From the NCBI RefSeq assembly GCF_030384885.1, contig NZ_CP128613.1: a stretch of DNA of 64,000 nt. The stretch is one strand, 5' to 3'. This document shows positions 1 to 64,000 of this stretch, in pieces. This DNA is from Escherichia coli. Lineage in GTDB: Bacteria > Pseudomonadota > Gammaproteobacteria > Enterobacterales > Enterobacteriaceae. The position numbers were made by a program, and so were the translations under genes. How positions within the stretch are numbered: position 1 is the stretch's first letter; every line of letters starts with the position of its first letter. A model generated the notes under the pieces. The model saw only the letters and a list, made by a program, of their open reading frames with translations, was not told the DNA's origin and searched no databases.

Positions 1-58
1 TACGAATATGCAAGCATTCTGTGTTTCGCTGGTAAAGTCTTAAATTCAGATATGACAT
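1..58 (-). CDS. fimD: FimD outer-membrane usher, first 19 codons only (gene runs off the window start)
   Basis: Minus-strand ATG at 58-56 translates MSYLNLRLYQRNTECLHIR, matching the FimD N-terminus; lies downstream of fimC in operon order. Confidence 0.8.
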   Translation of the reverse strand, partial: MSYLNLRLYQRNTECLHIR

Positions 59-124
59 TATTCCTCCGGTTTAAAATTACCCGGCAGTCAATTCTTTTTA
101 TTCAGGCGAAAAATTCCCCCTGCG

Positions 125-850
125 TTATTCCATTACGCCCGTCATTTTTGGGGTAAGTGCGCCATAATCATTTATTGTTCGGTAAGTAATGTTGCTTCCT
201 GCATCAGAAGGTAATTTAACTGTGCTTTCGCCCATTGGAGGCACCAATGCATTTTCAAGAACCCGAGTTCCGGCATTCAACTCTGTTACCGTCAGGTAAT
301 AGGGTGTCGGGTTAATCAGCGTCAGAGAATTCGCGCTACGACGAAATCTTAACTTTTCTGCGGCCTGATCGGGTGGCAACGCTAATTTAGCCGGGCGATA
401 GTACAGTTTTATGCGGCTGATAATTGCGAGCTGTAGCGTATTCTCAGTCAATTTTGATTTATCCATTGACGGAATCGCTTTAACGTTCATCCAGAATAAA
501 CTTTCCCGGTCCTGTGGCAATTGGTTATTTGTGGCATCAAGAATACGTAAGGTATTCTCTTTTTTTCCCTTCATCGCAAACAGAGGAGGCGTCACGATAA
601 AACGGCCATCCTTTACACCATCGGCATTTTCCACCCATGATTGAATTAAATAGGTACTATTATCATCATTATTTGTCACGGCAAGTTGCACTTGTTTTTG
701 CCCTGCCGGATAAATTACGCGAGTCGCACCTAAGGCCACTCCTGCTTCCGCGCGTCCGGCAGTCATCATTGCCATGATCATCAGGATACCTGCCAGCAAG
801 CAGAATGTTATTTCCTGCAATTTCCTTACATTGACGTTTTTATTACTCAC
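125..850 (-). CDS. fimC: Type 1 fimbrial periplasmic chaperone FimC
   Basis: 241-aa ORF with signal peptide and PapD-like chaperone sequence; operon position between fimI and fimD. Confidence 0.95.
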   Translation of the reverse strand: MSNKNVNVRKLQEITFCLLAGILMIMAMMTAGRAEAGVALGATRVIYPAGQKQVQLAVTNNDDNSTYLIQSWVENADGVKDGRFIVTPPLFAMKGKKENTLRILDATNNQLPQDRESLFWMNVKAIPSMDKSKLTENTLQLAIISRIKLYYRPAKLALPPDQAAEKLRFRRSANSLTLINPTPYYLTVTELNAGTRVLENALVPPMGESTVKLPSDAGSNITYRTINDYGALTPKMTGVME

Positions 851-886
851 TGTCCTGTTCCTGTTATCACATTATCTGCTGAACAA

Positions 887-1426
887 TTACTGATAGGTTA
901 AAGAGAACCAGGCCTGAGCATTGGCGATGCCGCCAGTAACCCGACGCCCGGTAGCACGATATTTGGCGATGAAATGTAACGACGTAGAGCCTGAGTAAAG
1001 TCGTTTCCAGTTTGCTGGAGGACGATTAATCGGTACAAGGTTTCCTTCATCATCAAACAACGCTACGCCAATATTGGTGGCAATCCCTGGCCCCTCTCCC
1101 ACGGAAAGCACATCCGGATTTTTACCATCCGCGACACCGTGAAACGCCACACCCACACGTTCACTCACCACCGTGCTACATTCCCGTAAATGAATAACAA
1201 AAGGCACCGGTGCGCTATCTTCCCCAACCGCATGAAACCGGTTACTGCTGATTTGCCCCATATTGACCGTCATTTGTTTATCACCAGCTTCAATCCGGCA
1301 AGCTTCTGCAATAATGACGCCCTGAAATTGCATATTTCCGCCGGGCAACGTGGTGTTCCATTTATTTCCGGCCAGAGCAAACATTGGCAGCAACGACGCT
1401 AATAGAAATAATCTCTTCCTTTTCAT
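887..1426 (-). CDS. fimI: Fimbrin-like protein FimI
   Basis: ORF trimmed to internal start [13 protein letters not shown] (179 aa); pilin-like; sits between fimA and fimC. Confidence 0.85.
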
Positions 1427-1490
1427 CGTTATTTTTATCGCACAAGGGTGGGCATCCCTGCCCGTAATGACGTCCCTGAACCTGGGTAGG

Positions 1491-2039
1491 TTATTGATAC
1501 TGAACCTTGAAGGTCGCATCCGCATTAGCAGCACCTGGGGTTGCGGCACCGGTTGCAAAGTAACGCGCCTGGAACGGAATGGTGTTAGTACCGTTATTCA
1601 GGGTTGTTTCTGCACTAAATGTCGCACCGTCCAGCGCCAGCGCAGCACCGGTTCTGTCCAGAATTTGCACACCAACATTTGTTGCGCTACCTGCAGCAGA
1701 ACTCTGCAGAGCTAGTACATCAGTATGCGTAGCATCAATTGCCGTACCTAAGAAGGCAACAGCGGCTTTTGTAGCAACAGTGGTATCGCAATCATTCAGC
1801 TGAATGTTAAAACCAACGGCAGAGCTGGTTGCTCCAGCCTGCTTCAGGCTAGCGGTACGAACCTGGCCCAACTGAACGGTTTGATCAACAGAGCCTGCAT
1901 CAACTGCGCAAGCGGCGTTAACAACTTCCCCTTTGAAGTGAACGGTCCCACCATTTACCGTCGTAGTATCGGCCAGAGCCGCTGCGGAACTGAGGGACAG
2001 AGCCGACAGAACAACGATTGCCAGAGTTTTAATTTTCAT
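1491..2039 (-). CDS. fimA: Type 1 fimbrial major subunit FimA
   Basis: ORF trimmed to [23 protein letters not shown] (signal peptide), 182 aa ending FKVQYQ; ATG at 2039-2037. Confidence 0.95.
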
Positions 2040-2157
2040 GCTGCTTTCCTTTAAAAAAACTGTTTCTAAATCGACATGGGCAGTCGTTCTGTACACTTTG
2101 TTTTGAAACGAATTGGACTGCCAACACTGCACAGTTCTTCCCCAAAAGATGAAACAT

Positions 2158-2471
2158 TTGGGGCCATTTTGACTCATAGAGGAAAGCATTACGCACGAAC
2201 TTTCTTAGTTTATTATTTGGATTTATATTCTATTAATACATTATTTTATAGATTTTTATATTGAACGCAGTGGTTTTTGGAGAGATGAATGAGGAAGTTG
2301 CTTCGAGACACAAAAACGTTAGCTTTACCTATAGCGGAGGTTATGTGAAATTAATTTATAAGAGAAACAATTTACATATCAAACAGTTAGTTGCTTTATG
2401 TCGTTTTTTTATATTTTTATGCTTGAGAACAAATACAAAACTTTTTTATGATATGGACAGTTTGGCCCCAA
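2158..2471. promoter_or_regulatory. fimS: fim switch (fimS), 314-bp invertible phase-variation element flanked by 9-bp inverted repeats
   Basis: TTGGGGCCA at 2158-2166 and its reverse complement TGGCCCCAA at 2463-2471, exactly 314 bp end to end, between fimA and fimE. Confidence 0.9.
2423..2452 (+). promoter_or_regulatory. Candidate fimA sigma70 promoter inside the switch, pointing away from fimA as given (phase OFF)
   Basis: TTGAGA (2423-2428), 18-nt spacer, TATGAT (2447-2452) on the + strand; fimA is on the - strand at lower coordinates. Confidence 0.6.
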
Positions 2472-2518
2472 TTGTATTATATTCCTTTATCTTTTTATAT
2501 TATTATCAATAAGTTACA

Positions 2519-3115
2519 TCAGGCATCTTCTCTTTTTAATTTTTCGTTTATGAGATTATTTCTTTCCCATAATCCGGCAAAACGTGCAGCATTACTGGCG
2601 GTATAACGCACAGTATGGCGAATATTTCGATGCCCGAGGTAATCCTGAATTAAACGGGTATCTGCACCACGCTCCGCCAGTTCATAACCGCAAGCATGCC
2701 TTAACATATGAGGATGAGTCTGCGTCACGGTTCCAGCTTCAATACCGGCATCGCGAATAATGCGATAGGCCTGCTGGCGAGAAAGTCGACTCCCGCGGCG
2801 AGAAATAAATATGGCGTCGGTCTGGTCAGCGCCTTTCCAGTTAATACGTTCCTGGGTCCAGCGCTCCACAGCTTCACGCTCATCAAAACGTAACGGGTGA
2901 ACGGTAGAAAATCCGTTCTTCAGTCGGCGAATATTTATTCGACCTTCGTTAAGGTCAAGATCCTGATAATGCAGATCAAGCAGTTCACTAATACGCATCC
3001 CATGCCGATATGCCAACAAAATTAGGCAATAATCTCTGGCTCCCGTTGCCCCGTAACAAACCGCCTGCATCATGTCCTGAACTTCTTTACCGGTAAGATA
3101 ACGACGTTTACTCAC
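2519..3115 (-). CDS. fimE: Fim switch recombinase FimE (tyrosine recombinase, ON-to-OFF)
   Basis: 198 aa, MSKRRYLTGKEV..., tyrosine recombinase motifs (HxxR...Y); GTG start; ends 48 bp from the switch repeat. Confidence 0.95.
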   Translation of the reverse strand: MSKRRYLTGKEVQDMMQAVCYGATGARDYCLILLAYRHGMRISELLDLHYQDLDLNEGRINIRRLKNGFSTVHPLRFDEREAVERWTQERINWKGADQTDAIFISRRGSRLSRQQAYRIIRDAGIEAGTVTQTHPHMLRHACGYELAERGADTRLIQDYLGHRNIRHTVRYTASNAARFAGLWERNNLINEKLKREDA

Positions 3116-3592
3116 AATAGTAGTACTCCTGACTGAGATATATTTGAATGAATACCTATAGGAAACCTCGATCGGTTAAAATTAGCCCAATAGATAAAAA
3201 GATAACCACACAGGAAGTTATGTGGCTATCAGTCAATTACATTAAATATCATACAAAAATAAAATATCACTGATGTGACAACATCTATTTTCATTGATTT
3301 GATTCAATATAACAATAGATTGCAGCGGATTAACTTCCAGTTGCTTAAAAAATAAAGAAAAAAGTGCAGAAACAGGAGAACTTGAGTGATGTGTAAATTT
3401 ATGAATGATTTTGTTTATTTATTTTGAAGAACATAAACCATTGTATTTTGTATGGATATGGTTAACTTAATGTTTATTATGATAATTAAGAATCACACTT
3501 ACAATAACATCAATTAATAAATAGTTAATCATTTTTGATATATCGTAAGAATAATGTATTTTTTAACACCATCCCTGGTATCTCATCTATCT

Positions 3593-4195
3593 CTATAAAA
3601 CAGCGTGATGCTGTCGTCCTCTGGCTCTATCCCAGATGCCGTAAAAACGCCCTGCATTGCTGGCGGTATACCAGACAGTATGACGAATATTGCGATGCCC
3701 AAGATAATCCTGGATAAGTCGTGTATCTATTCCCATATTCGCCAAAGCAAAACCACACGAATGGCGTAACATATGCGGATGAATCTCCAGTGATAACCCA
3801 GCATTACCACCAGAAGTCGAGATAATATGGTAAAACTGTTGCCGAGAAAGCGGGTTCCCCTTACGTGATAAAAATACCCACTCGCTCTCAGCATGCGGAT
3901 AAGAAGTACGTATACTCAACCAGTTTTTTAAAGCCTGAACTTCTTTGTTCAATAGCGGGTGCGTTGTTGAAAAGCCTTTTTTTAATCGATGGATATAGAT
4001 ACACTTTGCCTTAAGATCAATATCCGAAATCCTCAATCGGCAAATTTCACTCGCCCGGAAACCATGAATAAAACAAAGCAAAGTCAGACAATAATTACGT
4101 GCTGCATGAGGCCCGGTATTTGCTGCTTTAAGGAGTGACTCGATTTCACTATGGGTCAGGAAGTTCCTTTTTTTGTTATCAGCCTTATTCTTCAT
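3593..4195 (-). CDS. fimB: Fim switch recombinase FimB (tyrosine recombinase)
   Basis: 200 aa, MKNKADNKKRNFLTHSEIESLL..., paralog of FimE. Confidence 0.95.
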   Translation of the reverse strand: MKNKADNKKRNFLTHSEIESLLKAANTGPHAARNYCLTLLCFIHGFRASEICRLRISDIDLKAKCIYIHRLKKGFSTTHPLLNKEVQALKNWLSIRTSYPHAESEWVFLSRKGNPLSRQQFYHIISTSGGNAGLSLEIHPHMLRHSCGFALANMGIDTRLIQDYLGHRNIRHTVWYTASNAGRFYGIWDRARGRQHHAVL

Positions 4196-5219
4196 CGTTT
4201 TCCCTTATAATTACAGACGCGCACTAGCTGTGCTGGGTTAGCAATAATCCAACATTTTAATCCTGATTATGTTTATAAAAGCGAACGTTTGCTTAATAAC
4301 TAACGTAAGTGGACCAGTTCTTCTGAGTGAACTTAAATGGAGTAGCGATAGTTACTTATAATAACTTTGCCATACAAACGCCATGCTCTTGCATGCTATG
4401 TACCTTTATATATTTATCAATGTGATACGAATCTAATAATAACCCTCATCATTAATGCAACTAATCTTATCTATATATCATGTGATATGTTCTGTAACAA
4501 GTAAAATCAACATAAAAAATTCAGCAAAATTTAATATTCGTTCAACTAGCCGTCTCACATATGACATTATTAGTCAACTGCATTTGCCACAAAATGGCTA
4601 TTTCATGGAACGCAGTAATTTCTTAGCGTCTATTATCATGCTAATTCTTAGGTCTCTAGCGATTATTCCTGCCTGGTTCGTCAGCTTACGCCATGAGATT
4701 GCTACATTCCTTTTTATCATGGAGATATGGGGGAAAGCAGGCGACGCTTTTTCATCTACATTCATTGGTAAATATGGCTTTGGTCACTACGCCTTAAACC
4801 TTCTTCAATCACAGCTATTCGCCGGGCGATACGGCAAACAAACTAAGTGAAGCATCATCCTGAAAACACCAATGCGTACTGAACATCAACAAGCCTCTCC
4901 TGATCGACTTCAGAAGTGACCAGTTACAAGCCACAAACCTGGAAACATATTTCATGATGAGAATTATGCTCAGCCTGATGGCGGGTAAACACTTATTTTC
5001 ACCACGCTCACTGAGTTAGCTTGCAAAGCTTTCCTTGTTTAGATTCTAAATAAATTATCTATAAAACAGATAGTTAAAAGAAAATCTTTAGTTTTTGAAG
5101 ACCACCGCAAGTGTTCGTCTGGCTTCACATGGCATCTTCCTCTTAGAAAAAGATCGACATATTTTGTGACACGAATTGCAAATCTGGTTTTGTTGTATGG
5201 ATTGCGTGATTTTTGATCT

Positions 5220-5242
5220 GGTATAACAGGTATAAAGGTGCA
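5220..5242. promoter_or_regulatory. NanR operator-like tandem GGTATA repeats in the fimB-nanC intergenic region
   Basis: GGTATA-ACA-GGTATA-AA-GGTGCA; NanR is known to bind tandem GGTATA hexamers. Confidence 0.6.
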
Positions 5243-5658
5243 CCACGATAGTCAATGAGACTGGGCATCTCGAAATCTATGGCAAACATCACTGCAGTTC
5301 TTTCACATCGGGTGATGAAAATGCACTTCAGTCTGAAAGGAATATGAAAATGAGATCAACAGACACTCTATTTTATGACTCTGGGTAAAATGGATTGAGT
5401 AAGTGATATAGCTTACGAACATTCAAATCAATCAAACATCAGAAGAGATTTTATACTCAGGTATTTAATCTGGATCTCTGTTTATTTAAATAATGTGGAA
5501 AGAGATTTTTCACAGGAGACATTATACAAAAAATATAAAATACAGCTATCGGTTGCCAAAGACACTATAAGCCTGGCAAAAAATATTACACAACATAAAT
5601 GCTAATTGTTTATGCGGGCTTTGTATTGCTTTCTGTATCCTACAAATGAGTGAAATTT

Positions 5659-6375
5659 ATGAAAAAGGCTAAAATACTTTCTGGCGTATTATTACTGTGC
5701 TTTTCGTCACCATTAATTTCTCAAGCTGCGACACTGGACGTACGTGGTGGATATCGTAGTGGAAGCCACGCCTATGAGACTCGACTCAAAGTCAGTGAGG
5801 GATGGCAAAATGGATGGTGGGCAAGCATGGAAAGTAATACCTGGAATACCATTCATGATAATAAAAAGGAAAATGCCGCACTCAATGATGTTCAGGTTGA
5901 AGTTAATTACGCGATTAAACTTGATGATCAATGGACGGTGCGCCCGGGAATGTTAACGCATTTTAGCAGTAACGGCACACGCTACGGACCCTACGTAAAA
6001 TTGTCCTGGGACGCGACAAAAGATCTTAATTTTGGCATTCGCTATCGTTACGACTGGAAAGCTTACCGACAACAAGACTTATCCGGTGATATGTCTCGTG
6101 ATAACGTTCATCGTTGGGATGGATATGTCACTTACCATATTAATAGTGATTTCACCTTCGCATGGCAAACGACGCTATACAGCAAACAAAACGATTATCG
6201 CTATGCAAACCATAAGAAATGGGCGACGGAAAATGCATTTGTTCTACAATACCATATGACGCCTGATATTACGCCATACATAGAATATGACTACCTTGAC
6301 CGTCAGGGTGTTTATAACGGCAGAGATAATTTATCAGAAAACAGTTATCGCATTGGTGTGTCATTTAAACTGTAG
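5659..6375 (+). CDS. nanC: N-acetylneuraminic acid outer-membrane channel NanC (KdgM family porin)
   Basis: 238 aa from ATG 5659 (MKKAKILSGVLLL..., signal peptide); ORF-track GTG start at 5650 trimmed. Confidence 0.9.
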   Translation: MKKAKILSGVLLLCFSSPLISQAATLDVRGGYRSGSHAYETRLKVSEGWQNGWWASMESNTWNTIHDNKKENAALNDVQVEVNYAIKLDDQWTVRPGMLTHFSSNGTRYGPYVKLSWDATKDLNFGIRYRYDWKAYRQQDLSGDMSRDNVHRWDGYVTYHINSDFTFAWQTTLYSKQNDYRYANHKKWATENAFVLQYHMTPDITPYIEYDYLDRQGVYNGRDNLSENSYRIGVSFKL

Positions 6376-6394
6376 TAGACAGGAGACAGTCACA

Positions 6395-7501
6395 ATGAAT
6401 AAAACAATAACGGCGCTTGCTATCATGATGGCTTCATTTGCCGCAAATGCGTCTGTATTACCGCAAACTCCGGTGCCATTTAAAAGTGGTACCGGAGCAA
6501 TTGATAACGACACTGTCTACATTGGTTTAGGTAGCGCAGGTACGGCATGGTACAAGCTGGATACACAGGCCAAAGATAAAAAATGGATAGCGTTAGCTGC
6601 ATTCCCTGGTGGGGCGAGAGATCAAGCAACCTCTGCATTTATTGATGGCAATCTGTACGTATTTGGCGGCATTGGCAAAAACAGCGAAGGCTTGACTCAG
6701 GTATTTAATGACGTATACAAATACAACCCCAAAACCAATAGCTGGGTTAAATTGATGTCACACGCGCCGATGGGTATGGCGGGTCATGTGACTTTTGTAC
6801 ACAACGGCAAGGCTTATGTTACTGGCGGTGTTAACCAAAATATCTTTAATGGCTATTTTGAAGATCTCAACAAAGCTGGAAAAGATTCAACCGCTATAGA
6901 GAAAATCAACGCCCACTATTTTGACAAAAAAGCAGAAGATTATTTCTTCAATAAGTTTCTGTTGTCTTTTGATCCCTCTACACAGCAATGGAGTTACGCT
7001 GGCGAATCTCCCTGGTACGGAACGGCTGGTGCGGCGGTTGTGAATAAAGGTGATAAAACCTGGCTTATTAATGGCGAAGCCAAACCAGGATTGCGAACGG
7101 ATGCCGTATTTGAACTTGATTTCACCGGTAATAATTTAAAATGGAATAAACTTGCTCCCGTCTCATCACCAGATGGCGTCGCTGGCGGTTTTGCGGGGAT
7201 AAGCAATGACTCACTTATATTTGCCGGGGGGGCCGGATTCAAGGGGTCGCGGGAAAATTATCAGAACGGTAAGAACTATGCGCATGAAGGCCTGAAAAAA
7301 TCATATAGCGCTGATATTCATCTTTGGCATAACGGGAAATGGGATAAATCTGGCGAATTATCGCAAGGTCGGGCCTACGGAGTATCATTGCCCTGGAATA
7401 ATAGTTTATTAATTATTGGCGGTGAAACTACAGGCGGCAAAGCGGTGACGGATTCAGTTTTGATCTCTGTGAAGGATAATAAAGTCACAGTACAAAACTA
7501 A
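6395..7501 (+). CDS. nanM: N-acetylneuraminate mutarotase NanM (Kelch-repeat beta-propeller)
   Basis: 368 aa from MNKTITALAIMMASFAANA (signal peptide), RBS AGGAGA at 6381-6386; ORF-track upstream extension trimmed. Confidence 0.9.
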   Translation: MNKTITALAIMMASFAANASVLPQTPVPFKSGTGAIDNDTVYIGLGSAGTAWYKLDTQAKDKKWIALAAFPGGARDQATSAFIDGNLYVFGGIGKNSEGLTQVFNDVYKYNPKTNSWVKLMSHAPMGMAGHVTFVHNGKAYVTGGVNQNIFNGYFEDLNKAGKDSTAIEKINAHYFDKKAEDYFFNKFLLSFDPSTQQWSYAGESPWYGTAGAAVVNKGDKTWLINGEAKPGLRTDAVFELDFTGNNLKWNKLAPVSSPDGVAGGFAGISNDSLIFAGGAGFKGSRENYQNGKNYAHEGLKKSYSADIHLWHNGKWDKSGELSQGRAYGVSLPWNNSLLIIGGETTGGKAVTDSVLISVKDNKVTVQN

Positions 7502-7565
7502 TGCTTCAGGGCCCCAGTAAAGGGGCCCTGCTATCAATTTATCATTTCAATTACGCGAAAATTAT

Positions 7566-8546
7566 ATGAACGCAATAATATCGCCCGATTATTACTATGT
7601 TCTTACCGTTGCTGGTCAGTCTAATGCCATGGCGTATGGCGAAGGACTGCCATTACCGGACAGGGAAGATGCGCCTCATCCCAGAATTAAACAATTAGCG
7701 AGATTTGCGCATACGCATCCCGGAGGCCCGTCATGTCACTTTAACGACATTATTCCACTGACTCACTGCCCACACGATGTTCAGGATATGCAGGGTTATC
7801 ACCATCCTCTGGCAACGAATCATCAAACACAGTACGGCACCGTTGGCCAGGCACTGCATATTGCACGGAAATTACTGCCCTTTATTCCTGATAATGCAGG
7901 GGTTCTCATCGTTCCGTGTTGCCGTGGCGGATCGGCTTTTACCGCGGGCAGCGAAGGGACATATTCAGAACGGCACGGAGCCAGCCATGATGCTTGTCGT
8001 TGGGGAACGGATACTCCGCTATACCAGGATTTAGTCAGCAGAACGCGAGCCGCACTGGCAAAAAATCCGCAGAACAAATTCCTCGGCGTATGCTGGATGC
8101 AAGGCGAATTTGACTTAATGACCAGTGACTACGCGTCACACCCTCAACACTTTAATCATATGGTTGAAGCCTTTCGTAGGGATCTAAAACAATACCATTC
8201 TCAGCTTAATAATATTACTGGCGCGCCGTGGTTTTGCGGCGATACCACCTGGTACTGGAAAGAAAGTTTCCCTCATGCGTATGAAGCTATTTATGGCAAT
8301 TATCAAAATAATATTTTAGCCAATATTATTTTCATCGACTTCCAGCAACAAGGTGAAAGAGGGCTGACGAACGCGCCTGATGAAGATCCGGACGATTTAA
8401 GCACGGGATATTTCGGTTCAGCGTACCGGTCACCGGAGAACTGGACGACGGCACTGCGAAGCAGTCATTTCAGCGCGGCAGCCCGTCGGGGGATTATTTC
8501 TGACAGGTTTGTAGAAGCAATTTTGCAGTTTTGGAGCGAAAGGTGA
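7566..8546 (+). CDS. nanS: 9-O-acetyl-N-acetylneuraminate esterase NanS
   Basis: 326 aa, MNAIISPDYYYVLTVAGQSNAMAYGEG... (SGNH-like esterase motif GQSN). Confidence 0.9.
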   Translation: MNAIISPDYYYVLTVAGQSNAMAYGEGLPLPDREDAPHPRIKQLARFAHTHPGGPSCHFNDIIPLTHCPHDVQDMQGYHHPLATNHQTQYGTVGQALHIARKLLPFIPDNAGVLIVPCCRGGSAFTAGSEGTYSERHGASHDACRWGTDTPLYQDLVSRTRAALAKNPQNKFLGVCWMQGEFDLMTSDYASHPQHFNHMVEAFRRDLKQYHSQLNNITGAPWFCGDTTWYWKESFPHAYEAIYGNYQNNILANIIFIDFQQQGERGLTNAPDEDPDDLSTGYFGSAYRSPENWTTALRSSHFSAAARRGIISDRFVEAILQFWSER

Positions 8547-8639
8547 GCGGGGAGTTTATTCATGGGGGATGTCCTTGTCCGTTCCCAAAACAGGCAACAA
8601 AAAACAAATGAGATCAAGGTAATATCTCTTCACTTGCAG

Positions 8640-8900
8640 GCTCGAACAGCAGGCAATTGCCAATATAATAATCTGGCACAAGGGTGAAAAACGCGCACCG
8701 CATAAACCGTTGTTATTGCTTACAGATTAGCCGGATGCCTTAATAGACATCCGCGCCTTTTCGATTATGGCTCGGAAATCTACGAACCTCTGCACAGTTT
8801 ACTGGAACGTTTTGGACCACAGCGTTCACAGTACCGACCTGATATGCCGTTCTGGCGATTATAAGGCGACGGATTCTGGCAAATAGACGATGATAATATG
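8640..8900 (+). pseudogene. Degraded fragment paralogous to the N-terminal domain of the HNH-nuclease gene at 19855-20730
   Basis: Frame-shifted translation gives NIIIWHKGEKRAPHKPLLLL and LFDYGSEIYEPLHSLLERFGPQRSQYRPDMPFWRL, matching NITIWRKGEQRAPHKPLLLL...RLFNYGSEIYEPLLDLLERYGPQRRDQRPDMPFWRL of the 20227-20775 ORF; stops and frameshifts present. Confidence 0.6.
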
Positions 8901-9128
8901 CTTAATGATGTTCAAAGAAATTAGGCCATCATTATATTATTGCTTGCATTTTCTTTCATTCCCAAAAGCACCCGCCATTAATCCCAGGCGCATTATGCAA
9001 AGGAAAATGATTAGGTAAACAATAAGATTTATAATCAGGAAAGGCGACTCGCAATAAAACGCAAAGTCGCCTTAACATTGGTAAAATATGCCCTTTACTA
9101 CTCCTGTATCATGAACGGCTCATCACAT

Positions 9129-12100
9129 TTAAAGCTGACGTTGATCCAGACTGCTATATATTGCCTTTATTTCATTTTTTACGCTTTCGCCACGGTACAC
9201 CAAAGACGTATCGTATCGTTGATACTTATCTTCCCGTGCAGCACTGAACCAGTTAAAAGATCCGACACACAGCAGTTCTTCATCCTCAATTACAATTTTG
9301 CTGTGGACACGATTAACCAATTTCGTAGCGATACCCATCTTATTGAGCTTTTCAACAGCATCATTCAGCAGATGTTTTTTCTCCTGACGCTTATCATCAT
9401 CGACATGCGCTATATTGCAGTTTTTATCCGTCACCACAGTAATATCAATGCCCCGGGAACGGGCCAAAGCCATTGATGCCAGAAATCCCGTTTGCTCCAT
9501 TTTTTGCCAGGATAACCAAGGGGAAATAATCGTTATTTTCTTTTGAGCTCCGGCAAGAGTCTTGTTCAAAAATTCATCATGCGGCTCCACGCCATGCAGC
9601 GTTGAAATTTGTGTATGTGCGGAAATTAAATCCTGTCGTTTATGAAACTCAAATTGCAACGCATTATTATCTGAAGAAAAGAGATATTTTGCCAATAACC
9701 CTCGCGGCGAAAATGCGGGCTGCATCTCGATAAGGTCCATATCGCCAAATACCAGAAAACTATCTTTAGCGCGTGAGACAGCAACATTGAGGATACTGCT
9801 GTTGCTATCAAGAAACCTGCCATCTTCATGTTTTGAGTAGACTGGAGAAAAGAGAACAATCGCCCTTTCCGCCCCCTGCAAGGAGTGCACAGTCCCCACT
9901 GTCAGTGAACCCTCCTCGTCTTTGCCATTAATTTCCAGCTTACGCAATGACGTTTTGATAGCATTAACCTGCGCCGAAAATGGCGTCACAACACCAACAA
10001 CTTTGTACAGTGGTTCCCCGTAATGGCGCTCTATATCATCCTTATGTGCCACCAGCCATGCTGCTATTGTTTCAGCTTCAAGAGGGTTATAACGGCTCCC
10101 CCCATTTGGCTTCATGCCTCTACCATCAATATGTAAATATCCCATTGCGGGGAAAATCGTCCCTTTTTCTATCCCTCTTTTAGGCTGCAACTTACCGTGA
10201 TAGCAAAGTGAGTTACAGTAGCCGATGATGTTATTGAAACAGCGACGATGCTCATACAGATACATTCCGCGCTCGAACTTGGGATCATACTGGTAGTGAG
10301 AGTTAAACTGGGCTACCTGCATTACGCTGCCAGATGCTGCACTTTTTCCAGACCCACACACGTGAGTATATGTATTTATTAACTCTTCCTGAGTGCCACC
10401 AGAAATAATATTCTCCTCAAGCATATTGCCCATATCAGTGACGGGTAGACAATTCCAGATTGGAGCTATTTGCTCCGTATCGCCAATCACCAGCGCTTTC
10501 TTCGCCAATGCAAAGGAAGCTGCAGCAACCTCCGGGAGTACCTGCCCGGCTTCATCGACAATCAGTAAATCAGCAAAGTTATATAAATAATTATTATCCG
10601 ATGTTCTATCGCCACCAAAAGATTTTCTTCTGTTCATATGGTAAGGCAACATGTAGCAGGTCATCACCACACAAGGAGTAAGTTTCATTCTTCTTAGCCA
10701 ACGAGCCTCGGCGATAGTTATCCCGGTAATTCCTTTTTCTTTTTGCAAATTATCTATAGCTGCCATATCAATCAGCCAACGCCCCTCCCAATAATGGGTC
10801 GCTACCAAGAACGCTGGAAAACGAATCTGAGTATCGGCAAGTTCATCCGCTCCTGAAAGATTCAATTCATCGTCACCTCTGTAACCCAAAGCATAAGTCA
10901 ACTCACGCCATTGTTTTGCAGCTTCTATTTCGCGTCGGGCTATATCCTTCGCATAGTTGATGTTCTGTTGGCACTCATCCTGCTCCTTTTGCGTTTTAGC
11001 AATCAAACTATCAATAAATTCATCAATATCTTCGGGATAATTTCCCTGGAACGATGTCATTCTTGTGCCAAACGTAGAGTCCAGGAAGAGGTTAATCTGG
11101 TAATGGCGTTTAGTACGAACAGCAGGAAGCCATGACAAAACCGCATACACTAGCGACTCATCAGCACGGTATTGCTGCCACTGCTTTTTACCTCTGGTTA
11201 AAAGTGAAATTTCATTGCCAATATTGAGAAGACGTGTATTTTCGTCCTGAAGATACTGGTCGAGATTCTCACTGATGGCTCGCTGTTCATGGCGGATATC
11301 ATTAAGCCTGCGCCATGCGGGTTCGATTTGCTGAAGTTGAATAAACTGTGAAGTTAAACGTTCATGCAAAAGCGTCACTACATGCTCTGGTGAATTGCAC
11401 TCTCCAGCTCCAAACGCCACCTCCGCTTTTTCAAGGTAAAATGCCCGGGCTTTTTCCAGATATTCCTGGGATTCAACGTGGTTAAAAAAATCTTCAGTCT
11501 GGTATTTCTTCGCAGCCTCAACCTGACGGCTTTTAGACGGAAAATAAGCGCCATAGCTTATTACCTCCGGCAACCAACGACCAGCCATTACGCCAAAACC
11601 AGTAGAGAAATCTTTTCCAAAGGCTTCAATAATATTGGTGACGGCCTGATTGTTAGTTGATGTGGCAATAATTACAGGAGGTTCAGCTTGATTAAGTGCG
11701 GCTCTAGTCCATTCGGTGGCGATAATAGAAAGCACCAGCGTAGTTTTACCCGTTCCCGGAGGACCGTTAACAGCGAGCATATCCCCCTGCTGTTGAGTCA
11801 GATAATGGCTCAGGGCATCGCGCTGCGCCACTGCCAGCGGAAACTTATCGCCGGAATGCCCCAGACGTTCGCAGAACATAGCATTCTTAGCGAGAAGTGG
11901 CTCTAGTGGAACCATTTCATTTGAGGCAAAACGCGTTAATAGAGGAACCTTAACCTGGCTCATCAGCAGATGGTCATACAAAGGCAGGATATGAACACTG
12001 GCCCCTACATGCTGGCTAGCTTTAACAATATAACCGTATCCAGCCCGTTCGTATGGCTCAGATGTAGCGACCCAATTTCCAGCGACGTTTCTTAAAAGGT

Positions 12101-12644
12101 TATCTGACTGTTGAAGATAATTTTGCCAATGCTGACGATACCTGGCATGGCGTTCCGCTTTCTCTTCGTCAGTTTCTTCGTAATGTTCTGGTTGACCTTC
12201 ATTAATGGTGGCTGTGTTATGCGTAGTTTTGTATTTGTCATATTGCACCAACTCACCAATAGAAAAATGACCGGAAGGGAGAGGTTCAAGCAGATCGCGG
12301 GGAATAGTGGCTGAAGCGGCAGGAAACAAAAAACCTTCCCTATTAAGAAGAGCGGAGGTAACCAGTGGCGTAATAATTGCGGGTGCACCTGCCGTTTGCT
12401 CTTTGCCATGCTTTACAATGCGGTTCCATACCTGGGGCCGTAACACGACTTCAACGTTTTTTACAGACTCCCCTTCACCGTCAAAAAATGCCCGAATAGT
12501 TTCGTCATCCAACTGCCCTGCGCTGATATTTATCCACCGAATGAATGATTCTGTATCTTTACGTGAAAACGTTCCTTTGCCAGATTCGGCGTCAGCTAAG
12601 GAGTTGCGCCAGTATGAAGTGAATCCCAATGTATTGCTGTCCAT
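9129..12644 (-). CDS. Large helicase-nuclease fusion: N-terminal unknown region, SF1 Upf1/DNA2-like helicase, C-terminal PLD (HKD) nuclease; type II Mokosh-like defence candidate
   Basis: 1171-aa ORF, ATG at 12644. Walker [13 protein letters not shown], Walker [10 protein letters not shown], helicase motif [18 protein letters not shown]-terminal HKD motif [19 protein letters not shown]. Confidence 0.85.
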
Positions 12645-12837
12645 TTCTCATTCCGTGACATAATAGAAATCATTGATTTCATTGATGTAAATATTACTTA
12701 TGATTAAACATTGTCCACGATGCGAGCGCGATCGCAATAAATATTGTGCCTGGAGGATGGATTAGATTTTCTGAAAGAGCTAAATCCTTAATAGATAAAC
12801 GCGTACATACTTGGTTCGGTATTCTTAAGGGATTTAA

Positions 12838-12961
12838 TATGGATTGAACCAGGTTGACGTTAGTTGAAAAAAACAGTGGAAAAGATTTGTGTGGCGCGGA
12901 TTTCAGGCATAAAAAAAGACCTCAGTTGAGGTCTATTTACATACTTTTGGTGCGAAGGCCG
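12838..12961. repeat. Direct repeat copy 1 (island-distal att-like site): leuX 3' flank plus 14 nt of tRNA 3' end
   Basis: 12894-12953 is a 60-bp perfect copy of 22361-22420; about 55 bp upstream shows roughly 85 percent similarity; ends in TGGTGCGAAGGCCG, matching the leuX 3' end with a 1-nt deletion. Confidence 0.8.
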
Positions 12962-13077
12962 CACCGCGATTCCAGACTCAACAATATGAAATCAATGGAC
13001 TTTTAAAAATGCGAAGTTACTTTGTATACTCACATGTATACTCAGTACCATTTCTTAAGAAATCAATTCATTCAATA

Positions 13078-13875
13078 CTACTCATCATCGTCTTCCACTG
13101 GTTCCAGCACATCAAGCGCAACTCTCACCATAGCGATAGAACCAATACGAATGAAAGCATCTTCTCCATCTTCGTCGGTTATCATAAAACGAACCGTGGT
13201 TTCAGGCTCGCAATCCAGCGCGTCAAAAAAAGCATTCAACTGGCCGATATCATCCGTCTCTTCGTTTTGCGGCGCATCTGGCTCAACACTCAGTGGAATC
13301 ACTGGTCCGCCGTTTACCAGCGTGATATGGACATTAAAATAATCGTCTTCGTAGGCATCATCCTCTTCGTCAACGATTGGCCGCAGACCATCAGAAAGGA
13401 ACTGATGAAATACCACTTCACGCATATTTAACGCATAACGATACTCGGAAGAATCAAAAACGAAGAAGCGTTCTATGTTTGGAGTGTTTTTTTCCTGAAA
13501 ATAATAATAAAACCTCCGCTTATCCACTGCTGAAATGGGCAACAGCAAATAGTCCCGCTGCCCCTGTAGCCAAAGTTTTACGGTCCAGAGACCGCTATCC
13601 ATTTCAATGCCGCTTGTGGCTATAGCCTCAAGATCTTCATCAGTTTTACGACGCTTTTTGCGGAAGTCATTTATCAACCGATCGCTTTCCGGGAACACTA
13701 CGTTTAGAGGCTTATCCAGAGCATTACATATTGCCTGTGCGAGCCCCAGCTTTGCAGCAACCTTCCCGGTTTCGATACGCTGAATTTGTTGCTGGCTGGT
13801 GCCGACCATAAACGCCAGCTCGCGCTGGGTGATAGATAGCTGGGTACGGAGCTGTTTGATGTTGTTCTGTAACAT
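13078..13875 (-). CDS. XRE-family HTH domain fused to an acidic C-terminal domain of unknown function
   Basis: N-terminal helix-turn-helix LSITQRELAFMVGTSQQQIQRIETGK; about 200-aa C-terminal region ending VEDDDE; preferred start ATG 13875 with GAAGGA RBS (alternative 13884). Confidence 0.7.
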   Translation of the reverse strand: MLQNNIKQLRTQLSITQRELAFMVGTSQQQIQRIETGKVAAKLGLAQAICNALDKPLNVVFPESDRLINDFRKKRRKTDEDLEAIATSGIEMDSGLWTVKLWLQGQRDYLLLPISAVDKRRFYYYFQEKNTPNIERFFVFDSSEYRYALNMREVVFHQFLSDGLRPIVDEEDDAYEDDYFNVHITLVNGGPVIPLSVEPDAPQNEETDDIGQLNAFFDALDCEPETTVRFMITDEDGEDAFIRIGSIAMVRVALDVLEPVEDDDE

Positions 13876-13989
13876 GGCATCCATCCTTCAGAAGGAGTAG
13901 AAAGTGCCATTAAAACACAAAATTGAGTATAAACACATAATCGTGTTTATACTCACTAATCAACACCCTTGAACGAAAAGAAAATCTCT

Positions 13990-14265
13990 TCATCGTTCTT
14001 CTCTAGTATGCCAGAGATCGACTATATAAATGTCATTGTCACGAAGTTCGTAGTGAACCTCATGGTCATCAAATAACACTTTTCGGACTTCCCGAGGTTC
14101 ATACCGAGTCTGCTGTACGCCAATTGCCGGATGTGCTGTAAGACCAGCACAACCAGTAATCAGGCGATCCAAAACGTCATCGGCGTGCTGGCGGCTATAC
14201 TGAAGGGCGAAACGGTAGATACGCTCAAGGTCATCCTGAGCTTTAAGCGTCCAGTAAATTTCCAT
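13990..14265 (-). CDS. ParE/RelE-superfamily toxin
   Basis: 91 aa, C-terminal IYIVDLWHTREER typical of ParE; starts 3 nt after the upstream RHH gene stop. Confidence 0.75.
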   Translation of the reverse strand: MEIYWTLKAQDDLERIYRFALQYSRQHADDVLDRLITGCAGLTAHPAIGVQQTRYEPREVRKVLFDDHEVHYELRDNDIYIVDLWHTREER

Positions 14266-14268
14266 TAA

Positions 14269-14517
14269 TCAGGATTTCTTTAAGCGATTAGCAAAATCCA
14301 CCATGTCCGAGTGGCTCACCACGCGACCGGCATCCACATCCGCAAGACCGGCCTGGATGCTCTGGTGACGCCGTTCTCTTTCGGCCAGCATACTGGTCAA
14401 CGCTTCCTTAATAATCCAGCTCTTAGAACGATCTAACTCAATTGCCAGATTCTCAACAGCAGCGGCCAATTCAATAGGTATCTGTGCGCTGATGGTTTGT
14501 TTAGTAAGCGAACCCAT
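14269..14517 (-). CDS. Ribbon-helix-helix (ParD/CopG-like) antitoxin
   Basis: Small ORF directly upstream of the ParE-like gene; RHH-like N-terminus; start at 14517 (GAGGT RBS) preferred over the ORF-track start 14541. Confidence 0.65.
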   Translation of the reverse strand: MGSLTKQTISAQIPIELAAAVENLAIELDRSKSWIIKEALTSMLAERERRHQSIQAGLADVDAGRVVSHSDMVDFANRLKKS

Positions 14518-14592
14518 AGGGATTACCTCGTTTAATAACATTTAATAACTCCTATTAATATTAGCATAAAGGTGCTTATAAAAACATCAATC

Positions 14593-15426
14593 TCATTTCG
14601 CAGGTAACATCCCCGGAAAGTGCTTCGCCACGATATCATTCATCTTCTCCACCAGATCCAGGCGTTTGAAAGTGATATGCCCACTGCCCTTCTGAAAGTA
14701 GCGAATAGTGAACAACTCATCTTCGAAAATCTGCTGATGCGGATTATCGCGCACAAAATCCATAAACCGGATGGAGACATCATGCCGGTTATCAGGAATG
14801 GTCTTTCCATCCAGCAGGTAGAACATCCGTTCCAGATCGGCAAGCTGATCTCTCCGCCAGCCCCAGTTCAGGCTGTAGCCCCATCTGTCATGCTTCACCA
14901 GATTGTTAACGATAATCTTCTTACCGAAATAACAGGGATTATTGGTTTTGTAATCCCAGCTCAATCCCTTAAATACATTGATAATCCCACGTTCGAAAAC
15001 GTCCTGCTTATTGTGGTGGAGTTGTTCAAAGGTACTCAGGATGTTGGCTTCGCTAATCGCCGGGAGATCGCCCTCCTCCAGGTTCTTTGCCCACTGACTG
15101 CGGGCTTCGGCATCCATCAAGGTCAACATCCCGGACTTCAGCATGAGATCGCGCCAGATGCTGCGATCGATATTGCGGGTGATCACCGGCATGGCTTTAT
15201 CCACCGGCTGCACCAGCCAGCAGTCGAAGGAATGGCCCTGACGCATCGCCCAATGCTCCGCCACATCACCACCGATGCTGGAGGTTAGCCGTGAGATATC
15301 ATCAAGCTTATGGATCAGGATTTCTATCAGACTCAACGCAGCATCACGACCCGTCACGATACGCTCAACACTGGTCGAGCAAATTAGCTCGTTATGATCG
15401 GTTAAGACTTCAGCTTCTGTTTGCAT
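14593..15426 (-). CDS. Conserved hypothetical protein of the type commonly encoded downstream of cbtA-family toxin genes (possibly DUF4942-like)
   Basis: 277 aa from ATG 15426 (ORF-track TTG start at 15450); no motif I can assign; position after CbtA-like toxin. Confidence 0.6.
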   Translation of the reverse strand: MQTEAEVLTDHNELICSTSVERIVTGRDAALSLIEILIHKLDDISRLTSSIGGDVAEHWAMRQGHSFDCWLVQPVDKAMPVITRNIDRSIWRDLMLKSGMLTLMDAEARSQWAKNLEEGDLPAISEANILSTFEQLHHNKQDVFERGIINVFKGLSWDYKTNNPCYFGKKIIVNNLVKHDRWGYSLNWGWRRDQLADLERMFYLLDGKTIPDNRHDVSIRFMDFVRDNPHQQIFEDELFTIRYFQKGSGHITFKRLDLVEKMNDIVAKHFPGMLPAK

Positions 15427-15540
15427 AATCTTTTGTCCGTATAAAAGCAAATGCGCCAGCCATGAACAGCAGGCGCATTATGCAGGGAGTTATGAGGGAA
15501 GTAATTTTGGCGATGTAAATCGGGAAGGAGACTCGCAGAT

Positions 15541-15882
15541 TCACCGTGCCGTGGTGTTATGGCAGCGACGCAGCAGACCTGTAGCCTGCCGCGCCCGCAA
15601 AATATCGACCGCACGAAGATAAGGCGTCTGTTCCCGCCAGCTAAATCCTTTCCTGTCGATACGGATCAATTCGTACTTCTCCACCAGAAAATTGATGGCA
15701 TCAACCAGAGTGATCCCGGCGTCTATGTGTTCCTGAATCACCTTTTCATTGTTGAATGGTGTGTCATTAAGGTTCAGTCCGTAGTGCTGCTCCAGCAGGC
15801 GGGCCAGTAATGTTTGCCAGACCACGACGGGCGACAGATATGACGTCGTCGCCCGCAGCGTCGTTGCAGGAATAATTTTCAT
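15541..15882 (-). CDS. CbtA/YeeV/YkfI-family toxin
   Basis: 113 aa, [60 protein letters not shown] resembles YeeV/YkfI/YpjF. Confidence 0.8.
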
Positions 15883-15912
15883 AACGATGTTCCGTATTAA
15901 GGAGGTTAAAAC

Positions 15913-16248
15913 TCAGCGTTGAGTGGGATAAATAGCGATATAGACGTAACCACAGGAACCCAGCGTATCGGCTTCGCAGGTTAGTCCTTTGGCGTATAGC
16001 GTGACGGTACGTTGTTGGCAGGGGGAGAGTTCACCGTCAGCCAGTTTCAGCTCCAGTTGTTTCATCAACACCGGAAAAGCCTGGTCGATATGCAGCAGAT
16101 CCGGGGAGCTGAATTTCCCGGTAATTGCGGCCCGATCAGCCAGGTAATGCAGGTTATGTCTTTCCTGTACCAGTCGAGCAGTGAAGCGTGGTGTTACGGT
16201 ACAGGGAAGCCCCCATTCTTGTTGCATGACCTTGTCCTTTTGCAGCAT
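15913..16248 (-). CDS. CbeA/YeeU/YafW-family antitoxin
   Basis: 111 aa, WGLPCTVTPRFTARLVQERHNLHYLADRAAI...TVTLYAKGLTCEADTLGSCGYVYIAIYP resembles YeeU/YfjZ; directly upstream of the toxin. Confidence 0.8.
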   Translation of the reverse strand: MLQKDKVMQQEWGLPCTVTPRFTARLVQERHNLHYLADRAAITGKFSSPDLLHIDQAFPVLMKQLELKLADGELSPCQQRTVTLYAKGLTCEADTLGSCGYVYIAIYPTQR

Positions 16249-16360
16249 TACAGCCAGCCCCGTTCGGCAAAAGAGAGGACATCCCCCGCCCCAATAATGA
16301 AATGATCCAGCACCCTCACTTTCACCAAATCCAGTGTCTTAACAATATTCGTTGTAATAA

Positions 16361-16909
16361 GTCTGTCGGCCCGACTGGGTTCCCTATGAGGTTGTCACGC
16401 ACACCACAGAATTCCTGCGCGAAGGCATCAAACGGGAGAAATTAAGCGACGCACAAATCCGCGAACTGGAAGAACAAGGCATAGATCCCAATACGCTGGA
16501 GTTTGATGGTAAGGCGCTGGATGAGGCGATCTACAACAAAGACACCAACCGCTATATCCTGCGTAACCTGATGGAAAATGGCCTGAAAGATCGGGACGGC
16601 CAGTTGCCTGGTAAAACCATCATTTTCGCCCGTAACCACAAACACGCGCTGCTGTTGAATGAATTGTTCGACGATATGTACCCGGAAGGGATTGATGCTG
16701 GCGTTGATTTTAAAGATCGCACGCAGGCGGCGTTTGTTGTACCAAAAGAAGATATTGCTGCGCAGAAATACGACCTCTCTATTAATCGTTATAAAGAAGT
16801 GGTGTATCAGGCTGAGGAGTATGAAGATCCGAAAGTGATACTGAAGCGGTTAAAAGATCTGGAAAATGAGATTCTGGCGGATCTGAATGAGCTGGAGGGA
16901 ATGCTGTGA
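16361..16909 (+). pseudogene. 5'-truncated remnant of the R-M gene that precedes hsdS (hsdM-like C-terminus)
   Basis: In-frame coding sequence from 16361 with no start until ATG 16571; C-terminal KYDLSINRYKE motif; stop overlaps hsdS start (GTGA at 16906-16909). Confidence 0.5.
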
Positions 16910-18090
16910 GTTGGCCGTTAGGAAAAGTTTCCGATATTGCTGCTGTTATATCCGGTTTTGCTTTTAAAAGCGAATGGTTTGGTACAGGAGACGCAAAGGT
17001 TATCCGAATTGGCGATCTTAAGAACGGAAAAATCGATCTTAGTGATGCAATGATCTTTGATCATAAAACTAATAAAGTTCGCGAACAATTTAGAATCAAA
17101 AGCGGCGATATTTTAATGGCTCTTTCTGGCGCAACTGTTGGGAAGATCGCAGTTGCTGATGCTGAAGCTGAAGGTGCATATCTTAATCAACGAGTAGCAG
17201 TGATTCGAGGGCGAAATCATGAAAATGCAGAATATTTAAAATACGTATTTTCAGGACACCCTCTCCAAAAACTACTCCTAAATGCAGGTGGTGCGGCACA
17301 GCCAAATCTTAGCTCTAAAGACTTGGCAGAGATGGAAATACCTATTCCCCCTCTTACCGAACAAAAAAGAATCTCAACCATACTTGATAAAGTAAATGGC
17401 ATACGTCAAAAGCGCGAGCAAGCCATAAAGCTGGCTGATAATTTTTTGCATACCATTTTTCATGAGATGTTTGGCGATCCTGTTAAAAACCCGAAGGGAT
17501 GGGATGTCGCCTCTTTATTAGAATATGGTTCATTCAAAAATGGAATGAATTTTTCAAAAGGTGAATTGGGATCTGCTTTGAAGTGCCTAGGAGTTGGTGA
17601 TTTCAAATCACTGGCAACGATTACCTGTATGGACAATATCGGTGAAATTGAATTAAATACTCTTCCTTCGGATGATTATCTTTTGAAAGATGGTGATATT
17701 GTCTTTGTCCGTTCTAATGGTAATAAAGCCTTGGTCGGAAGATGTCTTACTATTTATCCAAACAAAGAGAAAGTCACATTTAGTGGGTTTTGCATTCGAT
17801 ACAGAATAAAAAATCCTGCAATCACGCCAGAATATCTCAACTTCCTTTTCCGTACACCGTCAATGAAACAGCAAATGTTGAGCGGGGGCCAAGGGGCTAA
17901 TATTCAGAATATTAGCCAAGGTACCTTATCTGCACTCAGGATACCTGTACCTCCATTGGATAAACAACTTGCTTTTGCCAGATTGGTTGATTTCCATGCA
18001 TCTATTGTGAAAAAACAATATGATAAAATGGCTGAATCCGAAAAACTCTTCAATGCCTTGACTGGTGATTTTTTCACATTTAATGAGTGA
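16906..18090 (+). CDS. hsdS: Type I restriction-modification specificity subunit HsdS
   Basis: 394 aa, two target-recognition-like halves with conserved spacer motifs (NQRVAVIRG, LPPLTEQKRI, IPVPPLDKQ); GTG start with RBS GGAGGGA. Confidence 0.85.
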   Translation: MSWPLGKVSDIAAVISGFAFKSEWFGTGDAKVIRIGDLKNGKIDLSDAMIFDHKTNKVREQFRIKSGDILMALSGATVGKIAVADAEAEGAYLNQRVAVIRGRNHENAEYLKYVFSGHPLQKLLLNAGGAAQPNLSSKDLAEMEIPIPPLTEQKRISTILDKVNGIRQKREQAIKLADNFLHTIFHEMFGDPVKNPKGWDVASLLEYGSFKNGMNFSKGELGSALKCLGVGDFKSLATITCMDNIGEIELNTLPSDDYLLKDGDIVFVRSNGNKALVGRCLTIYPNKEKVTFSGFCIRYRIKNPAITPEYLNFLFRTPSMKQQMLSGGQGANIQNISQGTLSALRIPVPPLDKQLAFARLVDFHASIVKKQYDKMAESEKLFNALTGDFFTFNE

Positions 18091-18145
18091 TGGTTTATAG
18101 GATAACTCATTCATTACAAAATTTATTAAATACATAGAGGGGCAA

Positions 18146-18691
18146 ATGGGTACATATATCTCAGATAAAACAGAAACATGTTTTGATGAATATTCTTTAA
18201 TCGAAAAAGTCGGGGATGGCTATAAGATTAGTGTGTACTCATTTAAGCTTCATACAGGAAATCCTTACCAGCCACATATATCAGAAAGTTATAGTGGTGA
18301 TATTTTTATTAGCTATTTGTACTATGGAAATGATTCTTATTACGAGCGCAGACGTCAGGAATACAGAAAATATTTATCATTAAAAGAAATCCACCTTGCT
18401 ATTCTAAAGATGTTTCCAGATGAGCGAAGAATTGCGATAGGTATAAAAAAAGAAAATTACAGTACCGTAAAAATAACTTATGCGGCAGCGGATGAAGTAT
18501 ATCTTCTTGATATTAAAAATAAAGAGACATTATTGTTAGATAATATATTATGTCTATATGATGTTATTTATAAGCATGAAAGCAACATTAATAAATTGGA
18601 AGGCGAGTTAGCAAGTAGTAAAAAAGAACTCCAAAGTATGAAGATAGATATAAAAGAAAAATGTAAATCTATTCTTGATATTGTTGATTAG
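18146..18691 (+). CDS. Hypothetical protein, AT-rich, predicted C-terminal coiled coil
   Basis: 181-aa ORF, ATG 18146 with RBS AGAGGGG; markedly lower GC than neighbours; no recognisable motif. Confidence 0.55.
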   Translation: MGTYISDKTETCFDEYSLIEKVGDGYKISVYSFKLHTGNPYQPHISESYSGDIFISYLYYGNDSYYERRRQEYRKYLSLKEIHLAILKMFPDERRIAIGIKKENYSTVKITYAAADEVYLLDIKNKETLLLDNILCLYDVIYKHESNINKLEGELASSKKELQSMKIDIKEKCKSILDIVD

Positions 18692-18811
18692 TAAAAACAA
18701 CCCCAGTGGCAATAATTCATTGATATGGAACTCTTCTAATGGCTGAAATATTTTCTTTGCGTTATGATGTTTTGTTCTACAGCCTTGAGATTTCACGTCA
18801 GGAAAGTAACC

Positions 18812-19777
18812 ATGCCTTTAGATTTAAGTAATACTTTAGTTATTGGCATTAGCGCAACTGCGCTTTTTGACATGAGCGAATCGGATCGCATGTTTCGGGA
18901 AACCTATGCGACCGATCCGGATAGTGCCATTGAGAAGTATCGTGCTTATATGCTGGAACACGAAAACCAGCCTTTACAGCCCGGAACAGGCTACCCCTTA
19001 GTCAAAGCGTTGCTGGGGCTGAACCGGTACCGCCAGCCGGATGATAAATCGCCGTTGGTTGAGGTTGTTGTGATGTCGCGCAACAGTCCTGATACCGGTA
19101 TCCGCGTTTTGAATACCATTCGCCATGACAAACTCGATATTACACGTTCAGCTTTTACCGCAGGTGAAACCGTTGCCGATTACCTTGATGCCTTTGATGT
19201 GGATCTGTTTTTAACAACCAACGTTGAAGATGCGCAAAAGGTGATTGATTCCCGATTCTGCGCCGCTGCAATCCTGAAAGATCCGCCTTCTGACGCATCT
19301 GATATCCCGGAAGGGCAAGTGCGCATTGCTTTTGACGGCGACGCGGTACTTTTTTCCGATCAAAGCGAACTGGTTTATAAGACCCAAGGAATGGCTGCCT
19401 TTCATGCTCAGGAAGACGCGCAGCAGGATATCCCTATGGAAGAGGGGCCTTATGCCACTTTGCTAAAAAAAATAGCCAAGCTTCAGGAACGATTGCCGAC
19501 CCGCGTTGAGTATTCTCCTGTTCGTATTGCGCTGGTGACAGCCCGAAATAGCCCTTCGGAAATGCGCGTTATTAAAACGCTAAGAAGCTGGGGGGTATAT
19601 GTCGATGAAGCTTTTTTTCTTGGCGGTGTAGAGAAAACAAAAGTTCTGAAGGCGTTTAGGCCACACATTTTCTTTGACGATCAGGATGTGCATTTGATCG
19701 CGGCTGCAAAGGTAGTACCTTCTGGTAAAGTACCTTATGCCAGTAACTCCGAACTGGCAGAACGTGAAGCATCGTAA
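18812..19777 (+). CDS. HAD-superfamily 5'-nucleotidase-like protein
   Basis: 321 aa from MPLDLSNTLVIGISATALFD; HAD-like motifs FDGDAVLF (DxDxV), VTARNSPSE, FFDDQDVH; RBS AGGAAAG. Confidence 0.6.
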   Translation: MPLDLSNTLVIGISATALFDMSESDRMFRETYATDPDSAIEKYRAYMLEHENQPLQPGTGYPLVKALLGLNRYRQPDDKSPLVEVVVMSRNSPDTGIRVLNTIRHDKLDITRSAFTAGETVADYLDAFDVDLFLTTNVEDAQKVIDSRFCAAAILKDPPSDASDIPEGQVRIAFDGDAVLFSDQSELVYKTQGMAAFHAQEDAQQDIPMEEGPYATLLKKIAKLQERLPTRVEYSPVRIALVTARNSPSEMRVIKTLRSWGVYVDEAFFLGGVEKTKVLKAFRPHIFFDDQDVHLIAAAKVVPSGKVPYASNSELAEREAS

Positions 19778-19854
19778 TTATCGCTAACAAACCATTTAGT
19801 CATTAAGGCTGGATGGTTTGTATACCACACGCAAAATAACTGCCCTCCCCCAGA

Positions 19855-20730
19855 TCAATGCTCTCCTCTGAACACCTCTTTTCTGTGCCATTCCACAAAC
19901 CGCTCGCCAGGATAATTTTCTTTAACCGGTGGCAACGCAATCGCCTTTCCTGCAAAATCCCAGAACAGCCGCTGTACCACCCCACCGCCATTTACCGCGC
20001 CGGAAACCACCACACGCATATTTTCATCCAAACCAATCGAACCACGATCAAACGCTTTATGATGGATGGCGCACAATGCCAGGCCATTAGGTACTTCACA
20101 AGGGCCATGGTGCTGCTTCCATCTGATATGAGCGGCTTCCAGAGCAATCGGCGCATTGTCGTGGCGCATGTTAAAGCCGCAGATAGCGCACTGATAATTG
20201 TAAGCACGTAGCACCATCTGACGGAACTACGGATCGCGTTGACGGAGAGAGGTGCGAATATCAAAACCCATCTCGTCAGCTATCTCTTCCTGAATACTGG
20301 CCGGGAAATGCGCCTCCAGGAGCTGCTGCGCCAGCGTATCAATTAACCTGTGATTTTTTGCCACCAAAGCAAAATTATCGGCATCAAATCCACCAGCAAC
20401 ATTATATTCAATGAGTTCACGTCGGGGCGGCTGGCGGCTACCACTGGTTGAGCACAGTTCCGCGTTATGTAGTTCCCAGAAGCCATCGCCCTTCAGACGC
20501 CAGAACGGCATGTCCGGGCGCTGGTCACGGCGCTGCGGTCCATAACGTTCCAGTAGATCCAACAGGGGCTCGTAGATTTCAGAACCATAGTTAAACAGGC
20601 GACCATGACCCTGCCGATAGTGTGAGAGAACGTACAGCAGCAATAATGGCTTATGTGGCGCACGTTGTTCGCCTTTGCGCCAGATGGTGATATTTGATAT
20701 CGCTTGTTTTAGGGTTTTGTCAGAGGTCAT
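19855..20730 (-). pseudogene. HNH endonuclease-family gene with unknown N-terminal domain, interrupted by one in-frame amber (TAG) codon
   Basis: ORFs 20227-20775 and 19855-20217 are in the same frame, separated only by TAG at 20229-20227 plus 3 sense codons; C-terminal part has HNH motifs CAICGF...EAAHIRWKQHHGP...NGLALCAIHHKAFD. Confidence 0.7.
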
Positions 20731-20861
20731 TGCGTTGGAGAATCCATGAGCACATATTTGCGATGATGCTCGCAACTATATGTACATTCAAGGCATTATT
20801 GCAGACATCCTTTTTCTCTGGCGGTTCTGTACCTGGCAGATAGAATTCTGATAACAACGGT

Positions 20862-20908
20862 AAAAAATACAGCGACCAACCAGTCCTAAGCGGGCTGGTT
20901 GGTCTTTT
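20862..20908. terminator. Hairpin terminator downstream of intB (bidirectional appearance)
   Basis: Stem GACCAACCAG / CTGGTTGGTC with T-run on + (TTTT 20905-20908) and A-run upstream (T-run on minus). Confidence 0.5.
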
Positions 20909-20945
20909 AAATTTAAACATCAGCCGAGGAATAACGGCATTCAAC

Positions 20946-22214
20946 TCACTCGCCATTCCCCCGGTTGATCTTCGCATAGTCAAACGGCGTAATCGCTCTT
21001 TCCCGATTGGCATCCAGAAAATCAGCCCACCACTGTAACATCAGCTTGCGCTCATCCAGATGTTCCGCTTTATGGATATACGCCGCCCTCACCGAATTGC
21101 GTTCCATATGGCTCATCTGGCGCTCCACCGCATCCTTCGACCATAGCCCTGACTCAATTAACGAACTACAGGCCATTGTACGGAAGCCGTGGCCGCAAAC
21201 TTCAACCTTAGTGTCATAACCCATCACCCGTAGCGCACTGTTTACCGTGTTCTCGCTCATGGGCTTACGCGGATCGTGATCGCCAATAAAAATCAGCTCA
21301 TGTTCGCCACAGAACTGTTTTATCTGCTTCAGGATCGCCAGCGCCTGCTTTGAAAGCGGCACCAGATGAGGTGTGCGCATCTTTGAACCTCGCTGAGAAT
21401 GTTTCACGCCGGGAATCGGTTCTCGCTCAGGCGGGATGGTCCACATTGATGTTTCAAAATCGATCTCTGACCAGCGAGCAAAACGCAGCTCACTGGATCG
21501 AATAAAAATAAGCAGAGTAAGTTCGGTTGCCCAGCGGGTTAGCGGCCTGCCGGTATAGCCGTCTATTTTCTCAAGCAACTCAGGGATGCGCTTTAACTCC
21601 AGCGCCGGACGATGCTGTCGATTACTGGAAGCAACCGCCCCTGCCATCTCTTGCGCCGGATTGTAATCAATTAACCCGCTTTGCACTGCATAACGCATGA
21701 TGGCCGTGGTGCGCTGTTGAAGGCGGGAAGCCACCTCAAGACGTCCGGATTTCTCCACGGCTTTAATAGGAATTAACAGATCGCGGGTGCCCAGTTCAGC
21801 AATATTGTGGGAACCAATTGCCGGGAAGATATTGTCCTCCAGGCTCTTTTTTACACGATTAGCATGATCTTCCGACCATTTTTGGTTGGTTACGAGCCAC
21901 TCTTTGGCAACCTTCTCGAAAGTAATAATCTCTTTCGCCTGCTCTTCTTTCACAGCACGCTTATGCTCACGAGGATCGATACCAGCAGCTACCAGCTTTC
22001 TGGCCTCTTCCCTTTTCTTCCTGGCATCCGCCAGCGAAACATCCGGGTAAACGCCGAACGCCATCAAATGTTGTTTACCACCAAAACGGAAACGAAATCG
22101 CCAATACTTTGAACCGCCAGGTTTTACAAGTAAGGACATGCCGTCGCCGTCAACAAGTGAATACTCTTTCTCCTCAGGTTTCGCAGAGCGAACTTTAGTA
22201 TCCGTTAGGGCCAT
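20946..22214 (-). CDS. intB: P4-type tyrosine integrase (IntB-like)
   Basis: 422 aa from MALTDTKVRSAKPEEKEY with RBS GGAAGGAAG; C-terminal tyrosine-recombinase catalytic region; adjacent to tRNA-Leu. Confidence 0.9.
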   Translation of the reverse strand: MALTDTKVRSAKPEEKEYSLVDGDGMSLLVKPGGSKYWRFRFRFGGKQHLMAFGVYPDVSLADARKKREEARKLVAAGIDPREHKRAVKEEQAKEIITFEKVAKEWLVTNQKWSEDHANRVKKSLEDNIFPAIGSHNIAELGTRDLLIPIKAVEKSGRLEVASRLQQRTTAIMRYAVQSGLIDYNPAQEMAGAVASSNRQHRPALELKRIPELLEKIDGYTGRPLTRWATELTLLIFIRSSELRFARWSEIDFETSMWTIPPEREPIPGVKHSQRGSKMRTPHLVPLSKQALAILKQIKQFCGEHELIFIGDHDPRKPMSENTVNSALRVMGYDTKVEVCGHGFRTMACSSLIESGLWSKDAVERQMSHMERNSVRAAYIHKAEHLDERKLMLQWWADFLDANRERAITPFDYAKINRGNGE

Positions 22215-22304
22215 AATGGTCTTCCTTCCATTGGTATCTCGTGAGTATACAAGCAATATCGAATCGGCAAATATACTCATTAGTATACTCACAAGCCTGT
22301 TGAT

Positions 22305-22420
22305 GTGGGTTGAGTCAGGTTGACTTCAGTTGAGGGGAAAAGCTGGAAAAGCCTTGTGTAGCGCGGATTTCAGGCATAAAAAAAGACCTCAGTTGAGGTC
22401 TATTTACATACTTTTGGTGC
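22305..22420. repeat. Direct repeat copy 2 (integrase-proximal), covering the leuX terminator hairpin and tRNA 3' end
   Basis: 22361-22420 identical to 12894-12953; contains GACCTCAGTTGAGGTC hairpin plus T-run on the minus strand (leuX terminator). Confidence 0.8.
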
Positions 22421-22499
22421 CGAAGGCCGGACTCGAACCGGCACGTATTTCTACGGTTGATTTTGAATCAACTGCGTCTACCGATTTCGCCACTTCGGC
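22415..22499 (-). tRNA. leuX: tRNA-Leu (CAA anticodon), leuX
   Basis: Reverse complement reads GCCGAAGTGGCGAAATCGGTAGACGCAGTTGATTCAAAATCAACCGTAGAAATACGTGCCGGTTCGAGTCCGGCCTTCGGCACCA, 85 nt with encoded CCA. Confidence 0.95.
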
Positions 22500-22694
22500 A
22501 CTGAAGAGGTATGCGGAAAACGTTGTGGATTATACCTGTCACGCGCCACCATGCAAGCGCCAGCTTGCTCCCACCTCGCTAAGTGCTGAAATTTTCAGCA
22601 TTACATACAGCGATGTGCAACCTTTGTCACACTCCAGGCACCACGCCCTACCATGCTCTACACTTCCCAGACAACACCAGAGAAGGACAAAAAT

Positions 22695-23714
22695 ATGTCG
22701 ATGATAAAAAGCTATGCCGCAAAAGAGGCTGGCGGCAAACTGGAAGTTTATGAGTACGATCCCGGTGAACTGAAACCACAAGATGTCGAAGTGCAGGTGG
22801 ATTACTGCGGGATCTGCCATTCCGATCTGTCGATGATCGACAACGAATGGGGATTTTCACAATATCCGCTGGTTGCCGGGCATGAGGTGATTGGTCGCGT
22901 GGTGGCGCTCGGGAGCGCCGCGCAGGATAAAGGTTTGCAGGTCGGTCAGCGTGTCGGGATTGGCTGGACGGCGCGTAGCTGCGGGCATTGCGACGCCTGT
23001 ATTAGCGGTAATCAGATCAACTGCGAGCAAGGTGCGGTGCCAACAATTATGAATCGCGGCGGTTTTGCCGAGAAGTTGCGTGCAGACTGGCAATGGGTGA
23101 TCCCACTGCCGGAAAATATCGATATCGAGTCCGCCGGGCCGCTGTTGTGCGGCGGTATCACGGTCTTTAAACCACTGTTGATGCACCATATCACCGCCAC
23201 CAGTCGCGTTGGGGTAATTGGTATTGGCGGGCTGGGGCATATCGCTATAAAACTTCTGCACGCAATGGGATGCGAGGTGACGGCCTTTAGTTCGAATCCG
23301 GCGAAAGAGCAGGAGGTGCTGGCGATGGGTGCCGATAAAGTGGTGAATAGCCGCGATCCGCAGGCTCTGAAAGCACTGGCGGGGCAGTTCGATCTCATTA
23401 TCAATACCGTGAACGTCAGCCTCGACTGGCAGCCCTATTTTGAGGCGCTGACGTATGGCGGTAATTTCCACACCGTCGGTGCGGTTCTCACGCCGTTGCC
23501 GGTTCCGGCCTTTACGCTGATTGCGGGCGATCGCAGTGTCTCTGGCTCTGCTACCGGCACGCCTTATGAGTTGCGTAAGCTGATGCGCTTTGCCGCCCGC
23601 AGCAAGGTTGCGCCGACCACCGAACAGTTCCCAATGTCGAAAATTAACGACGCCATTAAGCATGTACGCGATGGTAAAGCGCGCTACCGAGTGGTCCTGA
23701 AAGCCGACTTCTGA
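22695..23714 (+). CDS. ahr: NADPH-dependent aldehyde reductase Ahr (zinc alcohol dehydrogenase family)
   Basis: 339 aa from [14 protein letters not shown]; zinc-ADH motifs ([15 protein letters not shown]). Confidence 0.95.
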
Positions 23715-23843
23715 TCCCTTTGCCGGGTGCCTGTCGCCCGGCTTTTAAATCTCTTTGGAAGGCGTCTCGCAATCTGCTGAATTTAGCGGTGAAGAGTGCG
23801 CAGCCGTTGCCTATACTCCAGGCAGGAAACTGGAGGATATCTC

Positions 23844-25346
23844 ATGAGCGAACCCCTGTTAATTGCCCGCACGCCGGACACAGAACTGTTTTTGCTGCCG
23901 GGAATGGCTAACCGTCACGGGCTGATTACTGGCGCAACGGGGACGGGTAAAACCGTTACGCTGCAAAAACTGGCAGAGTCATTGTCGGAAATCGGTGTTC
24001 CGGTGTTTATGGCCGATGTGAAAGGTGATTTAACGGGAGTAGCGGAGGAAGGTACATCTTCGGAAAAACTGCTCGCAAGGCTTAAAAATATCGGCGTCAA
24101 TGACTGGCAACCACATGCTAATCCGGTGGTGGTGTGGGATATCTTTGGCGAAAAAGGCCACCCGGTGCGGGCGACGGTTTCAGACCTGGGGCCGCTGTTG
24201 CTGGCGCGACTGTTGAATCTCAACGATGTGCAATCTGGCGTGCTGGATATCATCTTCCGCATTGCTGATGATCAGGGGCTGTTACTGCTCGACTTTAAAG
24301 ATTTGCGGGCGATTACCCAGTACATCGGCGATAACGCCAAATCCTTCCAGAATCAGTACGGTAATATCAGTAGCGCATCGGTTGGTGCCATCCAGCGCGG
24401 GCTGTTATCGCTGGAACAGCAAGGCGCAGCACACTTCTTTGGTGAGCCGATGCTGGATATCAAAGACTGGATGCGTACCGATACCAACGGTAAAGGCGTT
24501 ATCAATATCCTCAGCGCCGAGAAGCTTTATCAGATGCCGAAACTGTACGCCGCCAGCCTGCTGTGGATGCTTTCAGAGTTATATGAACAATTGCCTGAAG
24601 CGGGCGATCTGGAGAAACCAAAACTGGTGTTTTTCTTCGACGAAGCACATCTGCTGTTTAACGATGCGCCACAGGTACTGCTGGATAAGATTGAGCAGGT
24701 GATAAGGCTTATTCGCTCAAAAGGCGTGGGCGTCTGGTTCGTTTCGCAAAACCCGTCGGATATCCCGGATAATGTGCTCGGCCAGCTAGGTAATCGCGTT
24801 CAACACGCTTTGCGGGCTTTTACGCCCAAAGATCAGAAAGCAGTAAAAGCTGCGGCGCAAACCATGCGGGCCAATCCGGCGTTTGATACCGAAAAGACAA
24901 TCCAGGAACTGGGGACCGGCGAGGCGTTAATCTCGTTTCTCGATGCGAAAGGAAGTCCTTCAGTGGTGGAACGGGCGATGGTTATCGCGCCTTGTTCGCG
25001 AATGGGGCCGGTGACGGAAGATGAGCGTAACGGCCTGATTAATCACTCCCCGGTGTATGGCAAGTACGAGGATGACGTGGACCGGGAATCCGCCTATGAG
25101 ATGTTGCAAAAAGGCTTTCAGGCCAGTACCGAGCAGCAAAATAATCCTCCCGCGAAAGAGAAAGAGGTGGCGGTGGATGACGGTATTCTTGGTGGATTGA
25201 AGGATATTTTGTTTGGCACTACCGGACCACGCGGCGGGAAGAAAGATGGCGTGGTGCAAACAATGGCGAAAAGCGCCGCCCGCCAGGTGACGAATCAGAT
25301 TGTGCGTGGTGTGCTGGGGAGTTTGCTGGGGGGGAGAAGAAGGTAA
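23844..25346 (+). CDS. yjgR: P-loop ATPase YjgR (DUF853)
   Basis: 500 aa from [10 protein letters not shown], Walker [17 protein letters not shown]. Confidence 0.9.
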
Positions 25347-25364
25347 GTCAGGTGCGATTTGTCT

Positions 25365-25404
25365 TTGCCTGATGCGACGCTGGCGCGCCTTATCATGCCT
25401 ACAC
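25365..25404. repeat. REP element
   Basis: GCCTGATGCGACGCTGGCGCGCCTTATCATGCCTACA, typical REP palindromic unit. Confidence 0.7.
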
Positions 25405-25506
25405 TACTGCAATATATTGAATTTTCATGATTTTTCAGGCATGAACGAAGCACACTTTGCTAACAATAATAAAGGGAGCTTTCGCTCCCTTTATTCGTTC
25501 ATCAGG

Positions 25507-26589
25507 TTACGATTTTCTCATTAACAGCCACAGGCTGATTAAGAAGAAGCTGGCGCTTGGCAGCAACGCGCCGATAATCGGCGGGATGCCGTAAACCAAC
25601 GTCAGCGGGCCGAAGATCTGGTCCAGTACGTAGAAGACAAAACCGAAGCTGATACCGGTGACCACACGCACGCCCATCGGTACGCTACGCAGTGGGCCAA
25701 AGATAAACGACAGCGCCATCAGCATCATCACCGCCACGGATAGCGGCTGGAAGATTTTGCTCCACATGTTGAGCTGATAACGTCCGGCATCCTGACCGCT
25801 CGACTTCAGATACTTCACATAGTTGTGCAAACCACTGATGGAGAGGGCATCCGGGTCCAGTGCCACCACGCCCAGTTTGTCCGGCGTGAGGTTGGTTTTC
25901 CAGGTACCGCTCACCGTCTGTGAACCAGTGATCTGTTTCGGATTGGTCAGATCAGATTCATCAACCTGCGACAGACGCCATACTTTATGTTCCGGGTCAA
26001 ACTTCGCGGTAGCGGCATAGCGAACAGATTGCAGACGACGATTCTCATTAAAGGCATAGATACTGATGCCACCTAACTCTTCGTCACCTTTAACCCGCTC
26101 AATGTAGACGAAGTTGTTGCCATCTTTTGCCCATAAACCTTGCTGGGTAGAGAGCAACGAGCCACCGTACATCGCCTGCGCGCGGTAGTTACGCGCCATC
26201 TGCTCGCCCTGCGGTGCGACCCATTCGCCAATCGCCATCGTCAACAAGACCAGCGGAATGGCGGTTTTCATCACCGACAGCGCCACCTGCATACGGGTAA
26301 AACCAGAAGCCTGCATGACCACCAGTTCGCTGCGCTGTGCCAGCATCCCCAACCCAAGTAATGCACCCAGCAGAGCCGCCATCGGGAAGAAGATTTGCAC
26401 ATCTTTCGGCACGCTCAGCAAGGTATACATTCCTGCGCCTAACGCGTCGTAACTCCCCTGCCCGGCTTTTTTCAGCTGATCGACAAACTTGATAATGCCC
26501 GACAGCGACACCAGCATGAACAGCGTCATCATGATGGTGGTGAAAATAGTTTTACCGATATAGCGGTCAAGTACGCCAAAAGGTTGCAT
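25507..26589 (-). CDS. lptG: LPS export ABC permease LptG
   Basis: 360 aa from MQPFGVLDRYIGK; start overlaps lptF stop (ATGA). Confidence 0.95.
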   Translation of the reverse strand: MQPFGVLDRYIGKTIFTTIMMTLFMLVSLSGIIKFVDQLKKAGQGSYDALGAGMYTLLSVPKDVQIFFPMAALLGALLGLGMLAQRSELVVMQASGFTRMQVALSVMKTAIPLVLLTMAIGEWVAPQGEQMARNYRAQAMYGGSLLSTQQGLWAKDGNNFVYIERVKGDEELGGISIYAFNENRRLQSVRYAATAKFDPEHKVWRLSQVDESDLTNPKQITGSQTVSGTWKTNLTPDKLGVVALDPDALSISGLHNYVKYLKSSGQDAGRYQLNMWSKIFQPLSVAVMMLMALSFIFGPLRSVPMGVRVVTGISFGFVFYVLDQIFGPLTLVYGIPPIIGALLPSASFFLISLWLLMRKS

Positions 26590-27689
26590 CACACCGCTCC
26601 TTTACGCGAAAAACTGGCGCGCAGGCGGCGGACCGGCACGGTGTCCCAAAGGTTGAGAACAATCGCCAAAGCCAGATAAATCAGGTTTACGGTCCACATC
26701 CACAACGTCGGGTCCAGCTTACCTTTACCGCCGTTCGATTTCAGGGAGGTCTGGATCAGGAAGAACAACAGATACAGCAGCATGGCTGGCAGCATCGACA
26801 GTACGCGCCCCTGACGCGGGTTAACCACGCTCAGCGGAACGACCATAAGCGCCATCATAAACACGGTGAATACCAGCGTGATACGCCAGTTCAGTTCTGC
26901 GCGGGCACGATCGGTGTCAGTGTTCCACAATGTGCGCATGTCCATCTGGTCAGTATCGTTCGGGTCGAGCGCCACCGCCTGGTGACCAATGATCGCCTGA
27001 TAATCCTGGAAGTCCGTAATGCGGAAATCGCGTAACAGTGCAGTGCCTTCGAAGCGCGTTCCCTGGTTGAGAGTGACGACCTGGGAGCCGTCGCGCAGCT
27101 GGGTTAAATGTCCGGAATCGGCCACCACCACAGAAGGACGTGCATTACCTTTTGGTCGAATTTGCGCGAGGAACACATCTTTGAAATCGCTGCCGTCAAC
27201 GCTTTCGATGAACAGCACCGAGCTGCCATTAGTCGCTTGCTGGAATTGCCCTTGCGCCAGCGCCGCCATGCCAGGGTTCGCTTTCGCTTCTGCTAACACT
27301 TCATCCTGATGACGCGATGACCACGGTCCCGCCCACATCACGTTAACCGCCGCGACGATTGCCGTGAATACCGCAAGGATCATTGCCGCTTTCACCAGAA
27401 CCGCTTTGCTCAAGCCGCAGGCATGCATTACCGTAATTTCACTTTCGGTATACAGTTTGCCCAGCGTCATCAGCAGCCCGAGGAACAGGCTTAATGGCAG
27501 GATAAGCTGCGCCATTTCCGGCACGCCCAACCCGAGAAGGGAGAGCACCAGATTCGCCGGAATATCGCCGTCAACCGCTGCGCCGAGGATCCTCACTAAC
27601 TTTTGACAGAAGAAGATCAAAAGCAAGATGAAGAGTATCGCCAGCTGGCTTTTGAGCGTCTCCCGCACCAGATATCTTATGATTATCAC
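26589..27689 (-). CDS. lptF: LPS export ABC permease LptF
   Basis: 366 aa, MIIIRYLVRETLKSQ... Confidence 0.95.
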   Translation of the reverse strand: MIIIRYLVRETLKSQLAILFILLLIFFCQKLVRILGAAVDGDIPANLVLSLLGLGVPEMAQLILPLSLFLGLLMTLGKLYTESEITVMHACGLSKAVLVKAAMILAVFTAIVAAVNVMWAGPWSSRHQDEVLAEAKANPGMAALAQGQFQQATNGSSVLFIESVDGSDFKDVFLAQIRPKGNARPSVVVADSGHLTQLRDGSQVVTLNQGTRFEGTALLRDFRITDFQDYQAIIGHQAVALDPNDTDQMDMRTLWNTDTDRARAELNWRITLVFTVFMMALMVVPLSVVNPRQGRVLSMLPAMLLYLLFFLIQTSLKSNGGKGKLDPTLWMWTVNLIYLALAIVLNLWDTVPVRRLRASFSRKGAV

Positions 27690-27952
27690 TTTAAATACGC
27701 CCGTAAAAACTCGTCTTTTGCAGGATTTTAGCTTGTTTCATGGCTTAAACGTCATTTATTCTCTTGAGTCGTCGAAATCGTCGCTAAGATAATTATACTC
27801 AACGGATTCACCTCTCAGATTTTGTTCTGACGTGCCAATGCCGTAATAACGTTAAGATTAACACGAAGTCATCGCAACAGCGGACATGAGTTACGAAAGC
27901 TTGCAATTCTATCTGTAGCCACCGCCGTTGTCTTTAAGATTCAGGAGCGTAG

Positions 27953-29467
<1,515 letters not shown>

Positions 29468-29488
29468 TTGCATCAGGCTGTGTTGTTA

Positions 29489-29576
<88 letters not shown>

Positions 29577-29629
29577 AACGCTGTGTATTACCAAATGCAT
29601 ATTTAAATCCACCACAAGAAGCCCCATTT

Positions 29630-30073
29630 ATGAAAAACGCGACGTTCTACCTTCTGGACAATGACACCACCGTCGATGGCTTAAGCGCCGTTGAGCAGCT
29701 GGTGTGCGAAATTGCCGCAGAACGTTGGCGCAGCGGTAAGCGCGTGCTCATCGCCTGTGAAGATGAAAAGCAGGCTTACCGGCTGGATGAAGCCCTGTGG
29801 GCGCGTCCGGCGGAAAGCTTTGTTCCGCATAATTTAGCGGGAGAAGGACCGCGCGGCGGTGCGCCGGTGGAGATCGCCTGGCCACAAAAGCGTAGCAGCA
29901 GCCCGCGCGATATATTGATTAGTCTGCGAACAAGCTTTGCAGATTTTGCCACCGCTTTCACAGAAGTGGTAGACTTCGTTCCTTATGAAGATTCTCTGAA
30001 ACAACTGGCGCGCGAACGCTATAAAGCCTACCGCGTGGCTGGTTTCAACCTGAATACGGCAACCTGGAAATAA
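29630..30073 (+). CDS. holC: DNA polymerase III chi subunit HolC
   Basis: 147 aa, [46 protein letters not shown]. Confidence 0.95.
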
Positions 30074-42393: not shown

Positions 42394-42855
42394 ATGACAC
42401 ACGATAATAAATTGCAGGTTGAAGCTATTAAACGCGGCACGGTAATTGACCATATCCCCGCCCAGATCGGTTTTAAGCTATTGAGTCTGTTCAAGCTGAC
42501 CGAAACGGATCAGCGCATCACCATTGGTCTGAACCTGCCTTCTGGCGAGATGGGGCGCAAGGATCTGATCAAAATCGAAAATACCTTTTTAAGTGAGGAT
42601 CAGGTTGATCAACTGGCGTTATATGCACCGCAAGCCACGGTTAACCGTATCGACAACTATGAAGTGGTGGGTAAATCGCGCCCCAGTCTGCCAGAGCGCA
42701 TCGACAATGTGCTGGTCTGCCCGAACAGCAACTGTATCAGCCATGCCGAACCGGTTTCATCCAGCTTTGCCGTGCGAAAACGCGCCAATGATATCGCGCT
42801 CAAATGCAAATACTGTGAAAAAGAGTTTTCCCATAATGTGGTGCTGGCCAATTAA
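42394..42855 (+). CDS. pyrI: Aspartate carbamoyltransferase regulatory subunit PyrI
   Basis: 153 aa, C-terminal zinc domain with four cysteines (CPNSNC...CKYCEKEF). Confidence 0.97.
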
Positions 42856-42872
42856 TTGCGGTTGGTAATAAA

Positions 42873-42904
42873 AGTCTGGCTCCCTATAATGAGCCAGACT
42901 TTTT
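42873..42904 (+). terminator. Rho-independent terminator after pyrI
   Basis: Stem AGTCTGGCTC / GAGCCAGACT followed by TTTT. Confidence 0.7.
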
Positions 42905-42927
42905 ACCGCTGTAATAAAGGAGAAATC

Positions 42928-43314
42928 ATGAGCAAAACTATCGCGACGGAAAATGCACCGGCAGCTATCGGTCCTTACGTACAGGGCGTTGATCTGGGCA
43001 ATATGATCATCACCTCCGGTCAGATCCCGGTAAATCCGAAAACGGGCGAAGTACCGGCAGACGTCGCTGCACAGGCACGTCAGTCGCTGGATAACGTAAA
43101 AGCGATCGTCGAAGCCGCTGGCCTGAAAGTGGGCGATATCGTTAAAACCACCGTGTTTGTGAAAGATCTGAACGACTTCGCAACCGTAAACGCTACCTAC
43201 GAAGCGTTCTTCACCGAGCACAATGCCACCTTCCCGGCACGTTCTTGCGTTGAAGTTGCCCGTCTGCCGAAAGACGTGAAGATTGAGATCGAAGCGATCG
43301 CTGTTCGTCGCTAA
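42928..43314 (+). CDS. ridA: Enamine/imine deaminase RidA (YjgF)
   Basis: 128 aa from MSKTIATENAPAAIGPYVQG; RBS AAGGAG; ORF-track upstream extension trimmed. Confidence 0.95.
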   Translation: MSKTIATENAPAAIGPYVQGVDLGNMIITSGQIPVNPKTGEVPADVAAQARQSLDNVKAIVEAAGLKVGDIVKTTVFVKDLNDFATVNATYEAFFTEHNATFPARSCVEVARLPKDVKIEIEAIAVRR

Positions 43315-43380
43315 TCTCTTTCAAAAAGATAATCCAGGTTTCGCGCCTGGATTATCTGATTCAACCACGGAGGGTTGAAG

Positions 43381-43836
43381 ATGGCTAAATCCCGTTTCAC
43401 AGATAAGCAAATTGCTGAAATTTTACAGCGGTCAAAAGAGGGGGCATCTAATAAGGAGCTTTGTGAACACTATCAATTTAGCGTTAACACGCTGCGGCGC
43501 TGGCAAGAACAGCACGCTGACGGCATCAGAAGCGAATTAAAAAAAATAGAATCTAAAGCACAGATCGTCTTTCTGCTTTTCATTGCTATTGTCATTATAC
43601 TCACGCTTATATTTGGTAAACCTACAGGTGGATGGGCAATACCGCCTTTATTACTCTATTGTGTTTATTATATCCGCCTGTATCGCAACATCTCCGCCAG
43701 ACATATAAAAAAAGAAGACATTTTTCTCTCTCGTTCTGTTAATAACAGCTATAGCGCCCTTTATAATTTGAGCTGGACGTTTATTTGTTTTTTTATTTTT
43801 GCAGTAATCTATTTTTTTATTCAGGTGTTTTCGTAA
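43381..43836 (+). CDS. Hypothetical small protein: transposase-like N-terminal HTH fused to AT-rich hydrophobic C-terminus
   Basis: ATG 43381 with RBS GGAGGG; N-terminus FTDKQIAEILQRSKEGASNKELCEHYQFSVNTLRRWQ resembles IS-family OrfA HTH; C-terminal half predicted transmembrane and AT-rich. Confidence 0.5.
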   Translation: MAKSRFTDKQIAEILQRSKEGASNKELCEHYQFSVNTLRRWQEQHADGIRSELKKIESKAQIVFLLFIAIVIILTLIFGKPTGGWAIPPLLLYCVYYIRLYRNISARHIKKEDIFLSRSVNNSYSALYNLSWTFICFFIFAVIYFFIQVFS

Positions 43837-43880
43837 CAGACTGACCTGAAAGAGTATTTCAGGCCAGCTTCATCACTTGC

Positions 43881-46577
43881 TTACTGCCAGCCGTAACGAC
43901 GGCTATAGAACCCTTTCACCAACTGGGTTAACGTCATATACCCTGCCAGAATCGCAACCAGCCACGGGAAATAGCTTAACGGCAGCGCCTGCAGTTGCAG
44001 ATAACTGGCCAACGGCGAAAACGGCAATGCGATCCCGACTATCATCACAATCACGGTCATGATCATTAACGGCCACGATGCACAGCTCTGAATAAACGGT
44101 ACACGACGGGTACGGATCATATGCACAATCAGCGTTTGCGACAGTAATCCCACCACAAACCAGCCCGACTGGAACAGCGTTTGCGTTTCCGGCGTGTTGG
44201 CATGGAATACCCACCACATCAGGCAAAACGTCAGAATATCGAAGATCGAACTGATCGGTCCGAAGAAGATCATAAAGCGCCCCAAATCCGCCGGATTCCA
44301 ACGCTGAGGCTTTTGAACTTGCTCGTCGTCGACGTTATCAAACGGGATCGCCACCTGTGACACATCGTACAGCAGGTTCTGGATCAGTAAGTGTAAAGGC
44401 AGCATCGGCAGGAAGGGCAAGAAAGCACTCGCCACCAGCACGCTGAACACATTACCGAAGTTAGAACTCGCCGTCATTTTGATGTATTTCAGCATGTTGG
44501 CGAAAGTGCGACGTCCCTCAATAACCCCCTCCTCCAGCACCATCAGGCTTTTTTCCAGCAGGATGATATCAGCCGCTTCACGGGCAATATCTACCGCGCC
44601 GTCCACAGAAATGCCGATATCCGCAGCGCGTAAGGCGGGAGCATCATTAATACCATCGCCCATAAAGCCAACCACATGCCCTTCGCGCTTTAGCAAGGTC
44701 ACGATGCGTTCTTTATGCATCGGCGTCAGGCGAGCAAACAGCGTGGTGCGCTGTGCAAGATTTGCCAGTTCGTCGTCAGATAGCGTTTCAATATCACTAC
44801 CAATGACCACCTCTCCCGCGTCCAGTCCCACTTCATGGCACACTTTCGCCGCCACTAACTCGCTGTCGCCAGTAAGGATTTTCACGGTAATGCCACTCGC
44901 TTTTAATGCCTTCAGTGCCGGAGCTGTTGTCTCTTTCGGCGGATCAAGGAAAGCAATATATCCTTCGAGGATCAGGTCGGATTCATCCGCCCGCTGGTAA
45001 TCCCCTTCACGTGCTGGCAGGTATTTCGTCGCCACCGCAACCACGCGCAGCCCCTGACGATTCAGCGTATCAGTAACCCGCTTAATCTTACGCAGTATGA
45101 TGTCATCAAGCGGCACAATCTCACCATTGTGACGCACCTGCGAACACACATTGAGGATTTCCTGCAATGCGCCTTTGCAAACCAGTTGATGATGTTCGGT
45201 ATTCTCTGCCACTACCACCGACATCCGGCGACGCTCGAAATCAAACGGAATCTCATCAATTTTTTGCCAACGACTGGCCAGCGAGCGCGCTGACTCTTCA
45301 TCCGTACCTTCGAGCACCGCTGTATCAAGCAGGTTTTTAAGTCCGGTCTGATAATGACTGTTCAACCACGCGCTATGCAGCACCCGTTCGCTGGTTTTAC
45401 CGGAGATATCGGTATGATTCTCCAGCACAATTTTATCCTGCGTCAGGGTGCCGGTTTTATCAGTGCACAGAATATCCATAGCGCCAAAGTTCTGAATGGC
45501 ATCCAGATGTTTGACGATCACTTTCTGTTTCGACAGCTTTACGGCACCACGCGCCAGCGTCGAAGTGACAATCATCGGCAACATTTCTGGCGTTAAGCCT
45601 ACCGCGACCGAAAGTGCGAACAGTGCCGCTTCCCACCAGTCACCTTTGGTGTAACCGTTGATCAGCAACACCACCGGAGCCATCACCAGCATAAAGCGAA
45701 TCAGCAGCATACTGACGCGGCTAATCCCTTGCTGAAAGGCATTCGGCTCGCTTTCCTGCTCACTAACACGCCCCGCCAGTTGACCAAACCAGGTGTTGGC
45801 TCCTGTAGCAATCACCATTGCTTGTGCCGTGCCGCTCACCACGGTGGTACCCATAAAACACAGGGTGTCGCACTCCAGCGGATTGCTGTGCTCCGGCTGG
45901 CGAGTGGTAGCAGCTTTTTCCACGGGCAGAGACTCACCGGTTAACGACGCCTGAGCGACAAACAGATCCCGCGCCTGCAAGATACGTAAATCTGCCGGGA
46001 TCATATCCCCCGCCGCCAGTTTTATAATATCGCCGGGCACTAGTTGGTCTATCGGAATTTCCAGCCAGCCATTTTCACCTTTATCGTTAATTACGCGCAG
46101 TACCGTCGCGGTATTACTGACCATCGCTTTCAGGGCATCTGCCGCTTTGGTGGAACGAGCTTCCTGAATAAAGTTCAGCAACGTAGAAATAGCGACCATT
46201 AGCGCGATAACACCTGCGGCAAATAAATCTTCCGTGGCGTAAGAAATAGCACCGAGAATGGTGAGCAAAATATTAAAGGGGTTGCGATAGCAGACCCATA
46301 AATGTACCCACCACGGCGACGGTTGTTGCGCGGGTAATTTATTTTCACCATGTTGTTCGCGGGCAGATTCCACTTCCGCCTGATTTAACCCTTCCGGATG
46401 GGTATTGAACGTTTTCCATAATTCCTGTTCTGGCATCACCGCCATTTTCAGGCAATGCGCACTTAAGGACGGCGGGACCGCCGTATTCACTGTCTGCTGC
46501 GCGCCAGGCAATGGATCGCGATGAACCAGACGGGAAGGTAAATGGCGAATGAGCCGGGTAAAAATTTCTTTAAACAT
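43881..46577 (-). CDS. mgtA: Mg2+-importing P-type ATPase MgtA
   Basis: 898 aa, P-type ATPase motifs DKTGTLT and GDGINDAPAL. Confidence 0.97.
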   Translation of the reverse strand: MFKEIFTRLIRHLPSRLVHRDPLPGAQQTVNTAVPPSLSAHCLKMAVMPEQELWKTFNTHPEGLNQAEVESAREQHGENKLPAQQPSPWWVHLWVCYRNPFNILLTILGAISYATEDLFAAGVIALMVAISTLLNFIQEARSTKAADALKAMVSNTATVLRVINDKGENGWLEIPIDQLVPGDIIKLAAGDMIPADLRILQARDLFVAQASLTGESLPVEKAATTRQPEHSNPLECDTLCFMGTTVVSGTAQAMVIATGANTWFGQLAGRVSEQESEPNAFQQGISRVSMLLIRFMLVMAPVVLLINGYTKGDWWEAALFALSVAVGLTPEMLPMIVTSTLARGAVKLSKQKVIVKHLDAIQNFGAMDILCTDKTGTLTQDKIVLENHTDISGKTSERVLHSAWLNSHYQTGLKNLLDTAVLEGTDEESARSLASRWQKIDEIPFDFERRRMSVVVAENTEHHQLVCKGALQEILNVCSQVRHNGEIVPLDDIILRKIKRVTDTLNRQGLRVVAVATKYLPAREGDYQRADESDLILEGYIAFLDPPKETTAPALKALKASGITVKILTGDSELVAAKVCHEVGLDAGEVVIGSDIETLSDDELANLAQRTTLFARLTPMHKERIVTLLKREGHVVGFMGDGINDAPALRAADIGISVDGAVDIAREAADIILLEKSLMVLEEGVIEGRRTFANMLKYIKMTASSNFGNVFSVLVASAFLPFLPMLPLHLLIQNLLYDVSQVAIPFDNVDDEQVQKPQRWNPADLGRFMIFFGPISSIFDILTFCLMWWVFHANTPETQTLFQSGWFVVGLLSQTLIVHMIRTRRVPFIQSCASWPLMIMTVIVMIVGIALPFSPLASYLQLQALPLSYFPWLVAILAGYMTLTQLVKGFYSRRYGWQ

Positions 46578-46850
46578 AAGGAGTCCCTCCGCACTGACTG
46601 AAACAGTGCAGAAATGTCTTCAGGCGTGGCGAAGCCTTACCTGAAGGTAATAAAGCTGAGCTGGGACGTTAAAACGTCACGGCCTTACGCATCCGGTAAC
46701 GCCGTGAAAAGACGGGCTTACCGGAAAAGTTTTAATCTCCGTCGAGGGAGAGGCGTGGGATCAGGTTCCATATAACCTCCGATAAGTGAAAAAAGCGCCG
46801 CAAATAATAAGGAGAATCCAATAATATTCGTGGCATTTATGGCGATATAA
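46578..46850 (-). promoter_or_regulatory. mgtA 5' leader (Mg2+/proline-sensing regulatory leader containing mgtL)
   Basis: Long leader upstream of mgtA containing the proline-rich mgtL ORF; established for mgtA. Confidence 0.7.
46718..46771 (-). CDS. mgtL: mgtA leader peptide MgtL
   Basis: 17-aa [20 protein letters not shown] with GGAGG RBS, inside the mgtA leader. Confidence 0.85.
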
Positions 46851-46953
46851 TACCTACTGGCAACTAAACCAACGATAAACCAGACTTTACCCATTGCTGA
46901 ATGCACGGGTAAAGTTAGGCTCAAATAATGAAACGCAATTACGGGACAACAGG

Positions 46954-47901
46954 ATGCAAAATCGGCTGACCATCAAAGACATCGCGCGCTTAAGCGGCGT
47001 GGGGAAATCTACGGTTTCCCGAGTGCTGAATAACGAAAGCGGCGTGAGTCAGCGCACGCGCGAGCGCGTGGAAGCAGTGATGAATCAGCATGGATTTTCC
47101 CCTTCCCGCTCCGCGCGCGCTATGCGTGGGCAAAGCGATAAAGTGGTCGCCATCATTGTTACCCGTCTGGATTCGTTGTCAGAAAATCTCGCCGTCCAAA
47201 CCATGCTGCCAGCGTTCTATGAACAAGGTTACGACCCGATCATGATGGAAAGTCAGTTTTCTCCGCAATTAGTTGCCGAACATTTGGGGGTGCTGAAACG
47301 GCGTAATATCGACGGCGTAGTGCTGTTCGGTTTTACCGGCATAACCGAAGACATGTTAGCCCACTGGCAGTCATCGCTGGTTCTGCTGGCGCGTGACGCA
47401 AAAGGCTTTGCTTCGGTCTGTTATGACGACGAAGGGGCAATCAAGATCCTGATGCAACGGCTGTATGACCAGGGGCATCGTAATATCAGTTATCTCGGCG
47501 TACCGCACAGTGACGTGACGACCGGTAAGCGACGTCACGAAGCCTACCTGGCGTACTGCAAAGCGCATAAACTTCATCCCGTCGCCGCCCTGCCAGGCCT
47601 TGCGATGAAGCAAGGCTATGAGAATGTCGCAAAAGTGATTACCCCTGAAACCACCGCGTTACTGTGCGCAACCGACACGCTGGCACTTGGCGCAAGTAAA
47701 TACTTGCAAGAGCAACGCATCGACACCTTGCAACTGGCGAGCGTCGGTAATACACCGTTAATGAAATTCCTCCATCCGGAGATCGTCACCGTTGACCCAG
47801 GTTACGCCGAAGCCGGACGCCAGGCGGCCAGCCAGTTAATTGCGCAGGTAACCGGGCGCAGCGAACCGCAACAAATCATCATCCCTGCCACCCTATCCTG
47901 A
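46954..47901 (+). CDS. treR: Trehalose operon repressor TreR (LacI family)
   Basis: 315 aa from MQNRLTIKDIARLSGVGKSTVSRVLNNE (LacI-type HTH). Confidence 0.95.
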   Translation: MQNRLTIKDIARLSGVGKSTVSRVLNNESGVSQRTRERVEAVMNQHGFSPSRSARAMRGQSDKVVAIIVTRLDSLSENLAVQTMLPAFYEQGYDPIMMESQFSPQLVAEHLGVLKRRNIDGVVLFGFTGITEDMLAHWQSSLVLLARDAKGFASVCYDDEGAIKILMQRLYDQGHRNISYLGVPHSDVTTGKRRHEAYLAYCKAHKLHPVAALPGLAMKQGYENVAKVITPETTALLCATDTLALGASKYLQEQRIDTLQLASVGNTPLMKFLHPEIVTVDPGYAEAGRQAASQLIAQVTGRSEPQQIIIPATLS

Positions 47902-47940
47902 TCGTTTCCTGAACGATAAATTGTGATCTTCGCTGCGTTT

Positions 47941-47954
47941 CGGGAACGTTCCCG
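47941..47954. promoter_or_regulatory. Candidate TreR operator (LacI-family type palindrome) upstream of treB
   Basis: Perfect 14-bp palindrome CGGGAACGTTCCCG, 66 bp upstream of treB; a second inverted repeat ATCGTT...AACGAT at 47901-47917. Confidence 0.5.
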
Positions 47955-48019
47955 TTTTTAAATTTTTCCGCGCACTATATTCTGCAGCCAACCAAAAATG
48001 TCATCTGCCATGGGGCTTT

Positions 48020-49441
48020 ATGATGAGCAAAATAAACCAAACGGATATCAATCGGTTGATTGAACTGGTCGGCGGTCGCGGCAATATTGCGACGGTGAGC
48101 CACTGTATTACTCGCCTGCGCTTTGTCCTCAACCAACCGGCCAATGCCAGACCGAAAGAGATTGAGCAACTCCCCATGGTGAAAGGCTGTTTCACCAATG
48201 CCGGGCAATTTCAGGTGGTAATTGGCACCAACGTGGGTGATTACTATCAAGCGCTGATAGCGACGACCGGACAGGCGCAGGTTGATAAAGAGCAGGTGAA
48301 AAAAGCTGCCCGGCAGAATATGAAATGGCATGAGCAGTTGATCTCTCATTTCGCGGAGATCTTCTTCCCGCTGCTGCCCGCGTTGATTAGTGGTGGTTTG
48401 ATCCTCGGTTTTCGCAATGTGATCGGCGATTTGCCCATGAGCAACGGTCAAACGCTGGCGCAAATGTACCCTTCCCTGCAAACGATCTACGATTTTCTAT
48501 GGTTGATCGGTGAAGCGATCTTCTTCTACCTGCCGGTCGGAATTTGCTGGTCAGCGGTGAAAAAAATGGGCGGCACGCCGATCCTCGGTATCGTGCTTGG
48601 CGTGACGCTGGTTTCCCCACAGTTGATGAACGCTTATCTGCTCGGGCAGCAGCTACCGGAAGTATGGAACTTTGGCATGTTCAGCATCGCCAAAGTGGGC
48701 TATCAGGCACAGGTTATTCCGGCACTGTTAGCCGGGCTGGCGCTGGGCGTGATAGAAACTCGCCTTAAGCGTATCGTGCCGGATTATCTCTATCTGGTGG
48801 TGGTGCCGGTCTGTTCGCTGATCCTCACGGTGTTCCTCGCCCATGCGCTGATTGGTCCGTTTGGTCGCATGATTGGCGATGGCGTTGCCTTTGCGGTGCG
48901 TCACCTGATGACCGGCAGCTTTGCCCCCATTGGTGCGGCATTGTTTGGCTTCCTTTACGCACCGCTGGTGATCACCGGCGTACACCAGACCACGCTTGCT
49001 ATAGATTTGCAGATGATTCAAAGCATGGGTGGCACGCCAGTGTGGCCGCTTATTGCGCTGTCGAATATCGCTCAGGGCTCCGCCGTGATAGGCATTATCA
49101 TTTCCAGCCGCAAGAGCAATGAACGCGAGATCTCCGTGCCTGCCGCTATCTCCGCCTGGCTTGGGGTCACTGAGCCTGCAATGTACGGCATCAACCTGAA
49201 ATATCGCTTCCCGATGCTGTGCGCGATGATTGGTTCTGGTCTGGCAGGATTACTATGCGGTCTGAACGGCGTTATGGCGAATGGCATCGGCGTAGGCGGC
49301 CTGCCGGGAATTCTCTCTATTCAACCGAGCTACTGGCAAGTGTTTGCGCTGGCAATGGCTATCGCCATCATCATCCCGATTGTACTCACCTCGTTTATCT
49401 ACCAGCGGAAATACCGCCTGGGTACGCTGGACATTGTTTAA
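48020..49441 (+). CDS. treB: PTS trehalose-specific EIIBC component TreB
   Basis: 473 aa, EIIB cysteine motif (ATVSHCITRLR) and EIIC membrane domain. Confidence 0.97.
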   Translation: MMSKINQTDINRLIELVGGRGNIATVSHCITRLRFVLNQPANARPKEIEQLPMVKGCFTNAGQFQVVIGTNVGDYYQALIATTGQAQVDKEQVKKAARQNMKWHEQLISHFAEIFFPLLPALISGGLILGFRNVIGDLPMSNGQTLAQMYPSLQTIYDFLWLIGEAIFFYLPVGICWSAVKKMGGTPILGIVLGVTLVSPQLMNAYLLGQQLPEVWNFGMFSIAKVGYQAQVIPALLAGLALGVIETRLKRIVPDYLYLVVVPVCSLILTVFLAHALIGPFGRMIGDGVAFAVRHLMTGSFAPIGAALFGFLYAPLVITGVHQTTLAIDLQMIQSMGGTPVWPLIALSNIAQGSAVIGIIISSRKSNEREISVPAAISAWLGVTEPAMYGINLKYRFPMLCAMIGSGLAGLLCGLNGVMANGIGVGGLPGILSIQPSYWQVFALAMAIAIIIPIVLTSFIYQRKYRLGTLDIV

Positions 49442-49449
49442 TTTTCTTC

Positions 49450-49467
49450 GGGGCGCAATTGCGCCCC
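49450..49467. repeat. Perfect 18-bp palindrome between treB and treC (intercistronic stem-loop)
   Basis: GGGGCGCAATTGCGCCCC; no T-run follows. Confidence 0.8.
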
Positions 49468-49490
49468 CTCGTATTTGCAGGAATAACGTA

Positions 49491-51146
49491 ATGACGAATC
49501 TTCCCCACTGGTGGCAAAACGGCGTTATCTACCAGATTTATCCCAAGAGTTTTCAGGACACCACGGGCAGCGGTACCGGCGATTTACGTGGCGTTATCCA
49601 ACGCCTGGACTATCTGCATCAACTGGGCGTCGATGCTATCTGGCTAACCCCCTTTTATGTCTCTCCCCAGGTCGATAACGGATACGACGTAGCGAACTAT
49701 ACGGCGATAGATCCCACTTACGGTACGCTGGACGATTTTGACGAAATGGTGACGCAGGCGAAATCACGCGGCATTCGTATCATTCTCGATATGGTGTTTA
49801 ATCATACTTCTACCCAACATGCCTGGTTTCGCGAGGCGCTGAGCAAAGAAAGCCCTTACCGTCAGTTTTATATCTGGCGCGATGGTGAACCAGAAACGCC
49901 ACCGAATAACTGGCGTTCAAAATTTGGCGGTAGTGCGTGGCGCTGGCATGCGGAAAGCGAACAGTACTATTTGCATCTCTTTGCACCAGAACAGGCGGAT
50001 CTCAACTGGGAGAATTCGGCGGTACGCGCCGAGCTGAAAAAAGTCTGTGAGTTCTGGGCCGATCGCGGGGTCGACGGGTTGCGCCTGGATGTGGTGAATC
50101 TGATCTCCAAAGACCCGCGTTTCCCTGAAGACCTGGATGGCGACGGACGTCGCTTCTACACCGACGGGCCACGAGCACACGAGTTTTTGCACGAGATGAA
50201 CCGCGATGTGTTTACGCCTCGCGGGTTAATGACCGTGGGTGAAATGTCCTCCACTAGCCTTGAGCATTGCCAGCGATACGCGGCTCTGACAGGCAGTGAA
50301 TTGTCGATGACCTTTAATTTTCATCACCTGAAGGTCGATTATCCCGGTGGTGAAAAATGGACGCTGGCTAAACCTGACTTTGTGGCGTTGAAAGCATTGT
50401 TCCGCCACTGGCAACAAGGAATGCACAACGTGGCATGGAATGCCTTGTTCTGGTGTAACCACGATCAGCCGCGCATTGTTTCTCGTTTTGGTGATGAAGG
50501 GGACTACCGCGAACCTGCGGCAAAAATGCTGGCGATGGTGCTGCATGGCATGCAGGGAACGCCATATATCTATCAGGGCGAAGAGATTGGCATGACTAAT
50601 CCACATTTCACGCGCATTACTGACTATCGCGACGTGGAGAGCCTCAATATGTTTGCCGAACTGCGCAACGATGGGCGTGACGCCGACGAGTTATTGGCAA
50701 TCCTCGCCAGTAAATCCCGTGACAATAGTCGCACGCCAATGCAATGGAGCAACGGCGATAATGCCGGGTTTACAACGGGTGAACCGTGGATTGGCCTGGG
50801 CGATAACTATCAAGAAATCAACGTAGAAGCTGCGCTGGCCGATGAGTCCTCGGTGTTTTACACCTACCAAAAGTTAATCGCACTGCGTAAGCAAGAAGCC
50901 GTCCTGACATGGGGCAATTACCAGGATCTGCTGCCAGACAGCCCTGTATTGTGGTGCTATCGCCGTGAATGGAAGGGGCAAACCTTGCTGGTCATTGCCA
51001 ACCTTAGCCGTGAGATCCAACCCTGGCAGCCAGGGCAAATGCGCGGAAACTGGCAGCTTGTGATGCATAACTACGAAGAAGCCTCAGCACAACCCTGTGC
51101 CATGACTTTACGGCCTTTTGAGGCCGTCTGGTGGTTACAGAAGTAA
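49491..51146 (+). CDS. treC: Trehalose-6-phosphate hydrolase TreC (GH13)
   Basis: 551 aa from MTNLPHWWQNGVIYQIYPKSF; ORF-track upstream extension trimmed. Confidence 0.97.
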   Translation: MTNLPHWWQNGVIYQIYPKSFQDTTGSGTGDLRGVIQRLDYLHQLGVDAIWLTPFYVSPQVDNGYDVANYTAIDPTYGTLDDFDEMVTQAKSRGIRIILDMVFNHTSTQHAWFREALSKESPYRQFYIWRDGEPETPPNNWRSKFGGSAWRWHAESEQYYLHLFAPEQADLNWENSAVRAELKKVCEFWADRGVDGLRLDVVNLISKDPRFPEDLDGDGRRFYTDGPRAHEFLHEMNRDVFTPRGLMTVGEMSSTSLEHCQRYAALTGSELSMTFNFHHLKVDYPGGEKWTLAKPDFVALKALFRHWQQGMHNVAWNALFWCNHDQPRIVSRFGDEGDYREPAAKMLAMVLHGMQGTPYIYQGEEIGMTNPHFTRITDYRDVESLNMFAELRNDGRDADELLAILASKSRDNSRTPMQWSNGDNAGFTTGEPWIGLGDNYQEINVEAALADESSVFYTYQKLIALRKQEAVLTWGNYQDLLPDSPVLWCYRREWKGQTLLVIANLSREIQPWQPGQMRGNWQLVMHNYEEASAQPCAMTLRPFEAVWWLQK

Positions 51147-51158
51147 GTATCCGCTAAG

Positions 51159-51188
51159 CCCCGGTAATACTGGTCATTCCGGGGTTTT
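51159..51188 (+). terminator. Rho-independent terminator after treC
   Basis: Stem CCCCGG...CCGGGG followed by TTTT. Confidence 0.7.
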
Positions 51189-51290
51189 GCCTTTCAGTAT
51201 GTTGTTTTTGTTGATTTTATAATCAAAAAATTCATTAAAAAATTTACATAACGCTGTAGCGCCCGTCATCCGTACGCTCTGCTTTTTACT

Positions 51291-51335
51291 TTGAGCTACA
51301 TCAAAAAAAGTTCAAACATCCTTGATGCAAAGCAC
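51291..51335. promoter_or_regulatory. Tandem FNR-like sites in the nrdDG promoter
   Basis: TTGAGCTACATCAA (51291-51304) and weaker TTGATGCAAAGCAC (51322-51335), centres 31 bp apart. Confidence 0.6.
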
Positions 51336-51378
51336 TATATATAGACTTTAAAATGCGCCCCGACCCAATATGTTGTAT
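51332..51378. promoter_or_regulatory. Two NrdR-box-like palindromes overlapping the nrdD promoter
   Basis: gcaCTATATATAGact (51332-51347) and accCAATATGTTGtat (51363-51378), 31 bp start to start. Confidence 0.5.
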
Positions 51379-51427
51379 TAATCGACTATAATTGCTACTA
51401 CAGCTCCCCACGAAAAAGGTGCGGCGT

Positions 51428-51513
51428 TGTGGATAAGCGGATGGCGATTGCGGAAAGCACCGGAAAACGAAACGAAAAAACCGGAAAACGCCTTTCCCAA
51501 TTTCTGTGGATAA
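51428..51513 (+). promoter_or_regulatory. Two perfect DnaA-box 9-mers in the nrdD 5' leader
   Basis: TGTGGATAA (reverse complement of TTATCCACA) at 51428-51436 and 51505-51513, same orientation, 77 bp apart, 27-112 bp upstream of nrdD ATG. Confidence 0.6.
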
Positions 51514-51539
51514 CCTGTTCTTAAAAATATGGAGCGATC

Positions 51540-53678
51540 ATGACACCGCATGTGATGAAACGAGACGGCTGCAAAGTGCCGTTTAAATCAGAGCGCATCA
51601 AAGAAGCGATTCTGCGTGCAGCTAAAGCAGCGGAAGTCGATGATGCAGATTATTGCGCCACTGTTGCCGCGGTTGTCAGCGAGCAGATGCAGGGCCGCAG
51701 CCAGGTGGATATCAACGAGATCCAGACCGCCGTTGAAAACCAGCTGATGTCGGGTCCATACAAACAACTGGCTCGTGCTTACATCGAGTACCGTCACGAT
51801 CGCGATATTGAACGTGAAAAACGCGGTCGCCTGAATCAGGAGATCCGTGGTCTGGTCGAGCAGACCAACGCCTCGTTGCTCAACGAAAACGCCAACAAAG
51901 ACAGCAAGGTGATTCCAACCCAGCGCGACCTGCTGGCCGGGATTGTGGCTAAACACTATGCACGTCAGCACCTGCTGCCGCGTGACGTGGTGCAGGCGCA
52001 TGAGCGTGGCGATATTCACTATCACGATCTCGATTACTCGCCGTTCTTCCCGATGTTCAACTGCATGTTGATCGACCTGAAAGGTATGCTGACCCAGGGC
52101 TTTAAGATGGGTAACGCCGAGATTGAACCACCGAAGTCGATCTCTACGGCAACCGCGGTAACAGCGCAGATTATTGCTCAGGTCGCCAGTCATATTTATG
52201 GCGGCACCACCATTAACCGTATCGATGAAGTGCTGGCACCGTTTGTCACCGCCAGCTACAACAAACACCGCAAGACCGCAGAAGAGTGGAACATCCCGGA
52301 CGCCGAAGGTTACGCTAACTCTCGTACCATCAAAGAGTGCTACGATGCCTTCCAGTCGCTGGAGTACGAAGTAAACACCCTGCACACCGCCAACGGTCAA
52401 ACACCGTTTGTGACCTTTGGTTTTGGTCTGGGCACCAGCTGGGAGTCTCGCCTGATTCAGGAGTCTATCCTGCGTAACCGTATCGCGGGCCTCGGTAAAA
52501 ACCGTAAAACTGCGGTGTTCCCGAAACTGGTGTTTGCGATTCGCGATGGCCTGAACCATAAAAAAGGCGATCCGAACTACGACATCAAACAGCTGGCGCT
52601 GGAGTGCGCAAGCAAGCGCATGTATCCAGATATCCTGAACTACGATCAGGTAGTGAAAGTCACCGGTTCGTTTAAAACCCCGATGGGCTGCCGCAGCTTC
52701 CTCGGCGTGTGGGAAAATGAAAACGGCGAACAGATCCACGATGGTCGTAACAACCTCGGCGTGATCAGCCTGAACCTGCCGCGCATTGCGCTGGAAGCGA
52801 AAGGCGATGAGGCCACCTTCTGGAAGCTGCTGGATGAACGTCTGGTGCTGGCACGTAAGGCGCTGATGACCCGTATCGCTCGTCTCGAAGGCGTTAAAGC
52901 GCGCGTGGCCCCGATCCTCTATATGGAAGGTGCTTGTGGCGTTCGTCTGAATGCTGACGACGACGTTTCTGAAATCTTCAAAAACGGTCGTGCGTCTATT
53001 TCGCTGGGTTACATCGGCATCCACGAAACCATTAACGCGCTGTTTGGCGGCGAGCATGTGTATGACAACGAGCAGCTGCGCGCGAAAGGTATCGCCATTG
53101 TTGAACGTCTGCGTCAGGCGGTGGATCAGTGGAAAGAAGAAACGGGTTACGGTTTTAGCCTTTACAGCACGCCAAGTGAAAACCTGTGCGACCGCTTCTG
53201 CCGTCTCGATACCGCGGAGTTTGGCGTGGTGCCGGGCGTGACTGATAAAGGTTACTACACCAACAGTTTCCACCTCGATGTGGAGAAGAAGGTGAACCCG
53301 TACGACAAGATCGACTTTGAAGCGCCTTACCCGCCGCTGGCGAACGGTGGCTTCATTTGCTACGGCGAATATCCAAACATTCAGCACAACCTGAAGGCGC
53401 TGGAAGATGTCTGGGATTACAGCTATCAGCATGTACCGTATTACGGCACCAATACGCCGATTGATGAGTGTTACGAGTGTGGTTTTACCGGTGAGTTTGA
53501 GTGCACCAGTAAAGGCTTCACCTGCCCGAAATGTGGTAACCATGACGCCTCCCGTGTGTCGGTGACTCGCCGCGTGTGCGGATATTTAGGTAGCCCGGAT
53601 GCGCGTCCGTTTAACGCTGGTAAGCAGGAAGAAGTTAAGCGCCGCGTTAAACATTTGGGAAATGGGCAGATCGGTTAA
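51540..53678 (+). CDS. nrdD: Anaerobic ribonucleoside-triphosphate reductase NrdD
   Basis: 712 aa, C-terminal glycyl-radical region and zinc-ribbon cysteines (CYECGF...CPKCG). Confidence 0.97.
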   Translation: MTPHVMKRDGCKVPFKSERIKEAILRAAKAAEVDDADYCATVAAVVSEQMQGRSQVDINEIQTAVENQLMSGPYKQLARAYIEYRHDRDIEREKRGRLNQEIRGLVEQTNASLLNENANKDSKVIPTQRDLLAGIVAKHYARQHLLPRDVVQAHERGDIHYHDLDYSPFFPMFNCMLIDLKGMLTQGFKMGNAEIEPPKSISTATAVTAQIIAQVASHIYGGTTINRIDEVLAPFVTASYNKHRKTAEEWNIPDAEGYANSRTIKECYDAFQSLEYEVNTLHTANGQTPFVTFGFGLGTSWESRLIQESILRNRIAGLGKNRKTAVFPKLVFAIRDGLNHKKGDPNYDIKQLALECASKRMYPDILNYDQVVKVTGSFKTPMGCRSFLGVWENENGEQIHDGRNNLGVISLNLPRIALEAKGDEATFWKLLDERLVLARKALMTRIARLEGVKARVAPILYMEGACGVRLNADDDVSEIFKNGRASISLGYIGIHETINALFGGEHVYDNEQLRAKGIAIVERLRQAVDQWKEETGYGFSLYSTPSENLCDRFCRLDTAEFGVVPGVTDKGYYTNSFHLDVEKKVNPYDKIDFEAPYPPLANGGFICYGEYPNIQHNLKALEDVWDYSYQHVPYYGTNTPIDECYECGFTGEFECTSKGFTCPKCGNHDASRVSVTRRVCGYLGSPDARPFNAGKQEEVKRRVKHLGNGQIG

Positions 53679-53701
53679 TCTTCACTCTGCGCTAAGCAAA
53701 T

Positions 53702-53786
53702 GCCGGATGTGGCGTAAACGCCTTATCCGGCCTACATTTGGCAACGGCTGTAGGCCTGATAAGACGCAACAGCGTCGCATCAGGCG
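53702..53786. repeat. BIME (two REP units) between nrdD and nrdG
   Basis: GCCGGATGTGGCGTAAACGCCTTATCCGGCCTACA and GTAGGCCTGATAAGACGCAACAGCGTCGCATCAGGC. Confidence 0.8.
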
Positions 53787-53835
53787 TTGATTGCCTGATA
53801 CCGCCTACACGCGGACTGATAAGCCAGGCGAAATA

Positions 53836-54300
53836 ATGAATTATCATCAGTACTATCCTGTCGACATCGTCAACGGCCCCGGCACTCGCTGCACCCTGTT
53901 TGTCTCCGGGTGTGTTCATGAATGCCCCGGTTGCTATAACAAAAGCACCTGGCGGGTAAATTCCGGTCAGCCATTTACCAAAGCAATGGAAGACCAGATC
54001 ATTAACGATCTGAATGACACCCGCATCAAACGCCAGGGTATTTCCCTCTCCGGCGGCGATCCGCTGCATCCGCAAAACGTGCCGGATATTCTAAAACTGG
54101 TACAACGCATCCGCGCCGAATGTCCGGGTAAAGACATCTGGGTGTGGACAGGCTATAAATTCGACGAACTCAACGCTGCGCAAATGCAGGTTGTTGATTT
54201 GATTAACGTGCTGGTCGACGGCAAATTTATGCAGGATCTAAAAGACCCTTCCCTGATCTGGCGCGGCAGCAGCAATCAGGTGGTGCATCATTTGCGTTAG
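53836..54300 (+). CDS. nrdG: Anaerobic RNR activating enzyme NrdG (radical SAM)
   Basis: 154 aa from MNYHQYYPVDIVNGPGTRCTLFVSGCVHECPGCYN; ORF-track upstream extension trimmed. Confidence 0.95.
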   Translation: MNYHQYYPVDIVNGPGTRCTLFVSGCVHECPGCYNKSTWRVNSGQPFTKAMEDQIINDLNDTRIKRQGISLSGGDPLHPQNVPDILKLVQRIRAECPGKDIWVWTGYKFDELNAAQMQVVDLINVLVDGKFMQDLKDPSLIWRGSSNQVVHHLR

Positions 54301-54540
54301 TCACTCATCCAGCCGGACCTTAATGGCCTCCTGTGGGTTGGCCAGTCGTTCCCTGACAGTGCGTAACAAGGCTTCTTCACTATCACTGACAGTGAGCGTT
54401 TTTACCGGCATTCGTCCATTTTCCGCAACGTACTGAAACAGCAGCCGCACTGCTTCAGTAGGCGTGATATTTAATTTTTCCAGCACCGCATAAGCCTCAT
54501 TTTTCAGTTTGTCATCCAGGCGGACGTTAAGTGTGGCCAT
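54301..54540 (-). CDS. Orphan RelB/DinJ-like ribbon-helix-helix antitoxin-family protein
   Basis: 79 aa, MATLNVRLDDKLKNEAYAVLEKLNITPTEAVRLLFQYVAENGRMP aligns with the DinJ N-terminus; no toxin ORF adjacent; stop codon abuts nrdG stop. Confidence 0.6.
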   Translation of the reverse strand: MATLNVRLDDKLKNEAYAVLEKLNITPTEAVRLLFQYVAENGRMPVKTLTVSDSEEALLRTVRERLANPQEAIKVRLDE

Positions 54541-54730
54541 TATGCCTCCGGTAATTATGAAAAGTGTAATGCATTATAGCATTACATATGCATTACATTC
54601 ATTTCTGGAAAACGCCTCGCAAAAATGAGGACGACACGCAGGAATATGCGGTAGTGAAGATAGATATTGCGGTGATTTTTCGAAGGGGAAGAAAGCGTTG
54701 GGCGGTAACGTTTCACCGCCCAATAAGGAA

Positions 54731-55120
<390 letters not shown>

Positions 55121-55169
55121 TCACTTCCTTTTTCTTATTAAGATTTGGCGCGGCAGGTCGCGCCTTTTT

Positions 55170-56522
55170 TTACTGCCCGGCGATTTTCATCTCCGGCAAC
55201 AGCACAGAACCACACTGTATATTGCTGCGTGTTTCAATATCGTTACCGACGGTGACAATATTGCGCCACATATCTTTTAAATTACCTGCGATGGTGATTT
55301 CGCTAACCGGATACTGAATTTCGCCATTCTCTACCCAGAAGCCCGCAGCACCACGGGAATAATCACCGGTAATGGCACTCACTCCCTGGCCCATCAGTTC
55401 CGTCACCACCAGCCCGGTGCCCATCTCTTTGAGCATTTGTTCGAAGCTTAGCCCTTGCCCGGCAATTCGCCAATTATGAATACCGCCTGCATGTCCGGTG
55501 CTTTTCAGCCCCAGTTTACGTGCGGAATAGCTGGTCAGCAGCCACTGGGTCAGAATGCCATCTTTAATAATATCGCGACGCTCGGTGCGCACACCTTCGC
55601 TGTCGAATGGCGTCGATGCCAGCCCTTTCAGCAGATGCGGATGCTCTTCAATGGTCAGCCAATCCGGTAGAATTTGTTTACCCAGCGAATCCAGCAGGAA
55701 GGTGGATTTACGGTAGACCGATCCACCCGCTATCGCCCCAACCAGATGGCCAAAAAGCCCGGTTGCCACTTCATTGGCAAAAATTACCGGCGCTTTCATG
55801 GTGGAAAGTTTACGCGGTGACAGGCGCGATAAAGTACGGCGAGCACAGTCGGCCCCGACCCACTCTGGCGTTTGCAGATCGCTCATCGCGCGACCAATGG
55901 TGTAGGCGTAATCACGCTCCATATCGCCATTTTCTTCGGCAATTACGCAGCTTGAGAGTGAATGACGCGTTGAGCAATAACCCTGCAACATGCCGTGGCT
56001 GTTGCCAAAAACTTTTACGCCGTAGTGGCTGTTAAAACTGCCGCCTTCGGTATTGGTGATGCGTTTATCCGCCTGTAATGCTGCCTGTTCTGCGCGAGCC
56101 GCCAGTTCAATAGCTTCATCCGGGGAAACTTCCGCAGGGTGAAACAAGTCGAGATCCGGCGCGTCAAAGGCCAGCAGCTCTTTGTCTGCCACGCCGGCAC
56201 AGGGATCTGGCGAAGTGTAACGAGCAATATCCAGCGCTGCCTGTACGGTGCGGGCAATGGCCTGCGGGCTTAAATCGGTAGACGATGCGCTACCTTTACG
56301 GTTCTGGTGATAAACAGTGATCCCCAGCGCGCCATCGCTATTGAATTCGACATTCTCCACTTCGCCATATCGCGTGCTAACGCTAATGCCGGTGGTCTTG
56401 CTGACGGCAACTTCCGCACCGTCCGATTTGCCTGAGGCCAACTCCAGCGCAGTGGAAACTGCTTCTTCCAGAATCTTGCGCTGCGCTTCAACTTGAGAGA
56501 TTACTTTCATTGCAAGTGCCAT
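55170..56522 (-). CDS. pmbA: Metalloprotease PmbA (TldE)
   Basis: 450 aa, [29 protein letters not shown]... Confidence 0.95.
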
Positions 56523-56615
56523 AATGTAGAGAGTTTCTCTGAAGTCTAACAGAGAACCGTTTTTCAGTGCGCATCTTAACTGGTAACATTAGCCTCTTTT
56601 TTTAAGGAGCCTGAG

Positions 56616-57167
56616 ATGACTAAGCAGCCCGAAGACTGGCTCGACGACGTTCCCGGTGATGACATCGAAGACGAAGACGATGAAATTATCTGGGTCAGTA
56701 AAAGTGAAATTAAACGCGATGCCGAGGAGCTAAAACGCCTTGGCGCAGAAATTGTTGATCTGGGGAAAAACGCGCTGGATAAGATCCCGTTAGACGCGGA
56801 TCTGCGTGCGGCTATCGAGTTAGCCCAGCGTATTAAGATGGAAGGTCGCCGCCGCCAGTTGCAGCTCATCGGTAAGATGCTGCGCCAGCGCGACGTAGAA
56901 CCGATCCGTCAGGCGCTGGATAAGCTGAAAAACCGCCACAACCAGCAAGTGGTGTTGTTCCATAAACTGGAAAACCTGCGCGATCGTCTGATCGAGCAAG
57001 GTGATGACGCCATCGCTGAAGTATTGAATCTGTGGCCCGATGCCGATCGTCAGCAACTGCGAACTCTGATCCGCAACGCGAAGAAAGAGAAAGAAGGGAA
57101 TAAGCCGCCGAAATCCGCGCGCCAGATTTTCCAGTATCTGCGTGAGTTAGCGGAAAACGAAGGGTAA
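56616..57167 (+). CDS. yjgA: Ribosome-associated protein YjgA (DarP, DUF615)
   Basis: 183 aa, [43 protein letters not shown]. Confidence 0.9.
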
Positions 57168-57192
57168 TTTTCGTTGTTGATGTGAGTATGGT

Positions 57193-57296
57193 TTGCCGGA
57201 TGCGGTGCACCTGTAGGCCTGATAAGACGCATCAAGCGTCGCATCAGGCACTATGCTCAAATGCCGGATGCGGCGTGAACGCCTTATCCGGCCTAC
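57193..57296. repeat. BIME (REP cluster) between yjgA and mpl
   Basis: GCCGGATGCGGTGCACCTGTAGGCCTGATAAGACGCATCAAGCGTCGCATCAGGC and GCCGGATGCGGCGTGAACGCCTTATCCGGCCTACA. Confidence 0.8.
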
Positions 57297-57322
57297 ACAC
57301 ACTATATCAGGCTGAGGCCGAA

Positions 57323-58696
57323 TTACTGCGCGGCTTCCGCTTTCTTCGCTAGCCCATCCAGCAGTTTCTGATGAATTCCACCAAAACCGCCGTTGCTCAT
57401 CACCAGAATATGGTCGCCAGGCTGAGCGGTTTTCACCACCATATCTGCCAGTGTATCCACATCGCCACTCCAGTGTGCAGGCTGAACGCAGGCTTCTGCC
57501 ACTTCTGCGACCTGCCAAGGAATATGCGCCGGTTGCAGCAGGAAGACTTCATCGGCACGACCTAATGAAGGTGCCAAATCGTCTTTGCAGATCCCCATTT
57601 TCATGGTGTTTGAGCGCGGTTCCAGCACGGCAATAATGCGCGCCGTACCGCCAACTTTGCCGCGCAGCGCAGCCAGCGTTGCCAGAATCGCCGTCGGGTG
57701 ATGGGCAAAATCGTCATACACCGTCACGCCATTTGCTTCTCCGCGCAACTCCAGACGACGACGAGCGTTAATAAACGAACCCAGCGCGTTAGCAGCATCT
57801 GCCGGCGCTACGCCAACATGACGGGCCGCCGCAATCGCCATCAGGCCGTTGTGCATATTATGTTCGCCCACCAGCGACCATTTCACTTCGCCCACTTTTT
57901 CGCCATCCAGCAAGACTTCCCATTCGGAAGCGTCAGTGGTCAGCTTTTTCGCCTGCCAGTGCCCCTGCTCGCCCACCAGCTCCTGCTCGCTCCAGCAGCC
58001 CATCGCCATGGTTTGTTTCAGGTTGATGTCGTTTTCCGGCCAGATAATACGCCCCTGCCCCGGAACGATACGCACCAGATGGTGGAACTGTTTCTGGATC
58101 GCTTTCAGGTCGTCAAAGATATCGGCATGATCGAACTCAAGGTTGTTGAGGATCAGCGTACGCGGGCAGTAATGGACAAATTTAGAGCGTTTGTCGAAGA
58201 AGGCGCAGTCATACTCATCCGCTTCGATAACAAAGAAGTCGCTTTCGCCTAAACGTGCCGAAACGTCAAAGTTCCCCGGAACACCGCCGATCACAAAACC
58301 CGGTTTATAGCCACACTGTTCCAGAATCCAGGTCGCCATTCCCGCGGTGGTGGTTTTGCCGTGTGTACCGGCAACGGCCAACACCCAGCGGTCACGCAGC
58401 ACAAAATCGTGCAGCCACTGCGGGCCAGACATATAAGGGATGTTTTTTTCCAGTACCACTTCCACACACGGATTTCCACGGGTCATGGCGTTGCCAATGA
58501 TCACCAGATCCGGCTGCGGGTCGAGCTGGCTGGCATCGTAACCCTGAATCAGTTCAATGCCTTGCTTCTCAAGTAAGGTGCTCATCGGCGGATACACATT
58601 GGCGTCCGAACCCGTTACTTCATGGCCTAACTGGCGCGCCAGCATCGCCAGACCGCCCATAAATGTGCCACAAATTCCTAAAATATGAATGCGCAT
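57323..58696 (-). CDS. mpl: UDP-N-acetylmuramate:L-alanyl-gamma-D-glutamyl-meso-DAP ligase Mpl
   Basis: 457 aa, Mur ligase family (GTHGKTTT P-loop). Confidence 0.95.
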   Translation of the reverse strand: MRIHILGICGTFMGGLAMLARQLGHEVTGSDANVYPPMSTLLEKQGIELIQGYDASQLDPQPDLVIIGNAMTRGNPCVEVVLEKNIPYMSGPQWLHDFVLRDRWVLAVAGTHGKTTTAGMATWILEQCGYKPGFVIGGVPGNFDVSARLGESDFFVIEADEYDCAFFDKRSKFVHYCPRTLILNNLEFDHADIFDDLKAIQKQFHHLVRIVPGQGRIIWPENDINLKQTMAMGCWSEQELVGEQGHWQAKKLTTDASEWEVLLDGEKVGEVKWSLVGEHNMHNGLMAIAAARHVGVAPADAANALGSFINARRRLELRGEANGVTVYDDFAHHPTAILATLAALRGKVGGTARIIAVLEPRSNTMKMGICKDDLAPSLGRADEVFLLQPAHIPWQVAEVAEACVQPAHWSGDVDTLADMVVKTAQPGDHILVMSNGGFGGIHQKLLDGLAKKAEAAQ

Positions 58697-58871
58697 ACGT
58701 CACTATCCTTTTTTAATCTGCCGCTCATTTTACGCATATGTCGGGCAAGTGAGAAACGCATTTCAGGATAATCCGTAATTTGCTGGCGCGATTCACCTGA
58801 GCGCAACATTGAGATTATTTGTTAAGATTGTTGCGGTCGCTTTACTCCATAAACATTGCAGGGAAAGTTTT

Positions 58872-59870
58872 ATGAAAACGTTAGGTGAATTTATTGTCGA
58901 AAAGCAGCACGAGTTTTCTCATGCTACCGGTGAGCTCACTGCTTTGCTGTCGGCAATAAAACTGGGCGCCAAGATTATCCATCGCGATATCAACAAAGCA
59001 GGACTGGTTGATATCCTGGGTGCCAGCGGTGCTGAGAACGTGCAGGGCGAGGTTCAGCAGAAACTCGACTTGTTCGCTAATGAAAAACTGAAAGCCGCAC
59101 TGAAAGCACGCGATATCGTTGCGGGCATTGCCTCTGAAGAAGAAGATGAGATTGTCGTCTTTGAAGGCTGTGAACACGCAAAATACGTGGTGCTGATGGA
59201 CCCACTGGATGGCTCGTCCAACATCGATGTTAACGTCTCTGTCGGTACCATTTTCTCCATTTACCGCCGTGTTACCCCTGTCGGTACGCCGGTAACGGAA
59301 GAAGACTTCCTCCAGCCTGGTAACAAACAGGTTGCGGCAGGTTACGTGGTATACGGCTCCTCTACCATGTTGGTTTACACCACCGGATGCGGTGTTCACG
59401 CCTTTACTTACGATCCTTCGCTTGGCGTTTTCTGCCTGTGCCAGGAACGGATGCGCTTCCCGGAGAAAGGCAAAACCTACTCCATCAACGAAGGGAACTA
59501 CATTAAGTTTCCAAACGGGGTGAAGAAGTACATTAAATTCTGTCAGGAAGAAGATAAGTCCACCAACCGTCCATATACCTCACGTTATATCGGTTCACTG
59601 GTCGCAGATTTCCACCGTAACCTGCTGAAAGGTGGGATTTATCTCTACCCAAGCACCGCCAGCCACCCGGACGGTAAACTGCGTTTACTGTATGAGTGCA
59701 ACCCGATGGCGTTCCTCGCGGAACAAGCGGGCGGTAAAGCGAGCGATGGCAAAGAGCGTATTCTGGATATCATCCCGGAAACCCTGCACCAGCGTCGTTC
59801 GTTCTTTGTCGGCAATGACCATATGGTTGAAGATGTCGAACGCTTTATCCGTGAGTTCCCGGACGCGTAA
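58872..59870 (+). CDS. fbp: Fructose-1,6-bisphosphatase class 1 Fbp
   Basis: 332 aa from [26 protein letters not shown]-track upstream extension trimmed. Confidence 0.95.
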
Positions 59871-59907
59871 ATGAGTTAACGCCGGAGCAGTCCGGCGTTT
59901 TCAATTA

Positions 59908-60423
59908 TCAATTAACAAAGGTTAATTTGACTCGTTTAGATACGCAAAAATAGGGGATCCAGATTGCAAGATGGATGATACTTTTCAGAAGCTCCCATGC
60001 ATCTGTCAATTCAAATGAGGCATTAAGAAAGTGCATTGTCCCCCAAATATCAGCCACAATGAATGCAAACAGTGACAGAAGAAGGGCAATATAATACTGT
60101 GGAAGCTGGCGTTTTTTGTTAAAAAACAAATAAGTAGTATAAATCAACAGCAGAAACAAAACGGCAAATCCGGCGGTTTCCAGATAAAGTGCCGTCCTGA
60201 GCGGTTCTTCGTAAATTACGCGAGTAAGCCCCCAAGTATGGATAATTGAATACGCGTTCGCAAGAATACCAAGCACTAAACCAATTGCCGGCAGAAATAG
60301 CCAGCCGCCAATCCCTGTAAGCTTTTTATCCGCACAACTTTTACAATAATCGTCAGGTGGTAAAACAGCCACACCACAGTTTTTACATGTTGTTTGTAAT
60401 TCTTCGCCGTCCTTCACCCACAT
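59908..60423 (-). CDS. Hypothetical membrane protein with N-terminal zinc ribbon, in an AT-rich segment between fbp and yjfF
   Basis: 171-aa ORF; CKNCGVAVLPPDDYCKSC (CxxC-x10-CxxC) followed by about four hydrophobic helices; lower GC than flanks. Confidence 0.5.
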   Translation of the reverse strand: MWVKDGEELQTTCKNCGVAVLPPDDYCKSCADKKLTGIGGWLFLPAIGLVLGILANAYSIIHTWGLTRVIYEEPLRTALYLETAGFAVLFLLLIYTTYLFFNKKRQLPQYYIALLLSLFAFIVADIWGTMHFLNASFELTDAWELLKSIIHLAIWIPYFCVSKRVKLTFVN

Positions 60424-60450
60424 AAAAATATCCTTATATATCAGTAAAAT

Positions 60451-61455
60451 TTATTCTTTTAGTCTAATTTCCGGACTCACTCTCATTACTGGCGAACTCT
60501 GGCGATTCTCCCACAGCACCGTTAATCCACGCTGTAAGGCAATAAAAATGAACAGCAAAATGCCGATGGCGATTTTCGTCCACCAGGAACTCAGCGTGCC
60601 ATCAAAGTTTATGTAAGTCTGAATTAGCCCCTGAATCGCCACGCCAAAAAGCGTCCCTAATACCGTTCCAACGCCACCGCTCAAAAGTGTACCGCCAATC
60701 ACCACTGAGGCGATAGCGTCCAGTTCCACACCTACGCCCGCCAGCGCATATCCGGCTTGGGTATAAATCGAGAAAACAATCCCCGCCAGTGTTGCCAGTC
60801 CGGTGGAGAGCATATAAATGCGAATAGTGGTGCTGCGAGTGGAAACCCCCATCAGGTTCGCCGACGTTGCGTTGCCGCCAATGGCGTATACCTGATTACC
60901 AAAACGGGTACGATGCGCGAGGAATATGCCGATAACCACCACCGCCAGCATCAGTAGCCCCATCGCACTTAAGCGACCGCCACCAGGGATTTTCCATGCA
61001 AGGCTTGAGAGCGTGTCATAAACAGGATGGTTTATCGGGATCGATTCTTCCGAAACGAGATAGCTGACGCCGCGCAAAAAGAACATTCCTGCCAGGGTAA
61101 TGATAAACGCCGGGATCTTCAGGGCGTCAATCAGAAGCCCCATAAATGCGCCGAAGGCACAGCCCATCACCAGCACCAGTGGAAACGCCAGCAGCGGCGA
61201 GAGGCCGAAATCGCCAATCACCTTTGCCAGAAACACCCCAGTAAAGGCGATCACCGAACCGACGGAGAGATCGATCCCTCCGGAGAGGATCACAAAGGTC
61301 ATGCCGACGGCAATAATCCCCAGAAAGGCGTTATCGGTCAGGATATTGCAGATCACTCTTGTGGAAGCAAAACCGGGGAACTGCGTCAGGCAGTAGAGAT
61401 AGCCCAACACAAAGACGCCGATGGTGATCATCAGTGGCAAGTTACGTTTTATCAC
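60451..61455 (-). CDS. yjfF: ABC transporter permease YjfF (galactofuranose transporter)
   Basis: 334-aa ORF, polytopic permease. Confidence 0.9.
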   Translation of the reverse strand: MIKRNLPLMITIGVFVLGYLYCLTQFPGFASTRVICNILTDNAFLGIIAVGMTFVILSGGIDLSVGSVIAFTGVFLAKVIGDFGLSPLLAFPLVLVMGCAFGAFMGLLIDALKIPAFIITLAGMFFLRGVSYLVSEESIPINHPVYDTLSSLAWKIPGGGRLSAMGLLMLAVVVIGIFLAHRTRFGNQVYAIGGNATSANLMGVSTRSTTIRIYMLSTGLATLAGIVFSIYTQAGYALAGVGVELDAIASVVIGGTLLSGGVGTVLGTLFGVAIQGLIQTYINFDGTLSSWWTKIAIGILLFIFIALQRGLTVLWENRQSSPVMRVSPEIRLKE

Positions 61456-62467
61456 GGCTACGCACTCCTTTAATCAGACTGATAAAGCGTTGCGACTGAA
61501 CAATCAGCACGCAAAGCACCACTACCGCTTTCACCACCTGGTTCATCTCTGGCGGAAAGCCAGAAAGTAAAATTCCGGTGTTCATCCCCTGAATAATCAG
61601 CGCCCCTACCACTGAGAGCAGCAGGTTAAAACGCCCGCCCATCAGCGATCCGCCGCCAATCACCACCGCAAGAATGGCGTCCAGCTCCAGCCATAATCCG
61701 GCGTTGTTGGCATCGGCACCGCGAATATCCGCCGCCACGATAATGCCCGCAATCGCCGCACACAGCCCGCTCAACACATAAGTGAGCATGACGATGATTC
61801 GTGTGTTGACTCCGGCATTTTTTGCCGCCCGAATGTTGATACCAACGGCTTCGATAAACATCCCCAGTGCCGTTTTGCGGGTCAACAGCCAGAAGAGGAG
61901 AAGCGTCAGTACCGCAATAATGACTGGTGTTGGCAGGAACACCAGCGATCCGCTGCCAAACCATGAGAGATCCGGCGAGTTAAACGTGACGATCTGTCCG
62001 GAGGTGATCAGTTGCGCCACGCCGCGCCCGGCGACCATCAGGATCAGGGTGGCGACAAACGGCTGAATTTTGAGGATCGCTACCAGTATGCCGTTCCACA
62101 ACCCCGCCAGGATGCCGGTGCCCAGGGCGCTTAACAAAACAATCGGCAGGCTGAATCCCGCGACCGTCATCGCAGCCGTTGTGGCTCCGGCGATAGCCAT
62201 CACCGCCCCTACGGAGAGATCGATACCACCGGTGGCGATAACCAGCGTCATGCCAATCGCCAGTAGCGCAACCGGGGCGGCGCGATTAAGAATGTCGATG
62301 GGGCTACCGAACAAACGCCCATCCTGAAGCACGACCTGCCAGAAATGCGGGGCCACCAGGCTATCGACCAGCAGCACCAGCAATAGCGCCGCCAGCTGCG
62401 GCATTCCCGTTGGCCAGCGAAAGCGCCTTTTCGACGGCGTAGTGCCCGGGAGAGATTGAGGCATCAC
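61442..62467 (-). CDS. ytfT: ABC transporter permease YtfT
   Basis: 341 aa from MPQSLPGTTPSKRRF; overlaps yjfF start. Confidence 0.9.
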   Translation of the reverse strand: MMPQSLPGTTPSKRRFRWPTGMPQLAALLLVLLVDSLVAPHFWQVVLQDGRLFGSPIDILNRAAPVALLAIGMTLVIATGGIDLSVGAVMAIAGATTAAMTVAGFSLPIVLLSALGTGILAGLWNGILVAILKIQPFVATLILMVAGRGVAQLITSGQIVTFNSPDLSWFGSGSLVFLPTPVIIAVLTLLLFWLLTRKTALGMFIEAVGINIRAAKNAGVNTRIIVMLTYVLSGLCAAIAGIIVAADIRGADANNAGLWLELDAILAVVIGGGSLMGGRFNLLLSVVGALIIQGMNTGILLSGFPPEMNQVVKAVVVLCVLIVQSQRFISLIKGVRSRDKT

Positions 62468-62477
62468 ACAGTTCTCC

Positions 62478-64000: not shown

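Follow-up and report, generated by a model that had tools for sequence, protein, structure and literature searches.

The fimS invertible promoter element of an Escherichia coli type 1 fimbrial locus, almost certainly deposited in the OFF orientation

The fim switch of Escherichia coli has served since 1985 as the textbook example of phase variation by an invertible promoter, and the K-12 element, fimS, is reportedly the one described by Abraham and colleagues in that year. In the mrp system of Proteus mirabilis, a promoter likewise lies on a short invertible segment beside a fimbrial operon and is served by a tyrosine recombinase, MrpI, but the repeats and the recombinases differ. In the E. 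coli system, FimB can turn fimS either way and FimE works mainly in the ON-to-OFF direction, each by site-specific recombination at 9-bp repeats; IHF, Lrp, Fis, and H-NS are cofactors of inversion, and the element bears both the fimA promoter and a Rho-dependent terminator for fimE mRNA (PMC9993118, PMC9820224, PMC9096935).

The window analyzed here is a 64,000-nucleotide stretch of an E. coli genome (contig NZ_CP128613.1), the first 4.2 kb of which hold the type 1 fimbrial locus on the minus strand; nanC comes next, on the plus strand. The gene order fimB-fimE-fimS-fimA-fimI-fimC is supported by the open reading frames, by RefSeq annotation of a 99.9% identical locus, and by alignment to E. 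coli K-12 MG1655. Features of the locus are as follows.

125-850, minus strand: fimC (ORF list; RefSeq annotation of the 99.9% identical locus in E. coli 2013C-4282)
887-1426, minus strand: fimI (ORF list; same RefSeq annotation)
1491-2039, minus strand: fimA, encoding the major subunit of type 1 fimbriae (ORF list; RefSeq annotation of the nearly identical locus)
2158-2471, no strand assigned: fimS, 314-bp invertible element, read as OFF in the sequenced orientation (exact 9-bp inverted repeats; collinear with deposited MG1655)
2158-2166, no strand assigned: IRR, the fimA-proximal 9-bp inverted repeat, TTGGGGCCA on the plus strand (exact match)
2463-2471, no strand assigned: IRL, the fimE-proximal 9-bp inverted repeat, TGGCCCCAA on the plus strand (exact match)
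2519-3115, minus strand: fimE, tyrosine recombinase (ON to OFF), intact, 198 amino acids, catalytic residues present
3593-4195, minus strand: fimB, tyrosine recombinase (both directions), intact, 200 amino acids, catalytic residues present

The segment at 2158-2471 is almost certainly fimS, the invertible element that carries the promoter of the type 1 fimbrial operon in E. coli, in phase OFF and most likely phase-variable. The span from TTGGGGCCA to TGGCCCCAA, the canonical fimS repeats, is 314 bp, and the boundaries proposed for it in the original prediction proved exact. The K-12 element (MG1655, NC_000913.3, 4542682-4542995) has the same length, the same repeats, and the same flanking genes; its ends are identical to 2158-2189 and 2445-2471 of the window, and it shares the promoter hexamers, their 18-nt spacing, the IHF sites, and the OFF orientation. 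It differs by 38 interior substitutions, and its BstUI and SnaBI sites are lost in the window allele.

A repeat finder places the arms within a 21-nt imperfect inverted repeat (2146-2166 and 2463-2483, 81% complementary) with the perfect 9-mer as its core, and reports a second perfect 9-nt inverted pair within the same 900 bp. A promoter scan of 1900-3300 found six sigma70-like sites, against 4.9 +/- 2.3 in shuffles of this AT-rich DNA. The 9-nt repeats and the promoter match, each taken alone, are therefore not beyond chance expectation. We regard the fimS feature as real because canonical repeat identity, spacing, synteny, and conservation across genera are found together.

Conservation was assessed by scanning a single genome from each species for the two repeats, using an 18-base pattern. 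The scan returned 24 matches, of which eight are chance matches with no fim neighbors. In the remaining sixteen, all enterobacterial, the element stands between fimE and fimA; these loci come from Escherichia, Shimwellia, Citrobacter, Enterobacter, Raoultella, and Klebsiella. The switches of the five other genera have the same 9-bp repeats, are 314-325 bp long, and keep the fimE-fimS-fimA order. Their -10 TATGAT and -35 TTGnnA lie at the same distance from the repeat as in the window, except in the Enterobacter soli locus; in Shimwellia the -10 reads TATCAT. Their interiors are largely unalignable with that of the window, and their -35 is TTGCAA where the window has TTGAGA, although the IHF-2 core is kept. 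The blocks conserved in the cross-genus alignment are 2158-2175, the -35 TTGnnA at 2423-2428, TTTTTATGAT at 2443-2452 (an extended -10), 2457-2471, and the ATCA core of the IHF site. The first of these, retained in 18 sequences from six genera, extends IRR inward to 2175 and is presumed to be a recombinase half-site; the block that begins at 2457 similarly extends IRL inward.

Fourteen of the sixteen species representatives have the orientation seen in the window, the opposite one occurring in E. coli E69 and Shimwellia pseudoproteus. E. coli E69 (CP089930.1) is the GTDB representative of E. coli, and its fimS, at 513-827, was deposited ON; this element is 315 bp long, with one extra base that gives a promoter spacer of 19 nt.

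Both recombinases required for inversion are full length and retain the catalytic Arg-His-Arg-Tyr tetrad, with residue numbers taken from PMC9820224. FimE (198 residues) has R41, H136, R139, and Y171 and carries five substitutions relative to K-12; FimB (200 residues) has R47, H141, R144, and Y176 and carries one. Nucleotide identity to K-12 is 97.7% for fimB, 96.1% for fimE, 97.8% for fimI, and 90.7% for fimA. Compared with this last value, the fimA-fimI intergenic region (1427-1490, minus strand) is 100% identical to K-12, and the matching spacer in MG1655 is annotated as the small RNA FimR2 (b4838). The fimB-fimE intergenic region holds, downstream of fimB at 3201-3230 (minus strand), a hairpin resembling a terminator with a run of T after it, probably the fimB terminator.

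The promoter assigned to fimA, its expected start, and the predicted protein-binding sites are the following.

2423-2452, plus strand: putative fimA promoter, -35 TTGAGA at 2423-2428, 18-nt spacer, -10 TATGAT at 2447-2452 (10 of 12 consensus positions; conservation)
2457-2460, plus strand: predicted transcription start, 5-8 nt past the -10, just within the repeat boundary (from promoter geometry)
2377-2389, plus strand: IHF-2, predicted, inside the switch, TATCAAACAGTTA matching WATCAANNNNTTR (consensus search)
2504-2516, plus strand: IHF-1, predicted, outside the switch on the fimE side, TATCAATAAGTTA (consensus search with WATCAANNNNTTR)
2200-2235, minus strand: counterpart of the K-12 Fis and LRP-2 site region covered by oligo FBSFOR2 (alignment to K-12; oligo sequence in PMC9993118)

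TTGAGA-18-TATGAT lies beside the fimE-side repeat and is directed toward fimE, away from fimA, at exactly the coordinates and on the strand first proposed for it. It had also been called the only good sigma70-like promoter in the element, a description that is too strong: two further sites also score 10 of 12, namely TGGACA-18-TATATT at 2454-2483 (plus strand) and TTGATA-16-TATAAA on the minus strand, running from 2382 to 2355 toward fimA. TTGAGA-18-TATGAT is the sole site conserved in position in other genera. Position-matched TTGnnA-18-TATGAT is found in the Klebsiella, Raoultella, and Citrobacter loci and in most of those from Enterobacter; it is modified in Shimwellia and absent from the corresponding position in Enterobacter soli. 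The hexamers are the same in K-12 while the 18-nt spacer carries four substitutions, the pattern that would be expected of a functional promoter. Placement of this site near one repeat agrees with the published description, which puts the promoter and the Fis site at opposite ends (PMC9993118), and the fimA start has been described as an A inside fimS (PMC9096935). Assignment as the fimA promoter is thus supported by secondary literature statements, conservation, and geometry. In the OFF state, a transcript starting at about 2457-2460 would cross IRL and enter the 3' end of fimE on the opposite strand; PMC4272514 mentions that fimE is transcribed antisense in OFF.

The consensus search for IHF sites returned one match inside the element and one adjoining the fimE-side repeat, in agreement with the published placement of IHF-2 within fimS and of IHF-1 adjacent to IRL (PMC9993118). 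Both are predictions from sequence. The ATCA core of IHF-2 is conserved across genera, and IHF-1 is kept in K-12 although the 47-bp spacer between fimE and the repeat (2472-2518) is only 80.9% identical.

Orientation was called by reference to deposited MG1655. Comparison with a reference had been suggested as a check on the original prediction, and when run it showed the window element to align end to end, uninverted, with NC_000913.3, which is OFF by published assays. For primers OL4/OL20 with BstUI, digestion in silico of deposited MG1655 gives 540+188 bp, and of its inverted form 294+434 bp; those published are 539+187 (OFF) and 433+293 (ON) (PMC9993118). For Inv-1/Inv-2 with SnaBI, the deposited form gives 162+442 bp and the inverted form 406+198 bp, against published sizes of 440+161 for OFF and 403+198 for ON (PMC4374849). 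Deposited MG1655 is OFF by two independent published assays, and its inversion in silico gives ON sizes. Because in-silico digests find neither a BstUI nor a SnaBI site in the window fimS allele, the orientation of the window was assigned through collinearity with MG1655. Read mapping finds 98-99% of cells in the orientation of the K-12 reference, and quoted rates are about 1e-3 for OFF to ON and about 1e-1 for ON to OFF (PMC4272514); taken together, these figures likewise imply that the reference orientation is OFF.

Position of the Fis and LRP-2 region gives a second line of argument. This site is described as marking the promoter-distal end of the element, which is the right-hand end in OFF (PMC9993118). 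In the window its counterpart at 2200-2235 adjoins the fimA-side repeat, in the promoter-distal half, and therefore the promoter end faces fimE, as the OFF reading holds. A natural ON genome, that of isolate SC418, shows the alternative arrangement: flanks identical, interior inverted, and promoter reading into fimA. The MG1655-like arrangement with its OFF fragment sizes and the promoter end turned toward fimE both bear out the phase proposed for this locus. The word "captured," applied to the switch at the outset, holds only for the consensus of the sequenced population, and a locked switch is not implied.

The commonness of each orientation was surveyed in 5,426 complete E. coli genomes, 4,721 of which have the region. 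To be assigned an orientation, a genome had to match a 714-bp query over 80% or more of its length on a single strand, a result that only the same orientation can give. The orientation of the window was found in 4,455 of the 4,721, and the opposite one, matched by a query inverted in silico and scored by the same rule, in 246. About 94-95% of orientable complete E. coli assemblies are OFF. The switch described here is an already known system in its commonest state, and the observation, while correct, is ordinary.

The allele itself is rare: just 16 of the 4,721 genomes (about 0.3%) come within 95% of it over the 714-bp query. Identity to K-12 fimS is 87.9%, well below the 96-98% of the neighboring fimB, fimE, and fimI, with no indels, and all 38 substitutions fall between 2190 and 2444, four of them in the promoter spacer and seven in the Fis and LRP-2 oligo region. 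These seven, among 36 positions read from the alignment, include two within the eight bases whose replacement abolished Fis binding (PMC9993118). Diversity in fimS is not peculiar to the source strain, since the MG1655 and E69 elements themselves differ by 9%. With 38 interior differences, some in the Fis and LRP-2 region, switching behavior may differ from that of K-12. There is a small chance that the divergent allele sets another switching bias or environmental response than the K-12 switch, in which case it would be a natural regulatory variant rather than the product of neutral drift. A practical consequence concerns orientation assays: those based on BstUI and SnaBI fail for this allele, and HinfI or junction-specific PCR is needed. 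One standard diagnostic restriction site is left.

2171-2175, plus strand: HinfI site GACTC (in-silico digest)

On the OL4/OL20 amplicon, HinfI would yield fragments of 167+545+14 as sequenced and 450+262+14 if inverted.

Three other accounts of the sequenced orientation deserve consideration. The switch might be locked OFF in this lineage, the rare divergent allele or its altered regulator sites blocking OFF-to-ON inversion. Natural locked-OFF strains do exist, EPEC E2348/69 being an example (PMC9096935). Divergence of 12% from K-12 and the changed Fis and LRP-2 region lend this account some weight, as does the distribution of the allele, with all 13 of the close relatives among the matches listed (from the 16 within 95%) sharing one orientation, and with full-length matches listed for the inverted query coming from K-12-like genomes only. 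At an ON base rate of about 5%, however, zero ON among 16 genomes is expected by chance (0.95^16 is about 0.44). Inspection of the recombinases, repeats, IHF sites, and promoter found no defect in cis or in trans: FimB and FimE are intact with their catalytic residues, and there is no change in the repeats, in the conserved blocks presumed to be half-sites, in either IHF site, or in the promoter hexamers. The fim switch of O157 is known to carry a deletion, whereas the window fimS has no indel. A locked-OFF switch is accordingly rejected as improbable; phase variation, with OFF as the state recorded, is the better reading, and the switch looks functional.

It is scarcely credible that the sequenced orientation is really ON, with fimA served by another site such as TTGATA-16-TATAAA (2382 to 2355, minus strand). 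That site does equal TTGAGA/TATGAT at 10 of 12, and the start assigned to the latter is a predicted one. By both published restriction assays, and by what is described of the Fis site, this orientation is nevertheless OFF, and it is the one held by 98-99% of non-fimbriate K-12 cultures (PMC4272514). Promoter scans and the cross-genus alignment found no conserved promoter directed toward fimA in the sequenced orientation, and TTGATA-16-TATAAA was rejected for the role: it is weaker in K-12, where the alignment reads TTGATA-16-TGTAAA, it is absent from the top-scoring sites of the other loci, and it overlaps IHF-2. Also very improbable, if less so, is the view that the assembler simply picked one form out of a mixed population, so that the orientation tells little about the culture. 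Through phase variation any culture does come to hold both forms (PMC4272514), and an assembler writes out a single consensus. The consensus, however, follows the majority; published proportions are about 100:1 for OFF (PMC4272514), and with 94% of complete assemblies OFF the call is informative about the majority state. This last account refines the main explanation, an ordinary switch in phase OFF, rather than competing with it, and we infer that the assembly shows the majority state of the sequenced culture.

All parts that switching requires are intact, which makes a phase-variable source strain most likely. By the published mechanism, FimB and FimE would recombine the 9-bp repeats and flip the 296 bp between them. 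With the promoter at the fimE-proximal end firing toward fimE, fimAICDFGH is left promoterless, the OFF phase. In that phase, by the literature, fimE mRNA would run into the Rho-dependent terminator within fimS, so that FimE would be lowered, and slow FimB-mediated switching from OFF to ON would remain. An OFF element in the assembly would then reflect the large majority that OFF cells make up in ordinary cultures. The finding has little significance beyond correct annotation, in which fimA should be recorded as promoterless in the deposited orientation.

The closest relative considered, E. coli 2013C-4282 (NZ_CP027579.1), shares the orientation and gene order of the window and is 99.9% identical to it across 714 bp at the switch, where one substitution, just outside the fimE-side repeat, sets the two apart. 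Positions 1-24000 of the window correspond to 35.8 kb in 2013C-4282, in four aligned pieces; about 11.8 kb of island DNA that lies between fim and leuX there is missing from the window. Annotated in the fim-leuX interval of that genome are toxin-antitoxin genes, radC, DUF932, and similar island genes. For the region of the window at 16906-18090 (plus strand) and its neighbors, annotation of the 2013C-4282 island gives type I restriction-modification M and S subunits and a DEAD/DEAH helicase, together with a phosphorothioated-DNA restriction endonuclease pseudogene and an integrase adjoining leuX. This content suggests a defense-island context. In the window, leuX, encoding tRNA-Leu(CAA), is at 22415-22499 (minus strand), about 18 kb from fimB, and leuX is reportedly needed for efficient fimB translation. 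The fim cluster has been located in a leuX-adjacent island (PMC4374849).

Farther along the window, Rfam searches gave three hits above gathering score: Ysr276 antisense RNA at 28514-28708 (minus strand, 182 bits), naRNA4 at 57216-57293 (minus strand, 86 bits), and a magnesium riboswitch at 46671-46786 (minus strand, 122 bits), this last directly upstream of an 898-residue ORF at 43881-46577 (minus strand).

What the first reader, a model, noticed from the sequence alone, without database searches (positions are those of the whole stretch)
8640..8900. Degraded second copy of the HNH-gene N-terminal domain next to nanS
Frame-shifted translation of 8640-8900 reproduces two blocks of the N-terminal domain of the island HNH gene (IWxKGExRAPHKPLLLL and FxYGSEIYEPL...RxGPQR...RPDMPFWRL) at roughly 75-80 percent DNA identity. 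It lies in inverted orientation about 11.5 kb from the full-length copy. It marks an older decayed insertion at the nanS boundary and shows that this gene family has entered the locus more than once.
Basis: seen in the sequence. Interest (0 to 1): 0.4.

Follow-up and report, generated by a model that had tools for sequence, protein, structure and literature searches.

The report
Dead remnant of sulfur-sensing restriction gene
The stretch next to nanS is an old, broken leftover of a restriction-enzyme gene that recognises sulfur-modified (phosphorothioate) DNA; the same leftover sits in K-12 and about a third of E. coli genomes and is already flagged as a pseudogene in RefSeq, so it is ordinary.

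Summary
The similarity is real. Window 8646-8892 (+) aligns to the N-terminal part of the island gene at 19855-20730 (-) with a score about 35 sd above shuffles. The fragment is not a decayed copy of the island gene. It is 92% identical to codons 7-89 of a different 290-aa gene that is intact at this same nanS-adjacent site in roughly a third of complete E. coli genomes. That gene is a 76%-identical paralogue of the island gene. Both belong to the SBD-HNH phosphorothioate-dependent restriction endonucleases (NCBIfam NF045808; ScoMcrA SBD, PDB 5ZMO). The island gene is the orthologue of WP_000199891, very probably EcoWI. The fragment has lost its start codon and upstream palindrome (73-bp deletion). 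It also carries a 1-bp frameshift and a TAA stop, and lacks codons 90-290 including the HNH domain (667-bp deletion). The identical scars occur in K-12 (unannotated there), B, Nissle and 1738 of 5426 genomes. The "full-length" island copy is also dead, through a private AAG-to-TAG change at codon 168. Two separate entries of the family are supported: the island copy travels with the leuX integrase across Enterobacterales. This is ordinary and already annotated.

The parts
8646..8892 (+). Pseudogene remnant: codons 7-89 of a 290-aa SBD-HNH phosphorothioate-dependent restriction endonuclease (the nanS-adjacent paralogue). It covers the first part of the sulfur-binding domain, including the APHKP and DMPFW cavity motifs.
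   Evidence: 91.9% identity over 248 columns to L002:4379-4626 of the intact gene in strain 18KM2445. RefSeq pseudogene C6996_RS27070 'frameshifted; incomplete; missing C-terminus'. The parent protein matches NF045808 at 438 bits and the ScoMcrA SBD 5ZMO at E=6e-8.
8599..8645 (+). Retained upstream DNA of the dead gene, ending at the 5' deletion junction (8645|8646). The missing 73 bp, lost between two ACAGCAG repeats, held the conserved palindrome TTGCGAGCATGATCGCAA, the ATG and codons 1-6.
   Evidence: Alignment with intact-allele strains and K-12; upstream alignment of eight homologues.
8720..8721 (+). Site of a 1-bp deletion (codon 32) that shifts the reading frame between the two conserved blocks.
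   Evidence: The same deletion is present in K-12.
8862..8864 (+). TAA nonsense codon (Q80*; CAA in the intact allele).
   Evidence: The same codon is present in K-12.
8890..8895 (+). 3' deletion junction. About 667 bp (L002 4627-5293) are missing, covering codons 90-290 (rest of the SBD, the linker and the whole HNH domain) plus about 60 bp after the stop. The junction is flanked by ..AATG/..CATG microhomology.
8548..8598 (-). Remnant of a second, divergently transcribed restriction gene ('HNH216', a head-domain + HNH protein of 216 aa). Only its upstream DNA, ATG (8563-8561) and 5 codons remain after a 641-bp deletion. They are fused in frame to the small ORF known in K-12 as ythB (window 8465-8563).
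   Evidence: Window 8548-8645 matches L007 3850-3947 (86/98). HNH216 is intact in WP2-W18-CRE-03 and B7A. K-12 ythB annotation. ScoMcrA head-domain match at E=1e-4.
9129..12644 (-). yjhR, intact here (1171 aa); neighbour of the remnant; Mokosh type II (MkoC)-like helicase-nuclease.
   Evidence: RefSeq 'helicase YjhR'; PADLOC MkoC at 1464 bits over the full length. K-12 keeps only the part matching window up to 10356.
12834..12964 (.). Distal att-like direct repeat. It holds about 18 nt of the leuX 3' end plus about 115 bp of the sequence that follows leuX. It separates the current island from the yjhR/remnant segment.
   Evidence: 86-87% identity to 22300-22432.
19855..20730 (-). Island paralogue: orthologue of WP_000199891 (probably EcoWI), 288/291 aa identical, inactivated by AAG->TAG at codon 168 (window 20227-20229).
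   Evidence: ('internal stop'). NF045808 at 442.6 bits. WP_000199891 was tested in PMC6224610.
20758..20775 (-). Conserved palindrome TTGCGAGCATCATCGCAA upstream of the island copy. The equivalent element was deleted from the nanS-adjacent remnant.
   Evidence: Near-invariant (one mismatch, in Hafnia) across eight homologues of three lineages.
20946..22214 (-). Tyrosine integrase of the leuX island, immediately next to the island SBD-HNH gene.
   Evidence: RefSeq annotation. The same integrase + SBD-HNH pair occurs in other genera.
22300..22499 (-). tRNA-Leu(CAA) leuX (22415-22499) and the proximal copy of the att-like repeat (22300-22432).

Best explanation
Window 8646-8892 is a non-functional deletion remnant (codons 7-89 of 290) of a resident E. 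coli gene for an SBD-HNH restriction endonuclease. In this enzyme type the N-terminal sulfur-binding domain docks the Rp sulfur of phosphorothioate-modified foreign DNA in a hydrophobic pocket, and the C-terminal HNH domain cuts nearby. Other E. coli carry the gene intact between nanS and the variable leuX-side defence cargo, paired divergently with a second HNH gene. In the lineage of this window, which also includes K-12, B and Nissle, four kinds of lesion destroyed it. A 73-bp deletion removed the start and the putative operator. A 1-bp frameshift and a nonsense codon followed. A 667-bp deletion removed the rest, including the nuclease. A 641-bp deletion also removed the partner HNH gene. 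The similarity to the island gene 11.6 kb away is paralogy: that gene is a 76%-identical relative, very probably EcoWI, brought in separately with the leuX integrase island. It is dead here too, through an amber codon. Shown here: homology, lesions, distribution and separate lineages. Inferred: the ancestral biochemical activity of the nanS-adjacent paralogue (from EcoWI/ScoMcrA) and the absence of any residual function.
For: Fragment versus intact nanS-adjacent gene: 228/248 (91.9%). Fragment versus island copy: 159/230 (69%). The intact 873-bp gene lies at the same site in 18KM2445 and CE10; in an O157-like strain it lies beside a nanM fragment, with nanS lost. Lesions were mapped base by base and are shared with K-12. 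No ORF remains in the SBD frames. RefSeq annotates it as a frameshifted, incomplete pseudogene. 1738/5426 genomes carry both scar junctions, and about 1,700-1,900 carry the full-length type. The 19 substitutions fall 8/3/8 on codon positions, with radical replacements derived on the fragment lineage when polarised by EcoWI. Family assignment rests on NF045808 at 438 bits, Pfam HNH_2, and ScoMcrA SBD 5ZMO at E=6e-8, with H26/K27 and M74/P75 aligned to H116/R117 and Y164/P165. The island copy is 99% identical to WP_000199891, whose SBD binds Rp GpsAAC DNA and which restricts PT-modified plasmids (PMC6224610). Its computed mass of 33.41 kDa matches the 33.4 kDa reported for EcoWI. The paralogues are not nearest relatives: a Salmonella copy is 91% identical to EcoWI, and a Klebsiella copy is 79% identical to the nanS-adjacent type. 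The EcoWI type is 94-98% identical next to the same integrase in five other genera. E. coli B strain C2566 carries the same scar allele, and without a cloned ecoWIR gene it does not restrict dnd+ plasmids (PMC7461809).
Against: The activity of the nanS-adjacent paralogue itself has not been tested; its function is inferred from a 76%-identical relative. Divergence between the scar allele and the intact allele (8-10%) is high for E. coli. Part of it could come from an already divergent parental allele rather than post-inactivation drift, since neighbouring yjhR is also 6.6% diverged. Allele frequencies other than the 1738 figure are extrapolated from 40 evenly spaced rows. Transcription of the remnant was not examined.
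Confidence: 0.92

Rival explanations
1. The fragment is a local duplicate of the island HNH gene (or the product of an earlier insertion of the same island) that then decayed in place.
For: Both copies lie in the nanS-leuX variable region. The distal att-like repeat at 12834-12964 carries integrase-side arm sequence, which hints at tandem island accretion.
Against: The fragment is 92% identical to a different, intact gene at the same site in other strains and only 66-69% identical to the island gene. The two protein lineages are 76% identical and are separated by Salmonella and Klebsiella homologues. The island lineage always sits beside the integrase, whereas the other sits beside nanS in Escherichia only. 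No att copy lies between nanS and the fragment.
Confidence: 0.03
2. The remnant is kept because it still does something, for example as a regulatory RNA, a promoter or terminator for neighbours, or a small peptide.
For: The scar allele is 95-100% conserved in 1738 genomes. Seven promoter-like matches fall in 8400-9250 against 1.7 expected. The adjacent HNH216 scar did create the translated K-12 small ORF ythB.
Against: That conservation equals ordinary within-species identity. No Rfam family matches. No ORF lies in the SBD frames. No terminator-like site was found. The substitution pattern is neutral. Many genomes lack this stretch or carry other deletion alleles.
Confidence: 0.04
3. The similarity is due to chance or low complexity.
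For: None.
Against: Score 92 against 19.5 +/- 2.1 for shuffles. Independent annotation by PGAP. Protein-level motif match to a solved SBD structure.
Confidence: 0

Closest known systems
WP_000199891 (E. coli W / LY180), very probably EcoWI: SBD-HNH phosphorothioate-dependent restriction endonuclease (PMC6224610, PMC7461809)
   Same: Same family (NF045808) and same two-domain layout in the parent gene. The fragment keeps the codons for the cavity motifs APHKP and DMPFW. The window's island copy is its orthologue (288/291 aa).
   Different: The fragment's parent is a 76%-identical paralogue at a fixed nanS-adjacent site, not the integrase-linked island gene. The fragment lacks a start codon, a reading frame and the HNH domain. 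The window's orthologue has K168*. The link WP_000199891 = EcoWI rests on strain naming and matching predicted mass (33.4 kDa), not on an accession in the EcoWI paper.
ScoMcrA of Streptomyces coelicolor (PDB 5ZMM/5ZMN/5ZMO)
   Same: The N-terminal domain of the parent gene aligns with the ScoMcrA SBD (E=6e-8), including H116/R117 and Y164/P165 equivalents. The neighbouring HNH216 gene aligns with the ScoMcrA head domain (E=1e-4).
   Different: There is no SRA domain. Head and SBD are on two separate divergent genes, each with its own HNH domain. Y164 is replaced by Met.
RefSeq pseudogene C6996_RS27070 (and equivalents in thousands of PGAP-annotated E. coli genomes)
   Same: It is the same feature: 'phosphorothioated DNA-binding restriction endonuclease; frameshifted; incomplete; missing C-terminus'.
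   Different: PGAP places it at window 8656-8861 only. It does not describe the deletion junctions, the lost partner gene or the relation to the island copy. The curated K-12 MG1655 record does not annotate it at all.
K-12 KpLE2-side relics yjhR, yjhZ and yjhY
   Same: Decayed defence or mobile-element genes in the same nanS-leuX variable region.
   Different: None of them corresponds to this fragment. yjhR is the neighbouring Mokosh-II-like helicase gene, which is intact in this window.

Membership tests
SBD-HNH phosphorothioate-dependent restriction endonucleases (NCBIfam NF045808; EcoWI / ScoMcrA-SBD lineage) | N-terminal sulfur-binding domain homologous to the ScoMcrA SBD, with the H-(K/R) and (Y/M)-P cavity residues | tested here: met
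   The parent gene matches 5ZMO at E=6e-8 over residues 5-142. The fragment's conceptual translation keeps APHKP and DMPFW, but in two different frames and only for residues 7-89 of the roughly 140-170-residue domain.
SBD-HNH phosphorothioate-dependent restriction endonucleases (NCBIfam NF045808; EcoWI / ScoMcrA-SBD lineage) | C-terminal HNH nuclease domain (Pfam PF13391) | tested here: not met
   It is present at residues 182-236 of the intact parent and in the island copy. In the fragment it has been removed by the 667-bp deletion.
SBD-HNH phosphorothioate-dependent restriction endonucleases (NCBIfam NF045808; EcoWI / ScoMcrA-SBD lineage) | Uninterrupted reading frame with a start codon | tested here: not met
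   In the fragment the start codon is deleted, there is a 1-bp frameshift at codon 32 and TAA at codon 80. The island copy has TAG at codon 168. Both are therefore pseudogenes derived from the family, not working members.
SBD-HNH phosphorothioate-dependent restriction endonucleases (NCBIfam NF045808; EcoWI / ScoMcrA-SBD lineage) | Restriction of phosphorothioate-modified DNA | not testable with these tools
   Indirect evidence only. E. coli B C2566 has the same scar allele and accepts dnd+ plasmids unless ecoWIR is supplied (PMC7461809).
tRNA-leuX integrase island (KpLE2-type) | Tyrosine integrase next to tRNA-Leu(CAA), with a direct repeat of the tRNA 3' end at the far boundary | tested here: met
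   tRNA at 22415-22499, integrase at 20946-22214, repeat at 12834-12964. This applies to the island that carries the EcoWI orthologue.
tRNA-leuX integrase island (KpLE2-type) | The fragment lies inside the att-bounded element | tested here: not met
   The fragment and yjhR lie beyond the distal repeat, on the nanS side. No further att copy lies between nanS and the fragment.
Annotated K-12 pseudogenes near yjhR | Corresponds to an annotated K-12 MG1655 feature | tested here: not met
   NC_000913.3 lists yjhY, yjhZ, yjhR and ythB but nothing at about 4,536,268-4,536,514, where the identical scar allele lies.

The most novel reading that the evidence does not exclude
The repeated, independent destruction of phosphorothioate-sensing restriction genes in this region may be driven by selection rather than neutral decay. 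At least three different deletion alleles of the nanS-adjacent gene together cover more than half of E. coli, and this strain adds a private amber codon in the EcoWI orthologue. Possible drivers are self-toxicity or star activity, or incompatibility with incoming dnd/ssp phosphorothioate-modification systems. The PT-modifying strain B7A carries a truncated allele. In addition, the divergent head-HNH / SBD-HNH pair could be a two-gene 'split ScoMcrA' system.
Probability: 0.2. Interest if true: 0.35.

Novelty: already known. Interest (0 to 1): 0.1.

Why it matters
It matters little in itself. The feature is a dead gene that automated annotation already labels correctly, from an enzyme family that has been characterised biochemically and structurally. 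It has three modest uses. First, it fills a small annotation gap in K-12 MG1655 (about 4,536,268-4,536,514), and it explains that the K-12 small protein YthB starts on the leftover start codon of a deleted HNH gene. Second, it shows that this strain has lost both of its phosphorothioate-sensing restriction genes. Third, it documents the nanS edge of the leuX hotspot as a place where restriction genes are repeatedly gained and lost.

Tried and rejected
An Rfam scan of 7500-13500 at E<=1 gave only sub-threshold chance hits. The promoter/terminator scan gave consensus matches only and no terminator. An ORF listing down to 20 aa found nothing in the SBD frames. A search for a third att or tRNA 3'-end copy between nanS and the fragment found none. 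A tblastn search of plasmids found full-length relatives, but the three examined (H109-H111) are non-mobilizable records with chromosome-like content, for example a 550-kb linear Klebsiella 'plasmid' and an E. coli 'plasmid' carrying yjgR + integrase. I used them only as sequences, not as evidence of plasmid carriage. I checked whether the dnd cluster of strain B7A sits next to its truncated allele; it does not lie within 20 kb. A genome-wide test of dnd presence against SBD-HNH inactivation was not feasible because no dnd query sequence was available. The idea that the fragment descends from the island copy was tested and rejected.

Full report
**Where the window comes from.** The window is E. 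coli. It is 99.99-100% identical to strain 2013C-4282 (NZ_CP027579.1) over 5001-16383 and 16678-26000. The local order is as follows:
- nanC, nanM, and nanS (7566-8546, +)
- the finding (8646-8892, +)
- yjhR (9129-12644, -)
- an att-like repeat (12834-12964)
- island genes: toxin-antitoxin pairs, an orphan hsdS, a 5'-nucleotidase, the 'island HNH gene' (19855-20730, -) and a tyrosine integrase (20946-22214, -)
- tRNA-Leu(CAA) leuX (22415-22499, -)

- A local alignment pairs 8662-8885 with the N-terminal part of the island gene at 159/230 identical columns (69%). The score is 92, against 19.5 +/- 2.1 for shuffles and 21.1 +/- 2.2 for random window segments.
- Inverted orientation and a spacing of about 11.6 kb are correct.

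**What the fragment is.** It is far closer to another gene than to the island gene.
- In strain 18KM2445 an intact 873-bp gene (290 aa) sits between nanS and yjhR. RefSeq calls it 'phosphorothioated DNA-binding restriction endonuclease'.
- Window 8646-8892 matches positions 21-268 of that gene (codons 7-89) at 228/248 (91.9%).

The lesions relative to the intact gene are:
- A 73-bp deletion between two ACAGCAG repeats. It removed a conserved palindrome, the ATG and codons 1-6.
- A 1-bp deletion at codon 32.
- CAA to TAA at codon 80 (8862-8864).
- A deletion of about 667 bp that removed codons 90-290 and about 60 bp after the stop.

No ORF survives in the relevant frames. RefSeq already annotates the spot as a frameshifted, incomplete pseudogene of this family.

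**Family and mechanism of the parent gene.**
- The intact protein and the island protein both match NCBIfam NF045808 over their full length (438 and 443 bits; cut-off 180). Both have a C-terminal Pfam HNH_2 domain.
- Residues 5-142 align with the sulfur-binding domain (SBD) of ScoMcrA (PDB 5ZMO) at E=6e-8.
- In ScoMcrA the phosphorothioate sulfur sits in a hydrophobic cavity made by H116, R117, Y164, P165 and A168 (PMC6224610). In the alignment these correspond to H26, K27, M74, P75 and R78.
- The inferred ancestral mechanism is therefore: the SBD docks on Rp-phosphorothioate DNA and the HNH domain cuts nearby, restricting PT-modified incoming DNA. This is shown for relatives, not for this paralogue.
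- The fragment cannot do this. It has no start codon, no continuous frame and no nuclease.
- Indirect experimental support comes from E. coli B C2566. It carries the same scar allele and accepts dnd+ plasmids unless ecoWIR is supplied (PMC7461809).

**The island copy.**
- It is 288/291 aa identical to WP_000199891 of E. coli W. Liu et al. synthesised that protein from E. coli LY180. They showed that its SBD binds Rp-PT DNA and that the gene restricts transfer of PT-modified plasmids (PMC6224610).
- Its computed mass of 33.41 kDa equals the 33.4 kDa given for EcoWI, so it is very probably EcoWI.
- In the window, codon 168 is TAG instead of AAG (20227-20229). RefSeq marks this as 'internal stop'.
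- Only this strain matches the allele at >=99%. The 'full-length copy' is therefore a recent, private pseudogene.
- The EcoWI type is rare in E. coli: 238 of 5426 complete genomes.

**How common and how old the fragment is.**
- With 8600-8940 as query, which spans both junctions, 1738 of 5426 genomes cover at least 80% at 95-100% identity. They include K-12 derivatives, B strains and Nissle 1917.
- K-12 MG1655 has the same junctions, frameshift and TAA at about 4,536,268-4,536,514. NC_000913.3 annotates nothing there.
- With the intact gene as query, 1914 genomes cover at least 80%. This count includes some that have only the EcoWI type.
- Other decay states exist: a truncation keeping only bases 1-144 (for example B7A and WP2-W18-CRE-03) and an allele keeping only 449-873.
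- The 19 substitutions between fragment and intact allele fall 8/3/8 on codon positions 1/2/3 and include V34R, Y38C and G41R. With EcoWI as outgroup, most replacements are derived on the fragment lineage. This is the pattern of drift after inactivation.

**One entry or two.**
- The two E. coli lineages are 76% identical in protein.
- A Salmonella homologue is 91% identical to EcoWI. A Klebsiella homologue is 79% identical to the nanS-adjacent type and 73% to EcoWI.
- A degenerate-pattern scan of one genome per species found the EcoWI type at 94-98% aa identity in Mixta (two species), Citrobacter, Serratia (two), Hafnia, Rosenbergiella and Escherichia sp. E1V33. In each case remains of the same integrase lay alongside.
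- The nanS-adjacent type was found only in Escherichia: E. coli; Escherichia sp. E1V33, which has both types intact; and two metagenome-bin contigs at 99% identity labelled Streptococcus and Lachnospiraceae, likely stray E. coli DNA.
- The island copy therefore arrived with a widely transferred integrase module, and the other is an older Escherichia resident.
- The current island is bounded by leuX and the repeat at 12834-12964. That repeat holds about 18 nt of the tRNA 3' end plus about 115 bp of the sequence that follows leuX.
- The fragment and yjhR lie outside this island, and no further att copy lies next to nanS.
'Second copy of the island gene' and 'insertion at the nanS boundary' are not shown.

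**Surroundings.**
- In strains such as WP2-W18-CRE-03 and B7A, a 216-aa HNH endonuclease gene is transcribed divergently from the SBD-HNH gene.
- Its residues 24-87 match the head domain of ScoMcrA at E=1e-4.
- In the window and in K-12, a 641-bp deletion leaves only its ATG and five codons. These are fused to the small ORF that K-12 annotates as ythB.
- Beyond the SBD-HNH gene the cargo differs between strains: yjhR (PADLOC MkoC, 1464 bits), McrBC plus a type I system, a P4-like element, or fosA7.5.

**Verdict.** The object is an ordinary, old pseudogene remnant that is already annotated, from a well-characterised restriction-enzyme family.

Noticed in passing
window 8465-8598 (minus strand): The K-12 small protein gene ythB appears to be a deletion product. 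Its ATG and first five codons (MNKLP) are those of a 216-aa HNH endonuclease gene that is intact in other strains (L007:3215-3865). A 641-bp deletion fused them in frame to a short downstream ORF antisense to the nanS 3' end.
   Followed up: partly
L007:3215-3865 and L028:19214-19864 (absent from the window): The 216-aa HNH gene has an N-terminal region matching the ScoMcrA head domain (5ZMM residues 29-93, E=1e-4). It lies divergent to the SBD-HNH gene, so the pair resembles ScoMcrA split into two genes, each with its own HNH domain.
   Followed up: partly
window 9129-12644 (minus strand): yjhR is intact here (1171 aa) and matches the PADLOC MkoC model (Mokosh type II anti-phage protein) over its full length at 1464 bits. 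The K-12 yjhR pseudogene is a truncated version of it.
   Followed up: partly
window 20758-20775; L002:4309-4326: An 18-bp palindrome, TTGCGAGCATnATCGCAA, is near-invariant (one mismatch, in Hafnia) upstream of the SBD-HNH genes of all three lineages. It lies between a conserved TTGA(A) and the start codon, while the flanking non-coding DNA varies. It is possibly an operator.
   Followed up: partly
window 20227-20229: The EcoWI orthologue carries a private AAG-to-TAG change at codon 168, so both phosphorothioate-sensing restriction genes of this genome are inactive.
   Followed up: yes
window about 16378-16684: Relative to the RefSeq record of strain 2013C-4282, the window lacks two segments of 8.9 kb and 2.9 kb. 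The junctions have 6-7 bp overlaps. The losses remove part of radC, several island genes, most of the type I hsdR-like helicase gene and most of hsdM, leaving hsdS orphaned.
   Followed up: partly
window 7566-8546: PGAP annotates nanS in this and many other strains as a partial pseudogene of 345 bp. The ORF is nevertheless full length (326 aa) and 316/326 identical to K-12 NanS, so this is probably an annotation artefact.
   Followed up: partly
window 12834-12964 versus 22300-22432: The distal island boundary repeats not only about 18 nt of the leuX 3' end but also about 115 bp of the sequence that follows leuX, including a terminator-like hairpin. This suggests tandem accretion of related islands, with yjhR lying behind an integrase-less second att arm.
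   Followed up: partly
L014-L026 (other genera): The integrase + EcoWI-type gene pair is 94-98% identical in protein across Mixta, Citrobacter, Serratia, Hafnia and Rosenbergiella. That is far above genome-wide identity between these genera and indicates recent horizontal spread of the module.
   Followed up: partly

Follow-up and report, generated by a model that had tools for sequence, protein, structure and literature searches.

In Escherichia coli K-12, the gene yjhR is annotated as 'frameshifted; incomplete; missing N-terminus', whereas the E. coli DNA analyzed here, a stretch of 64,000 nucleotides (the window), carries a long unbroken open reading frame (ORF) at the same locus. The locus raises the question of what the intact ORF encodes and whether it is still a working gene. 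A preliminary description of the window had read it as a type II Mokosh-like fusion of helicase and nuclease. The reading preferred here, with a probability of about 85%, is an intact, selectively maintained one-protein anti-phage system composed of a MkoC-specific N-terminal domain (N-domain), an Upf1-like SF1B helicase, and a PLD nuclease. The Mokosh family, its role in defence, and the assignment of yjhR to it have all been published, and in a 2022 preprint (Cury et al.) E. coli YjhR is described as a fused Mokosh. The finding is correct but ordinary, i.e., an intact copy of a gene of which K-12 and numerous other E. coli strains have only a broken remnant. RefSeq already names the ORF, and standard defence finders would call yjhR.

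Gene, domains, and family of YjhR

The ORF runs uninterrupted from its ATG start on the minus strand (Table 1), and its 132.3 kDa product is 100% identical to RefSeq WP_106907644.1, 'helicase YjhR'. A length of 1171 codons excludes a chance ORF by far. The single ORF and all motifs quoted in the preliminary description, which gave no strand, were present in the translation. The gene showed 45.1% GC (GC3 42.2%), against 48.4% for the window and 49-55% for core genes beyond leuX, in agreement with the lower-than-core GC described earlier.

Table 1. Features at and around yjhR, in window coordinates
Feature	Position	Strand	Description and basis
mkoC/yjhR CDS	9129..12644	-	1171 aa plus stop; ORF list, translation, PADLOC MkoC
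N-terminal domain	11841..12644	-	residues 1-268; mixed alpha/beta; MkoC-type proteins only
SF1B Upf1-like helicase core	9675..11837	-	residues about 270-990; Pfam, conserved columns, PDB sequence and fold matches
All-helical insertion in first RecA-like domain	10686..11468	-	residues about 393-653; AF2 secondary structure
C-terminal PLD-family nuclease domain	9132..9617	-	residues about 1010-1171; Pfam PLDc_2/PLDc, MkoB partial match, PDB matches
Walker A, GPPGTGKTT	11739-11765		residues 294-302
Motif Ia, STNNQAVTN	11634-11660		
Walker B, LLIVDEAGQ	10542-10568		residues 693-701
Motif III, GDTEQ	10458-10490		
Motif V	9849-9899		residues 916-932
Motif VI	9765-9785		
HxK(x4)D...GSxN motif	9249-9305		residues 1114-1132; HSKIVIED (1114-1121), then GSFN
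Part retained as K-12 yjhR pseudogene	9129..10356	-	residues about 764-1171; without Walker A, Walker B, and motif III
Native yjhR upstream spacer	12645..12953	-	same sequence as the yjhR-leuX spacer in an island-free strain (alignment)
Putative sigma-70-like site	12690-12717		in the spacer; weak consensus match (9 of 12), no proof of function
leuX terminator hairpin	12917-12934		in the spacer; consensus scan
Distal copy of 77-nt direct repeat	12877..12953	.	repeat search; partner at 22344-22420, 96% identity
Island integrase ORF	20946-22292		
leuX, tRNA-Leu CAA	22415-22499		only Rfam feature in scan of 8000-23000
Frameshifted phosphorothioated-DNA-binding (type IV) restriction endonuclease remnant	8656..8861	+	RefSeq annotation of identical sequence

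The PADLOC MkoC model (PDLC03924) matched the protein end to end (E = 0, 1464.2 bits), with residues 1-1169 aligned to model positions 1-1135 of 1136. In Pfam search, AAA_11 (273-458), AAA_12 (795-969), PLDc_2 (1028-1153), and also PLDc were found, i.e., the helicase lies N-terminal to the PLD domain in one chain, as type II Mokosh requires. The Pfam and PADLOC Mokosh searches suggested with the preliminary description were thus all positive. Partial PADLOC matches were seen for MkoA models at 692-993 (113 and 90 bits) and for the MkoB model at 1011-1139. No serine/threonine kinase domain was recognized among the Pfam matches, and no separate MkoB gene among the neighbouring ORFs. These neighbours comprise the remnant of a restriction enzyme and the genes of the island. 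Judged by its sequence, the ORF encodes a type II Mokosh protein in intact form (MkoC, which in E. coli bears the name YjhR), and the fusion proposed earlier holds.

The catalytic residues were conserved. In the alignment of 51 homologues, K300, D697/E698, Q725, R958, H1114, K1116, and D1121 occupied columns that were invariant or at least 90% conserved, and G1128, S1129, and N1131 were also at least 90% conserved. HxK(x4)D occurs exactly once in the protein. The COG1112-type helicase core had been described as SF1 Upf1/DNA2-like, which was confirmed by AAA_11 and AAA_12 and by similarity to Upf1, DNA2, Sen1, and IGHMBP2 in sequence and fold. The top Foldseek matches were senataxin, Upf1, Aquarius, IGHMBP2, and DNA2 (E 1e-17 to 1e-12). 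PDB sequence matches were Upf1-like helicases and, for the PLD domain, Nuc (1byr) and NucT (6ehi) at E 1e-4; this resemblance, together with the Pfam matches, supports the HKD nuclease claimed before. The full-length AF2 model had a pLDDT of 88.8, and in it the long helical insertion appears to lie where Upf1 has its 1B/1C accessory domains.

Among solved structures, eukaryotic Upf1, senataxin, and DNA2 come closest, and the RefSeq name is simply 'helicase YjhR', so that a housekeeping DNA/RNA helicase-nuclease for repair or RNA decay, DNA2/Upf1-like and not for defence, could be considered. However, the 5' half of the gene is present in 12 of 5,426 complete E. coli genomes and roughly 1,700 genomes hold a truncated gene, a distribution incompatible with a core function. 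The low GC, the defence-gene neighbours, and the full-length match to a defence model also speak against it, and the best NCBIfam matches were anti-phage helicases, although all far under the curated cut-offs. Such a role is hardly credible.

Genomic history of the locus

The gene is found downstream of an ORF of 326 aa, which agrees with the annotated nanS in position and length. The 77-nt repeats mark a 9.4-kb island inserted into leuX at its 3' end, and the distal copy is the far end of this island. The location between nanS and the leuX island, as described before, is therefore correct. yjhR starts 233 nt outside the distal repeat, and in an island-free strain the yjhR flank directly abuts leuX. 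The gene was rejected as cargo of the leuX island, since it lies outside the repeats and its spacer is the yjhR-leuX spacer of the island-free strain. The Rfam scan of 8000-23000 gave no non-coding feature besides leuX, and the promoter and terminator scan gave weak consensus matches only.

The truncated K-12 yjhR pseudogene named in the preliminary description is real. In blastn, K-12 yjhR aligned to nt 2289-3516 of the window gene only, with 98.05% identity and 1 indel. It is the same gene at the same locus, with 98% nucleotide identity over the common part, but it carries a frameshift and has lost the N-domain, Walker A and B, and the native upstream region, keeping motifs V and VI and the PLD domain. 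The window holds the K-12 pseudogene at full length and in apparently functional form, with the native promoter region, and yjhR could be restored in K-12 from it.

Against the 12 genomes with the 5' half of the window allele, the 3' remnant was counted in 1,729 genomes, so at species level the selection to keep yjhR is weak or episodic. The coverage classes end at window position 10356, at about 10230, and at others, which suggests several independent deletions. Between the window allele and the intact allele of strain N1420 (94% identical), dN/dS was 0.13 over about 210 substitutions, i.e., 0.165 for the N-domain, 0.141 for the helicase, and 0.089 for the PLD domain. This value between two intact alleles indicates purifying selection on yjhR. 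The exact protein was found on 57 contigs, and its 90%-identity cluster has 471 members, including E. marmotae.

The species-wide pattern is overwhelmingly one of loss, and the adjacent defence gene is already degraded. It might be argued from this that yjhR is intact only through recent gain or retention, and is already non-functional and on its way to a K-12-like pseudogene. However, dN/dS is low in all three domains, every catalytic residue is kept, a second strain with an intact gene has an identical upstream region, and the exact protein recurs on the 57 contigs within its cluster of 471 members. Such decay is very unlikely. The family membership, the intact catalytic residues, the purifying selection, the native promoter region, and the genomic history are all directly supported by these data.

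Mechanism and the N-terminal domain

The type II Mokosh verified by Millman et al. (2022) is MkoC of E. coli 5-366-08_S1_C1, a single gene (construct SG150, 3,903-nt entry), in which mutation of Walker A or of the PLD site abolishes defence (10.1101/2022.05.11.491447). This MkoC and the window protein are both 1171 aa long and align colinearly, with 66% identity over the first 398 residues, the ones printed by Millman et al. UTI89 WP_000344108.1 is 96% identical to the verified MkoC. To this protein the window protein showed 62% aa identity over the full length with 2 gaps, and the genes showed 66-68% nucleotide identity. 'EcMokosh II' of a 2025 preprint on nuclease-NTPase systems (10.1101/2025.07.10.664194) is presumably of the same lineage as the UTI89 protein. 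It is reported to be a monomer of about 138 kDa in mass photometry, which in vitro cleaves only ssDNA and nicks plasmid, RNA being outside the substrate panel, and which in a panel of 11 phages protected only against the ssDNA phage. RNA or RNA/DNA hybrids were proposed as the Mokosh target in the earlier study (10.1101/2022.05.11.491447).

Beside yjhR, the window keeps only a frameshifted remnant of about 206 nt of a restriction gene, the coordinates of which were transferred from an identical RefSeq-annotated locus (offset 3401). In strain N1420 the block of HNH endonuclease, 290-aa PT-DNA restriction enzyme (WP_024009496.1), and yjhR is intact. In 882 of 975 E. coli instances, Mokosh II and RM IV are found together, and their co-localization is non-random (10.1101/2022.08.21.504612). 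If yjhR worked only with the adjacent type IV SBD-HNH (phosphorothioate-sensing) enzyme, the decay of this partner would leave a lone MkoC inert or altered. This dependence is unlikely, as the verified system is a single gene and purified EcMokosh II on its own cleaves ssDNA. In addition, the neighbours of UTI89 mkoC are an integrase and a phosphoethanolamine transferase, with no type IV restriction gene, the island-free strain R32_14_1F carries yjhR intact next to the remnant that is also seen in the window, and dN/dS between intact alleles is low.

A role as gatekeeper at the leuX hotspot, with the incoming ssDNA of conjugative and integrative elements as main target instead of phage, would fit the ssDNA cleavage and plasmid nicking reported for EcMokosh II. 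It would also fit the position of both MkoC lineages next to the leuX site, one on the flank and the other as island cargo, first in line behind the integrase. However, the phenotype demonstrated (10.1101/2022.05.11.491447, 10.1101/2025.07.10.664194) is anti-phage. The window strain also holds the leuX island despite its intact yjhR. Defence genes in general are commonly placed beside tRNA integration sites. The gatekeeper role is therefore considered unlikely, and an anti-phage system is the reading followed here.

The likely mechanism is borrowed by analogy from what experiments showed for the E. coli lineage of 62% identity. For YjhR we infer its target, the way it is activated, the function of the N-domain, and that its lineage is active. 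Sharing only 62% identity with the tested protein, YjhR could differ from it in specificity or even in activity. In the literature searched, subscription journals excepted, no experiments on the YjhR lineage came up, nor any paper devoted to the mechanism or structure of Mokosh, and no solved type II Mokosh structure was found by sequence or fold search. At rest, YjhR would be monomeric. On infection, the helicase would load on single-stranded nucleic acid derived from it, i.e., ssDNA genomes, replication intermediates, or possibly RNA, and the PLD domain would cut the loaded strand via a phosphohistidine intermediate. Defence would need both the ATPase and the HKD site.

Nuc and NucT are about 155 aa, and the single-HKD nucleases characterized, Nuc among them, work as homodimers. 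Since YjhR has one HKD motif per chain, two molecules would probably have to come together on the substrate before the nuclease is active, and this need would hold it off in uninfected cells. Dimerization on the substrate is our own proposal, and the published mass photometry of EcMokosh II shows a monomer only. The N-domain would most likely regulate this assembly or recognize the substrate.

Motifs conserved in the N-domain are YWRNSLAD (11-18), IPRDLLEPL (114-122), and RLGHS (260-264). The domain structure was confidently predicted. No relative of this domain of about 270 aa was found among solved structures. In phmmer search of residues 1-274 against 1.84 billion representatives, 237 matches were obtained, and the long matches listed (about 960-1,280 aa) all bear the domain at or near the N-terminus. 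With the N-domain as query, the best 50 Foldseek matches in AFDB50 were all helicase-PLD proteins or fragments. The N-domain as a module of other protein architectures was rejected at the phmmer and Foldseek sensitivity used. The sensor module suggested in the preliminary description would not be a free-standing one common to other systems, as the region is confined to MkoC-type proteins. Paenibacillus MkoC-type proteins matched the N-domain by fold. With the Bacillus megaterium MkoC N-terminus, hhalign gave a probability of 0.3% in one single-sequence comparison, so the N-domain is not universal in type II Mokosh. As a tentative suggestion, which we hold at well below even odds, the N-domain could be an infection sensor or autoinhibitory gate that governs the assembly of two single-HKD domains on phage single-stranded nucleic acid, and the YjhR lineage could recognize other phages or mobile elements. 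The family-specific N-domain and the single-HKD puzzle give concrete handles on the mechanism of type II Mokosh.

Comparison with known systems

Type I Mokosh has helicase and PLD families that are the same as in YjhR. However, it consists of two genes, i.e., MkoA, a helicase with serine/threonine kinase, and MkoB, the PLD nuclease (10.1101/2022.05.11.491447), whereas YjhR is one chain with no kinase. Upf1, senataxin/Sen1, IGHMBP2, DNA2, and MOV10L1 share the helicase fold and motifs at 11-18% identity. The pairing of helicase and PLD nuclease, as with PLD6/Zucchini in the piRNA pathway, was discussed with YjhR as the example by Cury et al. The eukaryotic Upf1-like helicases and PLD6/Zucchini are separate polypeptides with other accessory domains, and no MkoC-type N-domain was found among solved structures. 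Nuc (pKM101) and NucT resemble YjhR in having a single HKD motif within a domain of about 160 aa. They stand alone, whereas the PLD domain of YjhR is tethered to a helicase, and EcMokosh II is monomeric in solution.

The verified MkoC lineage is alike in the three-domain layout and in the motifs of Walker A, Walker B, and HKD. YjhR also has the A995/L996 domain boundary at which EcMokosh II was divided for the split constructs. YjhR represents a second E. coli Mokosh II lineage beside the verified one. Its enterobacterial homologues in Serratia, Dickeya, and Xenorhabdus were 73-74% identical to the window protein, closer than the other E. coli lineage. Both E. coli lineages adjoin the leuX attachment site. 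The UTI89 lineage is leuX-island cargo directly after the integrase, in about 900 of 5,426 genomes, whereas the window lineage lies in the chromosomal flank outside the att site and is intact in 12 genomes. The leuX hotspot shows turnover of defence genes, with one MkoC lineage decaying in the flank and a second coming in as cargo of the island.

Identity and family of YjhR

The yjhR (mkoC) gene was found in the window ORF list as one uninterrupted frame with an ATG start, encoding a protein of 1171 aa with a computed mass of 132.3 kDa. The preliminary description had reported an intact ORF of this length with helicase and nuclease motifs and a GC content lower than that of the core. Every motif it quoted was seen in the translation, and HxK(x4)D occurred only once in the whole protein. 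The GC content was 45.1% (GC3 42.2%) against 48.4% in the window and 49-55% in the core genes beyond leuX.

Features of the yjhR region and the leuX island (window positions, or YjhR residues where stated)
Feature	Position	Strand	Remarks
Type IV (phosphorothioated-DNA-binding) restriction endonuclease remnant	8656-8861	+	~206 nt, frameshifted, beside mkoC; RefSeq annotation
yjhR (mkoC)	9129-12644	-	
Walker A	residues 294-302		computed from translation
Walker B	residues 693-701		computed from translation
Helicase motif V	residues 916-932		computed from translation
HKD motif	residues 1114-1132		computed from translation
Direct repeat, first copy	12877-12953		77 nt
HTH regulator and toxin-antitoxin segment	13078-16248	-	distal island end; names from RefSeq annotation of identical sequence
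Type I restriction-modification S subunit	16906-18090	+	full length; PADLOC Specificity_I, 544 bits, 1-394 of 393
181-aa ORF	18146-18691	+	just upstream of the 337-aa ORF
337-aa ORF	18764-19777	+	PADLOC candidate defence family PDC-S08, full length, 448 bits; Pfam 5'-nucleotidase PF06189, E 6e-119
Phosphorothioated-DNA-binding restriction endonuclease fragment	20230-20775	-	N-terminal 163/284 model positions, 223 bits
Integrase gene	20946-22292		
Direct repeat, second copy	22344-22420		77 nt

Window positions 8600-13000 were 100% identical to strain 2013C-4282, in which RefSeq names the ORF 'helicase YjhR' (WP_106907644.1). The identical protein was present on 57 contigs, and its 90%-identity cluster has 471 members, Escherichia marmotae included.

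The PADLOC MkoC model covered the protein from one end to the other (E = 0, 1464 bits; residues 1-1169 vs. model 1-1135/1136); MkoA and MkoB, the models for type I, matched only the corresponding sub-regions. In Pfam, AAA_11 (273-458), AAA_12 (795-969), PLDc_2 (1028-1153) and PLDc were detected. No NCBIfam model matched at its cut-off, and the top partial matches were other anti-phage helicases. Against PDB sequences, a 51-homologue profile matched senataxin-like, DNA2, Upf1, Nam7, Sen1, ZNFX1 and IGHMBP2 proteins via the second RecA domain, and Nuc and NucT via the PLD domain. The same Upf1-like helicases were retrieved by Foldseek (E 1e-17 to 1e-12) with the full-length AlphaFold2 model (pLDDT 88.8, pTM 0.81), in which the first RecA domain carries a long helical insertion (~393-653). 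Each catalytic and helicase-motif residue was either invariant among the 51 aligned sequences or conserved in at least 90% of them.

These family tests are mutually consistent. The proposed type II Mokosh-like helicase-PLD fusion was borne out by the full-length MkoC match, the Pfam domains and the Upf1-like fold, and every profile search suggested for it was positive (Pfam AAA_11/AAA_12 and PLDc; PADLOC Mokosh). It is extremely improbable that YjhR is a housekeeping helicase. The earlier observation and interpretation were accurate, yet they rediscovered a named and published defence gene; a 2022 preprint already ties E. coli YjhR to fused Mokosh.

The N-terminal domain

By phmmer, residues 1-274 had 237 matches among 1.84 billion representatives. 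In the long matches among those listed (~960-1,280 aa), the region lay at or near the N-terminus; the short ones resembled fragments. From a 45-sequence alignment of 30% mean column identity, AlphaFold2 gave a confident model of the domain (pLDDT 89.7, pTM 0.80); the predicted fold combines alpha and beta elements, and residues 159-191 form a long central helix. All of the best 50 Foldseek hits in AFDB50 were helicase-PLD proteins or their fragments, from Proteobacteria and Paenibacillus. The invariant positions were G104, R116, P121, W173 and Y223, and the conserved motifs included RLGHS. The one type II Mokosh N-terminus from Bacillus megaterium that was compared did not match the domain profile (probability 0.3%). 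The domain is real, conserved and, in these searches, limited to MkoC-type proteins; its fold had no counterpart among solved structures, and it is plausible as a putative sensor or regulator.

The leuX locus and loss of yjhR

In the window, yjhR and leuX are parted by a 9.4-kb island (12953-22344), which is bounded by direct repeats with 96% identity and has a P4-type integrase adjoining leuX. In the island-free strain R32_14_1F, an intact yjhR was placed 304 nt from leuX. The 309-nt upstream spacer of the window gene is identical to that of R32_14_1F up to the TGGTGC which opens the leuX 3' end. Given this spacer identity and the repeat bounds, yjhR belongs to the flank, and its being island cargo was ruled out.

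Each repeat is made up of the sequence flanking leuX downstream, its terminator hairpin included, and 6 nt from the start of the tRNA 3' end, and the island-side copy runs on to about 120 nt at weaker similarity. The window aligned with 2013C-4282 at 99.9% in four pieces, and approximately 11.8 kb of the larger island of that strain was absent. This absent DNA apparently includes the genes of that strain for a type I M subunit and a DEAD/DEAH helicase, which makes the S gene of the window a possible orphan. The two ORFs at 18146-19777 (+) lie in a segment of 33-35% GC, and the 181-aa ORF had no Pfam, NCBIfam or PADLOC match. At the distal end of the island lie the genes for an HTH regulator (268 aa, HipB/MqsA-like N-terminus), two toxin-antitoxin pairs (RelE/ParE-CopG and CbtA-YeeU) and a DUF4942 protein. 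A second phosphorothioated-DNA-binding restriction endonuclease fragment was found near the integrase gene.

On the flank of strain N1420, the genes for an HNH endonuclease and a phosphorothioated-DNA-binding restriction enzyme (locus L003, 3260-4919) form an intact block with yjhR. Compared with the window remnant, this block indicates that the leuX flank was formerly a three-gene defence block. Both agree with the published association of E. coli Mokosh II with type IV restriction, i.e., co-localisation and co-occurrence in 882 of 975 instances (10.1101/2022.08.21.504612). That YjhR depends on this decayed neighbour is quite unlikely.

The truncated yjhR pseudogene that the preliminary description gave for K-12 was confirmed; it aligned to gene nt 2289-3516 only (98.05% identity, one indel) and is annotated as frameshifted with its N-terminus missing. 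Among 5,426 complete E. coli genomes, a near-identity search with the 5' half of the window allele (10900-12644) hit 12, i.e., six at 99% or more and six at about 95%. The 3' part (9129-10356) was found in 1,729 genomes, nearly complete in 1,568. Sensitive blastn with the 5' half added about 900 genomes, which carry the other MkoC lineage (66-68% identical).

Remnants in E. coli genome matches H2, H11-H13 and H60-H66 end variously, at window 10356, ~10230 and ~10260, and IS66-family elements disrupt some of the copies. These differences suggest several independent inactivations, not one ancestral deletion. The window allele differs from its N1420 counterpart (~95% identity) by about 138 synonymous and 72 non-synonymous substitutions. 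The dN/dS was 0.13 overall (N-domain 0.165, helicase 0.141, PLD 0.089), and intact yjhR is under purifying selection. It is very improbable that the window gene is non-functional and, like the remnants, heading to decay.

Mechanism and comparison with tested Mokosh proteins

YjhR is an MkoC of full length whose ATPase and HKD sites are both intact; its gene is under purifying selection and retains the native upstream region. Mokosh was defined by Millman et al., with type II as one gene whose product carries a helicase N-terminal to a PLD nuclease; ATPase and PLD activities are both required for defence, and mutations of the ATP-binding and PLD sites abolished defence (10.1101/2022.05.11.491447). 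In a 2025 preprint on nuclease-NTPase systems, EcMokosh II is reported as a monomer (~138 kDa measured, 132 kDa expected) whose nuclease is ssDNA-specific, ssDNA being the sole substrate cleaved in vitro and plasmid being nicked; among 11 phages it protected against the ssDNA phage only (10.1101/2025.07.10.664194). A mainly anti-mobile-element role of YjhR is unlikely.

On the example of Nuc, a single-HKD chain alone would be insufficient for a complete PLD active site, and with one HKD per chain, cleavage should require two molecules. We infer that the translocating helicase might gather two molecules on the single-stranded substrate, leading to cleavage, and the N-domain might gate this step.

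The verified type II construct, SG150 from E. coli 5-366-08_S1_C1, encodes an MkoC of 1171 aa (10.1101/2022.05.11.491447). YjhR was colinear with it from residue 1, with 66% identity across the portion given in the supplement (398 residues). UTI89 WP_000344108.1 showed 96% identity to the verified protein; to YjhR it was 62% identical and 77% similar, with 2 gaps over all 1171 residues. Therefore, two MkoC lineages exist in E. coli, and the experimentally tested lineage is not that of YjhR. The split constructs of EcMokosh II, cut at A995/L996 (10.1101/2025.07.10.664194), cannot discriminate them, since both lineages have these residues. In UTI89 (locus L005, 6721-12221), the cargo of the leuX island begins, after the integrase, with the gene for the 1171-aa MkoC. 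With YjhR on the flank, both lineages therefore occupy one hotspot, on opposite att sides.

Follow-up and report, generated by a model that had tools for sequence, protein, structure and literature searches.

An integrase-bearing genomic island beside leuX of Escherichia coli whose attachment arm carries its own tRNA terminator

In the 64,000-nucleotide stretch of Escherichia coli DNA analysed here (the window), positions 12948-22429 very probably represent a genomic island of the P4-integrase family that carries a terminator-bearing att arm and has decayed by two deletions from a 21.3-kb parent. The initial annotation had placed a leuX-integrated island with a P4-type integrase at this locus, and this is confirmed: the int ORF adjoins tRNA-Leu(CAA), the only tRNA gene found in the window by ARAGORN, with Rfam in agreement. 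The int ORF mechanically spans 20946-22292, and the annotated start in an identical relative corresponds to window position 22214, giving 422 aa. The protein is collinear with the Int of P4, which uses the same target gene (57% identity over 97%; RSSELR, HGFR and AAY motifs present), and is 81% identical to IntB of KpLE2, the K-12 element with the same tRNA target. Features are listed in Table 1.

Table 1. Features of the leuX island and its flanks, in window coordinates.
Feature	Position	Strand	Basis or remark
yjhR, full-length 1171-aa helicase-nuclease	9129-12644	-	RefSeq "helicase YjhR"; PADLOC MkoC 1464 bits
Resident flank, in register with integrase-proximal arms	12834-12893		phased repeats at 12843, 12853, 12863
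Resident leuX terminator, displaced by insertion	12910-12934	-	identical to island-borne copy and to 2020CK-00188 empty-site terminator
Displaced leuX 3' fragment TGGTGC-GAAGGCCG	12948-12965 (fragment 12948-12961; one C missing)		sequence; alignment with empty site
P'-arm arm-type repeats TATACTCA x2, 12-bp period	13025-13044	+	repeat search; geometry as P4 P' arm repeats
HTH (Xre-type) regulator, 265 aa, acidic C-terminus; last gene of island	13078-13875	-	NCBIfam and PADLOC HTH; RefSeq
RelE/ParE-family toxin	13990-14265	-	RefSeq annotation
CopG/RHH antitoxin	14269-14517	-	RefSeq annotation; NCBIfam RelB-like match below curated cutoff
DUF4942 protein, yee module	14593-15426	-	RefSeq annotation
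CbtA-family toxin	15541-15882	-	RefSeq annotation of 99.99%-identical parent
YeeU-family antitoxin	15913-16248	-	RefSeq annotation of 99.99%-identical parent
Deletion scar	16378-16909	+	blastn against 21.3-kb parent; junction sequences
hsdS, type I specificity subunit, intact, orphaned	16906-18090	+	PADLOC Specificity_I E 3e-164
Hypothetical ORF, 181 aa	18146-18691	+	ORF list
5'-nucleotidase-like gene, defence candidate PDC-S08	18812-19777	+	PADLOC E 5.6e-134; RefSeq "5'-nucleotidase"
PT-DNA-binding (phosphorothioate) HNH restriction endonuclease pseudogene	19855-20730	-	RefSeq on identical sequence; PADLOC HNH, mREase_IV
int, P4-family tyrosine integrase, 422 aa, apparently intact	20946-22214	-	Pfam Arm-DNA-bind_3, Phage_int_M and Phage_integrase
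P-arm arm-type repeats TATACTCA	22242-22291		two direct (22272, 22284; 12-bp period) and one inverted (22242-22249)
Four GTTGA repeats, exact 10-bp period, P arm	22299-22333 (at 22299, 22309, 22319, 22329)		sequence
Island-borne replacement leuX terminator, 7-bp stem AGACCUCAACUGAGGUCU and U7	22377-22401	-	terminator scan; fold; compensatory changes across arms
leuX, tRNA-Leu(CAA), intact target gene	22415-22499	-	ARAGORN; Rfam tRNA 59.4 bits

A repeat search of the window recovered a direct repeat of 77 nt (12877-12953 and 22344-22420, 96% identical, with mismatches at 12885, 12886 and 12893), inside which the 60-bp perfect repeat described earlier (12894-12953 and 22361-22420) was reproduced exactly. 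A weaker block of 34 nt relates 12834-12867 to 22300-22333 at 79% identity. A 43-nt piece of the repeat has two copies in the window, which was the case in 0/100 shuffles. The tRNA share of the proximal att site is the last 15 nt of leuX (22415-22429, TGGTGCCGAAGGCCG). Copy 1 runs on as GAAGGCCG (12954-12961), so the displaced tRNA fragment is TGGTGCGAAGGCCG, beginning at 12948 and carrying one C fewer than TGGTGCCGAAGGCCG; the 14-nt tRNA end reported there is indeed present, but the deletion had been overlooked. The region 12948-12965 reads GGTGC-GAAGGCC-GCACC, a 5-bp inverted repeat flanking 7 bp. All other distal copies examined also lack this C and all tRNA copies have CC, a difference that the simple model leaves unexplained and that counts against our best explanation. 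The attR copies of intP4 GI-pheV islands show, like the displaced leuX fragment, a gap of one base that lies six bases away from the end of the tRNA (PMC11537424).

An empty leuX-yjhR junction was found in four of 5,426 complete genomes, and the comparison of leuX loci thus shows the island to be polymorphic. In one of these strains, 2020CK-00188, leuX adjoins yjhR, its chromosomal neighbour in empty-site strains, and the flank matches copy 1 without a difference as far as the tRNA fragment. The resident alleles are AT at 12885-6 and G at 12893, from which the arm beside leuX differs at 22352, 22353 and 22360 and further left. The island-borne copy is the tRNA-adjacent one (22300-22414) and the distal copy is that of the empty site; the element does carry DNA resembling the leuX flank, as had been supposed. 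The high conservation of the 50-nt leuX trailer is the one point in favour of an ordinary conserved flank without island polymorphism. This reading has virtually no probability given that both a 21.3-kb and a 9.5-kb form of the island exist and its family lies beside different left-hand neighbours, and the four empty junctions already rule it out. As for the point of exchange, the distal junctions of SA186 and A30 carry a different element's arm to the left of TGGTGC and the arm of the window island to the right, which places the exchange at or beside TGGTGC. The exact crossover point suggested by this comparison should be read with the qualification that such junctions could be reshaped by homologous recombination between related islands. 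Alternatively, crossover might lie beyond the terminator, some 50-65 nt downstream of leuX, the tRNA-side terminator being always chromosomal and the distal copy island-borne. Many strains with unrelated islands agree at 100% over the 50 nt that follow leuX, as if these were immobile, and the 60-bp perfect block has no internal marker in the window. We nevertheless regard this as very improbable, since in SA186 and A30 the P' arm of the island meets a different terminator type (GACGTC stem) directly at TGGTGC, where an island-borne distal terminator would predict the GACCTC type. The division between CC in tRNA copies and single C in distal copies fits an exchange on the CCA side of that base, and the P4-like spacing of the arm repeats centres on the tRNA end.

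Outward from int, the proposed att site begins with three arm-type repeats (TATACTCA), one inverted and two direct, and continues with four phased GTTGA repeats, the conserved box, an intrinsic terminator and a short core common to the tRNA 3' end; beyond the core stand another two arm-type repeats. The motif TATACTCA occurs 13 times in the window, where 1.08 copies would be expected; seven of the 13 are in the island, and the inverted copy (22242-22249) lies just upstream of the int start. These repeats match the annotated P4 attP repeats in number and orientation (2+1 on the int side, two on the far side), in their 12-bp period and in distance from the core: counted from the start of TGGTGC, 124 bp against 113 bp in P4 on the P side, and 77 against 73 bp on the P' side. 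P4 likewise has short repeats phased at 10 bp between arm sites and core. The GTTGA repeats are kept in register in arms of E. coli, Citrobacter, Serratia and Enterobacter, and are candidate binding sites of an excisionase or bending protein. The arm-repeat motif co-varies with integrase lineage, which together with the P4 layout suggests that Int or AlpA may bind it. P4 differs in sharing with leuX only the 20-bp core TGGTGCCGAAGGCCGGACTC, with a full CC and no trailer homology, and its attP has no hairpin (-3.4 kcal/mol). The repeat is therefore longer than a P4-type core, as the initial annotation had stressed; the two island ends share about 135 bp, against 20 bp for P4, because the resident flank has the same module as the island arm. 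The direct repeats reported for intP4 GI-pheV islands are 19-23 bp long and consist of tRNA sequence only (PMC11537424), in contrast to the terminator-including repeat found here.

The terminator hairpin is present in both copies, as first reported: on the minus strand, AGACCTCAACTGAGGTCT stands at 22401-22384 and at 12934-12917, with seven U after it in each case. The RNA fold of the island-borne copy has an energy of -15.7 kcal/mol (z -3.1). Across arms, 97.6% of cells are paired, with double changes in two pairs and three different stems that all still pair; covariation scores 0.262, compared with 0.128 for shuffled data, and 0/500 shuffles reach the observed value. Collinearity of the arm extends over about 200 nt in eight arms with an integrase gene or integrase remnant of this clade beside them (E. 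coli AW1.7, SC406, 2014C-3061 and K-12, Citrobacter R56, Serratia, Enterobacter and L104) and in a ninth, L087, beside which no integrase was detected. Where measured, the neighbouring integrases are 77-96% identical to that of the window. The shared module comprises the hairpin with its compensatory stem changes, the U-run, the conserved box, the GTTGA repeats phased at 10 bp, and arm-type repeats arranged as in P4. The long repeat thus appears to be a terminator-carrying arm, a conserved collinear part of the att site in the eight integrase-adjoining arms examined, and not a one-off capture.

The resident flank itself (12834-12893) aligns in register with the integrase-proximal arms at a score reached by 0/2000 shuffles. 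In-register identity runs on into decayed arm repeats (21/31 against AW1.7 and Citrobacter R56, P about 1e-6), although beyond 12834 local alignment alone is not significant. The "native" flank looks like the fossil P arm of an older element, and two arm generations, the arm of the current island and a fossil at the so-called empty site, best account for the weaker upstream similarity. The initial annotation had offered tandem integration, to which this reading comes close, or, as its leading suggestion, an earlier imprecise excision, against which the eight collinear arms and their compensatory hairpin changes speak. Had a single imprecise excision in an earlier host captured the leuX flank, the repeat would be a lineage accident; recent capture, or gene conversion by the resident copy, would give the 96-100% identity of island arm and resident flank over 77 nt, and P4 has no such sequence. 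Such an origin is improbable, as the same module occurs in the same place and order beside related integrases or remnants in four genera, pairing is preserved in all three hairpin stems, and the K-12 IntB arm is identical for exactly the first 50 nt and divergent after. A single recent capture does not account for a collinear, co-varying arm across genera. A stronger contender, if still clearly the less probable one, is that the empty-site flank is truly ancestral E. coli DNA without any fossil arm, of which an ancestor of the IntB clade copied about 135-190 bp long ago. A terminator followed by GTGCCTGAAATC also stands after leuX in Serratia marcescens UMH3 with no integrase within 1.5 kb, so at least that part looks host-derived, and the non-significant alignment beyond 12834 agrees with such an origin. 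However, the phased GTTGA and arm-type repeats are element features: in several genera they lie beside integrases or their remnants, and they co-vary with integrase lineage. Neither is present in the S. marcescens flank, whereas in E. coli the empty flank carries the phased repeats and matches, in register, 21/31 positions of the arm-repeat block of AW1.7 and Citrobacter R56. We therefore favour the fossil arm.

The closest relative of the island is a 21.3-kb leuX island in E. coli 2013C-4282 (NZ_CP027579.1, approximately 2915077-2936400), which has the same insertion site, flanks, att sites and single-C displaced fragment. All shared parts, on both sides of two gaps, are 99.99-100% identical by blastn. 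The gaps measure 8,881 bp and 2,952 bp, with microhomologies GGTTCC and GTAyCCG, and reduce the core spacing from 21,300 bp to 9,467 bp. The island is small, as initially described, but it is not a compact element: it is a decayed derivative that has lost about half of its genes and 11.8 kb. The lost DNA contained the greater part of radC, hsdR and hsdM, together with alpA, a DUF932 gene, an inovirus Gp2-like gene, a GTPase gene, a WYL gene and two hypothetical genes. What is left at the scar is a 136-nt radC remnant (16248-16383) following the YeeU-family antitoxin, junction 1 (16378-16383, the GGTTCC microhomology), a 0.3-kb internal hsdR fragment, junction 2 (16678-16684) and the 3'-terminal 225 nt of hsdM. 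The scar is crossed by a chimeric ORF (16571-16909) with partial PADLOC matches to both REase_I and MTase_I. The 9.5-kb form occurs in no complete genome of the collection, so the two deletions lack independent confirmation and could in principle be assembly errors. The deleted alpA (72 aa) matches the Pfam Phage_AlpA and PHROG excisionase families and is an excisionase candidate probably needed for excision. No AlpA homologue is left in the window, and a search of viral and metagenome contigs for the attP-junction pattern gave no match. Although the integrase gene and both att sites are still present, the island is probably locked in place, with excision probably impossible without help in trans.

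By annotation the cargo is mainly defence and addiction, as had been noted, yet the greater part of the defence set is dead: both hsdR and hsdM are truncated, and translation of the PT-dependent nuclease reveals one in-frame stop. The 181-aa ORF, which falls in the kilobase where the GC of the island is lowest (0.33), gave no match in NCBIfam and PADLOC searches. KpLE2 has the same arm layout, and the first 50 nt after leuX, terminator included, are identical. We rejected the island as a KpLE2 variant, given the different arm repeat (TGGTA in KpLE2, GAGTATA here) and the unrelated cargo of KpLE2, about 38 kb. The distal boundary of KpLE2 is gone in K-12, because yjhR is truncated at its N-terminus. 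The replication and capsid-hijacking genes of P4 are absent from both the island and its parent. CP4-57/CP4-44-type elements and intP4 GI-pheV islands share with the family a P4-type integrase beside a tRNA or tmRNA gene, an AlpA-family regulator and the yee module (CbtA/YeeU, RadC, DUF932, YeeP-like GTPase) as well as frequent decay by deletion, but use different target genes. The literature lists the locus as #37 among 41 defence hotspots of E. coli, reports it to be occupied more than any other and places an arm-type integrase at one of its anchors (PMC12707154, citing PMC10121019). The window cargo there comprises type I R-M, the PT-dependent nuclease, PDC-S08 and toxin-antitoxin pairs beside a Mokosh-type yjhR, with most defence genes inactivated. 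The consulted passages of those surveys deal with gene content rather than att-site anatomy (PMC12707154, PMC10121019).

The island is therefore a real but ordinary mobile island beside leuX, with long end repeats because its family brings its own copy of the tRNA terminator. Integration would push the resident terminator 9.5 kb away and replace it, since a leuX trailer and terminator come with the int-side arm. In this way leuX would remain terminated, and int, 200 nt downstream on the same strand, may be shielded from tRNA read-through, suggesting an insulating role for the arm terminator.

The window contains a single tRNA gene, a tRNA-Leu(CAA) (leuX) on which Rfam agrees, and adjoining it on the same strand is an integrase gene, int. 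The Int protein carries arm-binding, central and catalytic domains (Pfam PF13356, PF22022 and PF00589), is collinear with the integrase of phage P4 (57% identity over 97% of its length, catalytic motifs present) and is 81% identical to IntB of KpLE2, the K-12 element at leuX; the P4-type integrase beside leuX proposed in the initial annotation is thus upheld by homology. The proposal of a leuX-integrated island that is polymorphic for presence is likewise borne out. In E. coli 2020CK-00188 leuX and its terminator are followed by ~270 bp of flank and then by yjhR; this flank matches without a difference the DNA that lies left of the distal copy of the end repeat, and the tRNA side is identical to that on the right of the copy adjoining leuX, so that the empty site is precise. 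The arm, i.e. the att-site DNA between the end of leuX and int, differs from the empty site within 22300-22360 at positions 22352, 22353 and 22360, and further to the left. It follows that the island brought the copy beside leuX, and that the distal one is displaced resident flank. Such an empty leuX-yjhR junction occurs in four of 5,426 complete E. coli genomes, a rarity that fits published descriptions of leuX as the defence hotspot with the highest occupancy in E. coli (PMC12707154, citing PMC10121019).

GC content varies between 0.33 and 0.52 over the island and between 0.50 and 0.56 to the right of leuX, and the left flank (yjhR, nan, fim) is low in GC too. In empty-site strains yjhR is the chromosomal neighbour of leuX. 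The PADLOC model MkoC (type II Mokosh defence) matches the full-length yjhR of the window end to end (1464 bits); in K-12 C600 the gene is a pseudogene with a truncated N-terminus.

Features of the leuX island and its flanks (positions in the window; strand where reported)
Feature	Position	Strand	Remarks
yjhR	9129-12644	-	full length, 1171 aa
Additional repeat block	12834-12867 and 22300-22333		34 nt, 79% identical
Phased repeats of resident flank	12843, 12853, 12863
Direct repeat, distal and leuX copies	12877-12953 and 22344-22420		77 nt, 96% identical
Perfect part of direct repeat	12894-12953 and 22361-22420		60 nt
Displaced leuX 3' fragment	12948-12961		14 nt, direct orientation
Inverted repeat of short form	12949-12965		GGTGC-GAAGGCC-GCACC
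Arm-type repeats TATACTCA, far side	13025, 13037
Xre-type HTH regulator	13078-13875		NCBIfam, PADLOC, annotation; far end of island
Palindrome TGAGTATAAACACGATTATGTGTTTATACTCA	13924-13955		32 nt, perfect
RelE/ParE toxin and CopG antitoxin	13990-14517
DUF4942 protein	14593-15426
CbtA toxin and YeeU antitoxin	15541-16248
Deletion 1	16378-16383		8,881 bp, GGTTCC microhomology
Deletion scar ORF	16571-16909		hsdR fragment fused to hsdM end; scar lies between YeeU and hsdS
Deletion 2	16678-16684		2,952 bp, GTAyCCG microhomology
hsdS	16906-18090		sole complete type I gene
ORF, 181 aa	18146-18691	+	no family match; lowest-GC kilobase of island
5'-nucleotidase-like gene	18812-19777	+	PADLOC defence candidate PDC-S08, E 5.6e-134
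Phosphorothioate-DNA-binding HNH nuclease	19855-20730		one in-frame stop
int	20946-22214	-
Arm-type repeats TATACTCA, int side	22242(-), 22272, 22284
Phased GTTGA repeats	22299-22333		four copies, exact 10-bp period
leuX, tRNA-Leu(CAA)	22415-22499	-	gene end TGGTGCCGAAGGCCG at 22415-22429

By annotation the cargo is mostly concerned with defence and addiction, as initially proposed, but the type I restriction-modification system and the HNH nuclease are, judging from their reading frames, inactive. A complete set of hsdR, hsdM and hsdS is not present, as a 0.3-kb fragment of hsdR runs directly into the final 225 nt of hsdM. The 181-aa ORF and the 5'-nucleotidase-like gene that follows it (18146-19777, both on the plus strand) may belong together as a unit of two genes. 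The palindrome lies in the gap between the RelE-like gene and the beginning of the gene for the HTH regulator, and its outer arms are the octamer that also makes up the att arm repeats; possible roles are those of an operator, of a terminator for the toxin operon, or of an arm site for Int inside the island.

The closest relative, and the parent form, is the 21.3-kb leuX island of E. coli 2013C-4282 (NZ_CP027579.1). Identity between the two is 99.99-100% over 8835-16383, 16378-16684 and 16678-26000, and again over 32500-39500. As all DNA compared is this similar except for two deletions within the island, the source of the window is near-clonal with 2013C-4282. The two deletions account for the size difference, core spacing being 21,300 bp in 2013C-4282 and 9,467 bp in the window. 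They removed most of radC, a DUF932 gene, two hypothetical genes, an inovirus Gp2-like gene, a GTPase, a WYL gene, most of hsdR and hsdM, and a 72-aa HTH gene of the AlpA family (Pfam Phage_AlpA PF05930; PHROG excisionase families). The small size of the island therefore represents decay, and not a new compact element; none of the 5,426 complete genomes of the collection has the 9.5-kb form. No AlpA homologue was found in the window by tblastn, and with alpA deleted the island is probably immobile, unless the AlpA of another genomic island acts in trans. A search with a narrow exact-match pattern for the attP junction expected on excision (arm alleles of the island, then the core, then the far or P' arm) gave no match in viral and metagenome contigs, so a free circular form is unsupported.

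The island has the integrase domains, the intact tRNA with a displaced fragment, the empty site and the arm-type repeats on both sides of the core that characterise P4-family tRNA islands, and the window lacks the cognate AlpA/Vis-family excisionase. The CP4-57, CP4-44 and GI-pheV class of intP4 islands is also among its closest relatives. P4 itself has the same target and att geometry, with a core of 20 bp only. The hallmarks of P4 satellites (alpha primase-helicase, sid, psu, delta, cos) were found neither in the ORFs of the window nor in the annotation of the parent or PHROG scans of six parent genes, and the island is therefore not a P4-like satellite. An integrative mobilizable element was likewise rejected, there being no relaxase in the window or in the parent annotation. 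KpLE2 occupies the same site and has an integrase of the same clade, but its arm diverges from that of the island after 50 nt and has another repeat motif, its cargo (fec, sgc and others) is unrelated, and its distal end has been lost along with the N-terminus of yjhR; the island has neither the IntB-type arm repeats nor the KpLE2 cargo.

The long direct repeat reported at both ends was recovered with its 60-nt perfect stretch and with weaker similarity upstream, the latter in the 34-nt block. A 43-nt piece of it occurs exactly twice in the window, and in none of 100 shuffles. Both copies contain, as had been noticed, the terminator hairpin AGACCUCAACUGAGGUCU, and on the tRNA strand a U7 run comes directly after it; starting 14 nt past the tRNA end, with a 7-bp stem, each is predicted to be an intrinsic terminator. 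In an Rfam scan of 12000-23500 only the tRNA was matched, with no known RNA family over the trailer or the repeats. The distal copy runs on into GAAGGCCG, giving the 14-nt tRNA 3' fragment TGGTGCGAAGGCCG (TGGTGC-GAAGGCCG). This fragment had been correctly identified; what had been overlooked is that it is one C short of the leuX gene end.

The att site follows the plan annotated for P4 attP, in which a 20-bp core, TGGTGCCGAAGGCCGGACTC, is accompanied on the int side by two direct arm repeats with a 12-bp period, one inverted repeat at the start of int, two direct repeats on the far side, and short GGAC-like repeats phased at 10 bp between arm sites and core. In the island the octamer, present 13 times in the window against 1.08 expected, differs from the P4 repeat. 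The arm repeats lie 124 and 77 bp from the start of TGGTGC, compared with 113 and 73 bp in P4, and between them and the core are the phased GTTGA repeats, then a conserved box, then the terminator. The P4 arm, in contrast, has no homology to the trailer and no hairpin (-3.4 versus -15.7 kcal/mol in the island). By analogy, the N-terminal domain of Int would bind the candidate octamer sites and the core would be recombined at the tRNA end, with the phased repeats perhaps used by AlpA or a bending protein. The island-borne terminator would keep leuX properly terminated, and may also shield int, which lies 200 nt farther down the same strand, from tRNA read-through.

The terminator-bearing arm is not peculiar to this island. 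K-12, BL21 and many other E. coli strains are 100% identical over the 50 nt past leuX, and the arm diverges beyond. A scan of genome contigs with the last 30 nt of leuX gave 120 loci, mostly from unrelated phyla and none from non-coli Escherichia species, with 18 usable Enterobacterales-like loci. Nine arms were aligned (E. coli AW1.7, SC406, 2014C-3061 and K-12, Citrobacter R56, Serratia bockelmannii, an Enterobacter MAG and the contigs L104 and L087); eight adjoin an integrase gene or its remnant, and none was detected at L087. The integrases are 77-96% identical to the island Int where measured (AW1.7, K-12, Citrobacter, Serratia, Enterobacter and L104). The arms are collinear over ~200 nt. 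In the order that they share, the tRNA end is followed by a 14-nt spacer, the hairpin with U7, the box RTGYCTRAAATCC, the phased TCAAC repeats, a pair of direct arm repeats, a conserved segment that includes the inverted arm repeat, and finally the ribosome-binding site and start of int. The arm-repeat motif varies by lineage (GAGTATA, GCGGGTA, TGGTA), all three copies changing in concert. The hairpin stem exists in three versions (GACCUC/GAGGUC, GACGUC/GACGUC and GUCGC/GCGGC), all of -14 to -16 kcal/mol; 97.6% of cells in the alignment pair, two pairs carry double changes, and the covariation score of 0.262 (0.128 in shuffles) was reached by none of 500 shuffles. Where P4-type elements adjoin leuX in Citrobacter werkmanii, Pantoea and Photorhabdus, integrase identity is 50-57% and the arm is that of P4, lacking a hairpin. 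In Providencia vermicola P8538 a long tandem array of the hexamer CCTATT directly follows the leuX terminator and precedes a 77%-identical integrase gene with a disrupted N-terminal part.

Williams is said to have assigned the P4 integrase subfamily, in 2002, to an asymmetric 3'-end sublocation of tRNA genes. The point of exchange at leuX can be narrowed from strains SA186 (locus L003, 13549-14020) and A30 (locus L004, 13610-14085), which carry the same island family followed by a second, decayed element, and are tandem arrays at leuX. At their distal junction the DNA to the right of TGGTGC is the far arm of the island, and that to the left is the arm of the other element, with a GACGTC-type terminator. 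Crossover beyond the terminator is thereby ruled out, and the exchange is placed at TGGTGC or immediately beside it, TGGTGC being the GCACCA end of the tRNA. The second element comprises an integrase remnant and a pair of hypothetical genes of very large size (~4.7 kb and ~2.2 kb), and in SA186 one arm of its hairpin has been lost by a 10-nt deletion between two GACGTC repeats. One C of GCC is absent from all distal copies examined (the window, SA186, A30, XJW9B277, NCTC9699 and HB-Coli0), and this form (TGGTGC-GAAGG) is constant even where the far arms beside it are not alike; CC is present in all of the tRNA copies. If it is this short form that attP carries, exchange has to occur on the CCA side of the missing base. 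An analogous one-base gap is tabulated for attR of intP4 islands at pheV (PMC11537424, Table 1). The short form contains a perfect 5-bp inverted repeat around 7 bp, GAAGGCC, but crossover within these 7 bp was rejected for now, as it predicts a single C in the tRNA and CC in the displaced copy, the reverse of the observed pattern. In NCTC9699 the unit GGTGCGAA occurs three times in tandem, and in HB-Coli0 the core is partly duplicated.

How the repeat came to be so long can be explained in several ways. The initial annotation suggested an earlier imprecise excision or tandem integration; a single imprecise excision does not account for the same terminator-bearing arm, with its covarying hairpin, beside related integrases across genera. 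The resident flank itself has the terminator, the box and the phased repeats in common with the arms, with a score reached by none of 2000 shuffles. These similarities suggest that the "empty" flank of E. coli is the arm of an ancient element that has lost its integrase, and the 135-bp repeat two generations of arms, a reading that we regard as reasonably probable. Left of 12834, local alignments of the flank with five arms, that of the island among them, did not reach significance. Decayed arm repeats there are supported only by the comparison in the register of the multiple alignment, in which 21 of 31 positions agree with the arm-repeat block of AW1.7 and Citrobacter R56 (binomial P ~1e-6), a value that hinges on how MAFFT sets the register. 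Alternatively, host flank was copied by an ancestral element, in which case the resident flank would be no fossil arm. Serratia marcescens UMH3 has leuX with a terminator and GTGCCTGAAATC, with no phased repeats and no integrase within 1.5 kb.

A fossil arm in the resident flank can be joined with the other observations into a broader proposal, to which we attach about even chances. Islands of the IntB clade at leuX, unlike P4, would hold the tRNA trailer and terminator as an integral, co-evolving part of the att site, so that each insertion swaps the leuX terminator for an island-borne one that shields int. There would be no virgin leuX site in E. coli, the rare "empty" junctions being a fossil arm and the long repeat two arm generations, and the displaced core one base shorter, as also at pheV, would mark exchange at the CCA end.

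The island is a decayed example of a well-known kind at a well-known hotspot, its att-site anatomy is a modest and unsurprising refinement, and current understanding of how such islands work is unchanged. For annotation, island boundaries can be set to the single base, and the type I system and the phosphorothioate-dependent nuclease are better called non-functional. Direct-repeat length at leuX should be read with caution, since it would reflect the stacked arms of successive elements and not the recombination core. The arm repeats, phased repeats, replacement terminator and CCA-end crossover together provide a testable att-site map for the clade of integrases occupying this hotspot, the one most often filled among the defence hotspots of E. 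coli.

What the first reader, a model, noticed from the sequence alone, without database searches (positions are those of the whole stretch)
13078..13875. XRE-HTH regulator fused to a large acidic domain at the island edge
The N-terminal 60 aa form a typical Cro/C1-type HTH, but the protein continues for about 200 aa with an unrecognised acidic C-terminal domain (ends VEDDDE). It is the first gene inside the island next to the distal att repeat and directly downstream of the ParE/RHH pair. HTH fusions at this position could act as a sensor-regulator or anti-defence factor; the acidic tail is reminiscent of DNA-mimic proteins.
Basis: inference. Interest (0 to 1): 0.55.

Follow-up and report, generated by a model that had tools for sequence, protein, structure and literature searches.

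The report
Self-repressing island regulator, unknown acidic domain
The last gene of a small E. coli genomic island encodes a phage-434-like DNA-binding repressor that appears to switch off only its own promoter and carries a conserved, very acidic domain that no database recognises, so its real job is still unknown.

Summary
Window 13078-13875 (minus strand) is an intact 265-aa gene. Residues 9-61 match Pfam HTH_3. Residues 76-265 match nothing in Pfam, NCBIfam, PHROGs, PADLOC or PDB sequences. It is the last gene before the distal att repeat of a 9.5-kb leuX island.

New findings:
- The HTH aligns without gaps to 434 repressor, with Q28/Q29 kept and Q33 changed to R.
- Two tandem 14-bp operators of type ACAC-N6-GTGT lie over the gene's own promoter. 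They recur upstream of homologues from Enterobacterales to Sphingomonas, Bradyrhizobium and Edaphobacter: 26 exact sites in 6 kb of upstream sequence against 1 in 528 kb of flanks. No other site lies in the island. The protein is therefore very probably an autorepressor.
- The C-terminal part is modelled confidently as two beta-beta-alpha-beta-beta-beta units. Its net charge is about -28 across the family, and it is under purifying selection.
- At sequence level it was found only behind this HTH, apart from short or truncated entries.
- No partner gene is conserved. RHH-ParE is present in only some loci.
- There are no plasmid or phage copies, and 71 of 5426 E. coli genomes carry the gene.

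Verdict: a CI-like autorepressor with an undescribed acidic domain. The sensor, decoy and DNA-mimic ideas remain untested.

The parts
13078..13875 (-). Coding sequence of the 265-aa HTH plus acidic-domain protein (stop codon 13078-13080)
   Evidence: RefSeq CDS at the same coordinates; dN/dS 0.07-0.14
13690..13875 (-). Residues 1-62: 434-repressor-like Cro/CI HTH domain; recognition helix TSQQQIQRIE is invariant in the family
   Evidence: Pfam HTH_3 E = 3.8e-13; gap-free alignment to 434 repressor residues 3-44; invariant columns; five helices in the AF2 model
13612..13689 (-). Residues 63-88: basic linker (KKRRK) with two helices joining the HTH to the C-terminal domain
   Evidence: AF2 helices H64-73 and H79-86, pLDDT 87-90
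13390..13611 (-). Residues 89-162: first beta-beta-alpha-beta-beta-beta unit, with invariant G89, E91, D93, F137, F140, A148, N150, F159 and L160
   Evidence: AF2 models; alignment A1
13336..13389 (-). Residues 163-180: disordered acidic loop (DEEDDAYEDDY)
   Evidence: pLDDT below 50 for residues 167-177; net charge -8
13081..13335 (-). Residues 181-265: second beta-beta-alpha-beta-beta-beta unit (invariant R229, D234, G237, F241, R243) plus acidic tail VEDDDE; net charge -19
13933..13946 (.). Operator O1, ACACGATTATGTGT on the gene's strand: a perfect ACAC-N6-GTGT site inside a 13-nt perfect inverted repeat (13924-13955), 71 nt upstream of the ATG and over the presumed -35
13915..13928 (.). 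Operator O2, ACTCAATTTTGTGT on the gene's strand (one mismatch), 18 nt downstream of O1 and overlapping the extended -10
   Evidence: second site 18-19 bp from the first in most loci
13909..13919 (-). Presumed extended -10 promoter element TGTGTTTTAAT, nearly invariant in the enterobacterial loci
   Evidence: read; inference, because the consensus scan did not call it
13885..13889 (-). Ribosome-binding site AAGGA, 9 nt before the ATG at 13875
   Evidence: read
13024..13044 (.). Two direct GTATACTCA repeats between the stop codon and the att core. Probable integrase arm-type or RDF sites of the island, not sites for this protein
   Evidence: conserved whatever the operator flanks
12877..12966 (.). 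Distal att region: the direct repeat shared with the leuX end (12877-12953), running on into a degenerate tRNA 3' end copy TGGTGCGAAGGCCGCACCG (12948-12966). This is the island boundary

Best explanation
What it is. The gene encodes a CI/434-type repressor that regulates itself. It rides as an optional, self-contained one-gene cargo module at the attR end of CP4-like integrative islands.

Step 1, well supported by comparison but not shown by experiment. The N-terminal HTH reads 14-bp sites of the type ACAC-N6-GTGT in the manner of 434 repressor. Gln28 and Gln29 are kept, and residue 33 is Arg instead of Gln. This fits the change of operator position 4 from A (434: ACAA) to C, whose paired G an Arg can contact.

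Step 2, inferred. Two such sites, O1 and O2, lie 18-19 bp apart over the -35 and the extended -10 of the gene's own promoter. Bound protein would therefore shut off its own synthesis and hold its level constant.

Step 3, inferred. The C-terminal domain is a tandem of two beta-beta-alpha-beta-beta-beta units with net charge about -28. I take it to supply the dimer contact, and probably the dimer-dimer contact, that a palindromic pair of operators needs. I also take it to be the part that meets a signal or a partner protein, as the C-terminal domains of phage repressors do.

Step 4, speculative. No other operator exists in the island, so the useful output must come from this acidic domain or from targets elsewhere, such as the host chromosome or incoming DNA. 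The MGE and defence-island neighbourhoods suggest a role in conflicts between mobile elements.
For: - HTH_3 at residues 9-61. The best PDB sequence hit is 434 repressor, residues 3-44 aligned to residues 3-44 without gaps.
- The recognition helix is invariant across 43 homologues down to 33% identity.
- Exact ACAC-N6-GTGT occurs 26 times in the 210-nt promoter windows of 29 loci (22 of them have at least one site) and once in 528 kb of flanks.
- Sites with at most one mismatch occur at 11.7 per kb upstream against 0.16 per kb in flanks. Spacing between successive sites is mostly 18-19 bp.
- The sites are present in Rhodanobacter, Sphingomonas, Bradyrhizobium, Roseococcus, Edaphobacter and an uncultured genome.
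- The 64-kb window holds one exact site, and the full 21-kb island of strain 2013C-4282 holds no other meaningful one.
- The full-length AF2 model has pLDDT 86 and pTM 0.82. The C-terminal model has pLDDT 84 and shows two beta-beta-alpha-beta-beta-beta units.
- The C-terminal domain was found only behind this HTH, apart from short or truncated entries: 587 clusters at 50% identity, most of them 260-300 aa.
- Both parts are under purifying selection, and the acidity is conserved.
- No partner gene is conserved.
- The gene is in 71 of 5426 complete E. coli genomes, single copy and chromosomal.
Against: - No binding or expression experiment exists.
- O1 could also act as a weak AT-rich terminator hairpin for the upstream parE transcript.
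- The sigma-70 scan did not call the promoter.
- Oligomerisation through the C-terminal domain was not modelled, because no multimer tool was available.
- Several invariant charged residues (E91, D93, R120, R121, N150, R229, D234, E238, R243) look more like a binding or catalytic site than a plain dimer interface. The domain may therefore do more than I propose.
- A gene whose only visible target is itself leaves its benefit to the island unexplained.
Confidence: 0.6

Rival explanations
1. DNA-mimic or decoy protein. The acidic domain imitates DNA and binds a DNA-binding protein, such as a restriction enzyme, a repressor or a nucleoid protein of a host or an invader. Alternatively it masks the protein's own basic HTH. 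Autorepression would keep the dose constant and raise it when the protein is titrated away.
For: - Net charge is -29 on 190 aa and is conserved across the family, next to a basic HTH.
- A precedent exists in trans: the acidic DNA mimic DMP19 blocks the XRE factor NHTF (PMC3384305).
- Neighbourhoods include restriction, TIR, Mokosh and candidate defence genes.
Against: - Much of the charge sits in disordered loops and the tail rather than on a rigid surface.
- The gene is absent from phages and plasmids, where anti-defence genes usually travel, and BFVD holds no similar fold.
- Charge alone is weak evidence.
Confidence: 0.15
2. One-gene phage-defence or exclusion module. The HTH keeps expression low, and the C-terminal domain senses an invader and acts as the effector, or binds invader DNA or protein.
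For: - The gene stands alone as optional cargo in defence-rich island slots.
- It is rare and patchy: 1.3% of E. coli genomes.
- Invariant polar residues in the C-terminal domain hint at a specific binding site.
Against: - PADLOC matches only the HTH part.
- No enzymatic, pore-forming or nuclease signature was found.
- No phenotype data exist.
Confidence: 0.12
3. Island maintenance regulator, meaning an immunity repressor or an excision control factor for the CP4-like element. Its position next to attR, and next to the integrase gene in the circular form, would be what matters.
For: - It is always the last gene before the att core in 20 enterobacterial species and in E. coli strains with different neighbours.
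- In the excised circle it would lie upstream of the integrase gene on the same strand (geometry).
- In Rhodanobacter it lies divergent to a P4-type integrase gene.
Against: - No ACAC-N6-GTGT site lies at the integrase promoter, the att ends or anywhere else in the island.
- The GTATACTCA repeats at both ends stay the same while the operator flanks differ, so they belong to the integrase or RDF and not to this protein.
- The gene is in only 71 E. coli genomes, and all 71 are hit over at least 80% of the gene. By contrast, some part of a 1951-nt query spanning the gene and its flanks matches 2727 genomes, though I did not determine which part. This suggests most related islands do without the gene.
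- A copy of the leuX terminator lies between it and the integrase gene in the circle.
Confidence: 0.1
4. Antitoxin-like component: a third member of the adjacent RHH-ParE module (as PaaR2 is for PaaA2-ParE2), or an orphan antitoxin that neutralises a toxin encoded elsewhere.
For: - It lies 115 nt downstream of parE on the same strand.
- The HTH part gives weak NCBIfam hits to antitoxin families: Y4mF/HipB-type at 38.6 bits and MqsA at 28 bits.
Against: - All those hits are far below the curated cut-offs and cover only the HTH.
- RHH-ParE is missing from 13 of 20 enterobacterial species loci and from all distant ones.
- The gene has its own promoter and operators.
- No gene is conserved next to it.
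Confidence: 0.05

Closest known systems
Phage 434 cI repressor (and lambda-type CI repressors in general)
   Same: - The N-terminal Cro/CI HTH aligns without gaps to 434 repressor residues 3-44, with Gln28 and Gln29 kept.
- The predicted operator has the 434 geometry: 4-bp half-sites, a 6-bp spacer and 14 bp overall. It shares 3 of the 4 half-site bases with ACAA-N6-TTGT (the 434 consensus is from my own knowledge).
- Tandem operators overlap the gene's own promoter.
- The layout is two-part: an HTH, a linker and a beta-rich C-terminal domain.
   Different: - It is extremely acidic.
- No lytic genes, cro partner or additional operator sets are present.
- The gene is not found in any phage record.
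DMP19-NHTF pair of Neisseria (acidic DNA mimic plus XRE-family factor)
   Same: An XRE-family HTH that binds a palindromic operator is combined with a strongly acidic polypeptide able to compete with DNA (PMC3384305). This is a possible functional analogy.
   Different: - DMP19 and NHTF are two separate proteins, and DMP19 is all-helical with its own fold.
- Here the two parts are one chain and the acidic part is alpha/beta.
- There is no sequence or fold relation, and mimicry is untested here.
Defence-island regulators with an HTH plus a sensor domain (BrxR/CapW WYL proteins, CapH)
   Same: These are self-repressing HTH proteins that bind inverted repeats in their own promoters and sit in defence islands. 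PADLOC gives a weak CapH hit on the HTH part. The description of BrxR and CapW is from my own knowledge.
   Different: - There is no WYL or other known sensor domain.
- In most loci no downstream gene is available to control, because this is the last gene before att.
- Only in Bradyrhizobium does it precede a candidate system, PDC-M41.
Rv3208A / TB9.4 of M. tuberculosis (PDB 7rur)
   Different: It is a single 64-residue unit, its function is also unknown, and it has no HTH. The score is modest and no sequence relation was detected.

Membership tests
XRE / Cro-CI HTH family (Pfam HTH_3, PF01381) | Significant match to the HTH_3 profile | tested here: met
   E = 3.8e-13, residues 9-61
XRE / Cro-CI HTH family (Pfam HTH_3, PF01381) | Five-helix bundle with the helix 2 - turn - helix 3 motif | tested here: met
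   AF2 helices at 6-12, 17-24, 28-35, 43-53 and 57-60, pLDDT 88-95
XRE / Cro-CI HTH family (Pfam HTH_3, PF01381) | Binds a palindromic operator as a dimer | tested here: inconclusive
   A conserved ACAC-N6-GTGT palindrome lies upstream of the gene in 22 of 29 loci. Binding itself cannot be tested with these tools
LexA / CI-type repressors with an S24 autocleaving domain | C-terminal Peptidase_S24 domain with a Ser-Lys dyad and an Ala-Gly cleavage site | tested here: not met
   [not shown]
Type II antitoxins with an XRE HTH (HigA, HipB, MqsA, PezA, Xre-RES) | Score above the curated family cut-off | tested here: not met
   The best score is 38.6 bits against a cut-off of 71.65 (TIGR03070), and only the HTH is covered
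Type II antitoxins with an XRE HTH (HigA, HipB, MqsA, PezA, Xre-RES) | A cognate toxin gene conserved in the same operon | tested here: not met
   No neighbour is conserved outside Enterobacterales, and ParE is present in only a subset
DNA-mimic proteins (Ocr, ArdA, DMP19, p56, UGI) | Strong negative surface charge | tested here: met
   Net charge -29, pI 4.05; family median -28
DNA-mimic proteins (Ocr, ArdA, DMP19, p56, UGI) | Fold or charge pattern matching a known mimic or B-DNA | tested here: not met
   [not shown]
DNA-mimic proteins (Ocr, ArdA, DMP19, p56, UGI) | Competes with DNA for a DNA-binding protein | not testable with these tools
   Needs a binding or restriction-alleviation assay
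Known anti-phage defence proteins (PADLOC-DB 2.0) | Match of the non-HTH part to a defence protein model | tested here: not met
   All 9 hits cover only residues 3-86: HTH_VI, CapH and RmrA
XRE-cupin regulators | C-terminal cupin barrel | tested here: not met
   [not shown]
TB9.4 / Rv3208A-like small proteins | Structural match to the 64-residue unit | tested here: inconclusive
   [not shown]

The most novel reading that the evidence does not exclude
The protein is a self-dosing acidic decoy. A one-gene module makes a DNA-like domain tethered to its own 434-type repressor head. When a DNA-binding protein of an invader (or a host restriction or nucleoid protein) captures the acidic domain, the repressor leaves O1/O2 and more decoy is made. 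That would be a new kind of one-gene defence or anti-defence circuit. It would also explain why the operator and recognition helix stay identical across phyla while the gene has no other target.
Probability: 0.12. Interest if true: 0.7.

Novelty: new variant of a known kind. Interest (0 to 1): 0.42.

Why it matters
The gene defines a compact and testable family: 587 clusters at 50% identity, almost all with one fixed architecture. It pairs a textbook DNA-reading head (434 type, with a readable Q33R change matching the ACAA-to-ACAC operator change) with a domain that no database describes.

The operator prediction gives an immediate handle for EMSA, reporter fusions and specificity swaps.

The conserved extreme acidity, the invariant polar residues and the fixed position as last gene before attR in CP4-like islands all suggest a real function in mobile-element biology that is still unknown.

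If the acidic domain proves to be a decoy or sensor, it would add a new module to the toolkit of island-borne conflict systems. If it is only an oligomerisation domain, the finding is an ordinary, if neatly conserved, orphan autorepressor.

Tried and rejected
1. GTATACTCA repeats as sites for this protein. The motif clusters at the distal end, at the gene's promoter and at the integrase promoter: 23 matches against 7.8 expected. However, the end repeats TGAGTATACATGTGAGTATA are nearly invariant in loci whose operator flanks differ, and the shared operator core is ACAC-N6-GTGT. They are better read as integrase arm-type or RDF sites. Rejected.

2. A conserved partner gene. Genes of roughly 300 aa lie just downstream in three distant loci. 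Two are unrelated to each other: a three-Cys-motif partner protein (TcmP / PDC-M41A) and a protein with no family match. The third was not scanned against any family library, and none of the three clusters with another. Rejected.

3. Sequence proof of the internal duplication. BLAST of the two halves finds nothing. hhalign of the two half-profiles aligns only the first hairpins in register, with P = 0.014 and probability 3%. The duplication therefore rests on topology alone.

5. Sequence searches of the C-terminal part. Pfam on 30 members and a PDB profile search (best hit ribosomal protein S17, E = 0.36) gave nothing.

6. Plasmid and phage copies. None at E of 1e-5 or better.

7. Extra operators in the full island of 2013C-4282. 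Only two coding-region matches turned up, in fimD and in the helicase gene, at chance level.

8. Literature. Searches on DUF4942/XRE/island, Rv3208A, XRE plus DNA mimic, and 434 repressor contacts found no description of this family. Only the DMP19/NHTF analogy was useful.

Full report
**1. The observation**

The ORF is real. It runs 13078..13884 on the minus strand and would give 268 aa. The ATG at 13875 lies 9 nt after an AAGGA ribosome-binding site (read). It is also the start used by RefSeq for the identical gene WP_106907645.1 of E. coli 2013C-4282.

- Pfam finds HTH_3 at residues 9-61 (E = 3.8e-13) and nothing else.
- NCBIfam, PHROGs, PADLOC and a PDB sequence search match only the first 60-90 residues.
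- A profile of the C-terminal 190 residues from 30 homologues finds no Pfam family and no solved structure.
- The C-terminal part has net charge -29 (pI 4.05). The HTH part has +6 (pI 10.3).

**2. Where it sits**

The window matches E. coli 2013C-4282 at 99.9-100% identity, apart from two internal deletions in the island. tRNA-Leu(CAA) lies at 22415-22499 on the minus strand, followed by a P4-type integrase gene.

A 77-nt direct repeat (12877-12953 and 22344-22420, 96% identical) brackets 9.47 kb. With gaps it extends to about 130 nt at 87% identity.

The gene is the last one before the distal repeat. On the same strand the order is YeeU, CbtA, DUF4942, CopG-RHH, ParE, this gene, att. Outside the island comes yjhR, an intact 1171-aa protein that matches the Mokosh MkoC model end to end (1464 bits).

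**3. The family**

Full-length homologues run from 98% to about 33% identity. They occur in many Enterobacterales and in Rhodanobacter, Dechloromonas and uncultured bacteria, always with the same length and layout.

A profile of the C-terminal part alone was run against 1.84 billion representatives. It finds 587 clusters at E of 0.001 or better, most of them 260-300 aa with the domain starting near residue 75-90. In the word-indexed database every listed hit carries the HTH or is a shorter, apparently truncated entry. A minority of representatives of about 165-220 aa begin at or near the domain itself. I could not tell whether these are true stand-alone proteins or truncated gene calls.

The recognition helix TSQQQIQRIE is invariant. 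So are G89, E91, D93, F137, F140, A148, N150, F159, L160, R229, D234, G237, F241 and R243.

Acidity is a family trait: median net charge is -28 over 264 members, and 98% are at or below -15. Both parts are under purifying selection:

| Part | dN/dS against orthologues |
|---|---|
| Whole protein | 0.07-0.14 |
| HTH part | 0.01-0.07 |
| C-terminal part | 0.08-0.16 |

**4. Structure**

- With 43 sequences, AlphaFold2 gives a full-length model with pLDDT 86 and pTM 0.82.
- The C-terminal part alone gives pLDDT 84.
- It consists of two units with the same order of elements, beta-beta-alpha-beta-beta-beta. A disordered acidic loop (residues 167-177) joins them, and an acidic tail follows.
- The duplication is supported by topology only. 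hhalign of the two halves gives P = 0.014.
- Foldseek against AFDB50 finds 47 proteins at E of 0.001 or better. Many are 'HTH cro/C1-type' proteins of 260-390 aa from distant phyla, and some are stand-alone proteins of 150-190 aa. All are uncharacterised.
- BFVD, the library of viral models, has nothing.

**5. The operator (the main new result)**

A perfect 13-nt inverted repeat lies 45-80 nt upstream of the start: TGAGTATAAACAC-N6-GTGTTTATACTCA, at 13924-13955.

I compared the 160 nt upstream of the gene in 29 loci from other species. The shared core is ACAC-N6-GTGT.

| Measure | Promoter windows | Rest of the loci |
|---|---|---|
| Exact sites | 26 in 6.1 kb (22 of 29 loci have at least one) | 1 in 528 kb |
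| Sites with at most one mismatch | 11.7 per kb | 0.16 per kb |

Most loci have two sites 18-19 bp apart. In the window these are O1 at 13933-13946 (perfect) and O2 at 13915-13928 (one mismatch). Sites are present in Sphingomonas, Bradyrhizobium (three sites), Roseococcus, Rhodanobacter (two) and Edaphobacter.

O2 overlaps a nearly invariant TGTGTTTTAAT, which reads as an extended -10. O1 would then cover the -35. This promoter assignment is my inference, because the consensus scan did not call it.

The window has only this one exact site in 64 kb. The full 21-kb island of 2013C-4282 has no other site outside coding sequence. The protein therefore most probably represses its own promoter and nothing else nearby.

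**6. Reading of the DNA**

The best PDB sequence match is 434 repressor, residues 3-44 aligned to residues 3-44 without a gap. Gln28 and Gln29 are kept, and Gln33 is replaced by Arg.

From established work on 434 (my own knowledge, not checked here), the 434 operator is ACAA-N6-TTGT, and those three glutamines read positions 1-4. The operator predicted here has the same 14-bp geometry and differs only at position 4 (A to C, so G on the other strand). A Gln-to-Arg change is the kind expected to read that base. This agreement between protein and DNA supports the operator call.

**7. Neighbourhood**

In the 20 enterobacterial species loci retrieved, and in other E. coli strains, the gene is always the last one of the module DUF932, RadC, YeeU, CbtA, DUF4942, followed by the island end ...AATCGCGGTGCGGCCTTCGCACCA. 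After that come unrelated sequence or the integrase gene of a second island. RHH-ParE lies in front of it in only 7 of these 20 loci, and in the window.

Distant homologues stand alone next to recombinases and defence-type genes, with no shared partner. These neighbours include:

- a P4-type integrase, type III restriction genes and GmrSD in Rhodanobacter;
- a TIR protein in a Rickettsiales genome;
- a RES-domain-like gene pair in Edaphobacter (my reading of the sequences; no family search matched);
- a resolvase and the candidate system PDC-M41 in Bradyrhizobium.

The gene occurs in 71 of 5426 complete E. coli genomes. It is single copy and always chromosomal, and every hit covers at least 80% of the gene. 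No plasmid or phage record encodes it.

**8. What it most likely is**

It is a CI/434-type autorepressor with a new C-terminal domain, carried as optional one-gene cargo at the attR end of CP4-like islands.

- Well supported: DNA reading and autorepression.
- Inference: the acidic tandem domain provides the dimer and dimer-dimer contacts and receives a signal or partner.
- Unknown: its benefit to the island.

The rivals, with my probabilities, are:

- DNA mimic or decoy, 0.15;
- one-gene defence, 0.12;
- island maintenance, 0.10;
- antitoxin-like component, 0.05.

The evidence for and against each is given in the Rival explanations section.

**9. Comparison with the known, and verdict**

It is a member of the XRE/Cro-CI HTH family. 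It works like a phage repressor, but it is not a LexA/CI-type S24 protein, a known antitoxin, an XRE-cupin or any PADLOC defence protein. DMP19/NHTF of Neisseria shows that an acidic DNA mimic can control an XRE factor (PMC3384305), but that is an analogy only.

I rate it a new variant of a known kind. It is moderately interesting because it gives a clean, testable operator and a widespread domain with no description, but no phenotype or mechanism for that domain can be shown with these tools.

Noticed in passing
window 9129-12644 (minus strand): yjhR is intact here (1171 aa) and matches the PADLOC MkoC model of type II Mokosh end to end (1464 bits). It has a DNA2/NAM7-type helicase part and a C-terminal PLD-like part, and it lies just outside the island, across the att repeat.
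   Followed up: partly
window 12877-12953 and 22344-22420 (extended: 12834-12961 and 22300-22429): The island's direct repeat is unusually long. It covers only 6 nt of the tRNA-Leu 3' end (about 15 nt with a 1-nt gap) plus about 70 nt downstream, including the leuX terminator hairpin. Both ends of the island therefore carry a copy of the tRNA terminator.
   Followed up: partly
window 13024-13044 and 22238-22295: GTATACTCA repeats cluster near both island ends: two direct copies at the distal end, and an inverted pair plus extra copies just upstream of the integrase start near 22216. The distal pair is nearly invariant across 14 species loci. They are probably integrase arm-type or RDF sites.
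   Followed up: partly
window 16378-16684, against L001 23735-35861: Compared with E. coli 2013C-4282, the window's island lacks two blocks (8.9 kb and 2.9 kb). These carry RadC, DUF932, Gp2-like, AlpA-like, GTPase, WYL, most of the type I restriction helicase and most of hsdM. A 307-nt helicase fragment and an hsdM tail remain next to an intact hsdS, so the type I system here is probably dead.
   Followed up: partly
window 13990-14541 (minus strand): The CopG-RHH (14269-14541) and ParE/RelE (13990-14265) pair is intact. The AT-rich palindrome that I read as operator O1 of the HTH gene was also called as a terminator-like hairpin just after parE, so it may serve both roles.
   Followed up: no
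L002/L028 (Rhodanobacter sp. Root480), L002 7868-7898 and 8947-8977: The homologous gene is flanked on both sides by 31-nt repeats (74% identical) that look like tRNA 3' end fragments. It lies divergent to a P4-type integrase gene, as if it were a one-gene remnant between two att sites.
   Followed up: no
L029 (Rickettsiales MAG), about 2.1 kb upstream of the matched gene: Two paralogues of the family (265 and 283 aa) lie 1.3 kb apart in one locus, separated by an unannotated 304-aa gene, with a TIR-domain gene next to them.
   Followed up: no
window 19855-20775 (minus strand): Split ORFs here correspond to the 'phosphorothioated DNA-binding restriction endonuclease' pseudogene (internal stop) annotated next to the integrase gene in 2013C-4282. 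A second fragment of the same kind of gene lies beyond yjhR in that record.
   Followed up: no

Follow-up and report, generated by a model that had tools for sequence, protein, structure and literature searches.

The stack and its gene families

The window, a 64,000-nucleotide stretch of an Escherichia coli genome, carries on its minus strand five intact ORFs, from a ParE-family toxin gene to cbeA, between positions 13990 and 16248. A sequence-only reading of this DNA had placed the ORFs at these coordinates, proposing two toxin-antitoxin (TA) pairs, at 13990-14517 and 15541-16248, that flank a gene at 14593-15426. The ORFs and a Pfam profile search, in which the gathering score was the threshold for family calls, confirmed this layout and bore out all of the proposed families (ParE, RHH, CbtA, CbeA, and DUF4942), with each ORF spanning nearly the entire profile. 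The gaps between genes in the stack are short (75 and 114 nt). In NCBIfam, four of the five proteins matched no model, and the RHH antitoxin gave only a sub-threshold RelB-like match. In strain 2013C-4282, all five genes are 100% identical to the window copy; by BLAST, positions 1 to 16383 of the window match that strain at 99.98% DNA identity, with 3 mismatches, none of them in the five genes.

The type II pair consists of an 82-aa RHH (CopG/ParD-like) antitoxin at 14269-14517 (Pfam RHH_1, 3.8e-7; 30.3 bits against a cut-off of 20.5, residues 9-42 of 82) and a 91-aa ParE-family toxin at 13990-14265 (ParE_toxin, PF05016, 3.9e-15; 56.6 bits against a cut-off of 23, profile positions 1-88 of 89). 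As is expected of a type II system, the RHH domain is N-terminal and the small protein is encoded immediately upstream of the toxin. The 3-nt spacing described earlier holds: the antitoxin TGA occupies 14271-14269 and the toxin ATG 14265-14263, with 14266-14268 between them. The antitoxin start at 14517 has GAGG 8 nt upstream and agrees with the RefSeq start of the identical 2013C-4282 gene; a longer ORF, from 14541, is also present. The antitoxin also matches PHROG 25976 at 2.5e-42, and the identical toxin DNA in 2013C-4282 is annotated as WP_106907646.1, a RelE/ParE family toxin.

A single-sequence PDB search with this toxin returned nothing, while a profile built from 23 homologues gave matches at E values of 3.7e-4 to 0.6, the best of which were ParE-type; the toxin resembles solved ParE toxins only weakly. 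These matches included 5CEG (3.7e-4), 5CW7 (0.008), and 7ETR_C (0.008), the last being the ParESO chain, which its depositors named RelE/StbE family. The others were named ParE, plasmid-stabilisation, or merely "Toxin," and none of them bore the name RelE, YoeB, or HigB. The antitoxin matched 6XRW_B (8.3e-5) and the CopASO entries 6IYA and 7ETR_A. These are ParD-like RHH proteins, CopASO included, and we counted them as pointing, tentatively, to the ParE subfamily.

Upstream of the RHH gene, a candidate promoter/operator lies at 14532-14590 on the minus strand. It contains either TTGATG (14590-14585) and TATGCT (14568-14563) separated by 16 nt or, as an alternative, TGcTAATAT (14566-14558), followed by the candidate operator repeats TTAATA (14558-14553), TTATTAA (14548-14542), and TTATTAA (14538-14532). 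The block ATGCTAt..TTAATAA..TTATTAA..TTATTAA is kept upstream of the homologous RHH-ParE pairs of Dickeya and Serratia and, in part, of those of Photorhabdus; further upstream, the sequence is not conserved. A promoter scan of 12700-16700 reported zero minus-strand consensus promoters. Both proposed promoters are therefore below its threshold, and the RHH-ParE promoter is put forward on cross-genus conservation only. RHH-ParE would thus have a promoter/operator-like region of its own.

The type IV pair comprises a 111-aa CbeA/YeeU-family antitoxin at 15913-16248 (PF06154, CbeA_antitoxin, 8.6e-48; 161.5 bits against a cut-off of 27, profile positions 1-101 of 101) and a 113-aa CbtA-family toxin at 15541-15882 (PF06755, CbtA_toxin, 6.7e-56; 187.6 bits against a cut-off of 25, profile positions 1-110 of 112). 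CbeA matched the solved structures 2INW (3e-48), YeeU 2H28 (1.1e-45), and YfjZ 2EA9 (5e-37) and is 67% identical to K-12 CbeA; a single-sequence PDB search with CbtA gave no match. CbtA is 55% identical to K-12 CbtA and keeps F65, the residue on which FtsZ binding by CbtA, YkfI, and YpjF depends (PMC5624674). Position 15 is Y rather than the R whose role in CbtA has been described (PMC5624674). We dropped R15 as a mark of CbtA membership, as it is also absent from YkfI and YpjF, which have C at this position (PMC5624674). In the gap from cbtA to DUF4942, a minus-strand inverted repeat at 15450-15479 forms a stem-loop with 11-nt arms followed by TGCTTTTAT. It is possibly a weak terminator, a reading weakened by its absence from the terminator scan.

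The middle gene (14593-15426) encodes a 277-aa protein that belongs to DUF4942, an assignment that had been left for checking (PF13708, 2.7e-70; 236.4 bits against a cut-off of 25, profile positions 1-189 of 190). Its predicted model is confident (pLDDT 91) and had no relative, methyltransferase-like or other, among solved structures; the sole match in a single-sequence PDB search was a chance one. Some sources label DUF4942 a SAM-dependent DNA methyltransferase. We rejected this label for the 277-aa protein, which has no methyltransferase Pfam match; in distant DUF4942 homologues of about 465 aa, a methyltransferase domain is appended as a unit of its own on the C-terminal side (residues ~305-411). 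In phages and distant bacteria, DNA methyltransferases carry DUF4942 as their N-terminal part; their catalytic domain is missing here. Our literature search found DUF4942 in annotation tables only. It is a widespread family that has a confident model and is without a structural or functional assignment.

Island setting and deletions upstream of cbeA

The stack had been attributed to a CP4-like island, and this setting was borne out by a P4-type integrase, a tRNA-Leu(CAA), an att-like repeat, and the gene set of an intact relative. The tRNA gene, leuX (22415-22499, minus strand; ARAGORN and Rfam tRNA), forms the proximal island end and was the only hit in an Rfam scan of 9000-23500. Beside it lies the integrase (ORF 20946-22292, minus strand), with Arm-DNA-bind_3, Phage_int_M, and Phage_integrase domains (Pfam); the relative's RefSeq annotation makes this protein shorter, at about 422 aa. 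At the other end, alignment with 22300-22430 revealed a distal att-like repeat at 12835-12955, a degenerate tRNA-Leu 3' end plus terminator, and this candidate att site marks the island boundary just beyond the stack. In the intact relative, 2013C-4282, radC, DUF932, GTPase, and small HTH genes stand in CP4-like order. This set is mostly deleted from the window copy, which otherwise has the features of a CP4-like island.

The island's last gene (13078-13884, minus strand) encodes a 268-aa HTH_3 regulator (Pfam HTH_3, 1.8e-13; PADLOC HTH_VI, 9.7e-12) with an acidic, unassigned C-terminal part. The gap between the ParE gene and this HTH gene contains a perfect palindrome at 13924-13955, which has 13-nt arms, TGAGTATAAACAC/GTGTTTATACTCA, and holds two over-represented TATACTCA octamers. 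It could be a terminator of the ParE pair or an operator.

Compared by BLAST with 2013C-4282, the window has two deletions upstream of cbeA. The first removed 8.9 kb, from radC to hsdR, and left a GGTTCC microhomology at 16378-16383; the second removed 2.9 kb, from hsdR to hsdM, with GTAyCCG at 16678-16684. A 307-bp hsdR fragment lies between the two junctions, and none of the 5,426 complete E. coli genomes contains the junction region in one piece. Of radC, a remnant of about 45 C-terminal codons survives at 16248-16383 on the minus strand, as judged by frame translation, and the match between the window and the relative ends at 16383. The radC TAA overlaps the cbeA ATG (TAATG). In the intact relative, the stop of radC (L001, 17249-17722) likewise overlaps the cbeA start, and 29 nt separate the end of DUF932 from radC. 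The deletions thus took most of radC and everything else upstream of cbeA, probably including the native cbeA promoter; our literature search found no published mapping of that promoter. The loss of all that lay upstream of cbeA had been missed in the sequence-only reading.

Prevalence and closest known systems

According to annotation, the gene order cbeA, cbtA, DUF4942, RHH, ParE, HTH is present in 79 of 5,426 complete E. coli genomes. Only 91 of the 5,426 have this RHH-ParE pair. Partial matches, covering the DUF4942 part alone or the cbeA-cbtA part alone, are frequent in E. coli genomes. The arrangement had been called typical of CP4-like remnants; this is true of CbeA/CbtA and DUF4942 (PMC6980539) but not of RHH-ParE or of the full stack, given these counts. 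The stack is ordinary and already known, as identical genes carry RefSeq names. Its significance reaches little beyond correct annotation, because the TA families are well described, the genes are named in RefSeq, and the stacking of addiction modules at the ends of tRNA-associated islands is familiar.

Homologous RHH-ParE pairs with equal gene sizes and near-equal spacing (a 2- to 3-nt gap) were found in Dickeya, Serratia, and Photorhabdus. In Dickeya, the pair adjoins DUF4942 or CbtA, and an HTH_3 protein of 266-275 aa is encoded downstream of it. In Photorhabdus it stands alone, and in Serratia it is likewise on its own, 164 nt downstream of tRNA-Leu(CAA) (leuX) and without an integrase. 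Because RHH-ParE occurs alone in Serratia and Photorhabdus, with its own conserved upstream block, the two TA pairs look independent of each other. RHH-ParE appears to be a self-contained unit, and its persistence alone at leuX in Serratia fits TA pairs outlasting their mobile elements.

The type IV pair shares its Pfam families with K-12 CbtA/CbeA (YeeV/YeeU of CP4-44, with the paralogues YkfI/YafW and YpjF/YfjZ). In both cases, the antitoxin gene precedes the toxin gene, downstream of a radC-like gene in a CP4-like element. They differ in toxin length (113 aa in the window versus 124 aa in K-12), in the lack of a DUF987 (yeeT) gene in the intact relative, where radC directly abuts cbeA, and in the deletion of the upstream operon in the window. 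A further parallel is the L0007-L0010/orf53-orf56 block of the LEE and SRL islands, in which YeeU/YeeV are followed downstream by the DUF4942 homologue L0010 near the island end (PMC6980539). There, YeeW and DUF957 genes separate the toxin from DUF4942, whereas in the window only 114 nt do so and RHH-ParE comes after DUF4942.

The closest studied relative of RHH-ParE is ParESO/CopASO of CP4So from Shewanella oneidensis (7ETR, 6IYA). Both have a CopG/RHH antitoxin gene followed by a ParE-family toxin gene, a CP4-like element, and a repeat-bearing operator upstream (a candidate one in the window). Sequence similarity is marginal (E values of 0.002-0.008), and the repeats differ, being TTAATA/TTATTAA in the window and GTANTAC-N3-GTANTAC in ParESO/CopASO. 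The latter is autorepressed via inverted repeats and maintains the excised CP4-like prophage CP4So (PMC8706911). Stabilisation and toxicity have been demonstrated for ParESO, whereas for the window pair they are predictions. The solved ParDE pairs from Mesorhizobium opportunistum (5CEG, 6XRW) and E. coli O157 (PaaA2-ParE2, 5CW7), which gave the best toxin-profile matches, and in 6XRW_B of M. opportunistum the best antitoxin match, share the two-gene organisation and are distant relatives only. To our knowledge, PaaA2 of E. coli O157 is not an RHH protein.

Proposed function and alternative explanations

Taken together, the region is very probably two separate TA modules of known type plus a DUF4942 gene, carried as distal cargo of a CP4-like island at leuX. 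From the families and their studied relatives, we infer the biochemical activities, autoregulation, and stabilisation as follows. In the first module, the RHH antitoxin probably keeps the ParE-family toxin inactive by binding it, and the antitoxin dimer probably represses its own promoter via the upstream TTAATA/TTATTAA repeats. Loss of the island or of the antitoxin supply would free the toxin and so penalise island loss, a role suggested by the ParESO/CopASO precedent (PMC8706911). The freed toxin would most likely poison DNA gyrase, as do most ParE toxins; such inhibition is not universal, E. coli ParE2 being one exception (PMC8706911). In the second, type IV module, CbtA would bind FtsZ and MreB, stopping division and elongation, and CbeA would counter it at these targets and not through toxin binding, the mode of action described for K-12 CbeA (Masuda et al. 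2012, as cited in PMC12548467). DUF4942 would be a separate passenger gene.

Two alternatives concern what the pairs do. The 91-aa toxin might be a RelE-type ribosome-dependent mRNA nuclease instead of a gyrase poison, since PF05016 and the RefSeq name span the entire RelE/ParE superfamily, the antitoxin's sub-threshold NCBIfam match is to a RelB-like model (24.9 bits against a cut-off of 50), and the weak match 7ETR_C is labelled RelE/StbE. That chain, however, is ParESO, which its authors grouped with ParE because RNase catalytic residues are absent (PMC8706911); the ParE, plasmid-stabilisation, and "Toxin" names of the remaining PDB matches also speak against a RelE-type enzyme, and the toxin had no NCBIfam match at E values up to 0.01. 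We therefore regard a RelE-type activity as improbable. Equally unlikely in our view is that one or both pairs serve mainly in anti-phage abortive infection and not in island retention. Defence genes abound in and around the island. They include the remnant of a type I restriction-modification system, a pseudogene for a phosphorothioate-dependent restriction endonuclease, a PDC-S08 5'-nucleotidase, and, adjacent, the Mokosh protein MkoC (yjhR). TA systems in general are described in PMC10440598 as increasingly tied to phage defence. Nevertheless, none of the five stack proteins matched any of the 5,027 models of PADLOC-DB v2 at E values up to 0.001, which leaves the earlier suggestion of abortive infection unsupported, and none of the papers we consulted reports phage defence by CbtA/CbeA.

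The other alternatives concern how the genes of the stack relate to one another and whether all are expressed. Since the stack recurs in both E. coli and Dickeya, its parts might still be functionally linked. Conceivably, everything from cbeA to the HTH regulator is one composite system in which DUF4942, and perhaps the HTH protein, provides a third component for signal sensing or for modulation of a toxin. The repeated cbeA-cbtA-DUF4942-RHH-ParE-HTH order in the 79 E. coli genomes, the DUF4942-RHH-ParE arrangement with a downstream HTH_3 gene in Dickeya, and the short intergenic gaps agree with such a system. We consider it very unlikely, given that RHH-ParE occurs without the other stack genes and with its own conserved control region in Serratia and Photorhabdus, that many E. 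coli genomes match one part alone, and that K-12 CbtA/CbeA is functional without an annotated DUF4942 gene downstream (PMC5624674). Even less weight is given to the idea that DUF4942, which is conserved between the two TA pairs, is a recognition or regulatory module detached from a methyltransferase and working with the flanking toxins or the island's restriction-modification genes; if that were true, the stack would be a composite retention/defence unit and not three independent passengers. Within the preferred reading of two separate modules and a passenger, the severing of cbeA-cbtA from the radC-containing operon makes their expression in the window genome uncertain. The pair may be a silent relic whose promoter was lost with the 8.9-kb deletion, leaving RHH-ParE alone active. 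We see this as a serious possibility, though not the favoured one. The radC/cbeA overlap and the 29-nt DUF932-radC gap of the relative suggest one operon driven from further upstream; in the window, that operon is gone, antisense hsdR/hsdM/hsdS sequence is in its place, and the scan finds no minus-strand promoter-like site upstream of cbeA. Against this, the cbeA and cbtA ORFs are intact and identical to those of the relative, the scan applies a strict threshold, under which the likely promoter of the ParE pair was missed too, and expression could come from a promoter within the 135 bp of radC that are left or from read-through. The window genome is a natural test of the dependence of cbeA-cbtA on its upstream operon.

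Family assignments and studied relatives of the five genes

In a Pfam profile search, all five genes of the minus-strand stack scored above the curated cut-offs with nearly the full profile covered: ParE_toxin (13990-14265; 91 aa, E = 3.9e-15), RHH_1 antitoxin (14269-14517; 82 aa, E = 3.8e-7), DUF4942 (14593-15426; 277 aa, E = 2.7e-70), CbtA_toxin (15541-15882; 113 aa, E = 6.7e-56), and CbeA_antitoxin (15913-16248; 111 aa, E = 8.6e-48). The sequence-only reading had described stacked toxin-antitoxin modules here. The ORF list and sequence match its coordinates exactly, and the profile search bears out its ParE, RHH, CbtA, and CbeA families and identifies the gene between the pairs as DUF4942, a membership that it had put up for checking. 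The spacing of only 3 nt that it noted is also present: the antitoxin ends with TGA at 14271-14269, and the toxin begins with ATG at 14265-14263. Its observation is therefore confirmed and its interpretation supported. The stack is nonetheless of low interest, being an ordinary object that is already annotated; RefSeq names for all five genes exist in the near-identical strain 2013C-4282.

FtsZ and MreB are bound by K-12 CbtA independently of each other, and all three K-12 paralogues need F65 to interact with FtsZ (PMC5624674). The CbtA of the window has 55% identity to the K-12 protein and retains F65; its position 15 is Y, and R15 is likewise not conserved in the K-12 paralogues. Its partner shares 67% identity with K-12 CbeA and matches solved YeeU/YfjZ structures (E = 1e-37 to 3e-48).

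For the ParE-like toxin, a single-sequence search returned no PDB match, and a profile of 23 homologues weakly matched ParE-named or plasmid-stabilisation toxins (5CEG, 5CW7, 6XRW, and 8C24) together with 7ETR_C; the antitoxin matched 6XRW_B, 6IYA, and 7ETR_A. Entries 6IYA and 7ETR represent CopASO and ParESO, the antitoxin and toxin of the CP4-like prophage CP4So of Shewanella oneidensis and the closest studied analogue of the RHH-ParE pair. ParESO/CopASO keeps the excised prophage maintained and is autorepressed via inverted repeats, and its authors grouped ParESO with ParE, as RNase residues are absent (PMC8706911). On this precedent, the pair in the window may stabilise the island. Its toxin is probably a ParE rather than a RelE, and gyrase poisoning by it is putative.

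Probable independence of the RHH-ParE pair

The evidence favours independent modules over a single system. Homologous RHH-ParE pairs keep the lengths of both proteins (82 and 91 aa) and a gap of 2 to 3 nt in different surroundings: in Photorhabdus the pair stands alone among housekeeping genes, in Serratia it is again solitary, with tRNA-Leu(CAA) 164 nt upstream and no integrase, and in Dickeya a DUF4942 or CbtA gene adjoins it. The Serratia pair (L009 5501-6276 and L010 4246-5021 in the two loci) adjoins lptFG, carries no other island genes, and resembles a minimal TA islet that occupies the same hot spot.

Alignment of the upstream regions revealed a conserved block, ATGCTAt..TTAATAA..TTATTAA..TTATTAA, just 5' of the ribosome-binding site, beyond which the sequences diverge between homologous pairs. 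In the window, its repeats are TTAATA (14558-14553), TTATTAA (14548-14542), and TTATTAA (14538-14532), preceded by TTGATG-16 nt-TATGCT or TGcTAATAT. Since scanning this region for consensus promoters gave none on the minus strand, it is by inference from the alignment that we read the block as the pair's own candidate promoter and putative RHH operator.

Among 5,426 complete E. coli genomes, 91 carry the RHH-ParE pair, always in single copy and on the chromosome, and 79 carry the full stack. The DUF4942-cbtA-cbeA allele block of the window was found in 143 genomes at a coverage of at least 80%, and many others matched only one part of it. A DUF4942 gene has also been recorded downstream of YeeU/YeeV in the SRL and LEE islands (PMC6980539). 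We treated DUF4942 as a separate passenger gene, with a small chance that it is linked to its neighbours. Its structure model is confident (pLDDT of 91 from a diverse alignment of 86 sequences), and no solved structural relative of the predicted fold was found. Several distant homologues of ~465 aa have an extra C-terminal SAM methyltransferase domain, PHROG 6263 ("DNA methyltransferase") matches the protein via PHROG positions 86-287, and the best BFVD match is a 531-aa phage protein. In distant bacterial and phage homologues, DUF4942 forms the N-terminal part of SAM-dependent methyltransferases; the label "methyltransferase" is unjustified for the island protein because it lacks the catalytic domain.

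The leuX island and its deletions

The CP4-like setting proposed from sequence holds: a P4-type integrase adjoins tRNA-Leu(CAA) (leuX, 22415-22499), the insertion site, and a degenerate repeat of the 3' end of the tRNA, with its terminator, lies at 12835-12955. From the tRNA outward, the order is integrase, defence cargo, (radC ...), cbeA, cbtA, DUF4942, RHH, ParE, HTH_3 regulator, and repeat; therefore, the stack is the distal end of the element, past which older island material, including yjhR, follows. The C-terminal part of the HTH_3 protein (13078-13884, minus strand, 268 aa) is long and acidic and matches no family, and Dickeya has a comparable protein of 266 to 275 aa downstream of its ParE pair. 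The window contains 13 copies of the octamer TATACTCA, where 1.08 would be expected, and seven of them cluster at both island ends and in a palindrome upstream of the HTH gene (13025-13044, 13924-13955, and 22242-22291); these are possible arm-type sites for the integrase or operators for the HTH regulator.

The window is E. coli DNA. Over positions 1-16383 it has 99.98% identity to strain 2013C-4282, and the three mismatches all fall outside the five genes. Compared to the intact island of that strain, the window has an 8.9-kb deletion from inside radC to inside hsdR (junction 16378-16383, GGTTCC microhomology) and a 2.9-kb deletion from hsdR into hsdM (junction 16678-16684); both are microhomology mediated, and their junctions were shared by none of the 5,426 genomes. 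Missing from the window as a result are DUF932, genes for a Gp2-family protein, a small HTH protein, a GTPase, and a WYL protein, and the greater part of radC and of hsdR/hsdM. In the intact island, the TAA of radC and the ATG of cbeA overlap, and radC follows the end of DUF932 after 29 nt; therefore, cbeA-cbtA is probably part of a longer operon whose promoter would have been lost in the window. The second deletion also created an in-frame hsdR'-'hsdM chimeric ORF (16571-16909) of 112 aa, for which Pfam gave no match. This ORF overlaps the first bases of hsdS (16906-18090), an intact gene that is thus left as an orphan specificity subunit.

Defence context

An abortive-infection role, also raised by the sequence-only reading, gained no support, as none of the five stack proteins matched a PADLOC model. 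The neighbourhood is rich in defence genes (MkoC, PDC-S08 5'-nucleotidase, the remnant of a type I restriction-modification system, and a pseudogene for a restriction endonuclease), which is context rather than evidence for such a role. yjhR (9129-12644, minus strand), just outside the distal repeat, aligns from end to end with MkoC, a defence protein of Mokosh (1464 bits). A 5'-nucleotidase family protein (18764-19777, plus strand) matches the PADLOC candidate model PDC-S08 (2.9e-135), and for the 181-aa protein encoded upstream (18146-18691), neither Pfam nor PADLOC gave a match. The gene for an HNH_2 phosphorothioate-dependent restriction endonuclease (19855-20775, minus strand) is split into two ORFs, and the annotation of the relative lists it as a pseudogene interrupted by an internal stop.

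Follow-up and report, generated by a model that had tools for sequence, protein, structure and literature searches.

An orphan hsdS at the Escherichia coli leuX island as the probable leftover of a type I restriction-modification operon lost through two successive microhomology-flanked deletions

The hsdS gene described here, together with the reading frame before it, very probably marks the site of a former type I restriction-modification operon of the leuX island, which was destroyed by two successive deletions flanked by microhomology and of which hsdS is an inert leftover. The analysed DNA, referred to as the window, is a stretch of 64,000 nt. The parental sequence was found, both junctions were located, the order of the events was established and each allele was recovered from independent assemblies. 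When the two deletions were applied to the record of E. coli 2013C-4282 (NZ_CP027579.1) and the result was aligned, the whole window differed from it by 10 substitutions and no other indel. The substitutions are all single-base changes and are situated at window positions 2476, 4890, 13193, 28901, 40755, 44318, 46457, 46782, 49472 and 59543. Compared with 2013C-4282 the window is without 11,833 bp, comprising hsdR codons 1-543 and 644-1137, hsdM codons 1-468, both promoter regions, seven island genes and most of radC.

Results

Parent operon and its island

The genome of 2013C-4282 possesses a complete hsdR-hsdM-hsdS operon at its leuX island (WP_105279021.1, WP_106907654.1 and WP_106907655.1, respectively). 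The 1137-aa HsdR contains an N-terminal DUF4145 along with HSDR_N, ResIII/SWI2_SNF2, Helicase_C and EcoEI_R_C domains, while the 544-aa HsdM contains HsdM_N and N6_Mtase. With three subunits, the R-M-S gene order and an overlapping M/S junction, the operon resembles the classical type IA (EcoKI) and type IB (EcoAI/EcoEI) systems. The EcoEI_R_C domain is a likeness to type IB, whereas the N-terminal DUF4145 is a difference from both classical types. The parent HsdR scored below the cut-off of the type IA model NF008521 (334 bits, cut-off 729) and below that of the EcoAI/FtnUII (type IB) model (231 bits, cut-off 550). Similarly, HsdS reached 111.6 bits against the type IA model NF007278, which has a cut-off of 662 and thus does not place it in type IA. 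No name for the parent system was found in the literature. The parent is an ordinary type I restriction-modification system.

The site, the island, hsdS, the retained hsdR and hsdM sequence and the downstream genes are identical in the window and in 2013C-4282, and the order 3' of the operon is the same in both, with a hypothetical gene, a 5'-nucleotidase, a broken phosphorothioate-dependent endonuclease and an integrase. Stretches of 303 nt and 6,325 nt are 100% identical, so that these homologies are far past chance. Window 15500-16383 was found to be 100% identical to cbtA-cbeA-radC of 2013C-4282. When 5,426 complete E. coli genomes were compared with the window, window 16678-18200 was 100% identical to the hsdM end and hsdS of the same strain, and window 16378-16684 matched the interior of a gene annotated as 'DEAD/DEAH box helicase / type I restriction subunit R' in hundreds of genomes. 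The coordinates of the individual features are given in Table 1.

Table 1. Features of the scar and of the surrounding leuX island, in window coordinates.
Feature	Position	Strand	Remarks
Left direct repeat of the leuX island	12877-12953		77 nt; copy of tRNA-Leu 3'-end sequence; 96% identical to 22344-22420, spacing 9,467 nt
cbtA	15541-15882	-	Pfam CbtA_toxin, 6.7e-56; identical in 2013C-4282
cbeA	15913-16248	-	Pfam CbeA_antitoxin, 8.6e-48; identical in 2013C-4282
radC (JAB/RadC family) 3' remnant	16248-16383	-	last 45 of 157 codons; 100% identical to 2013C-4282 radC up to 16383
Junction 1	16378-16383		GGTTCC (6 nt) common to radC and hsdR; deletion 1 of 8,881 bp, radC to hsdR codon 543
hsdR internal fragment	16378-16680	+	codons 544-643 of 1137; 303 nt; 100% identical to 13925-14227 of the 2013C-4282 locus (L005)
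Junction 2	16678-16684		GTA exact, or GTAYCCG (7 nt) with one mismatch, hsdR/hsdM; deletion 2 of 2,952 bp
hsdM 3' fragment	16678-16909	+	codons 469-544 and stop; 232 nt; stop overlaps hsdS start
hsdS	16906-18090	+	GTG start; 394 aa; two target-recognition domains and conserved central region
Hypothetical gene	18146-18691	+	181 aa; no family match; unchanged island gene 3' of hsdS
5'-nucleotidase (PF06189)	18812 (annotated start)-19777	+	unchanged island gene
Phosphorothioate-dependent restriction endonuclease (DNA-SBD_ScoMcrA and HNH_2)	19855-20775	-	split by internal stop; pseudogene in 2013C-4282 too
Island integrase	20946-22214	-	
Right direct repeat	22344-22420		77 nt
leuX, tRNA-Leu(CAA)	22415-22499	-	

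The island of the window is flanked by the two 77-nt direct repeats. Of all E. coli defence hotspots, leuX ('hotspot 37') has the heaviest occupancy, and several type I families are present there (PMC12707154). Another fragment of a phosphorothioate-dependent endonuclease gene of this kind, this one frameshifted, was observed at about 8656-8861 (+), left of yjhR, and the two fragments suggest remnants of earlier leuX islands. In E. coli W-like islands (L002), hypothetical proteins of 582 aa and 88 aa fill the slot between hsdS and the 5'-nucleotidase, which may be a variable cargo slot. In a record labelled E. coli DH5alpha (NZ_CP026085.1; L002 5408-9786), the hsdR of the same family is truncated at its 5' end by insertion of ISVsa5 (IS4-like), representing another route of decay for this operon. 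On the other side of the scar, cbtA and cbeA form an intact type IV toxin-antitoxin pair which now adjoins it. They belong to a packed minus-strand run, DUF932-radC-cbeA-cbtA-DUF4942 (cbeA, cbtA and DUF4942 at 14593-16248), and deletion 1 removed everything upstream of this run. The toxin-antitoxin pair may have lost an upstream promoter through that deletion.

Composition of the upstream reading frame

The frame upstream of hsdS is open from 16361 to 16909, and its first ATG, GTG or TTG codon is an ATG at 16571. Domain searches on its 182-aa translation were nearly blank. No significant Pfam family was detected, the best being DUF6844 at E=0.067, below threshold, and among NCBIfam models residues 14-109 gave a weak match (E=2.8e-4) to the middle of the type I endonuclease model NF008521. 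The fragment was therefore identified by DNA comparison with E. coli genomes, which revealed an in-frame chimera made up of hsdR (codons 544-643) and hsdM (codons 469-544). On the domain map of the parent, the hsdR fragment falls between ResIII/SWI2_SNF2 and Helicase_C and contains no nuclease or Walker motifs. HSDR_N (154-316) and ResIII (363-510) are gone and Helicase_C (620-722) is cut; only 100 codons of the 1137 in a complete HsdR are left. The hsdM fragment sits almost entirely past the core of N6_Mtase, a domain spanning 142-510 in the parent, and has zero Pfam matches; it likewise falls short of a complete HsdM. No functional hsdR or hsdM was detected by tblastn in the 64-kb window.

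The sequence-only reading had described a truncated gene running from 16361 with no start codon and had placed a breakpoint at about 16300-16360. The open frame stands as described, with no start before 16571, though it consists of two fused gene pieces and not of a single C-terminal fragment. The statement that no hsdR is present holds in the functional sense; as sequence, the internal piece of hsdR in Table 1 remains. An alignment of 16361-16909 to the C-termini of HsdM and HsdR had been proposed, and it agreed with the C-terminal end of HsdM (codons 469-544) while the match to HsdR is internal (544-643). The breakpoint itself was put about 20-80 bp too far left: radC homology runs to 16383, so that the real left breakpoint is 16378-16383. 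A second breakpoint, at 16678-16684, had been overlooked.

Junctions of the two deletions

Both junctions were set to base level by three-way alignment of the window with the two parental sites. Beyond 16383 the homology to 2013C-4282 leaps 8,881 bp. Besides the radC and hsdR sequence, deletion 1 took seven island genes (DUF932, hypothetical, Gp2-family, HTH, hypothetical, GTPase and WYL) and the sequence 5' of hsdR. Deletion 2 amounts to 984 codons, runs in frame from hsdR codon 644 to hsdM codon 468 and includes the hsdR-hsdM intergenic region. At its junction the sequence GTACCCG is present exactly in some hsdR alleles, for example in strain GF4-3. The pattern is that of microhomology-mediated (illegitimate) deletion, with a shared short sequence of which one copy is retained, and with intact and intermediate alleles in close relatives.

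A remnant of similar appearance is found in E. coli PK8568 (NZ_CP080126.1). It is also situated at leuX, belongs to the same family, and has hsdM cut to its 3' end (~96 codons) followed by an intact hsdS. Its radC junction is within 2 nt of the radC breakpoint of the window. Unlike in the window, no piece of hsdR intervenes and radC meets hsdM directly at GGGTT, so this is an independent event. The island lineage differs as well (94-97% identity), and the recognition domains of the two hsdS genes are 33% identical. The PK8568 junction (L003 8984-9393; window equivalents 16280-16381 and 16678-16917) leaves a radC fragment of ~100 nt between two junctions. The helicase in the PK8568 arrangement 'hsdM-hsdS-helicase' was considered as a sign of an M-S-R order variant and rejected, being unrelated to the parent HsdR. 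The radC site CTGGGTTCC was thus used in two independent deletions, one in the window lineage and one in PK8568. As a frequent deletion hotspot it found no support, since just 1 of 221 complete genomes with the same radC allele is broken there, and the radC'|'hsdM junction of PK8568 was found in that genome only. The near-identical radC breakpoints may be coincidental, or could reflect a hotspot that is weak at best.

Distribution and order of the alleles

Same-family hsdM matches were present in 432 of the 5,426 complete E. coli genomes, and in 410 of these they covered 80% or more of the gene. Neither junction 1 nor junction 2 was found in any of the 5,426. As the full hsdM is widespread and both junctions are absent from complete genomes, the intact form is ancestral and the deleted form derived. 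An exact-protein look-up of HsdS recovered both the intact and the deleted contexts from public assemblies. GCA_035824455.1 and the window share 13,185 nt of identical sequence, both junctions included. The exact 112-aa open reading frame of the scar was called on 12 contigs, and all six places fetched, from six different samples, carry both junctions. Overall, the double-deletion allele was verified at no fewer than seven loci (at least 7) from different samples, including GCA_035824455.1 and GCA_036346665.1.

The predicted product of deletion 2 alone is a 719-aa fusion of HsdR 1-643 and HsdM 469-544. Exactly this fusion is encoded in two assemblies, Logan ERR13369355 (L015 3001-5160) and Logan SRR16894909 (L016 779-2938). 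In both, junction 2 is present and junction 1 absent, and the sequence is 0-1 base off that of 2013C-4282. The existence of assemblies with junction 2 but without junction 1 indicates a two-step decay in which deletion 2 came first. The fusion joins the HsdR nuclease and the first half of the motor to the C-terminal tail of HsdM and is positioned directly 5' of hsdS.

The retained hsdS

The GTG start of hsdS overlaps the stop of the upstream frame (GTGA) and is preceded, five bases 5', by a good Shine-Dalgarno sequence, GGAGGGA, at 16894-16900. Pfam detected two Methylase_S stretches in the protein (E=1.2e-31), and it matches type I S subunits of solved structure, that of EcoKI among them. In an alignment with two HsdS proteins of the same family, the N-terminus (MSWP) was conserved, both recognition domains were variable, and the central block IRQKREQAIKL...EMFGDPVxNPKGW was strongly conserved. 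The protein thus shows the two target-recognition domains and conserved spacer regions of an S subunit. It is identical at 394/394 residues to WP_106907655.1 of the intact operon, confirming the view from sequence alone that hsdS is intact in its GTG start, ribosome-binding site and both halves. Among carriers of the double deletion the hsdS variants were F313F and V266I and none else. hsdS itself gives no positive evidence of decay.

Discussion

The scar is best described as the outcome of two steps. In the first, 2,952 bp were lost at GTA(Y)CCG, producing an in-frame hsdR::hsdM fusion and abolishing the restriction and methylation subunits together. In the second, 8,881 bp were lost at GGTTCC, from the interior of radC to hsdR codon 543, together with the promoter region of hsdR and the seven island genes. 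An unaltered hsdS is left over, along with 303 nt from hsdR and 232 nt from hsdM. With both native promoter regions and the cognate HsdM and HsdR gone, hsdS is probably inert now, and its intact look most likely reflects the young age of the deletions, which has left mutations no time to accumulate. HsdM contacts HsdS through its C-terminal tail in other type I systems. There is a slight possibility that the first-step fusion, with the HsdR nuclease, half the motor and the HsdM tail, was harmful and that selection therefore favoured the second deletion.

Other origins of the scar were considered. Both junctions could have been formed in one replication-based event, by serial template switching from radC to hsdR to hsdM with 303 nt copied between. 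The two microhomology junctions lie 300 nt apart, and PK8568 retains a similar short radC fragment between two junctions, which would suit such an event. It was given very little probability and is ruled out as a single event by the two assemblies that carry junction 2 without junction 1 in otherwise identical sequence, as these make the deletions separable and sequential. The 112-codon open reading frame (ATG 16571 to 16909) could instead be read as a genuine small gene translationally coupled to hsdS, being uninterrupted, called by some gene callers and overlapping the hsdS start with its stop. This is hardly credible, since one half matches the interior of the parent hsdR and the other the end of the parent hsdM, both at 100% identity, no Shine-Dalgarno sequence precedes 16571, Pfam gave no significant match (DUF6844 only, as above), and none of the 5,426 complete genomes has the junction creating the frame. 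That the deletions are assembly artefacts has nothing specific in its favour and is the most improbable of all, as both junctions recur in at least seven independently assembled samples and microhomologies of 3-7 nt are not what makes assemblers collapse sequence.

The remaining question concerns the use of hsdS. Orphan or plasmid-borne hsdS genes which complement a resident hsdMR, as well as phase-variable loci with multiple hsdS genes, exist in other bacteria, and they share with the window an hsdS that has no functional hsdM or hsdR beside it. By analogy hsdS could be a working spare, expressed with HsdM and HsdR from elsewhere, resident or horizontally acquired, or a donor of recognition domains by recombination. 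The gene is fully intact with its own ribosome-binding site, and same-family systems are fairly common among the complete genomes (432 of 5,426), so a partner could arrive. Such a role was nevertheless judged improbable. Unlike those systems, the window has no same-family partner, second hsdS, inverted repeats or dedicated invertase, and its orphan state was traced to two recent deletions. A tblastn search found no further hsdS, hsdM or hsdR in the 64 kb. No inverted repeat of at least 18 nt involving hsdS was found in the window, and the island integrase is the sole recombinase nearby. One hsdS in 64 kb, with no inverted repeats and no adjacent invertase, does not make a shufflon. The sister genome, that of 2013C-4282, which is the basis for the absence of a partner, has a single same-family hsdM. 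Its other type I system, between mrr and mcrBC, is type IA and only 25% (S), 28% (M) and 26% (R) identical to the parent, with an HsdM C-terminus without similarity. Type I families are delimited partly by complementation tests (PMC3874165), and from these identities cross-use of hsdS with the type IA system appears unlikely.

Both native promoter regions are deleted, and the nearest genes upstream of the scar run on the opposite strand. No sigma70-like promoter was predicted on the + strand of 15800-16906 by a crude consensus match, which could miss a weak or non-sigma70 promoter. There is just a slight chance that the orphan hsdS is expressed from a fortuitous promoter and serves as a standby specificity subunit or domain donor for same-family systems (~8% of E. 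coli at leuX). The intactness of hsdS needs no selection either, given 10 SNPs per 64 kb relative to the intact sister. The sequence-only reading had offered two explanations, a decaying restriction-modification system and an hsdS kept for recombination or complementation. The first is borne out by the intact parent in a near-identical genome, the base-level junctions and the one-deletion intermediate in public data. The second gained no support, there being no second hsd gene or inverted repeats in the window and one same-family hsdM in the sister genome.

The loss by two deletions is a recent and ordinary pseudogenisation in a known hypervariable defence hotspot and is nothing new in kind. 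Its biological weight is small, representing routine gene loss at leuX, the most variable defence locus of E. coli. For annotation, an 'intact' hsdS of this sort is not to be counted as an active restriction-modification system or as a defence gene. Together with the complete operon and the R::M in-frame fusion, the double deletion makes up a natural allelic series on a near-identical background, which is usable for the study of the HsdS methylation motif and of island erosion. The joint loss of restriction and modification in a single deletion represents a safe route for losing a restriction-modification system.
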